64,000 nucleotides of DNA from Lytechinus pictus. Lineage: Eukaryota. This document shows, one piece after another, positions 1 to 64,000 of this stretch (positions are counted from its first letter, which is position 1; each line of letters opens with the position of its first letter). The notes under the pieces were generated by a model that was given only the letters and a program-made list of their open reading frames with translations, did no database searches and had not been told where the DNA came from. The stretch lies in the NCBI RefSeq assembly GCF_037042905.1, contig NC_087250.1, positions 20,586,001-20,650,000 on the forward strand, written 5' to 3'. The translations under genes were made by a program, and so were the position numbers.

Positions 1-247
1 TTAACTGAAAAAAATACAATAACTGCGATATATATAAATATATATATTTGCAAAAAAGTAAATAAGTAGATTATTGCGTAGAAGTGTCCACCTAAATTGG
101 TGTTCAAATTATGAGTAGTTATACTCGATCTACAAATCTTTACACCAGAATACCAGAAGACAATCAAACAGGATTACGTATAGCGCCCTCTGTCCCCCAT
201 TTGTCCCCGCCCTCCCCTCTAATTCCATCCGCTGGTCCGCTCTGATC

Positions 248-555
248 AGTGACACGACAAATGCTCCCGCAACATTTGCTCTGGTCTTAATATCTATATT
301 ATAGTACATGGTACATGGTGATTTTTAACCTGATTGCTAAGAATGCATGAATGATTGTAAGCAAGCAACCAACGGCTTAAGGTCCTCTCAGAGGGCATAG
401 GGTTGGAGTTAGGACTGTAATAGAGTTTTTGGTTCAGAATACATGTGATTAGTGTTTACTTGGTTTTTGATGGTAAGGCTTTGTTTTTGTTTTTCATATT
501 AAGCGTGCAGATTTTCCATCGGAGCAATAGTCGCCGGAGCAAATGTCATGGAACC
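248..555. mobile_element. MITE with 8-bp TSD CTCTGATC just downstream of the ZIP stop, with a nested SINE fragment; family also at ~19078-19287
   Basis: ACGACA(A/T)TGCTCC..GGAGCAAATGTCAT inverted ends; ctctgatc at 240-247 and 556-563. Confidence 0.7.
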
Positions 556-573
556 CTCTGATCCTGTTTATTT

Positions 574-711
574 CTAAAGAGCGAATGAGATGGAGTCTTC
601 ATAAAGAGCAATGATCAGGATGATTCCAATGCCCAATAAGAAGCCTATATTCTGCAAGATTGCCACGGTGCCCTTGTTGCTCTTTCCTTCGTAGTTTAGT
701 AATATAGGAAG
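574..711 (-). CDS. ZIP exon 12 (TM8, stop)
   Basis: tttcag|[40 protein letters not shown]. Confidence 0.92.
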   Translation of the reverse strand, partial: LPILLNYEGKSNKGTVAILQNIGFLLGIGIILIIALYEDSISFAL

Positions 712-2361
712 CTGAAAAGATAAGACAAATAAAAAAAAAAATCAATTTGAATTTCGAATACTCTTATTTCTTCCGTTTATTAAGGAATAGGTCACTTTTT
801 TTCCAAACACAGTTAAATAGAAATAAACAAGATGTCTACAGTGCGTCACATAGGACCTAAACAACGAAACTGAGATTTATCATATTTCAATAAAAAATAA
901 AATAGAAAAAATGACCTTTCATTGTGAAGCTTAGAGTCTCCTATACTGAGTATTTTATCTGGCATAACTTAAATCATTCCTCATTCGCGCATGAGTGAGC
1001 AAAATGAAATTGATGATATCAAAAAGTCGTTGGTTACTACTAAGAGAGTTTGGATAAATTTTCCAAATATTCAAACAACAATGTTCAGCTTTTAAGCTAT
1101 AAATACGCTTCTGTTTAAAGGAGAAGTTCACCCTGAAAAAAAGTTTGTTGTAAAAATAGAAGAAAAAATATTGGCGAAGGTGTGGTGAAAATCCATTAAA
1201 GGTTTAGAAAGTCATTAAAATTTTAAGATTGGATTTGTGATGTCATAAACGAGCAGTTGCCCCATTTATGCAGCCTAATATGCAATGCAAAAAATCATTT
1301 TTTTTAATGGTTCGTGATGACTTGTTTTTTTTTAGGAACGGATGAGATATGATTTGTCTATCGATATACTGACTTCTGAAGGTACAGTAAAAACCATGTG
1401 TAATTTTCTGAGAAAATAACATTTCATTGATTTTTTAGGTAGAAAAGCTGCTCGCATGTGACGTCACAATATGGACGTTTTTAATGCGTCGGTATCCATC
1501 ATAAAAAAGATGCTCATGGTGCAGTAAAGAAAGAAGAATAAGAAAAGGACACTTAAAAAGTTAAAAAGGGGAAGAATTATAATTACTCAAACTTAATTAA
1601 GTAAGATTCTAATAACTTTTTAATTCTTTGATTTTTCTCAAACCTTCGGCAATATTTTTATTATTTTTTCTGCTAATTTTACAATTAACTTCTGTCAGGA
1701 TGAACTTCCCCTTTAATTGTTTTTACATATTTTGGTTTATTAAAAAAATAATACCCGATCAGTCTACGTAGAACACTAGGTTGCATGATGCATTTCGTTT
1801 ACTTTTAATATGTCTGCATTTTTTCAGGGGAGGGGGGGTTACTTTTATTTTCTTTTAACCAATTTTCTGAAACATAAGCAAAGTAGGACTGGTAAAGTGA
1901 CAGATTATTCATTGTAAAAATTCTGTTCAACCAATCAGAGGCAAGGATTTCAGTAGCTTATAACAGTTGATGCTTACCATGTCAACGAGTCCAACGTAGA
2001 GGAACATGCCTGCCACTGCAGCGAAGATCCACTCTCGGGCAACATCAGTTTGTCCAAGTGGTATTCCGACCCACAATCCGAGGAAAGCCGTACAAGCGCA
2101 GAGCATGTTCAGGAGGAGCGCCGTGCGGAGCCGCATTCCTTGCTTTATGAGGACGGCCAAATCACCTACGGGGAAAATATGGAATAATCCGTGATTTAAG
2201 TTAATTTTGTTGGCACTTTTATTATCTAGGCCTATAGTGGATGTCATCATCATCATCATCGCCATCATGATGATAATGATGATGATCATGATGATGATGA
2301 TCATCATCATCATCGTCGTCGTCGTCGTCATCACCATCACCATCATCATCATCATCATCAT

Positions 2362-2392
<31 letters not shown>

Positions 2393-3102
2393 CTCGCAAC
2401 CACCATCACCATCTTCATCACCATCATCACCATTATTATCAACATCATCATCATCATCTTCATCGGCATCATCACCATTATTATCATGATCATGACAATG
2501 ACGATAATGATCTCCATCATCGTCACCATCAGCACCCAACACCATCACGAGTAAACATATTAGATCGATACCTAGTTCGTGCGGAAGCTCGTGGCAGAGG
2601 ACAGCTACGCTTGTTGAAAGTCCAGCAGCGAGACTGAGTGAGAAGGCAGCACCGATAGCCAGTCCGTCTCCAAAGTTATGCAACGCATCGCCGAAGATTA
2701 TCATCATAGCAACAGGATTGCAACCTGCAGCAAGAAAAAAAAAACGACATTAGTATTTGGATTAGGCGAAGGCCTCTCGGATTCCTTTCCTTATTACAAT
2801 CATCGTATTTGTATATGTATTTATTTAGACATACAAAGTAAAACACGTCAAAGGGATACAAAAAAAGTTTGAAAACCCATACGAGTTTGAATCTCAAAAC
2901 AATTAAAATGAAGTAGCATAAAGATAAAAGTATAAGTTTAACAATCGGAAAATAAAACAATGTAAATTAAAATAGAAAAGGACATAGATAACTTTTATAG
3001 ATTTATGTAACAACTAAAAATATCGTGGTAATCATCATCTTCATCATCACTCACATCACCGCCACTGTCAACATCATCGATACCACCATCATTTTTTATA
3101 CT

Positions 3103-3144
<42 letters not shown>

Positions 3145-6100
3145 TTCATCTTCATCATCATCATCATCATCATTATCATCATCATGATGATGATGATCAT
3201 TATCATAATCATCATGATCATTATCATGATGAGGATCATCATCATCATGATGATCATGATCATCATCATCATCACCATGACCACCACCACCACCACCATC
3301 TACACCACCATAACCACCACCATCATCATCGTCATCACTGATACGTTTGTTACAATGTATGTTACAATTTAGGGGACCGGGTATTATTCCTGGCATTGGC
3401 GGACCGTGACCTGGAGGAGACAAAGCATTGGAGGGGCACTGTATTGTTTGTGAACAATGCTGTGCCCCTCCAATGCTTTGTCTCCTCCGGGTCACGGTCC
3501 GCTACTGTAAATTTCCTGGCATGGAAGATGCCACTTACTTAAAAAAAAGTAAAAAATAGACCAACCGTACCTTCTACGCAGCAATTAGTTTCTGCAGTTG
3601 GAATTTCAACAGCTTCGTCAAGTTTTTCCTCGTGGTTTGCCTGTGAATGATAATAACAATAATAAAAATAATAATAATAACAATAGAAGTACAAATATAG
3701 GGCACCTTGAACCTCAGTCACTTCTGCCTGTTAATCAGTCTGCATATCGAAAATTCCATAGTATTGAAACAGTCCTCCTTAGAATTAAAATGATCTCTTA
3801 ATGTCCATGGACGATAAAAAGGTCTCATTGCTGCTTCTACTTGATACGAGCAGTGCCTTTGACACGATAGACCACTCATGCATAGTTGAAACACTTCAAA
3901 CCATTCTGCAATCAATGGCAATGCACTCGAATGGATTAAATCCTATCTTTCAGAGAGAAGGCAGTCAATCGAAATGGATATACTGTGTCAGATGTATTCA
4001 AGGTGCCTTTTGGTGGACCGCAGGGGTCACGTCGCGGCCCCTTATTGTTTACTATGTACACAAGTATAGATTTTCTTTACGGTATAAAAAGAGAGTATCC
4101 CAGTATCAATTCCCACTGCTATGCAGACGACAAACAACTATAATTATCTTTCTCCCCAAATACATCCCGAGATAATGAATCGTTAGAAGATTGTGTGGTA
4201 TATATCAGAACCTGGATGCTTCAAAATAAGGTAATGTTGAATGATAGAAAAACTTAATTTTTGGTCATTGGTACCCCACGTCAGGTTTCAAAATTTGGGG
4301 GCTATAGCTTAACTGTTGGCGATTCGGTTATAACTCCATCAGATAAAGCCAGAAACCTTGGTGAAGTCTTTGATACCCACTTAGGCATGAAATCACAAAT
4401 CAACAATGTTTGTAAATCCGCTTATTTCATGCTCTATAACTTGAGACGTGTTCGCAAATTCTTTGATCAAGACAGCGTGAAAACTATTGTTCATGCTTGT
4501 ATCACAAGTAAATTGGATTACTGTAATAGTGTTCTCTATGGATTACCCGATTCTCAAATAAGCAAACTGCAGAGAGTGCAAAACACATGTGCACGTTTAA
4601 TATGTCGTCTTCCCAAATTCTCTCCAGTCACCCCATTATTGAGAGAATTACACTGGCTACCTGTCCGGCAACGAATCACATTTAAGATCCTAATGATAGT
4701 CTTTAAAGTTCTTAATGGTCAGGCCCCAAGTTATATCTCAGATCTCTTGAAATTGACATCTCGATCTCATGACCATCACCTTCGTAGCTCACAAGATACA
4801 ACCACAGTGCAAATACCCCCACACAAGACTAAAGCATAATTTCTGATGTCATCCGTATTAAATCCTGATTAAATTTTTATTGTCAAATATCAGGGGTAGA
4901 TGTGGACTTGTTCAGTAACGGCAAAGCTGCAAATCTAAGCCAAATAGTCAGAGCGGGATACGGCTTTTGTTACCGCCGGACCGTGCCGCGGCTGCGAAAC
5001 TGCCGGTGTAGGCTAAACATATAGGCCCGTATTCTGAAGTCAGGTTCAATTTAAACTCTAGTTTAAAGTAACTGTGGTTTAACTATGGAAAGCCAGTTTT
5101 GACATAAATCTGTAACAGTAGAGATTAAAATGTATCAGCTCATTGACTCTCAAATTATTCTTTACTGTCTGGGAAAGATTAATAAGATATTGGCTTCCTC
5201 ATTAAAGAATTAGATAAGGGCACAGTAAACATGAGAAGCATACAATGTAAACATAATTTTGACATGTTTGGCTTCCCATGATTTTAGCACAGAGTTAGAC
5301 CATGGTCTAAGTTAAACCTGACTTCAGAATACGGGCCTAGGTGTGGGAATTGGTGTCAAACAAGCTTGAGTTAACCTTGAAATATAAAAGTTAGGCCCGG
5401 GCCTACTGATTTTTTGACACTGCTATTTCATCTTTATATTAATCAATATAGCGGCGAATTTGGTACTGGTAGATTCGGTACTAGGCACAAAATCCGCAGG
5501 CGGATCGTGTTCAAACTCTGGCGGATTCAGTACCAATTTCTCTTTGGGAGATATCGTTGTTGCTATCTTTCATGCACGTACCTCATGTACGCATACGTCA
5601 CGTGGTACGTGGCCACGGCGCACGAACTCGCTGGGCTACCCCCCCCCCCCCGATATTGCCAGCGGATACGGTATCCGCCGATGGAACCTACTGAATCTGT
5701 GTTGAGTGTGGTGGGGGCATTGGCGGCGGAAGTCAAAAATTTCAGGGGGGGGGACCACCAAAAATTTGACAAGCAATAAAAAAAAAGGTTATCAACCTAA
5801 AATTTTAGGGGGGACGCAGGAAAAAAAAAGGATTTAAGGGAGGGATCACCAAATTTTTGGACAAGCAAAAAAAAAAAAAAAAGTTATCAACTAAAAATTT
5901 AGGGGGGGATCGTCCCCCACCTCAAATTTAGGGGGGGGGGGGGGGACACGTCCCCCTGTCCCCCCGCCTATGGGTGGGGGTGGGATGCGAGTGTGTGGGA
6001 GAACTCCGAGGATCATGAATATCAAATCTTCTCTCATAAATCTTATAAGTGTATTTTGATAATTTACAGGATTCAAGATTTTCTTTTGTGTGTGTGATAC

Positions 6101-9100
6101 AAACATCAAGAAATGGTAAATAATTTGTTTGATTTTAGGTTGTACTTTTTTCAATTAGACATATATATTATGTATGTGTATAAATGTAAGAGAAAAGAAT
6201 ATAGAAAAAAATGTATATCAGATATTTTGAGAACAAATTGAATTGATGTAGAATTTATTCATGACATTGTTCTACTTCATTTTCGTTAAGAATTGTCAAA
6301 TGCATAAATGTGTTGATCACAATAATTGTACGTTCAAACAAAGCGTTGTAATTACGGTGTGATTTAATTTGATACCGTTTTTAATTTATGTTCATGAATG
6401 TAATATTTACTATGTTCAATTTTGTTTGATGAGAGAAGAAAATAAAAGATTATCACCAAAAAAAAAAATCCGCCGCTACACCGGCAAAGTGTTAACACCC
6501 TCTACGTTCGTTGATTGAAACTAATTATTACCAGATCAGTTTTTGACTCGGTGATAGTCGGTTGGGTGAAAGCCGTACCGTTCACCGGCGAACCGTTCTT
6601 GATGAAGGAATTCCGAGTGGACAAGCTACGCCGACGTTGCCCGTTGATTGTCATCTCCATGTCCTCTACTGACTGGTTGTGTGAGTGTCCGAAGATCTGT
6701 CAATGGGGATGTAAAAATAATTTAAGATTAACGTTTGATGCAGGGTTTAATGGTATCGGCTTGTAAGTTATATCAGGGGCCCATTTCATAAGCCTAATTT
6801 TAATACTCCCCCTACTCGAATTATAAAATGATACCTATGTTCTGCACCAAAAACAAAAATCAGGGGCTTTGGAACTAAATTTTGGTCTTCTTGTTGTCGG
6901 GTCACTACACAAGACCTGTCCAGTAGAGGGTACAGTATCTGGCTTCGGGATTAAAGGACTCCAGATCTTCGGCAGTGCATGGCTCTGGTAGGAGGGGGCA
7001 GACCAGAAGGTGTTGCATCGTCTGATCCTCCCCACACTCGCAAGCAGTGTCCCCATCTATGTTGTAGCCCCATTTCTGCATAAGGACTTTGCACCGTCCT
7101 GTCCCAGACCGTAGGCGATTAAGACATTGCCAGGTTGGCCATTCCTCACTTGAACCCGGGGGAGGGGGGGGGGGGGGGGAGTGACTCGCTAGGTCCATAG
7201 GAAACCTTGTGCGTCACAGACTGGAGGTGGTTGGACCATAAGTTGACCCTTTGATCGTGAGCAGAGCCATCGAGGGGTTCAGTCGAGTGAAGGAAACTAC
7301 GTCTTGATTTGAGTCTCTTTTGGGCGGGTTCATGGTTGTAGAGTGGATGGAGAGGATTATCTTCTTGTTTAGTTTTTTCCACCTGTGCTTCAACCTCTCT
7401 TCTGATGTGTGGAGGGGCAATGGCACACAGTAGGTAAAGATCATCTACTCTTATTGGTCGTAGGCAGTCAGTAATTGCTCTGCAGGCAGCATTCAAGGCT
7501 GGATCAATCTTCGCAGCATGGGATGACCTACACCAGACAGGAGCTGCATACTCGAAAGCTGAGTAGCATAGAGCAAGAGCAGTTGTACGGATGGTTTTGG
7601 CATCTGTTCTTCATTTCGTGTTGGCAAGCTTCTTCAGGATGCTGTTCCTTGCTCCAACTTTAGCCTTTGTCTTGGCAACATGTTCTCTGTATGTTAGGGA
7701 ACGGTCAAGGGTGACACCGAGGTAGATAAGCTTGCTGGTGTGTGCCAACCACTTTCCATACCATCTGACCCTCAGTCTCCGGTCTGCATCTCTGTTCTTA
7801 AGATGGAAAGCACTGAGTTGGGTTTTCTCTGGATTTGCTCGGAGATGATTTGCTGCATAGTAAGGGGTCAGGCCTGCCAGTGCATCACTGAGTGCTTTTT
7901 CCACCTCTTCAAAGGACTGCTTCTGCGATGCAATTCAAAGGTCATCAGCGTCCAGGTAGCTCTTGGTACTTGGATGGATTGGTTGGTCGTTCGTGTAAAT
8001 GTTGAAGAGGAGTGGGGCGAGGACGCTTCCTAAATGGGGGTCTCCGGAACTGTTCTAGTATTAGTGATTGCTAACAATGCAATGCTCTGGAATGGCATAA
8101 ATTCTTTATTCCGGAACGTGCATGAATATGCAAAAATTGGTCATGACGTTTCCGTGGCATTTTCATATATCGTGAAATAACAACAATATCAATGAAATGT
8201 CATTTTTAAAAAGTTGAATATTTCATATTTTTAATTGTACCTTCAGTATATCAAGAATCTTTGAAGTCATCATGAACAATAAAAAAAAATTGATGCATTC
8301 TTCATTAGATTATATTTATATATATACACAACAAAAAAGTAAGTCCCCCCTAAATCAAATTGCTGTAACTTTTGAACGGAATTATTTTGAGATCTGATAT
8401 TTCGTAGGTAGTTTTCTACACTCATTAAGCAACTCCTGGGGGAAAATGAGATTGATCGGTTGAGTCATGCATGAATAGTTAAAGATTGAATTAAAAATGA
8501 CCATTTTTGAAAGTCACAAGAGTCGTTTTCCAGATTGTGCAAATACAAAGTTGGGCAAAAGTTGTTTTTAGGTGAATTTTATGGTGTTAATGCTGTATTA
8601 CTATCCATCATTTAGCCACTCAACACACAATTTTGATATCGTATGTTCATGGTTGAGTGAGCACAATATTTCAGGGGCCGCAGAAGCGGGGGGGGGGGGG
8701 GGTTGGGGGCCCCCCACTTTTTCCAAAAACATGTACAAAAATGTAAAATTGACCATACGATTGTGATTTTTTGCATGGTCAGCCCCCCCCCACACTTTTT
8801 GCTCAGCCCCTCCCCCACACTTTGAAAACCGTTCCGCGGCCCCTGTATTGTGACGTATCATCATAGGGGTTTTGATAGTATCCTCTACAACTTGTTAGGT
8901 CTTATCAAAATTTGAAAATGTTGGTGGCTACCCCGATTATAGTCCCCTCCCCCATTTTTAAATTCTGGATACCCCCCTGATTTGTCCATGAATTAACTGA
9001 TCATGAGAAATTGTTAGGAAAAGAATACATGTATGCAGTATAAAGAGTATTCATTCCTAAGTTTTCGAATGTGCTCGCTCAACCATGAAAATGTTAAAAG

Positions 9101-12100
9101 TTCGGAAAGTGTGTGGTGATAGAAATGATGGTTGATAAAAACAACAGCAATTAAAGTCACATTTGAAACCGAATTTGCCCCCAATATTGAACTTATTACC
9201 CTTTAAAATGAGTCTGTGACATTGAAAATACCCATTTTCCAACTTTGATGCGTGCTCACTCATCCATGAATAAACAAATCGATTTCATTTTTGCACAGAA
9301 TTCTGCCCATAGGTTGATAAACATTACTGCCAAATGACATCGCTAAAGACAGCCTTGAAAAAAAGTTCCACCATATTTAATAAGGGGTTACTTATTCATA
9401 AACATATGCACCCATAATGTACACAAGTCAAGAGAGAGGAAGTCAAAATTTTAACAAATATGAAATAAGGGTTTGTTTCATGGACGGTTTCTGTTACTTC
9501 TGCCAACAGTTATTTCATGAACCTTCGCACATGGCTTCAGGGTGACACTATCCAAAAGGCGCGCACACCAAAATAACAATTCGATACGGCACAGAGTGGG
9601 GCCAAGGCCTTGAACTTTCTTCCCATTTGCATAATTTTCGAATATTGTGTGCTCATTGATGCATTAAGCATCGGGATTTTCATAAAAATCAAATCGAATG
9701 AACCATGCAAGGAGGTTTGTGACAGATATCCATTGTTACAAATTGCATTTTTTCCAATAACGTAAAAAAGAGCTAATCACATTCCACATGTTCATTCAAG
9801 CGTGAATGTTTAATTGAACGCCTTTGAATCATTGAAGCATGTTGATTGCTCATGAACATAACGAAAAAAATGATAAAAGATCAGTATCAGTTACCAAAAT
9901 GACACAATACTTGCCTATGATATTTGAAAATCGTAATTTTTGTTTTCAATAAATGTTCATTGAACCGTGAAACAATGAATATTGTTGAAGATACTCTTCC
10001 CAAAAATAATTTTCATCATATTCGATCATTTTTATTGATAAAAATGTGTAAAAAATCAAATTATAGCAAATTTGGACTTGTGTTTATTCAACCGTGAAAT
10101 TTAGCCAAAAAAGTTGCATCGTCTTTTAGAAAGTACCTTTACAAGCCTTCTGACTATATTTCATGATGAGAATGTGGAATCAGTTCATATGAAATGGAAT
10201 CAAAGTCATGATATTTGGCTTTTGACTTTTGAAAAGTGACATTTTTGCCTTCCGACGGTGCTCACTGAAGCATGACGTAAAATACGTTCATAACATTTAC
10301 TCAGAAGGTAGCTTATAAAATTACCTACACGCTCATGTAAAAATATATCAAAAACTCGCATTGGTTCGGAAATTATTGATGTTTGTTCAAGGGGGGACTT
10401 ACTTTTTTTGTTGTGTATATATGGGGCAGCTGCTCGCATACCAACTCACAAATCAAAAACCTAAAGCTCTAATAACTTTCTTAATATTTGATGGACTTCC
10501 CTCAAACCTAATTCACCAAGATTTTTGGTGGTATTTTTACAACAACCTTTTATGAGGATGATCTTCCCCTTTCAGGGTGATATCTGATCTAGAGAATGCT
10601 CAATCAAACTAATTCATAATCCGTATGGTTGATGGTTATCTAAAAATGTGTATATTTGTCAAACTAGTTGTTTATAACACGCATTTGAGTCGAGTGAAAA
10701 AGGACCATCACCTACCCCCAAGAAAGTAGTCGTTTGCTCGAAGACGAAGAACACATACAGAGCCATCTCCACAACCAGACACTTCCAGATATAGGCCATC
10801 TCAGGATCGGTTGGTTTATGTGCACCCTCTCCCTCGCCGTGGTCGTGTGAGTGTAGTCCTACAGCCTGGAAAAAAAATATTAAAGAGAGGAAGGCGTTAG
10901 GACGACTTCGTTGACTGGCATATGAAGGGGCAAGGGGGGGGGGGGGGGCTCTGGCCCTTCAGAACCGACAGGACCAAGAAGGGGGGGGGGTGCAATAAAA
11001 TTCTGAAAGAAATTTGAAACAAGATGGGAAAGCGATCGAGCACGTCTTTAGGGCGCTTTGTCTTTGAAAATGAAGGATTATGTACCCTCTTTTGGTGAAT
11101 TTGGTGATCATTTTCAGTAAAACATTTTTCCAAATTACGCGGGGGCATGCAGGGAGGAAATGATGGAGGGGAAAAAAGAAAGGAAGCGGAAGATAATAAT
11201 AAAATGATTATCTAAAATAATTAATTTGTATTCCATAATGAGATTTCTTATCAAAAAGACTAAAATTTCCCTGGGCTTGCTAGTCGTTTATTTATTTTTT
11301 AAGAGACAGTTTGTTCCATACAATTAAGTCGAATTCCATTTTAAACACACGAGCTGAGGGAAAAATGATTACATATGTGTTCCCTAAAGTGTTTGATGCC
11401 CGCCGTTTCGTAAAGACTTATTAACATAACACAATACACAATTTTATAGCATATTCATAACATCGGATATAACGATTTCAGTCAGTAGCTTAAAACTTTT
11501 ATTGGAATTTGTTATTATAAAACGTGTTATGAAACGGTCCCCTGGTTTTCATGACAATCATTTCTCATGAAAAACTCAAAGCCAATACGAATCAGCAGCC
11601 GCCTTGTAAAGCGCCAACATACGTCTTCAACTACTCAAATCTGTGTAGGTTCATAACACATAATGCATCATTCTCAGCAGTGTAGTCTTGTAATATAAGC
11701 CAATTGGAATGATAACACCAATCCTCTACTCGATACATTCGTATAGAAACCGCAATAATTCTGTTACAAAGTAGGATTACAAATACTTTCCATCTCAAAA
11801 TATTTGAGTTTCTCTTTAGCCTACAAATAATATCATTGGCCAATAAGAAACTATTATCTGAATTATTAAGAGCTATCTCAAAAGGATTATTTTAAGACTA
11901 GCTATTTATAACACACAGTCAATGATAGACCGCATTAAGAATGCATACCCACGTAGTGTTGAATGATGACTAACATTTCTCATGAATAGCTTGACATTGC
12001 TTACCTGTGGGAGAAGATGCAAGATAGCATCACCAGTCAATGTCGCCACGGCCAATGCGATCATGGTCTGTATGGTTTTGTCGTAGAACGAGTCCGACAT

Positions 12101-15100
12101 ACACGGTATGAACAGGCCACCAAGGACCGAGGATAAACTGATGATTAACACGGCCAAAGTGCCATATCCCCACACTGCATAAATATATGAAAAAGGAATA
12201 TTTTTATATCTGATATATGTGTTTCACCACCAAAATGGTTACTTAATTTAAATATTCCCCTTTTAAAGAGTTTATGAATACTTTCCTTAATGGAACTATA
12301 TGATCTTCATGTCTTGATACAATATTACTCAATAACATTGAGCGTTAAATAAAGTGGGCGTCAGCACTATAAGCTGACTTGAAGTAAAACCTAACTCTCT
12401 GTTAAACACCCCAAGTTTGTGTTTTTCATCATATTTTGAAATCATATTAAAGAATTATACTACGCCGTATAAAAAAGTTATACACAGCAAACACGACGGT
12501 GTTAATTTAACACCAGCCTGGTATCTCTATCGGTCCACACCAGATAAGCCTTGAAACAACACCAGTTATAAGAATCAAACCGATATTGGTTCAACAGTAA
12601 TTAGTGTTGCTTAAATGCCAAATTGGTGTGGACCGATATAGATACCAGGCTGGCGTTAAATCAACACCGGTGTTTTACCAGTGTACACTCTCGTTGATAT
12701 TTTAATATAAACTAATATTAGCAATTTTCTGAACATTGGATAAGCCAAGTAGAGGCGCAAGGGATGTATGCCCCCTTGTTTGTTATGAGAATTTCCCTTT
12801 AAACAATCTAAGAAAATCGTCACCCGCACCTTCAATTTTCAAACTTAGTTTTTGCTCCCCTTCTATTTCAAAATCCTGTATCAACCACTGCTGATTGCCG
12901 AATCCTTTCAAGTTAATTCACAATCAGTTCAACAAATTGAATTAATACAAAAAATAATTTCGTATATATGAATGACCTATATTGACACGTAACTTTAATT
13001 CAGTCAATTTCAGCTCAATATGGACAGCACAGGCATGCATTGAAATAAAAAAGTTGATTTGAATTGAATTCTAATTAAACGAAAATTTATAATAAAATTT
13101 ACATACAAGCCGTACGGTAAATATAGACTGATAATATTCCTATACAGACCAATGTCGGCACCTATTTAATTCAAAATTCTTTTCTGGACTCTTTATATAT
13201 GTTTGATTAATCGTTTTCCTGTTTTAAAGAAAATGAAGTAAAGAATTATAAATTGATTTTCCTATACATTTTGATTCATTATGTAAACGGTTTGTTTGAA
13301 AAACATCCACTTTTGCCATCAAAAGGAAAAGATAACAAAAAGGAAAAAGAAAGTTTCATCATAATCACGTAAAATTCAAATGCTCATGTTCGTTCATGTC
13401 ATTATTCACAACATCCGAGTTCGTTCGAACTTTATCTATTTTTTGTGCTCAGATCACGTTTCAGTATCAAAGCAACGTTATCACTATATATTGATAAACA
13501 TCCTCATAAATAATTATGATCTACTAGCATGTTGTCTGTTTTGTCGCTTTTTTGTTGCTGTTCCACAATATCTAAAGAAAAAAAAGAATGAACAGGCCTC
13601 CAAAGACCGAGGATAAACTGATGATTAACACGGCCAAAGTGCCATATCCCCACACTGCATAAATATGAAAAAGGAATATTTTTATATCTGATATAGGGAT
13701 GTGTTTCACTAAAAGTTAAGTATGATTCAAGGCCACCGCAGACCTTACGATTGGTCTGCGACCCGATTTTGGAATACAACTTAGAATTTAATGCTAATAT
13801 TGGGTGATGGAATATCTTTCTGTGTAAAGTTCTAAATCATCGTAAATATACCCATGTTCAAATCTGTGACTATGCTATTATCCTTATCAGAATAAAAGCG
13901 AATTCAAATTCTATAATGACGTCATGGCAACTTACGATTTCCAAACGATTTGAAACTTACTTGGCTTTTACACACAATCATCCAATTTGTTTAATATTGG
14001 TAATCTTTCAGTCAATATGAACTTCATATAAAATGATACTTTTCATTATTTTACATTTTCAGAAAATGAGCAAAATGTGCAGTTGCGTGCCGAATAAAAG
14101 GCATCACCACATTGATCAAAATATGCTAAGAGGACGCGCGCTAAGTGCAAGCGCTTTTTATGATTGATTTGTGTTGATTTTGTATTTATGTTTTTCTCAT
14201 TTGTATTATGGGGAAAATGAATATAGAAATGAAATAAATCAATAAGTTTCAGTTCAATTCAAGATCAATCGTGATAAGTGAAAGAAAAAGTGTTAAGACG
14301 CCACCAATAGTCATATCTAGTACATCTTTTTTTATTTTAAAAAAGATAATTGATAACACTTGCTATTCCAAAGTAGCAATTAAAACGAATACTATTATGA
14401 AAATATGAAATTTATAGTACATATCCCAAAATAATGTGTACGCTCAAGTTTATCAGTTGACGAAATCCCTGTAAATAAGCAGACATCGGCCGATTTATTG
14501 ACCATAATTTTGGTTGATGTTGACATTTTTTATCGGTCGGACACATACTGTATTCACCACCAGAATGGTTACTTAATTTATTAAATATTCCCCTTTTAAA
14601 GAGTTTATGAATACCTTCCTTAATGGAACTATACGATCTTTATGTCTTGATACAATATTACCCAATAAAATTGAGCGTTTAATAAAGTGAGCCTCAGCAC
14701 TATAAGCTGTCTTGAAGTAAAACCTAACTCCCTGTTAAACACCCCAAGTTTGTGTTTTTCATATTATATTTTGAAATCATATCAAAGAATTATACTACGC
14801 CGTATAAAAAAGTTATACACAGCAACAACGACGGTGTTGATTTAACACCAGCCTGGTATCTCTATCGGTCCAAACCAGAGAAGCATTGAAACAACACCAG
14901 TTATAAGAATCAAACCGATATTGGTTCAACACTAATTAGTGTTGCTTAAATGCCAAATTGGTGTTAGCCTAACGCCAAACCGGTTTTGTTTACAGTTTCA
15001 AAACCTCTTTGGTGTGGACCGATATAGATACCAGGCTGGCGTTAAATCAACACCGGCGTTTTACCAGTGTACATTCTCGTTAATATTTTGATATAAACTA

Positions 15101-16295
15101 AGATTTAATAGCAATTTTCTGAACATTGGATAAGCCAAGTAGAGGCGCAAGGGATGTATGCCCCCCCTTGTTTGTTATGAGAATTTCCCTTTAAACAATC
15201 TAAGAAAATCGTCACCCGCACCTTCAACTTTCAAACTTAGTTTTTACTCCCCCTCTATTTCAAAATCCTGTATCAACCACTGCTGATTGCCGAAGCCTTT
15301 CAAGTTAATTCACAATCAGTTCAACAAATTGAATTAATACAATAAATAATTCCGTATGTATGAATGACCTATATTGACACGTAACTTTAATTCAGTCAAT
15401 TTCAGCTCAATATGGGCAGCACAGGCATGCATTGAAATAAAAAATTGATTTGAATTAAATTCTTATTAAACGAAAATTTCTAATGAAATTTACATACAAG
15501 CCGTAAGGTAAATATATAGACTGATAATATCCCTATACAGACCAATGTCGGTACCTATTTGATTCAAAATTCTATTCTGGACTTTTCATATATGTTTGAT
15601 TAATTGTTTCGCTGTTTTAAAGAAAAGGAAACAAAGAATTATATATTGATTTTCCTATACATTTTGATTCATTATGTAAACGGTTTGTTTGAAAAACATC
15701 AACTTTTGCCATCAAAAGAAAAAGATAACAAAAAGGAAAAAGAAAACTTCATCATAATCACGTAAAATTTAAATGCTCATGTTCGAATATGTTATTATTG
15801 AAGAGTTAACTTATTCACAACATCCGAGTTCGTTCGAACTTTATCAATTTTTTTGTGATCAGATCACGTTTCAGTATCAAAGCAACGTTATCACTATATA
15901 TTGATAAACATCCTCATAAATAATTATGATCTACTAGCATGTTGTCTGTTTTGTCGCTTTTTGTTGCTGTTCCACAATATCTAAAGAAAAAAAGAATGAG
16001 TTACGAGAAAAGAAAAAGCAAAAAAATATATATATCGCTAAGGGGGAATCGTGGTTGTAAATATTTTGAGAAAAATATCAAAGCTTTTGCGAACTTCAAA
16101 ACATTACTCACCTTGAGCTATGGGTATTTCAGACGGCTCAGTGACTGTGGTCTCTGCGCATGCGCCACTCAAAATTTGTTGCACCAGTGATGGAGACAGT
16201 GCGTTGAACTGTTCTTGGGTAAGCCCCGCCTCGTGATCGATGCCGTAGATGTCGAGAAGTTCCTCACTTGAAAAACATGTCTGCAGTCAGGAGGT

Positions 16296-16330
<35 letters not shown>

Positions 16331-19300
16331 GAGGGGGGGGGGGCGCAGACGCAGAAATTGAGAGATTTAGAGGAAGAGAGAGGGGAGGGGGAGAGAGAGA
16401 GATCCTTTTAAAAATAGACATTGGCGCGATGGCGACAATTCCCATTTAATCTTCCCTACTCAATTTTACTGACGGGCACACGCTTAAAAATACCCTTAAT
16501 ATTTTTTTATTTTTGACTACAAGTTAAACGATTGCAAAACAACTTGAAAAGAACCCCTGATCATGCTTTAAAGATTCCCTTTTTGCACGAAATTCGTAAC
16601 TGACACCGGCGTTTGCGCCCATCCGATCTTGTCATAAGAGTTAATATTCGCTTGATCTATCTATTTTCTATTTTCTTCCTAATACTTATCTATGCAAAAA
16701 TTACAAAATAAGGGGTTCTTTATCATTTGCCTGTTTAGAAGCTTAAATTCCTTTTAGTTTTATATTTCTTTATAACATTGAATAGGTTGATGAATGATTG
16801 ACATATTGAAAATAATTAAAGTTTAGTAATCACCACAACGGTGACATAATAATCAGAAGAATACTATAATAGAATTAGAACCCCTGTTTTTGAGAGAGTA
16901 ATACCTTACACGTTGGTCCCCCACAATGCGTGTTATATGGCAAACTGTCTGTTTAGGCTAATAAAAATTGTTTTAAACACCTCCAAACAGACAGATTTAA
17001 ACTGTCTACTGTCAACTTAGAATTCGTTGAAAACATTCAAGAGTAGAACAAACAATTTTAATATACCAAGAAGAGATTTAGCTGTCTGATTCGTCAGAGC
17101 CTCTCAGGGAATTAGTAACCTACTATAACCCCGTGGTGCAGCTCCTTTGGGTCCATATTCACTCATACAGCAGTCAATATATCTTTATATCCAATGATTT
17201 CTTACAATCAGGTGCAATAAAATGTCTAGGTATATGCCTATCGTAAACTATCGTGCAACACAATGGCAGAAAGATGCAAGTGTCAAAGCAGCCAGGGTTG
17301 ATTTAATCCATTCTCACTCTTACTTTCAAAGCGATAGCTTATTCATATCAGTTTGTTTAAATAAAATGAATTACCCCTTCTTGAAGATATGTCAGGCAGG
17401 CATTGTGGTGTCGCATTGGCATCAATCACATCCTTGCAAATGACTGACAGACATTTCTTTAAAAGAAAATATATTTTTCGTCACTTGCGTCTTTTTGCAG
17501 CTACAGTTCAATGCAAGGAGGTGAATGTACTGTATGTGTTAAAGATAACATTTCACCCCTGACCTAACCATATGGCGCAGCGCAGACAAATGCTACATGA
17601 GTGCGTTGCACGCGGTGAATATTTCGTGATATTCTCCGACTACTGTTATAAGCTACGGGAATTCTCGCTTCTGATTGGCTGAGGTGAATTTTCCTCAGTA
17701 AAAACCAACGACAGGATGTGCCTTGAGATGCACCCCAAGAATAAGATAAAGACATGTTTCCCCAAAAGAATAGCAACTTAATACATGTCTTTTGAAAACA
17801 AAGAGAGAGGTCGGGAGAGAGAGAGGGAAAAAAAATCATCCAATCCCCCTTTAAAGGGAATGATGATTTTTCATTTGCCCTTTTTCTGATTATGCAGTTA
17901 CCCAACACTTTTTAATGAATTGTTATTGATTGCTCGTAAAGAGATTGAGTTAAAATGGTAAAGATAAGGAGGTGGGTGTGGTTCTTACCGTTGCAACATC
18001 CGGTACGTGCGAGTGATTATGATGATCATGATCGTGGCCATCATGGTTGTGGCCATCATCAGCCATTACCGTAGCTCGTTTCTTAATGCTCCTTCTCTTC
18101 AAGCCCGTTGACATGACATCTCTCCTCCTACGGGTGTGATCGTGGTCATGATCGTGACCAGGATGGTCGTGATCATGGTCATCAGCTGCCATGGCTTCCC
18201 TCCTCTTTCGGGTGTGATCGTGATCATGATCGTGTCCTGGATGGTCGTGATCATGGTCATCAGCTGACATGGCTTCCCTCCTCTTTCGGGTGTGATCGTG
18301 GTCATGATCGTGACCAGGATGGTCGTGATCATGGTCATCAGCTGCCATGGCTTCCCTCCTCTTTCGGGTGTGATCGTGGTCATGATCGTGACCAGGGTGG
18401 TCGTGATCATGGTCATCAGCTGCCATGGCTTCCCTCCTCTTACGGGTGTGATCGTGGTCATGATCGTGTCCTGGATGGTCGTGATCATGGTCATCAGCTG
18501 ACATGGCCTCCCTCCTCTTTCGGGTGTGATCGTGGTCATGATCGTTACCAGGGTGGTCGTGATCATGGTCATCAGCTGCCATGGCTTCCCTCCTCTTTCG
18601 GGTGTGATCGTGGTCATGATCGTGACCAGGATGGTCGTGGTCATGGTCATCAGCTGCTATGGCTTCCCTCCTCTTTCGGGTGTGATCGAGATCATGATCA
18701 TGGCCATGATCATGATCGTGGTTATGGTCATCAGCTGCCACGATGTCCCTTCTCCTACGGGCGTGGTCGTGCTCATGGTCGTGGTCATGATCGTGGCCTG
18801 CATGCTCACCGATACCCAGATCCATCATTATATGAATGAACTCTGAGTTGTGGGAAAAGAAAATAGCAAATTTATTTTCCGTATTCATGCACTCACATGT
18901 CATCTTGTGAAGTTACATACAGAAAATATAAAAATAACAGAAAATATAAGAATAATTTATTGATTTCTGCAATTCTTTTGTAAACTATTTAACAATAAAA
19001 GCACAATAAACATAGCATGGAAAAAGAAACACCTGTAGGCCTATTTTCTTTGAAATATCGATTAAAAACATCAGAGGGGTTACACGACATTTGCTCCTGC
19101 GACAATGGCTCCGGCCTTAGGTTCGTCTAAGATATAGGGTTAGGGTTGCATTATAGGATTTTATGTTAAGTTTAGGGTTAGTTTTAGAATTAGGGTATAG
19201 TGTTAAACCCTGGGTTGAAGTCGGTCATTCGATTAGTGAGTGGAATTTAGAACGGAGCAATTGTCGTCGGAGCAAATGTCATAGACCTGCAGAGGATGCC

Positions 19301-22300
19301 ACTCTAAGCATAGCTTGACTGGGTGACAAACATTTAAAACAATTAACGAACATATATATCCCATCATCTTTCTTAATGTAAGTTTCAGAGAATGTGAGTT
19401 AAAGCTTGAGGCAATTAAAGAAAAAGAGCAATTTTTCATACATTCACTGAATATTACTGCAAAAGTCATTTTTTTATTTTTATCATAAAATGAAAACTTC
19501 TAAACTTTTCAATCCCTGACCTTCCTCTGGGATGACCCCTGACGTTCCATATATGTCGAATATATATTCGGTGAACGCCGCGGTCGACGGCATCGAAGGC
19601 TCTCCTATGCAATGACCATGAAGGAGTCCGTTGATCACGACCTGGGCGATGTGGTGCGTCTCGTGGTCGTTAGCCCCTGTCTCGTGGTCAGCCACGTTTT
19701 CCTCGAATACGGATTCGACGTTGAAGCACTTTAGATCACATGAGGAAATTAAAAAGAGCAGGTTAAATGTATATTGATTTACATTAATTAAATCTCTGAT
19801 CAGGGCCCTGTGAAGGATTTTATTGCTTGGGTGGCTGAAGTGAAATGGACAAGCCCCCCCCCCCCAAAAAAAAAGGGGGAGGGGGGTAACACTCAAAATG
19901 AAGGTCGTTTAGTTCCCAAGAAATTTGACAAGCATAATTTCGTCACGAGAACTTTGACTGACAGGCATACAAAAAAAATACACGCAGCACCCCCTGGGAA
20001 AATCCTTGGGATACCCCCGCTTCCCAGGGTTATTTCTCTATTTATAAATAGGCCTACAATCAGGGAAAGTACGAATTGAATACATGTACTTTCAGATTTC
20101 TTTTCGAATAATAAACTATGGATCTTCATTTTCATATATAGGGGTGATTCGTTACGTCATACGCTGGGAGCTTCACATTGTAGGCCCTATTGTGAATTAA
20201 AAAAAAATAATTGAAATGTCATTTCTAAAAAAAAAATGAAAATGAGATCAACAGACAATTATTTCACACTCGCTCCAAAACGAAAAAAAAATTGTTATAA
20301 ATCATTAAAAATTTGAGATTTATGCATTTTTATATTACATAAGGTACAGGGTAGCTTCTTGTTTATGACGTCCCAAATCAAAATCTTTAGCTCTTTAATA
20401 TAGTAATTTTATTCAAATATCTATTTAAATCTTTAATGGACTTTCCTCGAAACTTCACCAACATTTTTCTTTTACATTTTCTTACAGCAAACTTTTCGTC
20501 AGGGTGAACTAGAGATCGGAAAAAAAATCACTGGCGAACATACGGTAGAAATGTTGCTTACTCATCCACTCATCATCACTCACCTTCGTTTAGTCTAATG
20601 CCACTACCTCCACTCCCTACATTTCGTCTACCACCCATTTGGTCTAAGAACCAATTGGTCCATCATCACTTCGTCAATGACCATTTCGTCTAATAACCAG
20701 TTGGTCTAATACCAGTTTTCTTTTCATGCATTTCGTCCATATGACACTTAGTCCAATCAGACCAAAATGGAATATGGACTAAATGGCGATTGGAGCAACT
20801 GGTTATTAGACGAAACGGCGAGTGGACAAAATGACAATTAGACCCTTTGGATGAACTGATGGTAGACCTAATGATAGAAGACGAGCTGGTATTTGGACGA
20901 CTTGACAAGAAACCAATTGAAAATGAACCTGTAAAGCCGGGGCCCCGTCTTACAAAGAGTTGCAATTGATCCAATCAACCACAACTTCTATGGAAAGCCA
21001 GCAACGTCAACATCCAAACTTCATATTTGTTCGAAACATTTTCTAAATAAATGATATGTATTCATACATTTATAGTTTTCTTGAAAATTCAGCGTGCTTC
21101 TTTTCGTTTACAAAGGACATTTTGCAAATTTCCTGAAGAAAAATTATGAAGTTGATGGATTTCCATATACACTAGGGATGGCTCCGCGGTATGTCGATGG
21201 GTCTTTGGTAATCCATGCTGCGTTCAGTGAACGTGTAAAAATTCCCTTTATAGCTATAGCATGTCAGGGGATTTCTTTGCCCACAAGTCATGATCCATAT
21301 TTCAAGGAACTTGGGTTCAAGTTGGAGGGCATGTTATTAGAAGATCAGTCAAGTTTAGCACATGTTCACCAAATGGGACTTTGTGTAGGTTATGGGAGGA
21401 GAGGCACGTTATACGTGTCACCCCGACTAAAGAACAGCTAGCCCTCGGGTTGAAATATTATAAGAGGACCATGGACGTAGCTCAACTGACTTTGCATAAA
21501 AATTATAGGTAACTTCAAATGAAAATCGAATTGTATTTGTTTTTTATAGAATGTTTACAATGTAACATTTTATTTCAACATAAAAAAGCGAAAAAGATGG
21601 GATTAATGGATGGTGGCAGCGTAAATTTTAATTGAAGCAAATCAGATCACCCACTGGCGGATCCATGGGGGGGGGGGGGGGGGGGTTCACAGCCGGCCCG
21701 TGCCCCCCCCCCTTGAGAAGCAAAATTAAGATTTGTATTGTAGAAATGCCATTAAGACAGAAGTGTGACCTTTTTTTTTTCGGGGGCGAAATATCATCAT
21801 TTTTTGGTTAAAAACCTTTTTTTGTTATCATTTTTTTTATTGTCAAATTTTTGCTCGGAAAAAAAGCCCCCCCCCCCCCCACTTTGGAAAATCCTGGATC
21901 CGCCCCTGAGATCACCCATTATATGGTAGTAAAAAGATCGTGCACAAATGTGGGAGCTAGGGTGTGTGTGTGTGGTGCGTTAGGGTGGTTCGCGCAGTAG
22001 TTCATCGCACACATTACGACTGGTCTATCATCCGGGAAGAGTCGACAATTTAACACATTTTCTATTAGTACAAATTATAGAAATATCTTGTTTGACACGT
22101 GTTTTATGTTTTCGTCATTTGAAATACCTCTTGCCAATTTGTTTAATGTTTCCCGTTAATTTGTGAATTATTTCCGTTTATATTATTATATAGTTGAATA
22201 CTACAATGGCATATATACACACTATTTCATTTCCCAGACACACAATTCACTTTCAGTTAATATTTCCTTCTAGAATTCCACAGCACAATTAGTTTCAATA

Positions 22301-25300
22301 CCATTCTTTTTCCGTATCATGTATTTTGTAAATATCTGTGCTACTGCTTGAATATTTGTGTGTGTGTCATTATTACCTTGTAATACATCGCGATTCCGCC
22401 TTAGCCGCGATGATGTCTTGATTTTTATTAATAAACCATTTATCTATATATCTATCTATCTATCTATCTTCTATCTTACTATCTATCTTCTATCTTACTT
22501 CTATCTATCTATATATCTCGTGTTGGTAAAAATTTATGAAAACACTAACAAGAAACTGTTAAAAAATATGCAAGTGTTAAGTTATACAGTTCAGTGTTTA
22601 AAGGATTGAATAATCATATGAAATGCTCTAATTTCTCTGAAAATCGGATAGCAACGGATCGACAATTAGTGTGCGCCGGGCTCTGTTGATGATGTTGTTT
22701 TCTTGGGTTTTAAGGCGCGTTCCATTCAGATATGAATATTTACGCCTATGAATAATTTGTGTTATTTTGCGGGTATAAATTTGTGATGCAAAAATGCTCT
22801 AGATGCGCAATAATCAGCCTTTACACAGGCTTATTTCAGTAACACAGGGTTCATATCGAGTTTATAATGCCACAAAGAGGTTAGCAAATCTTAAGACCTT
22901 GTAATGAATTAATGAGAATACTAGTACCCCGTGCAATCGGAAGCCGTGCTTATTTATTGGAAGTGTCTTAAACGCCGACATCTGTTCCCGGAATGAGCAA
23001 TATAGGTGCTACTTACGTAGTTAAAATTGCCCATATAGGCATATAGGCCCTATCAAGGTCTAGTTTTACGAGCGTGTATCCTGTTCAGTGTAATGGGAAT
23101 TGCTCCCCTCGACGACTGTTATACTTTCACAAAAGGGTTCATTAAGTCACGATCGATCTTAAAGGAAGGTTATACCGGGATCTCTCCTTGTCATTTTCTT
23201 ATTCGCATTTTTTTATATATATCAAGAATTGCCCTTTTTAACTACACAAATATTTCAATCATATGAATCCTATTTTTTGCATATGAATAATTTGATATTC
23301 TGCATGTGTCTTAACAAAATGCATTTGGAATTGCAAGGGACGGATCCAGGATTTTCCAAAAGGGGGGGGGGGTAAACTATACCCGAAAAAATTTGACAAG
23401 CAAAACAAAAAAAAAAAGTCTTCAATTAAAAAAAAAAAGGGGGGGGGGGGGACACACCTCCGTTTTTCTTCTCAAAAAAAGGGGGGGGGGGCACATGCCC
23501 CTAGTGCCCCCCTGGATCCGCGCCTGGGGATTGCAATTGGAAAAGGATAAAACTATAATAAAATAAATTTGATTTAAAAGGGTAACTTTGATAAAGAAAT
23601 CAAATAAAAGAGGAATTCATACTAAATCGAAAGAGCTAATCTAGCTCCTAATTACACTCCCCTTGGAGTTCTGCATGCAGTTCACTCCAAAAAGAGTCAT
23701 AATGCACTCTTAAAGGATGTACAGCTCACTCCAAAGGGATTGGTACCTTGTATCACTCCAAGAGAGGCGTGATTAGCGATTAGATTAGACTTTTTTTTAT
23801 TGCATTTAGAGAGTATCTTCTTATTTTTTCTTTCTATTTCACATTCAATTCAATTCAATCCTTCCATTTCCATTCAAAACATAATACAAAGTAATATAAA
23901 GTAATACACATCAAGTACAATTTTACCGACGAGCATTCTAACTTCGTAAAACAAAAAAATACCCAGTATAATATTGAGCATAAATGGAAATGAGGGGGGT
24001 CCACTAAAAAACAAAGCTTGTAAAGTGTGGATCCCCACGGAAATGAAGAAAATATAGTCGACTTATTCATATATGCGTACATATACAGGAAAGAAAAAAG
24101 AGAAGGACATACCCCCCCAAAAAAAAAAAAGATAAAATACGCGAATTATTGAATCTAGTTATCAATCGCTTACCGTGGCCATGGTCGTTGCTGTATAATT
24201 CTCACGTATTGTGTTCAGAATCATTTCTAGGTCAACCTCGCTCAAAGTCGCGTTCGAAGAATCAGGCGCCGTGGTCATAAGTGACGTCATGACCACGCTC
24301 TCGGTGAGGTCGGTCCCACCCGGGCCGGCGTGGCAGACGGAAACCATCTCGTAGGTCCCGTATAGGAGGATGGGGCTGACGTGGAGGAATGTGGCCTCGT
24401 CGAACCCGTGGTCGACATCGATCCCCATGGTTGAGAAGACATCTTCTGTAAAATCATTCTGACACTGTAAAGTAAAATGAAAATAAAATTGGATGGCGAT
24501 CAGTAATGTTTCTCTAATGATTAGTTTTATTTATTTCCACATAAAACACGACATAACCTATAGTAGTAATCCTACATGATTTTATTACAGATAAAACTTT
24601 GAAATTTGCAACGAAAAACTGGAAAAAGAAATAGGAAGAATAAACAGAAAACCCATAGGCACATCCATGCACGATGATCTCGCGTTTTTTGGGGGGTTTT
24701 TGGGGCTCTTTTTTTTTGGGGGGGGGGGGCGTGGAAAGTTCCCACTCTCGGATTTCATATTCTGTACAGCATCTCTTCGAGGATTGTTTACCCTCGAAGG
24801 ACCCCCCCCAAAAAAAAAAAATTCCCACGAAATCGCTATATGCACAAACACATCCATGCAACTCATAATCTCTTTAGTTCGGGGTAAACAAATGAACATA
24901 TCAATTACTATCTTGAGGTTGAATGTCAATTTCAAATAGGTTTTTATTAAAAAAGTACTCTACTAAAAAAAGCAGCAGACTTACAATGAAAGACATATAT
25001 ATTCACCAAAGGTCACTGATTGAATTAAAAACCCAGAAAAAATCAAACCACATAATTATGTGTATATATTAGACAAATTATTCATCGGCCTAGCAGTCAG
25101 ATACTCTATTTAAAGCAAATAAGGGCATACTGGATCCAAATAACACGATGTGGTAATGCGGCATGGTGCATTTAATGAATATTTTGCCACGCCCACATTT
25201 TTATCACATGATCACATGTTTGGGCGCGTGAACCAGCCACTGTGTCACACTATTGTCGCCACAATGAAGTATCAGTTTGTCGGAATCGAACCATGTAATC

Positions 25301-28127
25301 AAATTTGCACAAATTGTGAAATACTGTAACACATTTCCTGATAACCATCCTTGAATGTTAAATCGTAAAGATTGGCCAATGTTTGTGAATTAATTTTTTT
25401 TTCTTCATTTTTTAGACCAAACTAGTTTTCTCGTATTCCGCAAAAAGATCATACCATTTTTTTTCCATTTTATTATTGTCATTTCAGTTTATTTAGCCAA
25501 AATATGATGAGACCCGGGACTTGATCATGAATGTATTTTCCCCCACAAGATTCGGTCAAATACATGATCACAGCGGGAAGTTAAATAGAAGCATTTTTTT
25601 TCCCCTTGCCGGTAAATCAAATATTCAGTTGCATTATGTCTGATGCGCAAGCGTGCATGGCATGCATGAAACAAAAAAATCGTAAACTGTATATTCTTTT
25701 AGGTAAAGAAATAAGAAATAGTCAACTATAACGCGATATATCTGCCCTCATAGTTGGCATTGATCATAACGTTTGATATTTTCTTTCACTTTATCGATAT
25801 GGATAAAGACACCATACGTCAGGGGAGCGAACTCGCGTATCATCGCATGCAGTTCGGCATGTGCGGCCCTCAAGCCCACTTTTCACGCCTTTCCAGCAGT
25901 TACCAAGCATATCATTTTCCCCCTTTTTTATTATTCAGCCAGTATTCCCGGTCCCAAAGAAACTCAAGCGTCAGTTCCCGAAGGCCCCCCCCATTTTATG
26001 TTAAATTCCTGTTCCCAAGCACCCCCATTTTCAGAGGGCCACGTAGCAACTTCCGTACTTAAAAATATGGTTTCAGATTTCGGGGCCACCCAAATCCAAG
26101 TACCCCCCCTCCCTGAGATGCTCTTCGCGCCAAAACGGCTAAAATAACTTCATAAAATAAATTTCATAAAGACTTGTAGTAATAACAAAATACAAAATTT
26201 CTATAACATATTGCCATCAGCCAAAAAAGTGGAAGGATTTCGGTAACTTTTAACTGTTATTGCAAATTTATTATTGTAACAAGTTTCATAAAAGCGGGCC
26301 CCTTGTCCAGATTAGAAACGCAACAAAAGCCATATCACATCTGGTCGATGAAAAGGGTATTCCGGGCTTTAAAACATTATCATCTAAATATAAAGAGCAA
26401 AATTCACAAAGCAAAAAAGCTGAAAATTTCATAAAAATCTGAAAACAAAAATAACGAAGTTATTTAGTTTCTACGTTTAGCAATATTTTGTGAACGGTGA
26501 TGTCATGTCCCCCACTTTGCCTTTTTCTTTTGTTATTACATTAAATCATGTCTATTCAACATTTTCATTCATAAGTATATCCCGGGCGGACGGTGCCCCC
26601 GATGTTAATCATTTGTGGTCCGGGTCATGCAGAGCGGCAATTCAATCTCAGACAAAACGCGGTAGGACATTTCCAAGATGAGCAAAAGTACAATTTTTAT
26701 AGGAATGTGATTTTTTTTATTGGGGGAGCGGTGGTCTGGGTTAAATTAATGTCAAAACCGGCATGGTTCTATATTATTGTAATGGGGGTAAAGAATGATA
26801 AGGGATTGCGACAATCATATTTCCCATGTGCATAATGGGAAATATGAAATTTTCTAATTCTATCCTCATTGTCAAGTGAAACGACGATTAATTCCTCCCT
26901 GAAAATGTGGAATTTGCATTGTTTAATACTATATGGTTCAGTTAAGTAGTCCTTATTGTAAAATCTGTAAAAAATGAAATATTGCATTATTAAAACAATA
27001 AAAAGCAAAAAAAAAATAGTGAGGGACATCATCGACTGTCTAATCTTCATGTCATTGAGTTATGCATATTACTGTTTTGTGAAAAATAAGCAAAAAAAAT
27101 AAAATAAAATGTCATAACATTCTTATTTTACATCCGATTTAGATGAATTTCCAGTGTTATGTATTCCAATCAACATTTTTCTGGGGTGGAGTTGACCTAT
27201 AATGAGTCCAAAAAGGGGGGGGGGGACTAATACTTGAGTTTCGTGCAATTTAAAATCAGTTTTGAACATAGGCCTTTCCCATAATTCCAATTTTTGCAAC
27301 ATAAAATCACAGTTTTTTCATGTGTCTGATGACGAGGTCAAAGATGATGTTTAAATGGAATATCTTAAGAAGCGGCTTAATGATCCGTGACGGTACGATA
27401 CACGCATTTATACATGATAAAAATTGGAGACGTAATTTTGTTAACACATGCATAAATAGCCGAACTCATTCGGTGAAAACCCTTATCGAGTATCCAAAGT
27501 TTTTATAATAAAGAAATAAAAAAAGGATTTTTTTTTTAGATTGTCGGATTTGATATCTTTGGTCACTTTGAACCTAGCATAATTTCTCTCTCAAACGAAG
27601 TATAGGCTGCCCGGTAAAAGGATACGAGTTTGTTTTTCTGATCGAAAGTATAAGGAATATATGTATTTAATCGCATTTAAGATGAGGAAAGGACAAAATA
27701 GTATAAATACTAGTGTATTAACCGCATAATGACGCGATCTTGGTATAGTACAATTAATCAGAAAAAAATTAAAAAAAATTATAAAATTCAGGTTGGACAA
27801 TTTCCAGACACAGGTTTCTCTTCACGAAATGAAAAAACGATCCTGCTTTTCTACTGACACTTTAAAGAAATAAAAATATTCTCAAAGAGATTTGGGCTGA
27901 TATACGAATGCATTCCTAATAGGCGTATAGAAAACAGGTAGGCCTATATATCACGCATCTCTCACGTTTCATACCTTATTTGGCAATACCTTAATTTTAG
28001 AAACTGTATCGTGACCTTAATTTGAAGGCAGGTAGACATTAATGATCTCACTTTAAGTGGTTTCACTTCGCCTTTCGTTTGGCCGGGTCTCTTGGTCTGT
28101 CTTGGAGTGACCCGTTGCAGGCATGTA

Positions 28128-28182
<55 letters not shown>

Positions 28183-29252
28183 ATATCTATCCAGCGATCT
28201 ATATATCTATTTATCTATCTATCCATCCGTCCATCTATCTAACTATCTATCTATCTATCTAACTATCCAGCGATCTATCTATCTATCTATCTATTCATCC
28301 ATCCATCCATCCATCTATCTTTCTATCTTCATTTCTTTCTTTCGTTCTTTCTTTCTAGGTATATATATATCATTATACTGCAGTCTTGATCAAGTGTTTC
28401 TTCAAACCTCTCAGTTATGAAATAAAAATTAATGTGTAAAAATAAAATACATTATAATGAGGAATTTGTTTCCTTCATTTATCGTTTCAGTTTTTTTTCT
28501 CAGTCTTTTCACATTCCTTATTAATCGCAGGCTGTTGTATTTTATTGAATCCAACAAATAAGGCTGAAGAGGTCCAAAGCCGAGAGCTTACAGAGAACTT
28601 TATAACACTTGCATCATTTCTATTTTTAGTAACTTTTCCTCATCAAGACACCAATATTTCCTTTGTTATAATACTTGCATGAAGTAATAATGTAATAAAA
28701 TAAAATTAACGTAATATATTGTTCGTATAAGTAACTAGGAATTATCTTATGCTCTTTAGTAATTCCTCTAACTAAATGAATTTGCGCATATATTTCCTTA
28801 TTTGCAATTGACATTTTAGGCACTTGGGTTATAAGCGAAGACATCTTCTTTCTATTCTTTCTATAAAAAAAAAAACCGAATTTTCAGTAAAATTCGTTCA
28901 CTTTTACCTTTGTGCAGTTCTCTACCCGATGTTCACAATCGATTCGCCCGAAAACTATTTCGACCAAAGAAAGAACTTGGGAATAAGAAATGTTCTGCTC
29001 CAGATTGTGCGAAAAGTCGAATTCCTCTCTCAGTTCGGCAAGCTCGGCTTCCAAAAGATAATTTCCAATTTCCACAAAGTCCTCATGGTCGTGCTCGTGT
29101 TCATGTTCGTGGTCATGGTCATGCTCGTGGTCATGGTCATGCTCGTGTGTATCCCTCGATTCTCTCGTCGACGTCGCCCCTGAGATCGTCAAAAAGTTTG
29201 AAAGGATGAGAATGAGGATGAAACCTCTGCACACGGTACCTAAGTACGCCAT
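574..29252 (-). CDS. SLC39A12: LIV-1 subfamily ZIP zinc transporter (ZIP4/ZIP12-like), 12 coding exons, 966 aa. Join (minus): 28908-29252, 24174-24464, 19521-19728, 17989-18842, 16112-16280, 12005-12174, 10716-10865, 6532-6696, 3571-3640, 2572-2724, 1978-2165, 574-711
   Basis: All introns are GT-AG with matching phases; total 2901 nt. Signal peptide, Cys-containing ectodomain (CF..., [16 protein letters not shown]-like motif), TM1 VWGYG, TM2 [11 protein letters not shown]4 [12 protein letters not shown]5 LIV-1 signature [11 protein letters not shown]-terminal LYED. ZIP12 versus ZIP4 orthology cannot be resolved by eye, so the symbol is tentative. Confidence 0.9.
1119..1712. mobile_element. 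TTAA-flanked MITE (Kolobok/T2-like)
   Basis: TTAA|AGGAGAAGTTCACCCTGA ... TCAGGATGAACTTCCCCT|TTAA; related fragments near 10420-10575 and 20270-20510. Confidence 0.8.
1978..2165 (-). CDS. ZIP exon 11 (TM5-TM7)
   Basis: ccgtag|[34 protein letters not shown]; donor ATG|gtaagc. Confidence 0.95.
2244..2548. repeat. Degenerate (ATC/GAT)n microsatellite in ZIP intron 10
   Basis: Direct reading. Confidence 0.95.
2572..2724 (-). CDS. ZIP exon 10 (TM4-TM5 metal site)
   Basis: [25 protein letters not shown]; ctgcag| and G|gtatcg. Confidence 0.95.
3030..3338. repeat. Degenerate (ATC/GAT)n microsatellite in ZIP intron 9
   Basis: Direct reading. Confidence 0.95.
3571..3640 (-). CDS. ZIP exon 9 (loop)
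   Basis: tcacag|[26 protein letters not shown]; donor G|gtacgg; provides the phase 0->1 link needed. Confidence 0.75.
3700..4839 (+). mobile_element. Degraded L2/CR1-group LINE RT fragment
   Basis: [33 protein letters not shown] (tatgcagacgac), [21 protein letters not shown]; frameshifted. Confidence 0.88.
5024..5337. mobile_element. MITE, TIR GGCCCGTATTCTGAAGTC (Harbinger-like)
   Basis: Long inverted ends; second copy at 31319-31630. Confidence 0.82.
6532..6696 (-). CDS. ZIP exon 8 (TM3-TM4 cytoplasmic loop)
   Basis: tgacag|[29 protein letters not shown]; donor CTG|gtaata. Confidence 0.8.
6905..8033 (-). mobile_element. 5'-truncated degraded LINE (RT C-term + CCHC finger; possibly Ingi/Vingi-like)
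   Basis: [37 protein letters not shown]; frameshifts; clade assignment tentative. Confidence 0.8.
8327..10415. mobile_element. Non-autonomous TA-TSD DNA transposon (Tc1/mariner-like), copy 1
   Basis: TIR CACAACAAAAAA(A)GTAAGTCCCCCC at both ends, TA flanks; no transposase ORF. Confidence 0.88.
10716..10865 (-). CDS. ZIP exon 7 (His loop, TM3)
   Basis: ttccag|[38 protein letters not shown]; donor GGG|gtaggt. Confidence 0.88.
12005..12174 (-). CDS. ZIP exon 6 (TM1-TM2)
   Basis: atgcag|[34 protein letters not shown]; donor CAG|gtaagc. Confidence 0.92.
12108..15999. repeat. Tandem duplication (copy 1 ~12108-13591; copy 2 ~13588-15999, with a ~0.85-kb insertion at ~13710-14552) including the 5' part of ZIP exon 6
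   Basis: Colinear near-identical sequence, e.g. 12225.. vs 14555.. and 13480-13590 vs 15880-15998; ATGA junction microhomology. Confidence 0.92.
16112..16280 (-). CDS. ZIP exon 5 (PAL-motif-like membrane-proximal ectodomain)
   Basis: ctgcag|[50 protein letters not shown]; donor G|gtgagt. Confidence 0.9.
17989..18842 (-). CDS. ZIP exon 4: tandem furin-site/His-Asp peptide array
   Basis: actcag|AG TTC (phase 1) to ACG|gtaaga (phase 0); open frame through the 78-nt repeats. Confidence 0.9.
18121..18759 (-). repeat. Coding tandem repeat, 78-nt/26-aa unit (TRKRREAM[A/S][17 protein letters not shown]): 7 near-identical units plus a diverged 27-aa first unit
   Basis: Read directly; 9 R-[KR]-R-R motifs spaced 81 nt then 7x78 nt. 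Confidence 0.97.
19521..19728 (-). CDS. ZIP exon 3 (ectodomain)
   Basis: ctaaag|[34 protein letters not shown]; donor G|gtcagg, phase 1. Confidence 0.85.
21652..21908. mobile_element. hAT-type poly-G/poly-C MITE with 8-bp TSD AGATCACC; related copy ~23335-23526
   Basis: AGATCACC|CACTGGCGGATCC..GGATCCGCCCCTG|AGATCACC. Confidence 0.82.
24174..24464 (-). CDS. ZIP exon 2 (ectodomain)
   Basis: tttacag|TGT CAG..; [25 protein letters not shown]; donor ACG|gtaagc. Confidence 0.85.
28128..28330. repeat. (CTAT)n/(CCAT)n microsatellite; shorter one at 22441-22515
   Basis: Direct reading. Confidence 0.95.
28908..29252 (-). CDS. ZIP exon 1: signal peptide, His/Glu/Asp tract, start of ectodomain
   Basis: [62 protein letters not shown]; donor AAG|gtaaaa, phase 0. 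Confidence 0.85.
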
Positions 29253-29428
29253 CTTAATTAGACAGTCTTTCCGATACTGAGAGCGTGTTACGTACAACGG
29301 GTTGGACTTGAGTACTGTGCGCAGCGTACCAGGACGTGCCGTGTGCATACAGAGAGAAAAGTCGAAGTAGCTTCAAGAGTTAGCATCACTAATACTTGAC
29401 GGAGATACACTATGCAAATAGTTATATA
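29228..29428 (-). promoter_or_regulatory. Putative ZIP core promoter: TATA box (29422-29428), octamer ATGCAAAT (29412-29419), three MRE cores TGCRCNC (29341-29347, 29317-29323, 29228-29234)
   Basis: Motif matches read directly; TSS not demonstrated. Confidence 0.6.
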
Positions 29429-30049
29429 TTGACTCTGAGGACATTAAATCCTATCCTGGTTAATTTCTCTTTATTCTAAGACACGCCTACTGATATTACA
29501 TGTTGTACTTTGGACTCGCTTGTTGATTAAATGAAATGCAGACCGCAATTGCTTAACGCTATTGATAAGAAACTAGATACCTACTTGAAGTGGTAAGGTA
29601 TGAATATATTCATACCCTTTCTCTATAATAACATCGGATTGTCTCATGAATATGAGGAAGTATCAAAAGCTGTCGTTCAAGAATCCCAGGATTTGATTCA
29701 GGTTATCTTATGACAAAGATAGGCCTTTCTTAAGATTATGTTTGATGCGGTTAACATACTCCTTCTTCATGTTCTTAAAGATAGAGAAAAGAATGAAAGA
29801 AAAAAAAAGGTACGCCCTAGGCCAGACCTGTAGATAAAGTGCAAACTATGATATGATATATATGTATATAATAAGAAAGAGAGAGAGAGAGAGGGAGGGG
29901 GGGGGGAGATAGAACAGATTAAACCAGTTGTGAATAAATAGACATAAGCCAGAGAATGACGTTTGATCAGTCATCAAACCTATATGTATGGAATTCCACA
30001 AGGAACTCTAGTCGGTACATTAATATTTATATTATAATGGAACTTTTTT

Positions 30050-30325
30050 TCTGCCTTTCCTTCTCCTCCTTCCTCATCCCCTTCTCCTACGCTTTTTTTT
30101 TCTTCTTCCTCTTCTTCTTCTTCTTATTCCTCCTTCCCCTCCTCTTTTTCTACTTCTGGATATCATTCTTCTTCATGCCCCCTCCTCCTTCTTCATGTTC
30201 TTCTTTTTTTTCTTTTTCATCTTTTTCTCCCTCTGCTTCTTTTTCTCCTCCTTCTTCCCTTTTCTTCTTCCTCTCCCCCTCTTCTTTTTCTTCTTCCTCT
30301 TCCTCCTCTTCTTTTTCCTCTTCTG
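30050..30325. repeat. Polypyrimidine (CTT/CCT) low-complexity tract upstream of ZIP
   Basis: Direct reading. Confidence 0.9.
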
Positions 30326-30763
30326 CTACTACTTATTATACTTCTTCTAATTTTTCTATGTTCTATCATGGACTCAGAAAGAAAGTCCTTGATTCCATGA
30401 AGAGAAAATCATTCGGGTATCATTCAATTATGTGACGTAATTGACCATAATTTTCTTACGTCATCAATGGTATTACATAAATTACACGTCCTCCCAAAAT
30501 GGTGCGTTAGGGTGTGTGTGTACGCGTGTGCGTCTCGGGGACGACGGAGGGGCTGCCAATATATGGCTACAGAATTAAGAACTTCATTAGTCTTTATCTC
30601 GATTGCACATTGTCTGCCTGTTACCATTAATCCATTTCTTATTGTATGCAAAATTAGTAATGAGATCGGTCACAGTAGCCATGCTAAAGGGTCTCTCAAG
30701 GGTTCACCGGCCCAACTTGACAAATCTCATTAAAGTTCTTCTTAAAGATAATTGTCGGTGGTA

Positions 30764-31002
30764 CACTGTAAAAACTGTGGTGTTAAAACTGACACCAGTT
30801 GGTGTTAATAGAGGACCACACCATGAGGTGTTAAAATTACACCCTCGAGATTTACCATAACACCAAATAGTGTAAATGTAACAACCAATGGTGTTGCAAT
30901 AAAACCTATAGGTTTTAAAATAACAGTGTCAAATTAACACCGGTGTAAAATAACTGGTGTGGTCCTCAATGTACAACGGTTAACACCACAATTTTTGCTG
31001 TG
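30764..31002. mobile_element. TA-flanked palindromic MITE; related copies ~12483-12684 and ~14818-15069
   Basis: TA|CACTGTAAAAACTGTGGTGTTAA..TTAACACCACAATTTTTGCTGTG|TA. Confidence 0.72.
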
Positions 31003-31318
31003 TAATGGTATTAACATGAGCTCGACCAGAATCCAATAAAGCGACCACCAAAGTGACCGAATGTATTCAAAGAATATGTGGCAAATGATTTCGAAAGAAA
31101 ATATGTAGTTGTTGAGAAATTTAGTAAATAACAATGGCATTTCAGCCGGTTGCCGGGTCTTGTATATTATCATTTGTATTAGTGATGTACGTTTTGATTG
31201 ACTTTGAGCTTGTAATTTTATGATTTCAAGGAGTGAGCTTTATGCAAATGAACCTGATCTAGATACTGTATACGAATAATGATATCCCGAGCACAGTGTC
31301 ACACAGTGTGATCACAGT

Positions 31319-31630
31319 GGCCCGTAATCTGAAGTCGGGTTTAACTTAAACTCAGGTTTAAAGTTGTGGTTTAAGTATGGGAAGCCAAAAGTGTCACAAT
31401 TTTTATAAAGTTGTAATGTTTCTTATGTTTACTGTGCTTTTTCCCTATTCATCGATGGTAAAGACAATCATCTATTTATACTATATAGACAATTATGAAT
31501 GATTTGAGAGCCAAATGAGCTGAAATATGATATCTCTATTGTTGGTGATTTATGTAACAATTGGCTTTTCATACTTAAACCACAACTTTAAACCTGAGTT
31601 TAAGTTAAACCAGACTTCAGAATACGGGCC
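31319..31630. mobile_element. MITE, same family as 5024-5337
   Basis: GGCCCGTAATCTGAAGTC..GACTTCAGAATACGGGCC, flanked by AGT direct repeat. Confidence 0.82.
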
Positions 31631-31974
31631 AGTGTGTTCACATAGTGGACTATGTGAAAATATTATTCACACTGTAAAAATGCTCATATTTAAGAGTGTG
31701 GAAGGAATTTCTCACTGTGGCTACCACTGTGGTGTGGATGTTCACAATTTGTTTGCATAGAAGACTATGTCAGGTATGTGAATACGTAATTTACACTGTT
31801 GAAATGCTCAAATTCAACAGTGTGAAGAAATTTTCACACTGTGGGCACCTCGATAGTGTGACTGTTCACAGCGTGTTCACATGGCCGACTTTGTGCATAC
31901 AGGGTATGTGTTTCACACCGTTGAAAAGTTCAAATTTGACAGTGTAAAAGTAATTTTACAATGTATTCTACACT

Positions 31975-34900
31975 GTGTTTTTTTAGTTTTTACACTTAAC
32001 CTTGGTTTTAAAGACTTTTCATGAAATCATGGACGCAACCACATACTTAGCAAACATAACTTTTTTTGAAGTAATAATCTAGTTCGAGCGTACTGGCACC
32101 TTTAATATAGTAAAAATCATTAACCTCGAGTTGCAATAATTAAACCATGGTGCACCTTCAAAAACTTCACTTAACATGGTTCAAGCCCATGATAAATTGA
32201 CAATGTGACCCTGTCAATCGTTGGCGTCCGAGATTAAAAAAAAAACCAGGGCAAAATTCGAGGATATAGATAAGAACTGTACGCTCGAGGTACCTTTGGA
32301 ACTATCCTTATCGCTCCCGAGGAGAGCCGAGGGTTTTTTGACTGTCTAAAGGTAAAGAGTCTGTGTAATTATTCAAATTCAGGAGCTATATGGTGTGTAC
32401 TATTTGTTTGAAAAGATAGTGATCAAGGTGATGTAAAGAACTGTACGCTCGAGGTACCTTTGGAACTATCCTTATCGCTCCCGAGGGGTAGCCGAGGGCT
32501 TTTTAACTGTCTAAAGGCAACAAGTATGCTTAGTTATTCAAATACACGAACAATATGGTGTGTATCATTTGTTTAGTAAGATATTGATTATGGAGAATAT
32601 GCCCCCTTGTCGTAAGATCAAATGATTAACTCGTTACGTGATAGATATCAGCCAATCACTTTGTTGGGATTAAATTTCATCATTTTATAATGATAAATAT
32701 TGCAGCTGTTCTGTTACGTCACGGTGTCGACATGAGTAGTATACATGCGTATCACAAACAACAAAAACAAACAAACAAACAAATTGTGTAGTTGTAGCAC
32801 ATGAACCAAGCAATAAAGCTCTTTATGCACCATTGTGTAGCTGTGTAGTACATGAACCAGTCAATAAAGGCCTTTATGCACCATTGTGTAGTTGTTTAGT
32901 ACATGAACTAATCAGGTATTGTTTGAATTTTAAGCAAATGTATAAACTTAACACAACAATGTTTAATTTGTAATATGTATTGCTTTAATACATGTTCATC
33001 ATTGTTCAACTTGCTTAGAAATTTGCTTAAAAACTTTTCAACTCTTGGATAAAAACTCTTAGTTTGTATAGTACATCTACAATCTATCAGCATAAATTAT
33101 GTACATGTTCTATTTTGTTTAATTTGCCGGAAATCCCGTGCTTTATCATATACGTTATGACTTCTTATATACTAGCAAAAAAATCACCATCATAATCAGC
33201 CGATGTGACATGATAGCACTTAAACCTTGCTCTACGGAAAGTGTATTTTCTCTGGTGTAAGGAACACAGAGCCCCACAGTGTACCCCATGATGTTCCCAA
33301 CCCATTCTGGATTACAGGGAAGTCTGTTATTACCTCCATATTTTTACATTACGCAAACGCACGGTGAATAGGACACTGTGAAGACACTTTGAATACACTA
33401 CGAATACACTACAAATACACTGTGAACATACTGTGAACACACTGTAAAAACGGATTTGAACACACTATGAACACACTGTGAATACACTGTGAAAACACTG
33501 TGAATACACTGTGATAATCCGTGAAAACTGTTTTTAGTAGGAAAATCCGGACACTTAACCTTGGTTTTAAAGACTATTCATGAAATCATGGACGCAACCA
33601 CATACTTTTTTAGGTAATAATTCCAGTTCAGGCATACTGTTAGTTTTAATAAAGTAAAAATCCTTAACCTCGGGGGTAATAATTAGACCATGCTGCACCT
33701 TCGAGAACTTCACTTAACATGATTCAAACCAATGAACATTGGACAACGTGACCTTGTCAATCTGAGATAGAATAAAATTACAAATCCAGGGCAAAAGTCG
33801 GGGACATCGATAAGAACTGTACGCTCGATGTACCCTTAGAACTATCCTATCACTCCCGAGGAGAGCCGATGTGTTTTTGATTGTCCAAAGGTAATTAGTT
33901 GGACATCTACAATTTATCGGCATAAATTATGTACATGTTCTCTTTTTGTTACTTTGCTGGAAATCCCGAAACCGATGCTTATCGATACTTTATTATAAAC
34001 TTAGTTATGACTTCAAAAATCACCATAATTATCAGCCGATGTGACTCAAACTTTTCTGCATTACTTGGAATGAACACAGTGCCCCACAGTGTACCCAATA
34101 ATGTTCCCAACCCATTCTGGATCACAGCAAAGTCCGTTATTACCTCCATACTGGTAAATTTGATTATTTAACAATTAGAACAATATTTTTACATTAACAT
34201 CGGGGGTAATAATTAAACCATGCTGCACCTCCCAAAACATCACTTAAAATGGTTCAAGCCAATGACGAATTGACAACGTCAATCCTTTGCGGTTGAGATA
34301 GAATAAAAAAAGAAATCCAGGGCAAAAGTCGGGGACATCGACAAGAACTGTACGCTCGAGGTACCTTTGGAACTATCCTATCCCACCCGAGGGGTAGCCG
34401 AGGGGTTTTGACTGTCCAAAGGTAATGAATATGTGTAATCATTCAAAAAACACGAACAATATGGTGTGTATCATTTGATTAGTAAGATATCGATTATGGT
34501 GAATATGCACCCTTGTCGTATGATCAAATTATTAATTCATCACGTGATAGATGTCAGCCAATCATTTTGTTAGGATCAATATAACCATTTTAAATGATAA
34601 ATATTGCTGCTGTTCTGTTATGTCTACGGTTCGACATGAGTAATACACATGTGTATCACAAACAGCAAAACACAAAGCAAAAAACAAAACAACAACAAAC
34701 AAACAAAAACAAACCAGCCAAACAATAAAGCCCTTTATGCACCATTGTGTAGTACATGAACTAATCAGGTATTGTTAAACTTTAAGCAAAGTGTATTAAA
34801 CAATGTATTGCTTACATGTTTATCATTGTTCAACTTGCTTAGAAATGTGCTTAAACACTCTTTAACTCTTAAAGAAAAAAATCTTAGTTTGTATATCTAC

Positions 34901-36820
34901 ATCTATCTATCAGCATAAATTATGTACATGTTCTATTTTTGTCATTTTACCGGAAATCCCGAAACCGATGCTTATCGGTGCTTTATCATAATCAGCCAAT
35001 ATGACACGAATAGCATTAAAAATTTCTGCATAACTCGGAAAGTGTATTTTCTCTGGTGTAATGAGCACAGTGCCCAAAAGTGTACCCAATTATGTTCCTA
35101 ACCCATTCTCGATCACAGCGCAGTCTGTTATTACCTGCATATTGTACAACGCCTACTTAGCTTGTTGTACGCGAGCAAATGGGAGACCGAATGTCAAACA
35201 TTCGTACCGTTGCACAAAAGACGTATGGCAGTGTATCCTATTGCCGGACACCTTTATTTCAGTCCTTTAAAAATGACAACTAGAGGAAATACAATCAAGA
35301 AAAATTCGCACTAGCTATTCAAAATATTATGAAAATTATGAATGTGGTAAAATTATTTTATATTTACCAACCATTTTCTTTGCATCGCACTTGCCGCATA
35401 CCCCTCCACGAAAAACAGTTATTTTCGTGCGTGACAAATTACATCATGATTCCGGACGCGCGCCGGACGGGTAAAGATATTCTTGATTATAATGATGTAA
35501 GAACAAATTTGTGTGATTTTTTCTTCTTATATCATATCATGAGTAAATTCTAAGTTTTTGTTTGCCGTTTTTATATCGATTCTGAGCAGATGTTGGTAAT
35601 AAATTCGTGTGTGATAACTTATTTTATTTTTTCTTGTTAGCTGCATGTTTCATGGAACTTTCCAATATTATGCCCCATATTATGCTCGTTCGTATCGTGA
35701 CGCTCATCAAGTTCTATCGATACGCTGCCGATCGTCGACGTACGGCTCTATACTCACGGTAAACCTCGCGCACGGGTACCTTGAGAACTAGCCGTCGACG
35801 ATCACCCACAATACACCACACCTCATCATTCGACCGAAGGAGCGGACGAGATTGAAATTCGGCAGATCAGACCCATATTTCCGTTAGAAAATATATCAAT
35901 TGTTAATGCAAAACTATGTTATTTGATATTTTAATCATTTTCTGTCATTTTAGAGATAAATAAGGTAAAAGTTTGATTTTTTCGCCTTGTTTTTGCAATC
36001 CTGTTCTATGTATTGCTCTGTGAAATTGAATTGTGGAAGTCTGCTGGCTAAATGCGCAATGCTGCCCGAGGTACGTACGTGTTCGCTTGTGGGATTTTGC
36101 TTTTCACTTTCCATATTTTTGCTCCCTTTTCATAGATTACTGCAGGAAAACTCTTTGTTTTTTCATTAATTTGCTAAACTCCGAGGCGTTGTACAACACA
36201 AATAGCGAATATTCTTATTCGTGCAATGGTGCGAGATTTCGCATTCGGTGAAAGAAAGAACGCCTCGTTGAATAGAGTATCTTTCTTTCACCTCATGCGA
36301 AATCTCGCACCATCGCACTCATGCGTATTCGCTGTTTGTATACTGTTAAATTTGAGTATTTAATAATTAGAACGATATTTTTACATTACGCGATCGCACG
36401 GTGAATAGGACACTGTAAACATTGGGTGACAAGGTGAATACACTGTGAATACGGTTGTGAATACACTGTGGAGACAGTGTGATTAAACTATGGATACACT
36501 GTGAACACACCGTTAACACACTGTGAACATACTGTGAGCACATTGTGTGAACACACTGTGAGTAGACTGTGAACACACTGTAAATACGGCTGTGAACACA
36601 CTATGAACACACTGTGCAAACACTGTGAATACACTATAATAACACAGTGAACACTGTTTTTTAGTAGGAAAATGCGGACACTTAACCTTGGTTTTAAAGA
36701 TTTTTCATGAAATCATGGACGCAACCACAATAGGTAAAGTCTTTTTGAGGTAATAATTCCAGTTCATGCATAATGTTACCTTTAATATAGTAAAAATCAT
36801 TTACCACGGGGGTAATAATT
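31975..36820. repeat. Complex imperfect tandem repeat of a ~1.3-1.5-kb unit (copies starting ~31990, ~33550, ~34190 partial, ~36680 partial)
   Basis: cacttaaccttggttttaaaga..catgaaatcatggacgcaaccaca recurs at ~31993, ~33552, ~36679; aagaactgtacgctcgaggtacc recurs several times. Confidence 0.85.
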
Positions 36821-36899
36821 AAAGGGGAATCCAACCCAAATAAAAACTTGTTTCTAGAGGAAAAAGAATAATCAGACAAGTTGATAGGTGAAAGTTGAA

Positions 36900-37790
36900 A
36901 GGTGAACACATTGTGAATACACTGTAAAGAAACTGTGAATACACTATGAATACAATGTGAAGACACTGTGAAATACACTATGAAGACACTGTGAACGCAC
37001 TGTGAGCAAATAGTGAACACACTGTGAATACACAATGGACACAATGTGAACACACTGTGAACGCACTGTGAGCAGTCTGGAAACACACTGTGAACAAACT
37101 GTGAGCAAAAAAAGTGAACACACTCTGAACACACTATAAACACACTGTGAATACACTGTGAACACACTGTGAATACACTATGAACACACTGTGAACACAC
37201 TGTGAACACACTGTGAATACACTGTGAACACACTGTGAATACACTGTGAACACACGGTGAGCACACGGTGATCACACGGTGAACACACTGTGAACACACT
37301 ATGAACATATTGTGAACACACTGTGAACACACTATGAACACACTATAAACACACTATGAACACACTGTGAACACACTGTGAACACACTGTGAACACACTG
37401 TGAATACACTATGAACACACTGTAAACACACTGTGAATATACTGTGAACACACTGTGAATACACTGTGAACACACTGTGAATAGACTGTGAACACACTGT
37501 GAACACACTATGAACACACTGTGAACACACTGTGAATACACTGTGAACACACTGTGAACACACTGTGAATACACTATGAACACACTGTAAACACACTGTG
37601 AATATACTGTGAACACACTGTGAATACACTGTGAACACACTGTGAATAGACTGTGAACACACTGTGAAGACACTGTGAACAAACTGAACACACTATGAAT
37701 ACACTGTGAACACACTGTGAACACATTGTGAATACACTGTGAACACACTGAATACGTTATGAAGACACTGTGAACACACTATGAGCACAC
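36900..37790. repeat. 11-bp minisatellite (GTGAACACACT)n; shorter arrays at 33370-33515 and 36415-36655
   Basis: Direct reading. Confidence 0.95.
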
Positions 37791-38542
37791 TCGTGGGAAG
37801 ACCGTAAAAGACTAAAATGAATGTAAAAAAACACCTTTAAATCAAATCAAAGGAATATCGTTATAACGTACAATATTTTAAGCACTGAATATACATAATT
37901 AAAGCATGATATATAATTATATACTATAATATACTAAGATATAAGCATAATATAAACATAACATTTATATAATCAAAGCATAAACTTTGCAAAAACATCA
38001 AATCAAACCGACAAGTTTGCATTCTGATTAGGCCGATATGTGCAATGTCAATGTTTCTGATTAGTCAAATAATCAAATGACAATGTTATCACAGCGTGAA
38101 AAAAATGACTGTGATTTGAATCAATACATTACGATCATGACGCTTTTTAGTATTAGCAAAGGTTATTTACTGAGTAAATAAGTGCACTTTGAAGAGAGAA
38201 TGTGCCGCTATCATAATCAATCTATGTGACATTCTCTCATAAAATGTGCTAGAACTTTGTGGAACTTTTCATTGCCGGGGGGGGGGGGCACATATTCATC
38301 ATATTCAACTCCTACATTTAAATAACTACCCTACCTTACATGCAAAAATACATATATTGCCATAAATGTTTATGGTAGAAATCATAAACAATTTTACTCT
38401 GTCAGTAGATAGCCCTGTTTGCGTAGTAATAATAAATAATAATAGTGATGTCTTATTGAGCGCACACACCGTCCAGAGACGCTCATGGCGCTAGCGCAGC
38501 AACAGTTCCTATGGATACAAATATTTTATACACGTATATATA

Positions 38543-40598
38543 CACAACAAAAAAAGTAAGTCCCCCCTTGAACAAACATCAATAATTTCCGAACCAATGC
38601 GAATTTTTGATATATTTTTACACGAGTGTGTAGGTAATTTTATAAGCTACCCTCTGAGTAAATGTTATGGACGTATTTTACGTCATGCTTCAGTGAGCAC
38701 CGTCAGAAGGCAAAAATGTCACTTTTCAAAAGTCACAAGCCAAAAATCATGACTTTGATTCCATTTTATTGGAACTGATTCCACATTCTCATCATGAAAA
38801 ATAGTCAAAAGGCTTGTAAAAGGTACTTTCTAAAAGACGATACAATTTTTGGGGCTAAATTTCACGGTTGAATAAACACAAGTCCAAATTTGCTATAATT
38901 GGATTTTTTACACATTTTCATAAATAAAAATGATAGAATATGATGACAGTTATTTTTGGGAAGAGTATCTTCAACAATATTCATCGTTTCACGGTTCAAT
39001 GAACATTTATTGAAAACAAAAAATACGATTTTCAAGTATCATAGGCAAGTATTGTTTCATTTTGGTAACTGAAACGGATCTTTTATCAACTTTTTCGTTA
39101 TGTTCATGACCAATTAACATGCTCCAATGATTCAAAGGCGTTTTATTAAACATTCACGCTTGAATGAACATGTGGAATGTGATTAGCTCTTTTTTACGTT
39201 ATTGGAAAAAATGTAATTTGTAACTATGGATATCTGTCACAAACCTCCGTGCATGGTTCATTTGATTTGATTTTTATGAAAATCCCGATGTTTAATGCAT
39301 CAGTGAGCACACAATATTTGAAAATTATGCAAATGAGAAGAAAGTTCAAGGCCTTGGCCCCACTCTGTGCCGCATCGAATTGTTATTTTGGTTTGCGCGC
39401 CTTTTGGATAGTGTTACTCTGAAGCCATGTGCGAAGTTTCATGAAATAACTGTTGGCAGAAGTAACAAAAACCGTCCATGAAACAAACCCCTTATTTCAT
39501 ATTTGTTAAATTTTGACTTCCTCTCTCATAGACTTGTGTACATTATGGGTACATATGTTTAAGAATTAGTAACCCCTTATTCAATATGGTGGAACTTTTT
39601 TTCAAGGCTGTCTACAGCAATGTCATTTGGCAGTAATGTTTATCAACCTATGGGCAGAATTCTGTGCAAAAATGAAATCGATTTGTTTATTTACGGATGA
39701 GTGAGCACGCATCAAAGTGAGAAAATTTGTATTTTCAATGTCACAGACTCATTTTAAGGGTAATAAGGTGAATATTGGGGGCAAATTCGGTTTCAAATGT
39801 GACTTTAATTGCTGTTGCTGTTTTTATCATCCATCATTTCTATCACCACACACTTACCGAACTTAACATTTTCATGGTTGAGCGAGCACATTCGAAAACT
39901 TAGGAATGAATACTCTTTATACTGCATAAATGCATTATTTTCCTAACAATTTCTCATGATCAGTTTAATTTATGGACAAATCAGTGGTGGATCCAGAATT
40001 TAAAAATGGGGGAGGGGCCTATAATCGGGGGAGCCACCAACATTTTCAAATTTTAATATGACCTAACAAGTTGTAGAGGATACTACCCAAAAAAACCTAT
40101 GATGATACGTCACAATACAGGGGCCGTGGAACGGTTTTCGAAGTGTGGAGAAGGGGCTGAGCCAAAAGTGGGGGGGGGGGGGGGGGCTGACCATGCAGAA
40201 AAATCACAATCTATGGTCATTTTTACATTTTTGTACATGATTTTGGAAAAAAGTGGGCCCCCCGCACCCCCGCTTCCGCGGCCCCAGCGATATTGTGCTC
40301 ACTCAACCATGAACATACGATATCAAAATTGTGTGTGGAGTGGATAAATGATGGATAGTAAAACAGCATAACACCATAAAATTCACCTAAAAACAACTTT
40401 TGCCCAACTTTGTATTTGCACAATCTGAAAAACGACTCTTGTGACTTTCAAAAATGGTCATTTTTAATTCAATCTTTAATTACTCATGTATGACTCAACC
40501 GACCGATCTCATTTTTCCCCAGGAGTTGCTTAATGAGTGTAAAAAACAACCTACGAAATATCATATCGCAAAATAACTCCGTTACTTTTTTTGTTGTG
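38543..40598. mobile_element. Same TA-TSD DNA transposon family, copy 2, inverted relative to copy 1
   Basis: Colinear reverse complement of 8327-10415; one TIR has a short internal deletion. Confidence 0.88.
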
Positions 40599-41355
40599 TA
40601 TATTATAAACAACTAAAAATATAAATATAGTAAGATATAGTAAGATATATTTTAGTTATTTGGATGATCATATTGACATTTTAGGGCCTACAACTTGTCA
40701 AGGGTCTCGTTTCACAAAGACCTGTTAAAATAACATATTTTCCATCAGCAAATCAGATTGAAGAATTTCAGTAGCTTTTATCTGTTATTGCAAACATGTT
40801 AACTGGTTTTATTAAACGGATCTCAGGTCTTAAATCTCTGCGTATTTACAATTTTGAATTTAACTCTACCCCTAAAATGCAAGAGCATATTTGGGACCGT
40901 TTGCAAAGGGATTGCCAAACGAGGACCTTTTCGGTGTGTTGTGTGTCCTCGGTCAAACGGTGAAGCTTGTGGGTGTGCGTTTGCAGGGATGCGTGTGTGT
41001 GTGTGTGTGCCCTTCTTTTCCATAATTGATAATGCCTCCACACACATCTAAAATTACCCTTATTTTTTCTACCCCACTCGCACATAAACGCCACCAGACA
41101 CACACTCATCACATATAGGCATTCAAGTTACCTCTCGATCTCCCACCATCTTTTCATTTTACACAAAAACACACTCCCACACTCGCTTATTTCAATGACA
41201 CCCACACATGCGCGCGCACAGCCTATGCGACATTTGATTCACATCAATTTGATTTGATCTATAAAGAGTAAAATAGTATTCATAACAATAGGTTTCATTA
41301 CTTTAATCACACACCGTATAGCCCTGTGTACACGAGTCTTCCTTTAATAATAATG

Positions 41356-44300
41356 ATTTTTTTTTCTTTTATCCTCTTAATCGAGGTATTTATTCACAAT
41401 AACATGTACATATATATACAAACAATAAAAAAAAAATCAATTCACTTCAATAATGCAATAATTTTTTGAATATCACATTTTTTCAAAATTCCGAACTTGC
41501 TTTTTTGTTTACATAAACTTTCTAAATAGATAATCATAGTAAGCTTGAATTCAATCCATAAAGAATTCGCATCATATCTTTTTCCTTTGAATATGCTTTT
41601 TATGTAATTTCGATAAATAACAAATTGAGCAATAACACAAAATAAATTACACATAACATTGCTGGAACTTTGCAGATCATAACCTATGATTAATGTTTTT
41701 TCATCTATAGAAATAGTAATCTTGAAAATATAAAATACCAACCTTTCTATAATTTTCCAAAAAAATCGAACATATTTACAATACAGTATGAAATGAAAAG
41801 TGGTATCAACTTCTCCGCAAATGTTACATGAGTTGTTTTCTACTACATGCCACTTAAATAAATTGTCTCTTGAGGGTAAAATCTTGCTCAAAAATTTAAA
41901 ACTAAATTGTCTAATTCTATTATCCACAATTAAATGCAACTTAAAATAAAATACATGGTTCCAACTAAAGGAAACTGGTAATGAAAAAAGATTAGACCAA
42001 AAAGAAACAATGCCTGGTTCTTCCGATACCTCCGAACATAATAAAGAATATATCTTTCTTGTTGGTAAATAATCTAGAGTTATTTGTTCTCCACTTTTTA
42101 ATGAAATTAAGATTCGTTCACTTTTTTTTAATTCGAGTGGATAATTTTCCTTAAACAACTTATTCAACCAATAAATGGGGAAAGACTTTTTTAATTTAGC
42201 ATATTCTAAATCAAATAAAAGCTGAGAAGAATAGACAGATTTATTTAAAATATTTGGTGCTAACCACTGACGATTTCTTATAACATCTTTAACCCTAATT
42301 ATACCTGCATGCTTCCATTTCTTATATACCAACATACGTTTATTAAAAGTAATATTGCTGTTATTCCAAATGATTTCATTTTCAATGTTTTTTACTCCAA
42401 ATATACCAATATATCTTAACTTAGACCAGCTACAAAAAAATCATGGTAAAAACTAGGTATATTTGCTTTTGTACAAAGAAAATTCATATCTTTTGTTGAT
42501 ATATTGTATTCAAAACATAAAGGAATTTCACCAATCTTTGATAACCAATAATTAAAAAGAAATTTCCAACTACGTTCGCCTTGCTCTAACAACTTGCTTA
42601 TCCACGAAATCTTAAGCGATTCAATTTTCGATTCCAAGTGGACCATACCAAGACCACCTTCGTTTGTTTTATTTATACAAACATTTCTTTTAACCTTTTC
42701 TTTTGAAGAATTCCAAATAAAAGTATATAACATTTTATTTAGAGATTTGATTACTTTCTGGGGAACTCTAATCACTTTTGCAGGATACACAATTTGAGAC
42801 ACCAACAAAGTTTTGATGATAATAATTTTTCCGAAAATTGTTAGATTTCTTAGTTTCCATACTCTAATAATATTTTGTATCTTATCTAGTTTATTTTGCC
42901 AATTATAATCTTCAACATCTTTCTCATTTTTCCCAACATATATACCTAAATATTTTATCGGTTCTTCAGTACATTCTATTTGTCCGGGGACAATATCAAT
43001 ATTAAGCTTCAGCAGCTTGGTTTTTTGCAAATTAATCCTTGGCCCAGCATTTGAACCAAATAGTATTAATTCTTCCATCAAATTAGAAAGAGAATTTTTA
43101 TTTTTCATAAATATAGTTGTATCATCTGCAAATTGGGATATTTTTACTTCTACTTGATCATCATTCAACTGCGAAATCGGTAAACTGAGACCTTCAATTT
43201 TATGATTCTGTTTAATTTTCGTCGCCAAAACTTCTGCAACAATAATAAAAAGTAGTGATGAGAGGGGGCACCCCTGCCTTACACCTCTTTTAATTTGAAA
43301 AGATTCAGAGATCCAGCCATGATTTAGCACACGGCCTTTTGCGTTTTTATACATCGATTGAATCCACCGAATGAATGAATTTCCAAAATTTAATCTTTTT
43401 AAAAGGTAAAATAGAAAATTATGACTTATGTTGTCATAGGCTTTTTCAAAATCCAGAAACATAATTATGCCCGGGGCTTTTATGCCCTGATAATAATCAA
43501 TTATATCTTGCACCAGACGTATATTTTCGGCTGAAGACCTTTCTCTAATAAAACCACTTTGATCGGGAGATACAATGCTCGTTATTACATTTTGTAGTCG
43601 TTTGGCAAGAACTTGTGCAAGAATTTTGTAATCCACATTTAGGATTGATATTGGTCTCCAGTTATGAATGATGTTTTTATTTCCTTTTTTAAACAATAAC
43701 GCCAACATGGCCATGTTTTGACTTGGAGACAATTGCTGCTTTCTATGTCCTTCATTTAAACTGTTCATTAACATTTTTTTTAGCTTGCTCCAAAAGCATT
43801 TATAAAACTCGACTGTGAGGCCGTCGCTACCTGGTGATTTATTATTCTGCATTCTTGACAGAGCCTCAGCACATTCCTTTTCGGTTATATCACCTTCACA
43901 ACTCGATGCTTCATTTTCATTTAGGATTTGTATATTTGTATGAAATAAATATTTTTCGTACTCCAAATCACTAATAGAATTAAGGTTTTTATATAAATCA
44001 TCATAATATTTACGTAATCTCTGTAATATTTTCACCTTATCAGTGATGGTTTTACCGTTGTGTTCTAGGCAATCAACTTCTTTCTTTTTTCCGTTTCTTT
44101 TTTCAAGGCCAAGAAAGTACTTTGTTGATTTTTCACCTTCCTCCATCCACTTCTCTCTCGATCTTATGTAAGCTCCTTTACATTTATAATTATACAAATC
44201 ATCGATATCTTTCCTTATTTTATTGATTTCTTCAAAATTTCTATCATTAGGACTACTGTCCATTTCTTTGTTCAATAAAAAATATTGCTTTTCCAATTGA

Positions 44301-44662
44301 ACAAGTTTTTCTCTCTTTTTTCGTTGTACATCTATAGCATATTTAATTGTATATTCTTTTATTCTAACTTTACACATTTCCCACTTTCCTTGAGCATCAA
44401 GGTTCTCATATTTCAATTTACTTTTATATATTACATTTCCGATATTCAACCTATATATATCATCTTTAAGTAGGTCACTATTAAATTTCCAGTAACCCCT
44501 TCCTCGCACGTCGTTAAAAAGTTTTAATTTCAATGAAATAGCATTGTGGTCACAATTGAGACATGGTCTGATATCCGTAGAGAGAACATATTGGCTAAGG
44601 TCTCTTGAAATAAGCCAATAATCCAAACGAGAAAATAAATTGAGGGAATTTTGCCTCCATGT
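41356..44662 (-). mobile_element. 5'-truncated L1/Tx1-clade LINE ORF2 (EN C-term, RT, CCHC), one frameshift near 42420, poly(A) tail
   Basis: SRLDYWLIS, KSPGSDG, NWRPISILNVDYKIL, GVRQGCPLS, FADD, CxxC..HxxxxC; AATAAA plus A-tail near 41356-41395. Confidence 0.93.
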
Positions 44663-44669
44663 ATTAATG

Positions 44670-44955
44670 GTAATAATAATAATAATAGGCATATATTTAG
44701 CGCTATCTAACTAGAAATATTCTATTCCGAGGCGCGATGCTATTATCATTACCCCGGTTTTAGCTCGAGCTGCCTTTCAGCGCTCATGCATTCAAAGAAT
44801 TAATCCTGCCAGGTACCCATTCAGCTCACCTGGGTCGAGTGCAGCAGAATGTTGATACATTTCTTGCTGAAGGAAATGAGCCATGGCTGGGATTTGAACC
44901 CACGACCCTCTGTTTCAAAGTCTGAAGACTATTCCACTGGGCCACAACGCCCCAC
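44670..44955 (-). mobile_element. tRNA-derived SINE (Deu-domain-like core), (ATT)n tail
   Basis: Reverse strand has GTGGCCCAGTGG A box, GGTTCAAATCCC B box and ACCCAGGTG..AATGGGTACC core. Confidence 0.75.
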
Positions 44956-45467
44956 ATGTTTTCTTTGTTTTTTCTCTTTCCTCGTTTGTCTTTCTTTCTC
45001 ATCTATTTCTTACACTTTGCCTATTACATAATTTGCCCGCCATGTCACCTGGAAATTAGACCAAATATAATAAATGGAGACCAAGTAACAATAAGCCAAC
45101 CAACTTCGTATCTTAATCAAGAAATAAGCGCAATTACCAACAAGGTACTTTCTTATAGTATTGAATAACAATGAATGAATAAATAAATATCTTAGATTAT
45201 TACTGCCCTTTGGACAACAAAAGACAAAATATTAAAATAAAAAAAACAAATTATTTGATTTACACAGATATATTTTTAAAATAATTCAAGCAATGGTTCA
45301 CATTCAACGTACACATCACATGCAGACCAATATTCAATTTTTAAAGTATACTGAGTGGAATATATATATATATATTGTGAAAGGAATGAATGAATTAATG
45401 AAAGGAAAGCTGTTGTACATGTATAATTTCTCACACACACACACCCTCACACACACACACACACCAT

Positions 45468-45499
<32 letters not shown>

Positions 45500-45975
45500 A
45501 AAGATGCGATCATTTTTGCAACGAAAAATTTGTAATCAACACAAATCACTAAAATATATAACACTATTGTTAACATTTTCGTTCATTTATCCTTGACAAA
45601 AATCAAACAATCACCTTGCTCTTAATGATCACATATTTCAAATTTAAAAGTATCAACAATATAACATACAGGGCAAAACAAGGACTGCATTTGCATTTAA
45701 TGTTTTCCATTTACTATTCAAATAATCATTTGTTGACTTGTTGTCTTGAGGTTTAATGGAGCTAATAACGCTCAGTAAAAAAAAAAAAAAGTAGGTATTA
45801 CGCACAGATTATCAATCTTCCATTTAAAAAAATTAATTATCAGAAAAAATCACATCAAATATACATGCAGTGGGAAAATGTGCTTAAAATCTCGTATATA
45901 CATTTAATCTGTACAGTATTCATTTGTTTATTCATATATATATTCACTTATTTGTTAATTAACTTATCAATCACA

Positions 45976-46209
45976 GGAGGCGCGATAGCTCAGTCGGTAG
46001 AGCGGGGGATTCGTATTCTGGTGACCCGGGTTCGATTCACACTTGGTGCGCTAGTGCCCTTTGGTAAGGCATTAATCCTCATTACCAGGTCCTTCGGAGA
46101 GGACCTTAAGCCGTCGGTCCTCTGGTTGCTTGCTTACAAGCATTCATGCTTTCTTAGCAATCAGGTAAAAAAAATACCCACCAATCAATCAATCAATCAA
46201 TCAATCAAT
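45976..46209 (+). mobile_element. tRNA-derived SINE with (AATC)n tail
   Basis: A box TAGCTCAGTCGG, B box GGTTCGATTC; a 3' fragment of the same family lies inverted at ~322-396. Confidence 0.85.
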
Positions 46210-47919
46210 TAATTAAATAATTGATTAATTTATTTATTCATTTTCATTCATTTATTTGTTTGTCTATTTATCTATATATATTTTATTTGTTTATTAATAT
46301 TTAGTTATTTCTTTTTAATAGGGAGTTGGTCATAATCATTGAAAAAAGACTAATGAATGGATATGCCATTGTTATAATAACTATCTGATAATGAATGATT
46401 GGAAGATACAACTATTTCGATGATCCCGGTTAAATAAAGGTGATGATAGCAACTGATATTGAATCTCTCTTTGCGTGTGGTAATATGACAATGCTTAACA
46501 ATACACTTAAGATAGCGAAACGATGACCTATATATAACAAAAGGGAATGACTCGTATGTTAGGGGGTGGTGAAGGGGGGGGGGGGGGTCATCCAATCCCA
46601 GCCAGATAATGATATGCTATCAAGGGAAAAATTGAATGAACTAATTGATGGAATGGATCTGCATAAGGCGGAGGCATATTCGACATATAATAGTATCAAT
46701 AAAACACCTTTACGTTTTCTTGTGCATCACCCCCATGCACTTTTACTGGATTTGCGATTACCCAGGGTATGATATGGCGCATTTTTTTTAGAGAGAGAGA
46801 GAGCGCAGTAATTTTATTTCATTTCATATCATTTCATTTCCATTCAAATGAAATTAATATTTATTTCATGGATAATGACTTCTTCAAGGCCCTGATTTCC
46901 TTCAATTTGCCTGACATAGCAAAGCTTTAAATCTTATTTTTTTCAATTTGATGCTTCCTTTTATATATTTTCATCGTCAATTAATGATGCCGATGTGCAA
47001 AAATAAGCAAATTTGAAAAAAGAGCATTCTATGACATTACCTCATATTTACCGTAAACAGTTTAAAATTGCCTATATATGCCATGTATGCAGTAAAACAT
47101 ATTTCTTAAATGGTCCCATCTTCCAAAATATAATGTAGCTTTAATATTTTGTCTATTATTTTCTGTTTTAGGATAAAAGATTTACAAAACATTTCTTTAA
47201 AATAATCGATTAGAATGATAGTTAGCTGATGGCATAGCTAGTAATCTCTGGCCAAATCTAGTTTCTTTCTTGGACTTTTGAAGGATTCAATATCATAGAA
47301 CTCATTATAATAATCACTGGAACTGACTGGGAGACATTTCACATGGATTAGGAAGTGGGAAATTGTGTTATTCTGCAAAGAAAGTTACGGACATTTTGAT
47401 ATGATGCTTAGCTTCATTTGGGTTGGTCTAGTCCCATGTGCTAGCATTTTTGTTGGACATACACGTTACACGACCATCAGACTGACAATGGTAAGCAATA
47501 ATGGTCTCTTGTATTGGACTAATCCTTTTAGGAATTAACGTGTGCTCATAAACTCGTCATGTATAAGGATTTAAATACATTCTGGTGGCTAATCGGTGCG
47601 TCACGTACGTGTGGGCTGAGTGTTTTTTGTGTGTTTGTGAATGTGTGTGGGTGTATGGCCATCGATATAGGATTATTTCGATATGTTTCTTAGGGAATGG
47701 AGGAGGGGGAGGGTGCAACAGATTGAAGATTCTAATATGCCTGTAATGCCATGTAATTATTTGAGGGAACCTCATTCCACAAATCCTTAAAGACCTTTCC
47801 TTAAATTCTCTCATTTCATTCCTTATTTATATATATCGGCATACAATGTTATAATCATATATGTCATACTTAGTAAACATCTTTTAATCGAAATGAAATA
47901 AATGGAGCCAGCCAATGAT

Positions 47920-48125
47920 TGAACGAACGAACGAACGAACCAACCAACCAACTAACCAACCAACCAACCAAACAACCAAATAAATGAATGAATGAATAGA
48001 TCAATTAAATGAATAAATAAATTAATAAATAAGATGATAAATAAATGAATAGATAAATGAATAAATAAATAAATGAATGGATGAATGAATGAATAAGATA
48101 AATAAATGAATAAAATAAATAAATG
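47920..48125. repeat. (GAAC)/(CAAC)/(GAAT/AAAT)n compound microsatellite just 3' of the mucin stop
   Basis: Direct reading. Confidence 0.9.
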
Positions 48126-48137
48126 ACAAATGCAAAA

Positions 48138-48472
48138 TTAAAACCATGCATCAGTTATAGGTGGAATAATCGACGGTCTTTGATCTTTACTCTTTTTCAG
48201 ATCAAAGCTGTCGTAATTCCCATCGTTAAAACCACTATTCCAGTTATCATTGTAACTTGGTACATCATTCGCTGGTTGGACCTGAATGTTATTGCGCCAC
48301 CATCGTTGCGGAAGGAGTACCATTCGTAATGTCTCCTCTCGCTGCTTGTTGGCGCTCTGCGAGTAATGACGTACGATGCAGATGACTATGACGACAACGA
48401 CCCCGACGAAGAACAATGTCGCCCCAGCAAAAATGAGAATCGTCATGTAATCACTCAGAAACTTAGCTTCAT
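48138..48472 (-). CDS. Mucin-like gene exon 2 (TM + cytoplasmic tail)
   Basis: Acceptor ttccatag|AT GAA GCT; hydrophobic helix; stop at 48138. Confidence 0.82.
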
Positions 48473-51400
48473 CTATGGAAAATAACACAAAATATAAGGA
48501 GGCTAGTTAGGACGTGAAGGGCTATCGTTATGGACCGTCTCGTGGTGGCCGACACCTGACCAAGGGGTTCTAGGGACGAAAACTATTCGACTTTAAACGC
48601 TTCCTTTGCCAGGAGAGTAATTTCTGTTTCTGTTTATGGTAATTCCTGTAGGAACTATGAAGGACAGCATTTTTTTTTTACTAGAGAAATGCATGTATGA
48701 ATAAAACACACAAAATCACACAACTTTTCACAAAAGCATACAATCTTGACCCCTGTTTTTTGTTTAAATATTTAGGTCTAATATATATGGGACCAAGAGC
48801 TGAACTTGGTAGTAATTCTGCTTACCAAGTATATAAATGTATCATGATTATTAGTCACTATACACACGAATTTGCAGCAGTTGAGAGCCAGATTAAGAGA
48901 TTTATTTCGAACAAAATGTGGAAAATATATTCATGGAAAACACGAGCAATTTGCTAGTATTAAAGTAGAACATTGAAACACGGTGCCCGTAAAGCATGCC
49001 TAGGACCAAAAATTGGAACATGATACTCAGTATTACCCTTAGCACCATCATCATCATCATCATGACAGCCGCCATCATCATCATCATCATCATCATCCTC
49101 ATCGTCATCATTATCACATTCGTCATAACTTTCTAATTAATTTGCATCACTTTCAGACCATTCACATCAAATTATTCACTGGCAGTGACGAACTTTTTTT
49201 TCAAAAATCGAGCGCGAAGAACGAGCTGAAATTTTTGATGAAGGCCATACTGACTTGAAAAGGGACCTGTTAAGGACTGCAGTGGGTCATGAAGATGATA
49301 TCTCACCAAATAGGCCTAGATAATGCGAGCACAAAGCGCGAGCTGAAAATTTTTGATACCCTGAGATAATAACTGGACGTTCTAAGCACTTTTTGTAATC
49401 ATGAACAAAATGGGTATCAAACTAAACAATAATGTGAGCGCCTAGCGCGAGAGGAAAATGTATGATTTATGAAAATTATGAAAAATCAGGATGCGTATCT
49501 CGCCAATACGAATAATGACAATAACAATCCGCTTTTATATAGCGCTTAATACATCGGAACGACGTGTCTAAGCGCTTTACAGATATATCATTACCCCGGT
49601 CATCGGATTCAATCAATCATTCCCGCACACAATGTATGTACATCCTCCACTCCCTGGGGAGTATTCCAGTCAGTCGCCAGTGAGGCGCACACAGTACTGG
49701 ACAAGCTACAACGACTTTCACATCCTACCTGGTACCCATTTAGCACCTGGGTCGAGAGTGGCAAAGTGTGGATTAACCGCCTTGCCAAAGGACGCTAGAC
49801 CGCGGTGGGATTCGAACACACGACCCTCTGTTTACAAGGCGAGAGTCAGAACCACTACACCACGGCTCCTCCACAATATTGAACAGTCTAATCGCGAGAA
49901 GTATTGACTTGAACACTAGATTTTTAAGATCCATGTTATGTTATTCCACAAAACTTTTCAGATTAATCAACAGCCACTGCGAGCGCGAATCGCGAATGAA
50001 CTTTTGAATTTTATATAATGACCTGAAAGATGTATGTAAGTGACAAAAACATTGTTGAGAGCTAATGTTGGGAGTGAATGGATGAGAAATTTGTCAAAGT
50101 CCGGCAGCCCAGGAGATTTATTCAACCGAAAGCCGGACAAGCAAATGACCCCATAGCTGGATGGCATGGACCCTGAATTTCACAAAAATGCATTGCTGCC
50201 GTGTTCTATCCGTGGTCTTTCCTCCGAAATGACGTAATATATGACGTCACTACAAAAGGGCCCTATTTCACCATTTTTTGGACATTCTACACATAGCATG
50301 AAGTCAAGGGAGAATATCTCAGCCAAACCATGCTTGTTTTGTATGAAACTTTCAAAATATTTTGTTCAAATAGTGCACGAGAGATATGAACAATTTCACG
50401 AACAGAAATTATTGTTTACATATGCAAATTACGTAATGAAACTTGCATATCATTCGTTTGGGAGATTTCTTGCACCAAAAATTGTCGAAAATCGATTCAG
50501 AAATTTATTTTCTTTTTTAGTGCATTTTATTTGATATATTTCCTCTCAAGCATAATATCACTCTCTTTATCTATATCTCTACTTTTAGAAAATATATGCC
50601 AGTAATTAGTAATGACATTATAGACTGTGATTTCAGCCCCATTTTCAATATGATGCGCACATAGAAATCGTGCGTTTTTGGCCTATTTTTACCATATAGC
50701 CCCATCTAGCTGAGGTGTGCGAACGATATGCCTACTTTATTGATGTTTTCTGCATTTTGCATGATATTAAATCTTCCAAACAACATATTTTCATCTTCAT
50801 TATGTCTCTGCTGATAAATAAATGATTTCAGCAAAGATTGATTGCCCACTGGGCAGTCTATAGGCTTCGTTTTCAGCCTAGTTTTCAACAATGAACCTAT
50901 ACCATGTATGACTGCATTATTGTAGTCAAGTCGGAAATGGGAGTTCCTTTGCACCATCATAATATATTTTTCACTCAACGTTTTTGTATTTGCCTGAAAT
51001 GTCTAGTTAATTAATATTGATGTTCCCTTTGCAAAATCGTGTCCAACGGGGTTCAAAATTTATATCTTTGGCGGCCCTCTTGGATTTTTTTATGAAAAGT
51101 AATTATTTTCATATTTTTAGCACAGAGTGTTACAATCTTAAATGAATACGCATTTCATTATGATTCGGATAGTAGAAATCGATTGAATTCGTTTTCTGGA
51201 CAGCTAATAAATTTTGAAATAAAATTTATCCCGAAATTGCCATGATTTTGGTCAAAAATTTGCATGTGATATCTATCTGTTCAATCATTAACATAAACAA
51301 CTATTGCACAATATCAGCATTCGACACGAAAGAGGATATAATATACCGATAACACTGAAACACTTCATGACAGTATGTAACTATGTCTTGATTTGCTTAG

Positions 51401-54400
51401 TTAAAGGGCAAATATACCATATATTACTCGATATTGCGATGAAATGACACCAAAAAACAACCTTTGTAACAGTATTTTTTTCTCTATCAGCTACATTGTA
51501 AAGAAATGAGGGCGCAGCAAAGCCTACCCCCCCCCCCTTTGTGGGACCGCCGGAGTCTTCCGTCCTTTTTTCGGGTTTTGCCCATTTCTTGGAAAAATTT
51601 TTGAGCCCCATTGAAGGGAATAGACGTTTCTGCTTTGCAAAAAAGTCACTTTTATTGTTGTTTACCACTTAGGGATAAAAGAGTAGAGTTTTCTCTATCT
51701 GCTACATAATTACAAAGAAGTGCTGGTACAGCAAAGCCTATCCCCTCTGGGGACTGCCAAAGTTACCCACCCTTTTTACGTATTTTACACATTTATGGAA
51801 AAATATGCTAATTTGGAGCCCCGATTGAGGCAAAAAACGTTTCTGATATGGAATAAAGCCACTCTCATTCTTTTGAAACTACATGGAGATAAAAGAGTAG
51901 AGTTTCCTCTATCTGCTACATATAAAAAAGTGCTAGCATATTGAAGTATACCCCCTTAAGGGGGCGTCGAAATCACCTACCCCTTTTCCATATTTTACCT
52001 ATTTATGGGAAAATGCTATTTTCGATCCCCATCGAGGCAAAAAGTGTTGCTGCTATGTAGTAGGACAATTTTTATTGTTTTTAAACTATATGGAGACGAA
52101 AGAGTAGTGTTTTCTCTATCAGCTACATATAAAGAAGTGTTGGCATATTGGAGCATACCCCCCTTAGGGGGTCGCCAAAATCCCCCACCCCTTTTCCATA
52201 TTTTACCTATTTATGGGAAAATATGCTATTTTCGAGCCCCCATTGAGGCAAAAAATGTTTCTGCTATATAGTAAAGCCAGTTTTATTCTTTTGAAACTAC
52301 GTGAAATTAAATGAGTAGACTTTCTTCTATCTGCTGCTAGTAAGTGGTTGCACAGCAAAGCCAATCCCCTCTGGGGGTTTCCAAAGTCACCCACCCCTTT
52401 TCCATATTTATTTCCAATATATGGGAAAATCTTGGAGCCTCTGAAGAAGGTAGAAGTCGATATGCCAGCACTCTTTTTACATGTAGCTGATAGAAAAAAG
52501 CCTATTCTTTTATTTCCAAGTGGTTTCCAAAATCAAAACTAGCTTTACTATATCGCAGAAATGCCCTTTTGCCTGAATGGGGGCTCAAACACTGCAATTT
52601 TTTCAATAAAGAGGGAAAATATACTTAAAATTTGGAAGAGTTCGGCAGCCCCTGAAGGGGGAAGGCTTCAGTGTGCTACCACATCTTTGTGTAACTGATA
52701 AAGAAGATCATACTTTGTCATCTTTATGTGCTTACAAAACAAAAACAAGGGCTTTACTGCAAGGCAGAAACACCCTTTGCCTCAATGGTTCTCCAAAATG
52801 ACGAATTTTCCGAGAAATTGGCAAAGTACGAAAAACGGATTGGGTGACTTTGGCAGCCCCCTGAGGGGTAGGCTTTGCTATGCCCTAACTTCTTTATAAG
52901 TAGCTGATAGAGAAAAGCCTACTCTTTTGTCTCTAAGTGATTTGAAGGAAAAAATACATACCCAAAACAAAATTTTGCCACATAGGGGGCTCCGAAAAGC
53001 ACGATATCATAATAGCCAAGCTACGGATAAGGGTGTGGTATGTAACCTTCTACTGGCTCTTGTGGGACTATGCTTTAAGGTGCCCGAGAGTAATTGCATG
53101 CAAAATGAAAATGCAGAGCAATGCCTCGATCCTCTATCTTTTTCAAGAGATTTCATTATTATAAAAGTTGATTTGTGTAGAAAACGTTTTTTACCCTCAT
53201 ACACATGATACAATTAATACATACCTTTCTATCGATCGCTAAGCACGTTACATGCATTTCTGCATGTTAGGCACATCAACATGCAAGATTAAGCACATAG
53301 ATGTCAATGCACATGATTATTTTGGTTCAAATTTTTTTGATGAATTCTTGTTTTTTTCCAAAACCGGACTATTCAGAAAACAATTTCAACCGATTTCTAC
53401 TATCCAAATTAAGTAAAATGCGTATTCATTTAAGATTGTCCCATTGTCAGACTCTGTGCAATAAAATATGAAAAAAATGATTTTCATTAAAAAAAGTCCA
53501 AGAGGGCCGCCAAAGATATCAATTTTGAACCCCGTTGGACACGATTTTGCAAAGGGAACATCAAGATTAATTAACTAGACACTTCAGGCAAATACAAAAA
53601 CGTTGAGTGAAAAATATTTTGATGGTAGGGCCTACACAGGTACCCCCTTATCCGACTCGACTACAACGATGCAGTCATACATGGTGTATGTTCGTTGTTG
53701 AAAACTAGACTGAAAACGTAGCCTATAGACTGCCCAGTGGGCAATCAATCTTTGCTGAAATCATTTATTTATCAGCAGAGACATAATGAAGATGAAAATA
53801 TGTTGTTTGGACGATTTAATATCATGCAAAATGCAGAAAACATCAATAAAGTAGGCATATCGTTCGCACACCTCAGCTAGATGGGGTTATATGGTAAAAA
53901 TAGGCCCAAAACGCACGATTTCTATGTGCGCATTATATTGAAAATGGGGCTGAAATCACAGTCTATAATGTCATTACTAATTACTGGCATATATTTTCTA
54001 AAAGTAGAGATATAGATGAAGAGAGTGATATTATGCTTGAGAGGAAATATATCAAATAAAATGCACTAAAAAAGAAAATAAATTTCTGAATCGATTTTCG
54101 ACAATTTTTGGTGCAAGAAATCTCCCAAACTAATGATATGCAAATTTCATTACGTAATTTGCATACGTAAACAATAATTTCTGTTCGTGAAATAGTTCAT
54201 ATCTCTCGTGCACTATTTGAACAAAATATTTTGAAAGTTTCATACAAAACAAGCATGGTTTGGCTGAGATATTCTCCCTTGACTTCATGCTATGTGTAGA
54301 ATGTCAAAAAAATTGTGAAATAGGGCCATTTTGTAGTGACGTCATATATTACGTCATTTCGGAGGGAAGACCACGGATAGAACCCGGCAGCAATGCATTT

Positions 54401-57400
54401 TTGTAAACTTCAGGGTCTATGCCATCCAGCTATGGGGTCAGTTGCTTGTCCGGCTTTCGGTTGAATAAACCTCCTGGGCTGCCGGACTATTAGTGGGATG
54501 CTTATGACAGCATTTTCGATACATATTTTTTCAGTTATCGAAATTTATGGGGGAGGGGATGGCAATTTGGAGGGGGGGGGGGGTTGGCGAAACCCCCTCC
54601 CCCCCCCCCCTTGGTGCCGCCACTCTAGGTTCCGCTTACCTGCAGTTTCAGTGGTTGTTTCCGGTTGACTTTGAGTAGGTGGATGTGATGTAGTTGTAGG
54701 TGCTGGCGATGGAGCCGGGACGGGAGCAGGAGGAGCAGCAGGAGCTGGAGCTGGAGCTGGAATATATACCTTGAATATGATATCGGGTACGTGTACTGCA
54801 GGTGATGGTGCTGGTGCGGGTGCCGGATTCGTAACTGCTACGCTGCTTGACGTACTGGTCGTTGCGGTAGGACTGGTTCTAAGCGAATCTGTTAACGGCT
54901 CTCTTGTACTGCCGCTGATTGTAGTTGCCGGTTGACCACCGAAAGTTACTGATATCTGGACAAGGGTGGCGCTTTCAGACAATTGTGAATATGGTGCAGT
55001 TGAGATCACAGGGGCCGACATCAAACCAGAATTATCGCTCTGGGCCAAGGTGGTCTGAATAGATGAATCAAGGTCAGAACTGGCTGATGTTATTTCATCC
55101 GAACTCAGCACAGTACTCAGGCCAAGCTGTGAACTCTCTGACATCGCTGATGCGTTAACAGTGGACATCACTGAAATTTGTTGCGATAGTTCAGTTGCTC
55201 CTTGTGCCATAGTAGTCTGAACAATTGTTTGGGAATTATTGTGAGAGGACAGTACAGCTTCTGAAGTGTAACCTGAAGCCAAGATTGATGTGGATTCATC
55301 GAAGATACTGATATCACTTCCGGTTAAGACTTGGCAGTTTGAAGGGTTCATACATGTTGGAGATTCAACGGTAGAGGGCGATGTAACTCCAGAAATGTGG
55401 CTAAAGACTGATGACACTGCGGCTGTCATCGCAGGCGTGAAACGTGATACAGCTTCCGAAGATACAATGGTCATTGTAGTGGGAAGCACTGTCGCTGCAT
55501 CGGTGGATTCTTCTACTTTTCCAGAGGAACCTGACAATCCTGATGGAGTTGTTGATATCTGAGACGCGCTTGTAAAGGACACACCTGTTCCTGATGGACC
55601 CTGAATCGTGTTAGTTTTAGGAGTTCCAACTACAGATCTTGTCACTCCTGTCGTTTCCGAAATGGATAATGAATCTGGCACTGTATCTAGCGTTGATATA
55701 TCAGATGTACGACTTAAGGATTGTTGCGACGTATATGATGAATCTACATCGCTTGTAGAAATTTGTTGCGATAGTTCAGTTGTTCCTTGTTCCATAGTCG
55801 TCTGAACAATTGTTTGGGAATTATTGTGAGAGGACAGTACAGCTTCTGAAGTGTAACCTGAAGCCAAGATTGATGTGGATTCATCGAAGATACTGATATC
55901 ACTTCCGGTTAAGACTTGGCAGTTTGAAGGGTTCACACATGTTGGAGATTTAACGATAGAGGGCGATGTAACTCCAGAAATGTGGCTAAAGACTGATGAC
56001 ACTGCGGCTGTCATCGCAGGCGTGAAACGTGAATATACAATGCTTTCTTGGGATGATACAGCTTCCGAAGATACAATGGTCATTGTAGTGGGAAGCACTG
56101 TCGCTGCATCGGTGGATTCTTCTACTGTTCCAGAGGAACCTGACAATCCTGATGGAGTTGGTGATATCTGAGACGCGCTTGTAAAGGACACACCTGTTCC
56201 TGATGGACCCTGAATCGTGTTAGTTTTAGGAGTTCCAACTACAGATCCTGTCACTCCTGTCGTTTCCGAAATGAATAATGAATTTGGCACTGTATCTAGC
56301 GTTGATACATCAGATGTACGACTTAAGGATTGTTGCGACGTATATGATGAATCTACATCGCTTGTAGATTGAATGGTCTGTCGCGATAATTGTTCGGACG
56401 GACTGAAATACACCTGGGTGGTCATGCCAACGTCAGATGCAGAAGTACCTGGGAACAGTGTACTCTGAGGTGAAGGTCCAGGTTGTGATGGGTCAACCGA
56501 ACCTGTTGAATCCTGACTTAATATGAGTGAGTTGTATGTTGTGCTGGGAATCAAACTCACCTCATCGGTGGTTGGCTGAACTGTTGATAGGACTGTTCCA
56601 CCCCCACTATCAGCTACAGAAGACGAATCTAAAGATAAAACCGGAAGACTGGACACAGATTCAGTCGATCCCAGCATACCTGAATACATTACTGAAACCC
56701 TCACACCTGGAGATGGCTCTACAGTCGCACTCTGTGTAATGGTTGTCAAATCAGAAGTGTCTTCCGTGGACATCAAGGAGCTGGCTGCTGTGGAACCTGT
56801 TTCAGTCGATCCCAGCATTCCTGATGACATTATTGAAACAGCCACATCAGAAGATGGTTCCACAGTCGCACTCTGTGTAATGGTTGTCGAATCAGAAGTG
56901 TCTTCCGTGGACATCAAGGAGCTGGCTGCTGTGGAACCTGTTTCAGTCGATCCCAGCATTCCTGATGACATTATTGAAACAGCCACATCAGAAGATGGTT
57001 CCACAGTCGCACTCTGTATAATGGTTGTCGAATCAGAAGTGCCTTCTGTGGATACCAAGTAGGTCGCTCCGGTGGGATCTTTTTCAGTCGATCCCAGCAT
57101 TCCTGATGACGTTATTGAAACAGCCACATCAAAAGATTGCTCTACAGTCGAAATCTCTAGAATGGTTGTCGAACCGGAAATGCCTTCCGTCGACACCGAG
57201 TAGGTTGCTTCTGCGGAATCTGCACTTGTATGGACAAAAGATGAGTCTACGGTGGTACCAGATACCGATGATCCAAGATATGAAAGTGTGCCAGTTTTCT
57301 TTGATGCGTCTGTTGCAAGTGTCCCAGTATCCGTCCATTCAATCACTGAACTTGTAGCCGATGATTCGACCGTAGAAAATGCAGAATCATGTTGTGTGAC

Positions 57401-57604
57401 TGATGGCGACTCAACGTACAAACTGGATGGCACGTCAGTGAATGTTTGAAAAGTCGCCGCGGCTGTTACCGATAAGTCGCCACTCTGTTGAATACTGACA
57501 TCCATGGAAACAGACGAGACGTCACTAGCAGTTGAAAGTGCACACGCGAGGCTTGCGCTCATTACAATTATAAATATTAAATGAATGTTTCTTAACTTCG
57601 CCAT
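48138..57604 (-). CDS. Mucin-like Ser/Thr-rich type I transmembrane protein, 2 coding exons (54640-57604, 48138-48472), 1099 aa
   Basis: Signal peptide MAKLRNIHLIFIIVMSASLACA; long S/T ectodomain; Pro/Ala stalk; donor GCAG|gtaagc phase 1 matches acceptor ccatag|AT; TM ILIFAGATLFFVGVVVVIVICIV followed by a short cytoplasmic tail. Confidence 0.85.
49515..49875 (-). mobile_element. tRNA-derived SINE (Deu-domain-like core)
   Basis: Reverse strand has GTGGTGTAGTGG, GTTCGAATCCC, ACCCAGGTGCTAAATGGGTACC and an AAGCGCTATATAA tail. Confidence 0.78.
50098..54488. mobile_element. Foldback-like non-autonomous element: ~1.1-kb terminal inverted repeats and internal ~210-bp subrepeats, in the mucin intron
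   Basis: 50098-~51200 is the reverse complement of ~53370-54488 (AGTCCGGCAGCCCAGGAG..); TCTCTATC(A/T)GCTACAT recurs every ~210 bp and flips strand near 52460. Confidence 0.88.
54640..57604 (-). CDS. Mucin-like gene exon 1 (signal peptide + S/T-rich ectodomain)
   Basis: Single ~3-kb open frame; splice donor at 54639. Confidence 0.88.
55173..56368 (-). repeat. In-frame tandem duplication (~585-609 nt) in mucin exon
   Basis: STSDVDSSYTSQQSLSRTSD...ELSQQIS occurs twice; the second copy lacks 8 codons. Confidence 0.92.
56660..57215 (-). repeat. 141-nt (47-aa) coding tandem repeat, ~3-4 copies, in mucin exon
   Basis: QSATVEPSSDVAVSIMSSGMLGSTE.. unit; ctgatgacat recurs at 56821 and 56962. Confidence 0.9.
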
Positions 57605-58312
57605 GACTTCCAGTGTCAGTGGATTTCATGAATCGACATTCTGATGTTATATCTGCGCATGAGATGGCCCGAAGAAAATGTCAGCTCTCTGCTAATAGAT
57701 TCTGAAAGCATATCAGCTTATCGTCCGGGTAATACAACACTTCGGTGTGGGGGGGGGGGGTAAATGGAACTATAAATCTATTACATTGGTCAATTATATT
57801 CTGTTATATGATATTTAAGATGAAATAGCTTTCATAATTATTCATTGCTTAGTTGGGTTCATGTTGTGTTAATGAGCATTCAGATGACATGTGTCTACAC
57901 TTAGCACGATACCGTTTGTGGTTAAGGGACGTTTCCAAGGCCAAAATTGATGTGGGTATTCCTCTTGAAATATATTCCTCCAATGAACAAGATTCCTGAT
58001 TAATCTTCGATTAACTCCATGCTTTGTCTTGATCTGTTTCAAACTGTAAAGAAAAGAATTGAGGAAAATTCAATAAAATCATTCAATCAACTAAATTTCT
58101 CATTATCTCCGAATTTTTACTCAACTTATTTCTATGTTCCACGAATTACACGGATTATTTTCATTTGGTCCAACGGGAATGTTTGGAATGTCGTTGACAA
58201 AAACATATAAACTCCATGGTTTTAAAAACATTCATGATCTCGGTGCCCCTTACTTAATTAAGATTCCCTTAATACTATTTATCATAACTATTCCTTACGC
58301 TCAATTGGAAAC

Positions 58313-61300
58313 TTGAATTCGTCCATAAATGATGAAGAAATTGATATCGATGGTTATTCTATATTAAGACGAGATCGTGCAGGCGACCATGGTGGTGGGG
58401 TCTGCCTTTATATTAAAAATGATATTGCATTTAATCTAAGAGAAGATCTTACACCTGATGGTATTGAATCATTGTGGATCGACATTCTATTACCACATAC
58501 AAAGCCTATTACTTTAGGTGTAGTCTACAGACCCCCGAGAGACAATCACTTTATTGATTCTCTCTCTGATATATTGGACATATTAACAAAAGATGATGAG
58601 GTTATACTTTTAGGGGACATGAATATTTGTCTATTACAACAATCAGCACTGACCAAAAGATACAAGAATATTTTGAATTTATATGGTTTTAGCCAACTTA
58701 TAACAAAACCCACCCGAACTACACCTACCACTTCTTCATTAATAGACCATTTAATTTGTAGTAAAGAAGAAAATATTTGTCAAAGTGGTGTTTTTGAAAT
58801 TGGCTTAAGTGATCACTTTTTAACGTATTGTTCAAGGAAACTTATCAGGCCTGTATTCGGGCAACATAGAACTATAAGCATTCGATGTATGAAAAACTAT
58901 TGTGAAAATGATTTTAATTTCGTTTTATCTCAAATTAATTGGTCTGTTATATTTGAATGTAATGAAGTAAATATTGCTTGGTCACACTTCAAAAGTATTT
59001 TCATGTCAGTAGTTGATAAGTGTGCGCCTCTAAAACAAGTAAGAATTAAGCAAAGAACAGAAAGATGGATGAACAGTGAAATTATTGGTTTGATAAGACA
59101 ACGAAATATAGCTTTCAGGAAAATGAAAAAGGATATTGGTAATTTAGAACTCGAAAGGAAATTTAAACTATTGCGAAATGTGGTACAAAGAAAAGTGAGG
59201 AAAGCTAAAGACGAATTTTTCCAAAATCAAATTGAAGACAATAAACATGATTCTAGGAAATTATGGAAGAATCTCAAAGAGTTAGGTTTAAAAAACAAAC
59301 AGAAAAATATTCAGAAAAGTGTTATTAATATTGAAGGGGAATTATGTCATGATAATCTAAAGATAGCCAACGAATTCAACAATTATTTTACAACAGTGGC
59401 CGATAAATTAGCCTGTGAGCTCCCCATTACGGACAGAAGTGAGTTTGGGGCCGACAGTCCTAATTTAAAAAAACTATACGACAATAAAGGTATACAAAGA
59501 GGCTGTTTTAATTTTTCTCCTGTCACAGAAAAGTTTGTATTAGATGAATTATCCAAGTTGAAAATATCAAAAAGTACCGGACTTGACTTGGTTCCTGCTA
59601 GATTTTTAAAGGATGGTGCAAAAAACGTCTTTATACCTTTAACTTACATTATTAACCTATCTATTTCAACTTGTACCTTCCCTGATGAAATGAAAATCGC
59701 TAAAGTCACACCACTACACAAAAAGAAAGACAAAACTCACGTTGGCAATTATAGACCTATTAGTGTGTTAAGCATAATGTCGAAAATTTTGGAGAAATGC
59801 GTGTATTCTCAAATTGATAAATACTTTAAAGAATACAAAATCATTTATGAATTTCAGTCTGGTTTTAGGAATGGTTATTCTACTGAAACATGTTTAATTC
59901 ACTTGTTGGATTTTGTTAGGAATGAAATTTCCGAAGGCCGTTATGTTGGCATGGTTCTTCTTGACTTACAAAAAGCATTCGATACGGTTAATCATGAAAT
60001 ACTCTTAAAGAAATTAGAAGTGATGGGTTTGAATTCAGCATGCTTGAATTGGTTTAGGTCTTACTTGACCAATCGCCGTCAAGTGGTATCCATGCAAAAT
60101 GTACTTTCATATTCTATGCCTATAAAGTGTGGAGTTCCACAGGGGAGCATATTAGGTCCCATTCTTTTTATGTGCTATATCAATGATATGTGTATTTGTG
60201 TTAATGAAAGTAAATTACTTTTATATGCAGACGACAGTGTTTTACTCTATTCTGATACAAGTCCTAAGCTGATCGGTGAAAAACTTAGCTTAGAATTATC
60301 AAATTGTGTTAAATGGATGATAGATAACAAGCTTAGCTTACATGTTGATAAGACTGAAAGTATTTTGTTTTGTTCGCGGGGTAAGTCTAAGCATACAGAT
60401 GATTTCAATATATACTATAACAATCAATTAATTAAGAGACAGAATTCCGTGAAGTATTTAGGCCTGATATTAAATAGTGATCTCTCATGTACATCCATGG
60501 TTGACTCTATTGTCAAAAAAGCTAATGCTCGCTTGAAATTTCTATACCGGTACCAAAATTGCATGAATACGAAATCCAGACGCATTTTAAGCTTTTCATT
60601 AATGCAGTGTTTATTTGATTATGCTAATGCAGCATGGTACTGCAGTCTTGGAAAGGTTGATCAAAAAAAGTTTATAATTATTCAAAATAAGATTGTTAGA
60701 TTTATTACTTGCTTACACCCAAGAACACATGTTGGGAAGAATGAAATCGAAAAAGATGGCCTTCTTCGCATAGACTTGAGGTCGCAACAACTTATACTTC
60801 ACCATGTTCATAAAATTTTCTATTCAAACGAATATCATTACATATCAAAAAATTTTACACGGTCATCTAATATTCACGGGCATGAAACAAGAAATAGTCT
60901 GTTTAACTTTGTTGTACCTATGAGAAAAGGTCAAATTGGTAACACATTTTATTATAAAGGTATACATTTTTGGAATTCCCTCCCTAATCGTGTTAAATCG
61001 GTTAAGACTTTTTCACAATTTAAAAGAGTATTGAAACAACACTTAAAAAATGTCCCCACTCTGTAATTTTAAATATTGTAGTCTTATATATAACTATTTA
61101 GATATGATTTTTTTTAATCAACTTGTTTTACATTGTTTCATCATCTTTTGTTGTTTGCGTGAAAGTTTGATGTCAAACTTATTTGTACTTTTTCATATCT
61201 TAGGTTTTACGATTCATGAATCTTGTATTAGTTACGATGCATTTACCGCTACCTAAAAATTGATCATTAGTATAATTCTCATATGTAACTTAGAAGTAAT

Positions 61301-61635
61301 GATCGTTTACTCAGCCTGTTTTACAATTATTTTAATCATATTTTGTTGACTGCGTGTTTTTCATGGCAAACTTATTTGCTTTTGTCTTTTTATATATTAA
61401 GTTTTACAATTCATCGTGTTAATTTAGTGGTCTAGACTTAATTGATGTAGTTTGTAGATTTCTATAGGTGTTTTTTCATAGATGTACATTGTCTTCAATT
61501 ACTGATGTAAGGACCCCATTGGAAATAAGCCATCTCGGCTTTCATGGGTTATCCTGTCAAGGTATACACTTCTGTTCATATTTTCTTGTACTTGTTCATA
61601 GTTACCTGACAAATAAAATCAATCAATCAATCAAT
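58313..61635 (+). mobile_element. L2/CR1-group LINE with uninterrupted ~917-aa EN-RT ORF2 (58313-61066), 3' UTR and (AATC)n tail; 5'-truncated
   Basis: GGGVCLY, YRPP, GDMNI, SDH, NYRPIS, QSGFR, GVPQGSILGP, YADD; tail aaataaaatcaatcaatcaatc. Confidence 0.93.
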
Positions 61636-62139
61636 TATCTTTACCTAAGCCACGTACTGAATCATGTCGTCGAATGTTTTCATCGCATCGCAATTTAATT
61701 CTTTATCTCCTTCTATAAAATCTTCTTCTAATTACAATACATTCATTAGGACACTTAATGACCAAATTCTGAAAACTATTTCCCTTTAAGCCAAAGTTCA
61801 AGAATATATAATTTGGGGAATTGGTGGCTGGGGGTAGTTACTCGGTTTCTACTGTAGGGTGGGGTGGGGTTGCTGTTTTTTCTCCCTTTAACTGATGTTG
61901 CTTTTATGTTATACAAATTTTTTAATAATTTTTTTTTTGCAACATGAATTTCATCTTGTTTATTTGATACATCTGGACCCCTAGGCAGGGCAGTGGTGCT
62001 ATAAGGGCTCAGCTGAGTAGGGCTATCCATCAAATTTTATTTTATCATGTATTATATTATCATGATTATGTTGTAATTTTATATGTATTGTTTTTGTATT
62101 GGCAAATAAAATAAAAAATAATAAATGAAATCAAAAGCC

Positions 62140-62520
62140 AATTCCTCCAATTGACAACTCGTCTATCATTTGGCCTGTCATCAGTTCGTCCAACATCCAA
62201 ATGGTCTAATTGCCATTTCGTCCACTCACCATTTCGTTAAATAACCAGTCGGTCCAATAGCCATTTTGTCCATATAGTATTTGGTCTAATTAGACTAAGT
62301 GTTAATTGGGCAAATGAATGAAAATAAAACGAATATTAGACTTGTTAGACCAACTGGTTATGAGACGAAATGGTCATAGACAAGCTGGTGATTAGACGAA
62401 GTGATGACTGGACCAAATGGTTTCAAACGATTTTTTGATGGATGGAATAGCGTACGAATAAATGACAGTAGACCATGTGGTAAGTGGACGAGTTGGAAAT
62501 CGGACGAACTGGCAATTTAA
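62140..62520. mobile_element. Palindromic repeat family built of TCGTC(T/C)A/TAGACGA subrepeats; related copy ~20570-20925
   Basis: Left half ccatttcgtc../ggtctaat, right half attagac../gacgaaatgg. Confidence 0.6.
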
Positions 62521-63840
62521 CGAATTACACAGGTACTTTCCTCAAAATTTTATCCAGGAACTTCTGATTTTTAACGATGTAAGGGTTATCATGCCTCTGC
62601 GAGTAATACCTGAAATTCGTTCATAAATATTTCCCAAAAATATCAAAATATTAATTCTCCAAAATATTAAACTAAGAAACTATTAAATGCGTAAATTATC
62701 AAGCATATTTCCTTAAAATTATAATCCGTTTTCAGGAAGATATTTGCAGTTCAATGTATTTTATATTTCTAATGTCTTATGTAAATTTCTTGTCAAAACG
62801 TCTCTGTAACATATGTGTTACTATATTACGTGTATATTATTATGCAGAAGAAATATAAATCAATCAAATTAAATCTAAGGAAACGGCAGTCAAGTAATTT
62901 GTTTTTCATGAAAAAATCACATTATATCATGGATATGTATGTTTTGATATTCAGGATTAGTCCAATGTCTATTGAATGAATCATGTATGTTATAAGCATC
63001 ACTAATAAACTCCTCAAAAAAAGTTTGGAAATCTGACTTTGATCGATAATTCCTCATCGGCTTTTAGTAAATATCAATGTGTAATTAATATCAATGAACA
63101 AATCATTTAATTTCCTTTAAAATTATACCCTACATGATGTGTGATTATCGTTCACATGGAGGTGCAGTGCCTTGAAATGTGGGGCAAGGTCAAAATTCAA
63201 AAGTTGCAAAATGACACAATATTGAAAGTCACTCTTCTTTTTTCAGTGGTGATGAGTGGGTTTCTCATCGGTTTCTTTTAATTATTTTCATGCACCTTAA
63301 CGTCAACATTAACATGGAATCAAACACACCTCTGCACAAGCAAACACATAACAAACAAACATGCATGGGTATTTCAAACCACGACTAAAACCATGTCATC
63401 TCACAGTCACAAAACCATCACTACAGAAGCAGGGGCTTGATTTGAATGGATTTTCAGCATGTCTATTGACACAGACAAAGGAATCATGTTCTGTATTGAC
63501 CCTTCATGACTATTTCTGCTCGTTTTGCAGCTTTTCAATTTAGACCTCATCCAACACTTTTGAATCCTGCTCCTGCTCTTGATGGCATGATCAAAACAAG
63601 CATGGTATCATTTGAAAGAAAATTAAATGATCTTTTGAATGATGTAAAACTATGCATTGTGTAAAATTGGGAGTTGGGAAAAATTAATGGCCAAACACAG
63701 ATTTCCAAACTTTTTTTGAGGGGTTTAGAAACAGGGACCTGGGAACGATTTTTTCAGTGGGGGTGCTGAAATCTCTCCTCAGAGGTGGGGGGGGGGGGCA
63801 GACACAATTGAGTTAAACATAATTACACACACACACATAC

Positions 63841-63894
<54 letters not shown>

Positions 63895-64000
63895 TACATC
63901 TATATGACAGTCACTTCTTGGCTTTCTTCTTATAAAAGAACATAAATATATAATTAGATAATTCGAGCGCGAAGCGCGAGCTATTTTTTGTGGAAATATC

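Follow-up and report, generated by a model that had tools for sequence, protein, structure and literature searches.

The described system closest to the gene reported here is ZIP4 (SLC39A4; bat ZIP4-ECD, PDB 4x82), which consists of a helix-rich domain, a PAL-motif domain and an eight-transmembrane ZIP domain, in that order, with a loop carrying histidine clusters that links one helix pair of the PAL-motif domain to the other. In the excerpts available from PMC4915132 this loop (residues 232-255, between alpha11 and alpha12) is described as disordered, and the N-terminal helix-rich domain as the feature that separates subgroup I among LIV-1 proteins. Partial sources also describe the ZIP4 loop as binding zinc and helping transport. 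The subgroup III proteins ZIP6 and ZIP10 have, according to the same excerpts (PMC4915132), a topologically equivalent unstructured loop of >200 residues with histidine clusters. Their N-terminal proteolytic cleavage is reported in review excerpts, where it is tied to trafficking or activation and, in a figure legend, placed at a PEST-type site; the same review passages report no periodic convertase motifs in these proteins, and they leave the convertase unnamed for ectodomain cleavage of mammalian ZIP4, ZIP6 and ZIP10.

Multi-copy neuropeptide and antimicrobial precursors, P0008 for example, contain tandem identical short peptides bounded by arginine- and lysine-rich convertase motifs, and pass through the secretory pathway. 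Histatins and other histidine-rich metal-binding peptides are short and secreted, and resemble the 22-residue peptides described below; histatins differ in being basic and in coming from small dedicated genes. In Candida albicans the secreted zinc binder Pra1 partners the ZIP-family importer Zrt1 (PMC3386192, excerpts), which offers a functional analogy only: Pra1 is a separate folded protein with its own gene, and no sequence or structural relation to the exon described here is expected.

The window analysed, a 64,000-nucleotide stretch of Lytechinus pictus DNA, carries on its minus strand a gene for a ZIP4/ZIP12-type (LIV-1) zinc importer, which we modelled junction by junction as 12 exons and 966 codons with no internal stops. 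The coding part of exon 1 (28908..29252) contains the start codon, a hydrophobic signal-like segment, an R-E-S-R motif (29154..29165) directly before the N-terminal His/Glu/Asp run (the His cluster D-T-H-E-H-D...), and the start of the helix-rich domain; its placement was based on sequence, on tblastn matches to P0003 and P0004, which span exons 1-3, and on the gene model. Exon 2 (24174..24464, 97 codons) continues the helix-rich domain, and X1 contig record 1 shows its exact join to exon 3. Exon 3 (19521..19728, 208 nt, ending in phase 1), placed by the X1 contig piece 19521-19728 and by tblastn, completes the helix-rich domain and begins the PAL-motif domain with its first helix pair. Exon 4 (17989..18842) encodes the whole histidine-rich loop of the ectodomain, its first 2 nt finishing a Glu codon that is followed by 284 codons, and exon 5 (16112..16280), 100% identical to P0001, encodes the second half of the PAL-motif domain in an S-P-S-L variant. 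Exons 6-12 (12174-12005, 10865-10716, 6696-6532, 3640-3571, 2724-2572, 2165-1978 and 711-574) encode the ZIP transmembrane domain including HELPHELGD. All seven GT-AG junctions tested for exons 6-12 reproduced P0001 with 0 or 1 mismatches per junction peptide of 20-21 residues, and 395 of 400 C-terminal residues were identical. P0001 is the public 409-residue model; it is without exons 1-4 and begins instead at an alternative first coding exon of nine codons within intron 4 (17130..17156, minus strand; tblastn 100% over nine residues, followed by GT). The 966-codon model is thus a correction to the public one for this species, from which the whole N-terminal half is missing.

Family identity was examined with Pfam profiles, for which the L. 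variegatus RefSeq protein P0013 (992 aa) served as full-length orthologue. The ZIP transmembrane domain PF02535 matched P0013 with 197 bits (residues 647-982), and P0003 and P0004 likewise. The sequence H-E-L-P-H-E-L-G-D, which spans the exon 10/11 junction, is also present in P0001 and P0013, and conforms to HEXPHEXGD, the metal-site motif of LIV-1 proteins. The helix-rich domain PF18292 (ZIP4_domain) matched P0013 with 56.5 bits (residues 121-279); exon 2 alone gave a weak 18.7 bits, under the 26.3 cut-off. Exon 5 matched the EF-hand_Zip profile PF21116 with 44.1 bits (cut-off 27) over positions 72-110 of 110, and its S-P-S-L keeps the Pro and Leu of the PAL motif with Ala replaced by Ser and preceded by Ser rather than Cys, as in ZIP4. 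ZIP6 and ZIP10 have no helix-rich domain and a Cys before the PAL motif, unlike the Lytechinus gene. The predicted protein is thus a LIV-1 ZIP transporter of subgroup I (ZIP4/ZIP12 type).

The position of exon 4 within this fold could be read from the same profiles. In P0013 the PF21116 match covers profile positions 58-110 only and begins after the array, in S. purpuratus it covers positions 17-110 and runs across a short loop, and the bat ZIP4 ectodomain 4x82 aligns over the loop region with E = 1.9e-8. These alignments identify exon 4, by homology, as the known histidine-rich loop of the PAL-motif subdomain (alpha11/alpha12), enlarged by a 78-bp tandem repeat, and not as a new insert. The ZIP4 loop has about 24 residues and no tandem repeat, whereas that of L. 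pictus has 284, and in the aligned bat loop the His cluster is followed by no more than a K-R pair, in place of a tetrabasic motif. The loop is predicted to face the lumen and to be flexible, given the hydrophobic segment at the N-terminus and the homology to ZIP4, which has an extracellular ectodomain and a disordered loop. An AlphaFold2 model of P0013 built on an eight-sequence alignment (A1) was unusable (mean pLDDT 33.5, pTM 0.20).

Exon 4 is bordered on the minus strand by a polypyrimidine tract and AG before 18842 and by GTAAGA after 17989. Its 854 nt are open in one of three frames, giving a translation of 284 residues that is in frame with exon 3 and exon 5. The initial annotation had described it as a coding exon spliced in frame after the signal peptide and before the first transmembrane segment, and the splice borders, single open frame and gene model bear this out. 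Within the exon, Tandem Repeats Finder delimits an array of a 78-nt unit (18122..18783, minus strand; 8.4 copies, 91% matches, score 1052), each unit coding for a 26-residue module made of a tetrabasic motif and a His/Asp 22-mer. Motifs of the form R-[K/R]-R-R, two RRRR and seven RKRR, start at exon-4 residues 28, 55, 81, 107, 133, 159, 185, 211 and 237. In the window their codons lie, on the minus strand, at 18759-18748, 18678-18667, 18600-18589, 18522-18511 and 18444-18433 (sites 1-5) and at 18366-18355, 18288-18277, 18210-18199 and 18132-18121 (sites 6-9), coordinates converted from residue numbers with codon 1 starting at 18840. R-X-K/R-R is thus found at nine of nine array boundaries. The translation agrees with the nine motifs and 26-residue period claimed initially, with one spacing of 27 ahead of the spacings of 26, and with the KRR and KKR beyond them. 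In the array tail KRR occupies exon-4 residues 248-250 (18099-18091, minus strand) and KKR residues 253-255 (18084-18076, minus strand); the latter immediately precedes the final His/Asp cluster and represents the conserved second basic site.

The sites are separated by seven 22-mers (three identical, two with Ser, one with Ile and one with Asn) and one 23-mer variant. The count of seven near-identical peptides and one variant, and of seven Asp in each 22-mer, stands as first described; the number of His is 6-7 and not always seven. His and Asp make up 49% of exon 4, and the 22-mers are acidic (computed pI about 4.6-4.8). Variants among the units comprise 7 synonymous and 3 non-synonymous changes, against 14 synonymous and 64 non-synonymous sites (binomial p = 4e-4, a test weakened by gene conversion in a young array). 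As the nine basic sites are copies of one unit, they do not represent nine independent events. The array is nevertheless beyond chance, having a single open frame, canonical splice sites in frame, an excess of synonymous variants and a counterpart with nine equally spaced sites in L. variegatus P0013. An assembly artefact was rejected because the array is present in two species and part of the array exon in a transcript contig. Open reading frames on the plus strand over the repeat owe their openness to the repeat alone and have no splice or homology support.

Transcription across the upstream junctions was followed in assembled and raw RNA data. In X1 contig record 1 (970 nt, depth 51.1) the segment 24174-24466 abuts 19521-19728, and the first 166 nt of the contig fall below 19521. 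The depths of two X1 bins, 15.5 and 10.3, equal 51.1 x 59/194 and 51.1 x 39/194, and the contig therefore covers 18784-18842 and not intron 3. Exon 4 is thus spliced to exon 3 in a transcript contig that joins exons 1-2-3-4. One X1 record extends past the end of the stretch. Read mapping over 18784-24600 with the raw RNA runs X19-X21 gave exon-bin depths of at most about 1.4, most mapped reads being intronic repeats, and no exon junctions of this region were found among the joints listed. The initial annotation had raised the possibility that transcripts skip exon 4. Skipping would break the frame and lead to a stop at codon 287, and the exon 3-4 splice is present in the contig; skipping was therefore rejected as a normal isoform. 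It is very probable that the gene has a real, constitutive and expanded histidine loop.

To see how far the array and its basic sites extend, orthologues and paralogues were compared. P0013 has RRRR, seven RKRR and RRRR, nine sites with the same spacing. The loop of the S. purpuratus orthologue is without the array and keeps one RRRR and one KR site; the Diadema loop, also without the array, has H-R-R and V-K-R only and no furin consensus. Across the eight sequences of alignment A1, R545, R546, K561 and R562 are invariant and the spacer varies. Three paralogues in the same genome (A, B and C) all keep RRRR or RRRRR and lack the array, their second basic site being R-A-R-R, R-T-E-R or R-V-E-R; paralogue C keeps RRRRR and has lost both His clusters. 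An R-x-x-R motif precedes the N-terminal His cluster in eight of eight echinoid sequences. It had been considered that orthologues might retain the His/Asp tract and lose the basic sites; these sites proved to be conserved among the echinoid orthologues and paralogues, including the one that has lost its histidines, and the congener has every one of them. Their retention points to selection on the basic motifs and, together with the R-x-x-R at the N-terminal cluster, indicates that the family as a whole has putative convertase-type sites next to its His clusters, a trait that Lytechinus has multiplied. The array itself is limited, in the sequences of the four genera seen, to Lytechinus. The initial annotation knew of no such architecture in a ZIP protein; the loop that carries the array is the known ZIP4-type one.

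Searches for similar sequences elsewhere were also carried out. Against its own genome, exon 4 had its 100% self-match as the only real match; two weak matches on contig C8 were rejected as a non-coding satellite-like repeat. A word-index protein search with exon 4 scored 7999 candidates, none at E <= 0.001, and one with exon 2 found none among 86 candidates. Comparison of exon 4 with 1.84 billion representative proteins gave nine matches at E <= 0.001, none of which contained the His/Asp array. Eight were unrelated tandem-repeat proteins, and the ninth, the S. purpuratus fragment P0002, aligned to the C-terminal flank only.

These observations suggest an origin and a function for the array. 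The ancestral echinoid loop would have contained, in order, a His cluster, RRRR, a spacer of about 15 residues, a basic site and an A-x-x-A-D-D-(H-D)n cluster. Tandem duplication of a 78-bp unit, comprising the basic site and the His/Asp cluster, would then have produced eight modules in the Lytechinus lineage. The ectodomain would pass through the secretory pathway, where furin-type convertases would cleave the exposed hydrophilic loop after the R-x-K/R-R motifs and a carboxypeptidase would remove the basic residues. In the mature transporter the ectodomain would consist of two chains, each new free end bearing a His cluster, and Lytechinus would in addition free up to eight His/Asp peptides of 22-23 residues (about 2.49-2.64 kDa) into the lumen or pericellular space. 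For the predicted peptides after trimming, the computed monoisotopic masses are 2510.93, 2526.92, 2492.97, 2487.91 and 2637.06 Da. Binding zinc with modest affinity like the ZIP4 loop, the freed peptides would buffer or concentrate it by the transporter entrance. The importer may therefore release small metal-binding peptides.

Cleavage, peptide release and any zincophore role are proposed here from motif, topology and conservation. The furin motif is given in excerpts of PMC3281273 as R-X-[K/R]-R with hydrophilic flexible flanks, and six matches to the convertase P-domain PF01483 lie above cut-off in the L. pictus genome. A literature search on cleavage of the array or on its peptide products found nothing. 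Two points weigh against cutting: metal-bound His/Asp flanks might impede a protease, and the Diadema loop is without a furin consensus. We consider cutting at most of the predicted sites to be somewhat probable. The initial annotation had also proposed that the N-terminal domain is shed, which is doubtful. In the ZIP4 fold helices alpha10-11 pack on alpha13-14 (PMC4915132, in the excerpts available), and this contact could hold a nicked domain together even though the loop is not bridged by a disulfide. An insulin-like disulfide clamp over the loop was rejected, since the four ZIP4 disulfides do not span it. For the whole chain, in which an expanded loop is cut and its peptides serve the transporter locally with no independent secreted product, we judge the chances to be evenly balanced.

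An alternative is that the array is left uncut and forms a long multivalent loop that binds zinc while tethered over the transporter entrance, an enlarged ZIP4 loop comparable to the >200-residue loops of ZIP6 and ZIP10. The tetrads would then serve for partial charge balance (each unit has eight acidic residues), for binding to sulfated matrix or for spacing. The excerpted text of PMC4915132 describes LIV-1 proteins whose histidine-rich loops match this one in place and size and have no polyprotein role, the ZIP4 loop is described in partial sources as working while attached, a tethered function would account directly for the sequence constraint on the units, and the Diadema loop has no furin consensus. 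Against this, a perfect R-K-R-R in a hydrophilic and probably disordered luminal loop is a classic convertase substrate, and the same type of motif precedes the N-terminal His cluster in eight of eight sequences. The RRRRR of paralogue C, which outlasts the acidic His clusters, also argues against charge balance. We regard an uncleaved loop as a possible but doubtful explanation.

The cleaved loop could also have products of its own. In the strongest form of this proposal, one gene would yield a zinc importer and eight copies of a secreted His/Asp 22-mer as a nested prohormone-style polyprotein. The peptides would carry zinc to that importer in soluble form, withhold metal or act against microbes, and echinoid ZIP4/12-type ectodomains would mature through a hitherto unrecognised convertase cut beside their His clusters; as a whole, we find this proposal unlikely. 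A related reading, in which the selected products are dedicated free 22-mers that act away from the transporter, either as a shuttle ('zincophore') returned to the importer or, in the manner of histatins, in metal withholding or antimicrobial defence, also appears to us rather improbable. In its favour, full furin motifs occur at regular, prohormone-like spacing, all nine are kept in both Lytechinus species, and purifying selection acts on units that full cutting would release. Cutting at every site would separate the inner units from the transporter, and the constraint on them would then favour a free-peptide function over a purely local role. The profile search with exon 4 retrieved classic repeat-peptide precursors such as P0008, whose units are split by K-K-R-R, so the layout of exon 4 is that of known polyproteins. 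Those precursors are dedicated and soluble, whereas the Lytechinus array, with its predicted products, is nested in a folded domain of a multi-pass transporter. Since neither the paralogues nor the orthologues in S. purpuratus and Diadema have the array, any secreted-peptide role would be young and genus-specific. Linear His peptides usually bind zinc with micromolar affinity, to judge from the ZIP4 loop value in a partial source, and would therefore probably be poor scavengers in open sea water. No free-standing gene with the module was found elsewhere in the L. pictus genome, and no similar array among the 1.84 billion representative proteins.

It is very unlikely that the array is a tolerated, functionless expansion, produced by slippage or unequal crossing-over in a length-tolerant disordered loop with the basic motifs carried along, for while the units are young (91% alike in DNA), units 3 and 6 share three variants in a higher-order pattern suggestive of ongoing unequal exchange, and one codon shows a species-specific spread (Ser in the L. 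pictus genome, Thr in L. variegatus), the unit number, all sites and the frame are the same in both species and synonymous variants are in excess.

In LIV-1 importers histidine-rich loops and ectodomain cutting are both known, and the relation of cutting to metal capture is unsettled. In echinoid ZIP4/12-type genes, predicted convertase-type motifs adjoin both ectodomain His clusters, and one genus has multiplied the module eightfold. Lytechinus, with its embryos, sea-water chemistry and tractable gene editing, is a good animal in which to test the sites. Should they prove unused, the array would still be a clear case of a functional metal-binding loop enlarged by a repeat that expanded rapidly and under constraint. 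If they are used, this would be a natural transporter that matures to a two-chain form and sheds defined metal-binding peptides, and it would provide a concrete, testable link between proteolysis and zinc acquisition.

Exon 4, read from 18842 down to 17989 on the minus strand, is 854 nt long, with a polypyrimidine tract and AG before it and GTAAGA after it. Of the three frames only one is open; it comprises 284 full codons, 49% of which specify His or Asp. Nine tetrabasic R-[K/R]-R-R motifs (two RRRR and seven RKRR) were found at residues 28, 55, 81, 107, 133, 159, 185, 211 and 237, with KRR at residues 248-250 and KKR at 253-255 further downstream. The basic sites are separated by seven 22-mers, of which three are identical, two carry Ser, one Ile and one Asn, and by one further unit, a 23-residue variant. 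Tandem Repeats Finder placed the array at 18122-18783, with a period of 78 nt, 8.4 copies and 91% matches. The initial annotation had described this exon as a series of His/Asp peptides separated by furin-type sites, and every element of that description was recovered in its place. Ten nucleotide columns vary among the seven 26-codon units, seven synonymously and three non-synonymously, compared with 14 synonymous and 64 non-synonymous sites per unit (one-sided binomial p = 4e-4). Within the limits set by gene conversion and small numbers, this synonymous excess does suggest that the peptide sequence of the units matters.

Exon 5 matches Pfam EF-hand_Zip (PF21116), the profile of the PAL-motif domain, over positions 72-110, and full-length relatives show the domain order ZIP4_domain (the helix-rich domain), EF-hand_Zip, Zip. 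By this order, as set out in PMC4915132, ZIP4 and ZIP12 are grouped as LIV-1 subgroup I. The bat ZIP4 ectodomain structure 4x82 aligned with the S. purpuratus orthologue over this region (E = 1.9e-8), placing the loop residues of the latter opposite the ZIP4 histidine-rich loop. As described in PMC4915132, that loop comprises residues 232-255, lies between helices α11 and α12, is disordered in the crystal and is spanned by none of the four ectodomain disulfides; the equivalent loop of ZIP6 and ZIP10 exceeds 200 residues and contains His clusters. The profile match, the domain order and the structural alignment together indicate that exon 4 is the histidine-rich loop, much enlarged, and no foreign insert.

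Exons 1-5 of the gene were delimited by splice signals and frame. For exons 6-12, GT/AG pairs were chosen to reproduce over each junction a public 409-aa protein, P0001, named by its source 'zinc transporter ZIP4-like [Lytechinus pictus]'; the junction peptides (20-21 residues) at the seven junctions each showed 0 or 1 mismatches to it. The full reading frame runs from 29252 to 574 on the minus strand in 12 exons and 966 codons with no internal stops, and 395 of its C-terminal 400 residues are identical to P0001. Omission of exon 4 would shift the frame and give a stop at codon 287, because the end of exon 3 is in phase 1 and the start of exon 5 in phase 0. P0001 opens with nine codons at 17130-17156 (minus strand) in intron 4, joined to exon 5; without exons 1-4 it has no signal peptide, helix-rich domain or any part of the His loop. 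Its start represents either a true internal-promoter isoform or a truncated model. At the other end of the gene there is an in-frame ATG at 29346-29348 (minus strand), 32 codons 5′ of the conserved start; its equivalent opens the L. variegatus model, and the S. purpuratus and Diadema models begin at the conserved M-A-Y/T.

The introns carry further features. A (TATC)n-type microsatellite in intron 1 (28080-28411) spans about 330 nt, and intron 5 contains a tandem segmental duplication of ~2.3-2.4 kb (12248-13552 versus 14581-15962, identity 92-99%), in which 13588-13687 repeats the 5′ part of exon 6 at 88% and is apparently a pseudo-exon. Reverse-transcriptase-like fragments lie in introns at 3789-4839 (plus strand) and 7146-7934 (minus strand), and long open reading frames with such sequence at 41442-44710 (minus strand) and 58262-61066 (plus strand); judged by eye, these frames are probably non-LTR retroelement copies. 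A 1026-codon open frame at 54545-57625 (minus strand) is Ser/Thr-rich with long internal, mucin-like repeats and a Pro/Ala-rich end.

None of the sequencing runs listed was recorded as RNA. Four runs were mapped to 18784-24600, a stretch picked to keep clear of the long tandem array. Three of these, raw RNA runs, gave hardly any depth on exons and were uninformative. In the fourth, X1, contig record 1 (970 nt, depth 51.1) directly adjoins 24174-24466 to 19521-19728, so that intron 2 is excised exactly at the borders of the model. This record maps below 19521 over its first 166 nt; depth is 15.5 in bin 18784-18977 and 10.3 in bin 19366-19559, equal to 51.1 × 59/194 and 51.1 × 39/194, respectively; and one X1 record extends past the end of the mapped stretch. 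From these depths and positions we infer that the contig crosses from exon 3 to exon 4 with intron 3 removed. On the evidence of this single transcript contig, exons 1-4 are expressed and spliced.

Orthologues were collected by a protein search with exon 5, which found four clusters whose members were then listed; the comparison comprises four genera only. The L. variegatus protein (XP_041466548.1, P0013, 992 aa) contains RRRR, seven RKRR and RRRR, spaced as in L. pictus, and its 26-residue units differ from those of L. pictus mainly at one position (Thr versus Ser). The array is absent from S. purpuratus, with proteins of 722-725 aa, and from two Diadema species, with proteins of 715-720 aa; in an alignment of eight sequences it forms a Lytechinus-only block of about 210 columns (~327-540). 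The loops of S. purpuratus and Diadema have a His cluster followed by RRRR, or by H-R-R in the case of Diadema; a second His/Asp cluster comes after a spacer of ~15 residues whose last two are K-R. Basic sites are nevertheless retained beside the His/Asp clusters: two Arg of the first site and the Lys-Arg of the second are invariant in the eight sequences, the spacer being variable. The repeat unit resembles the second loop module (basic site, A-x-x-A-D-D, H-D run), which indicates that the array is a tandem multiplication of a module already present.

When the L. pictus genome was searched with PF21116, four additional PAL-motif exons were found; they form a cluster some 7.6 Mb away on the contig that carries this gene, and a loop exon was located upstream for three of the four. 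In all three loops the first cluster is followed by RRRR or RRRRR, and the second site is R-A-R-R, R-T-E-R or R-V-E-R. Paralogue C (L010:6868-7185, contig C6) has lost both His clusters, but its RRRRR and R-V-E-R remain in the conserved positions, which argues that the basic motifs have a role of their own, beyond charge balance.

All eight sequences compared also carry an R-x-x-R motif (RESR, RDSR, RSKR, RPRR or RLRR) a few residues past the signal-like segment, abutting the N-terminal His cluster; the eight are this gene (29154-29165, minus strand), L. variegatus (P0013), two from S. purpuratus and two from Diadema (P0003, P0025, P0004 and P0029), and paralogues B and C (genomic stretches L012:606-995 and L010:998-1366). 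A cut at this motif would make His residue 3 of the new N-terminus in seven of the eight, paralogue B being the exception. His in that position matches the amino-terminal Cu/Ni-binding motif.

As described in PMC3281273, furin-type convertases recognise R-X-K/R-R in luminal segments that are hydrophilic and flexible. Given such motifs in the loop and at least five convertase P-domain loci in the genome, we lean towards the His-rich loop being cut by a furin-type convertase. Cutting would leave the ectodomain in two chains; in Lytechinus it would, with trimming, also release as many as eight His/Asp peptides (2.49-2.64 kDa). The N-terminal part may then be shed or may stay attached. In the ZIP4 fold, as reported in PMC4915132, helices α10-11 pack against α13-14, but the loop is crossed by no disulfide, and a construct ending after α11 is a monomer. 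That the released peptides form a secreted zincophore system, as initially suggested, is possible but unsupported. The array is genus-specific, the expected affinity of the peptides is modest, and the exon 4 query returned no similar array from the rest of the genome or from 1.84 billion representative proteins. Two weak genomic matches (L002 and L003, contig C8, about 20.69 Mb) were false, belonging to a satellite-like tandem repeat; its translation is open, with H-T-Y-T-Q-K-I-I-K... units.

The L. variegatus protein sequence is already public. No paper on the array was found, subscription papers and supplements lying outside the search. The His-rich loop and ectodomain processing of LIV-1 transporters are known; we rate the array of basic sites and His/Asp peptides as the unusual, testable twist in this gene.
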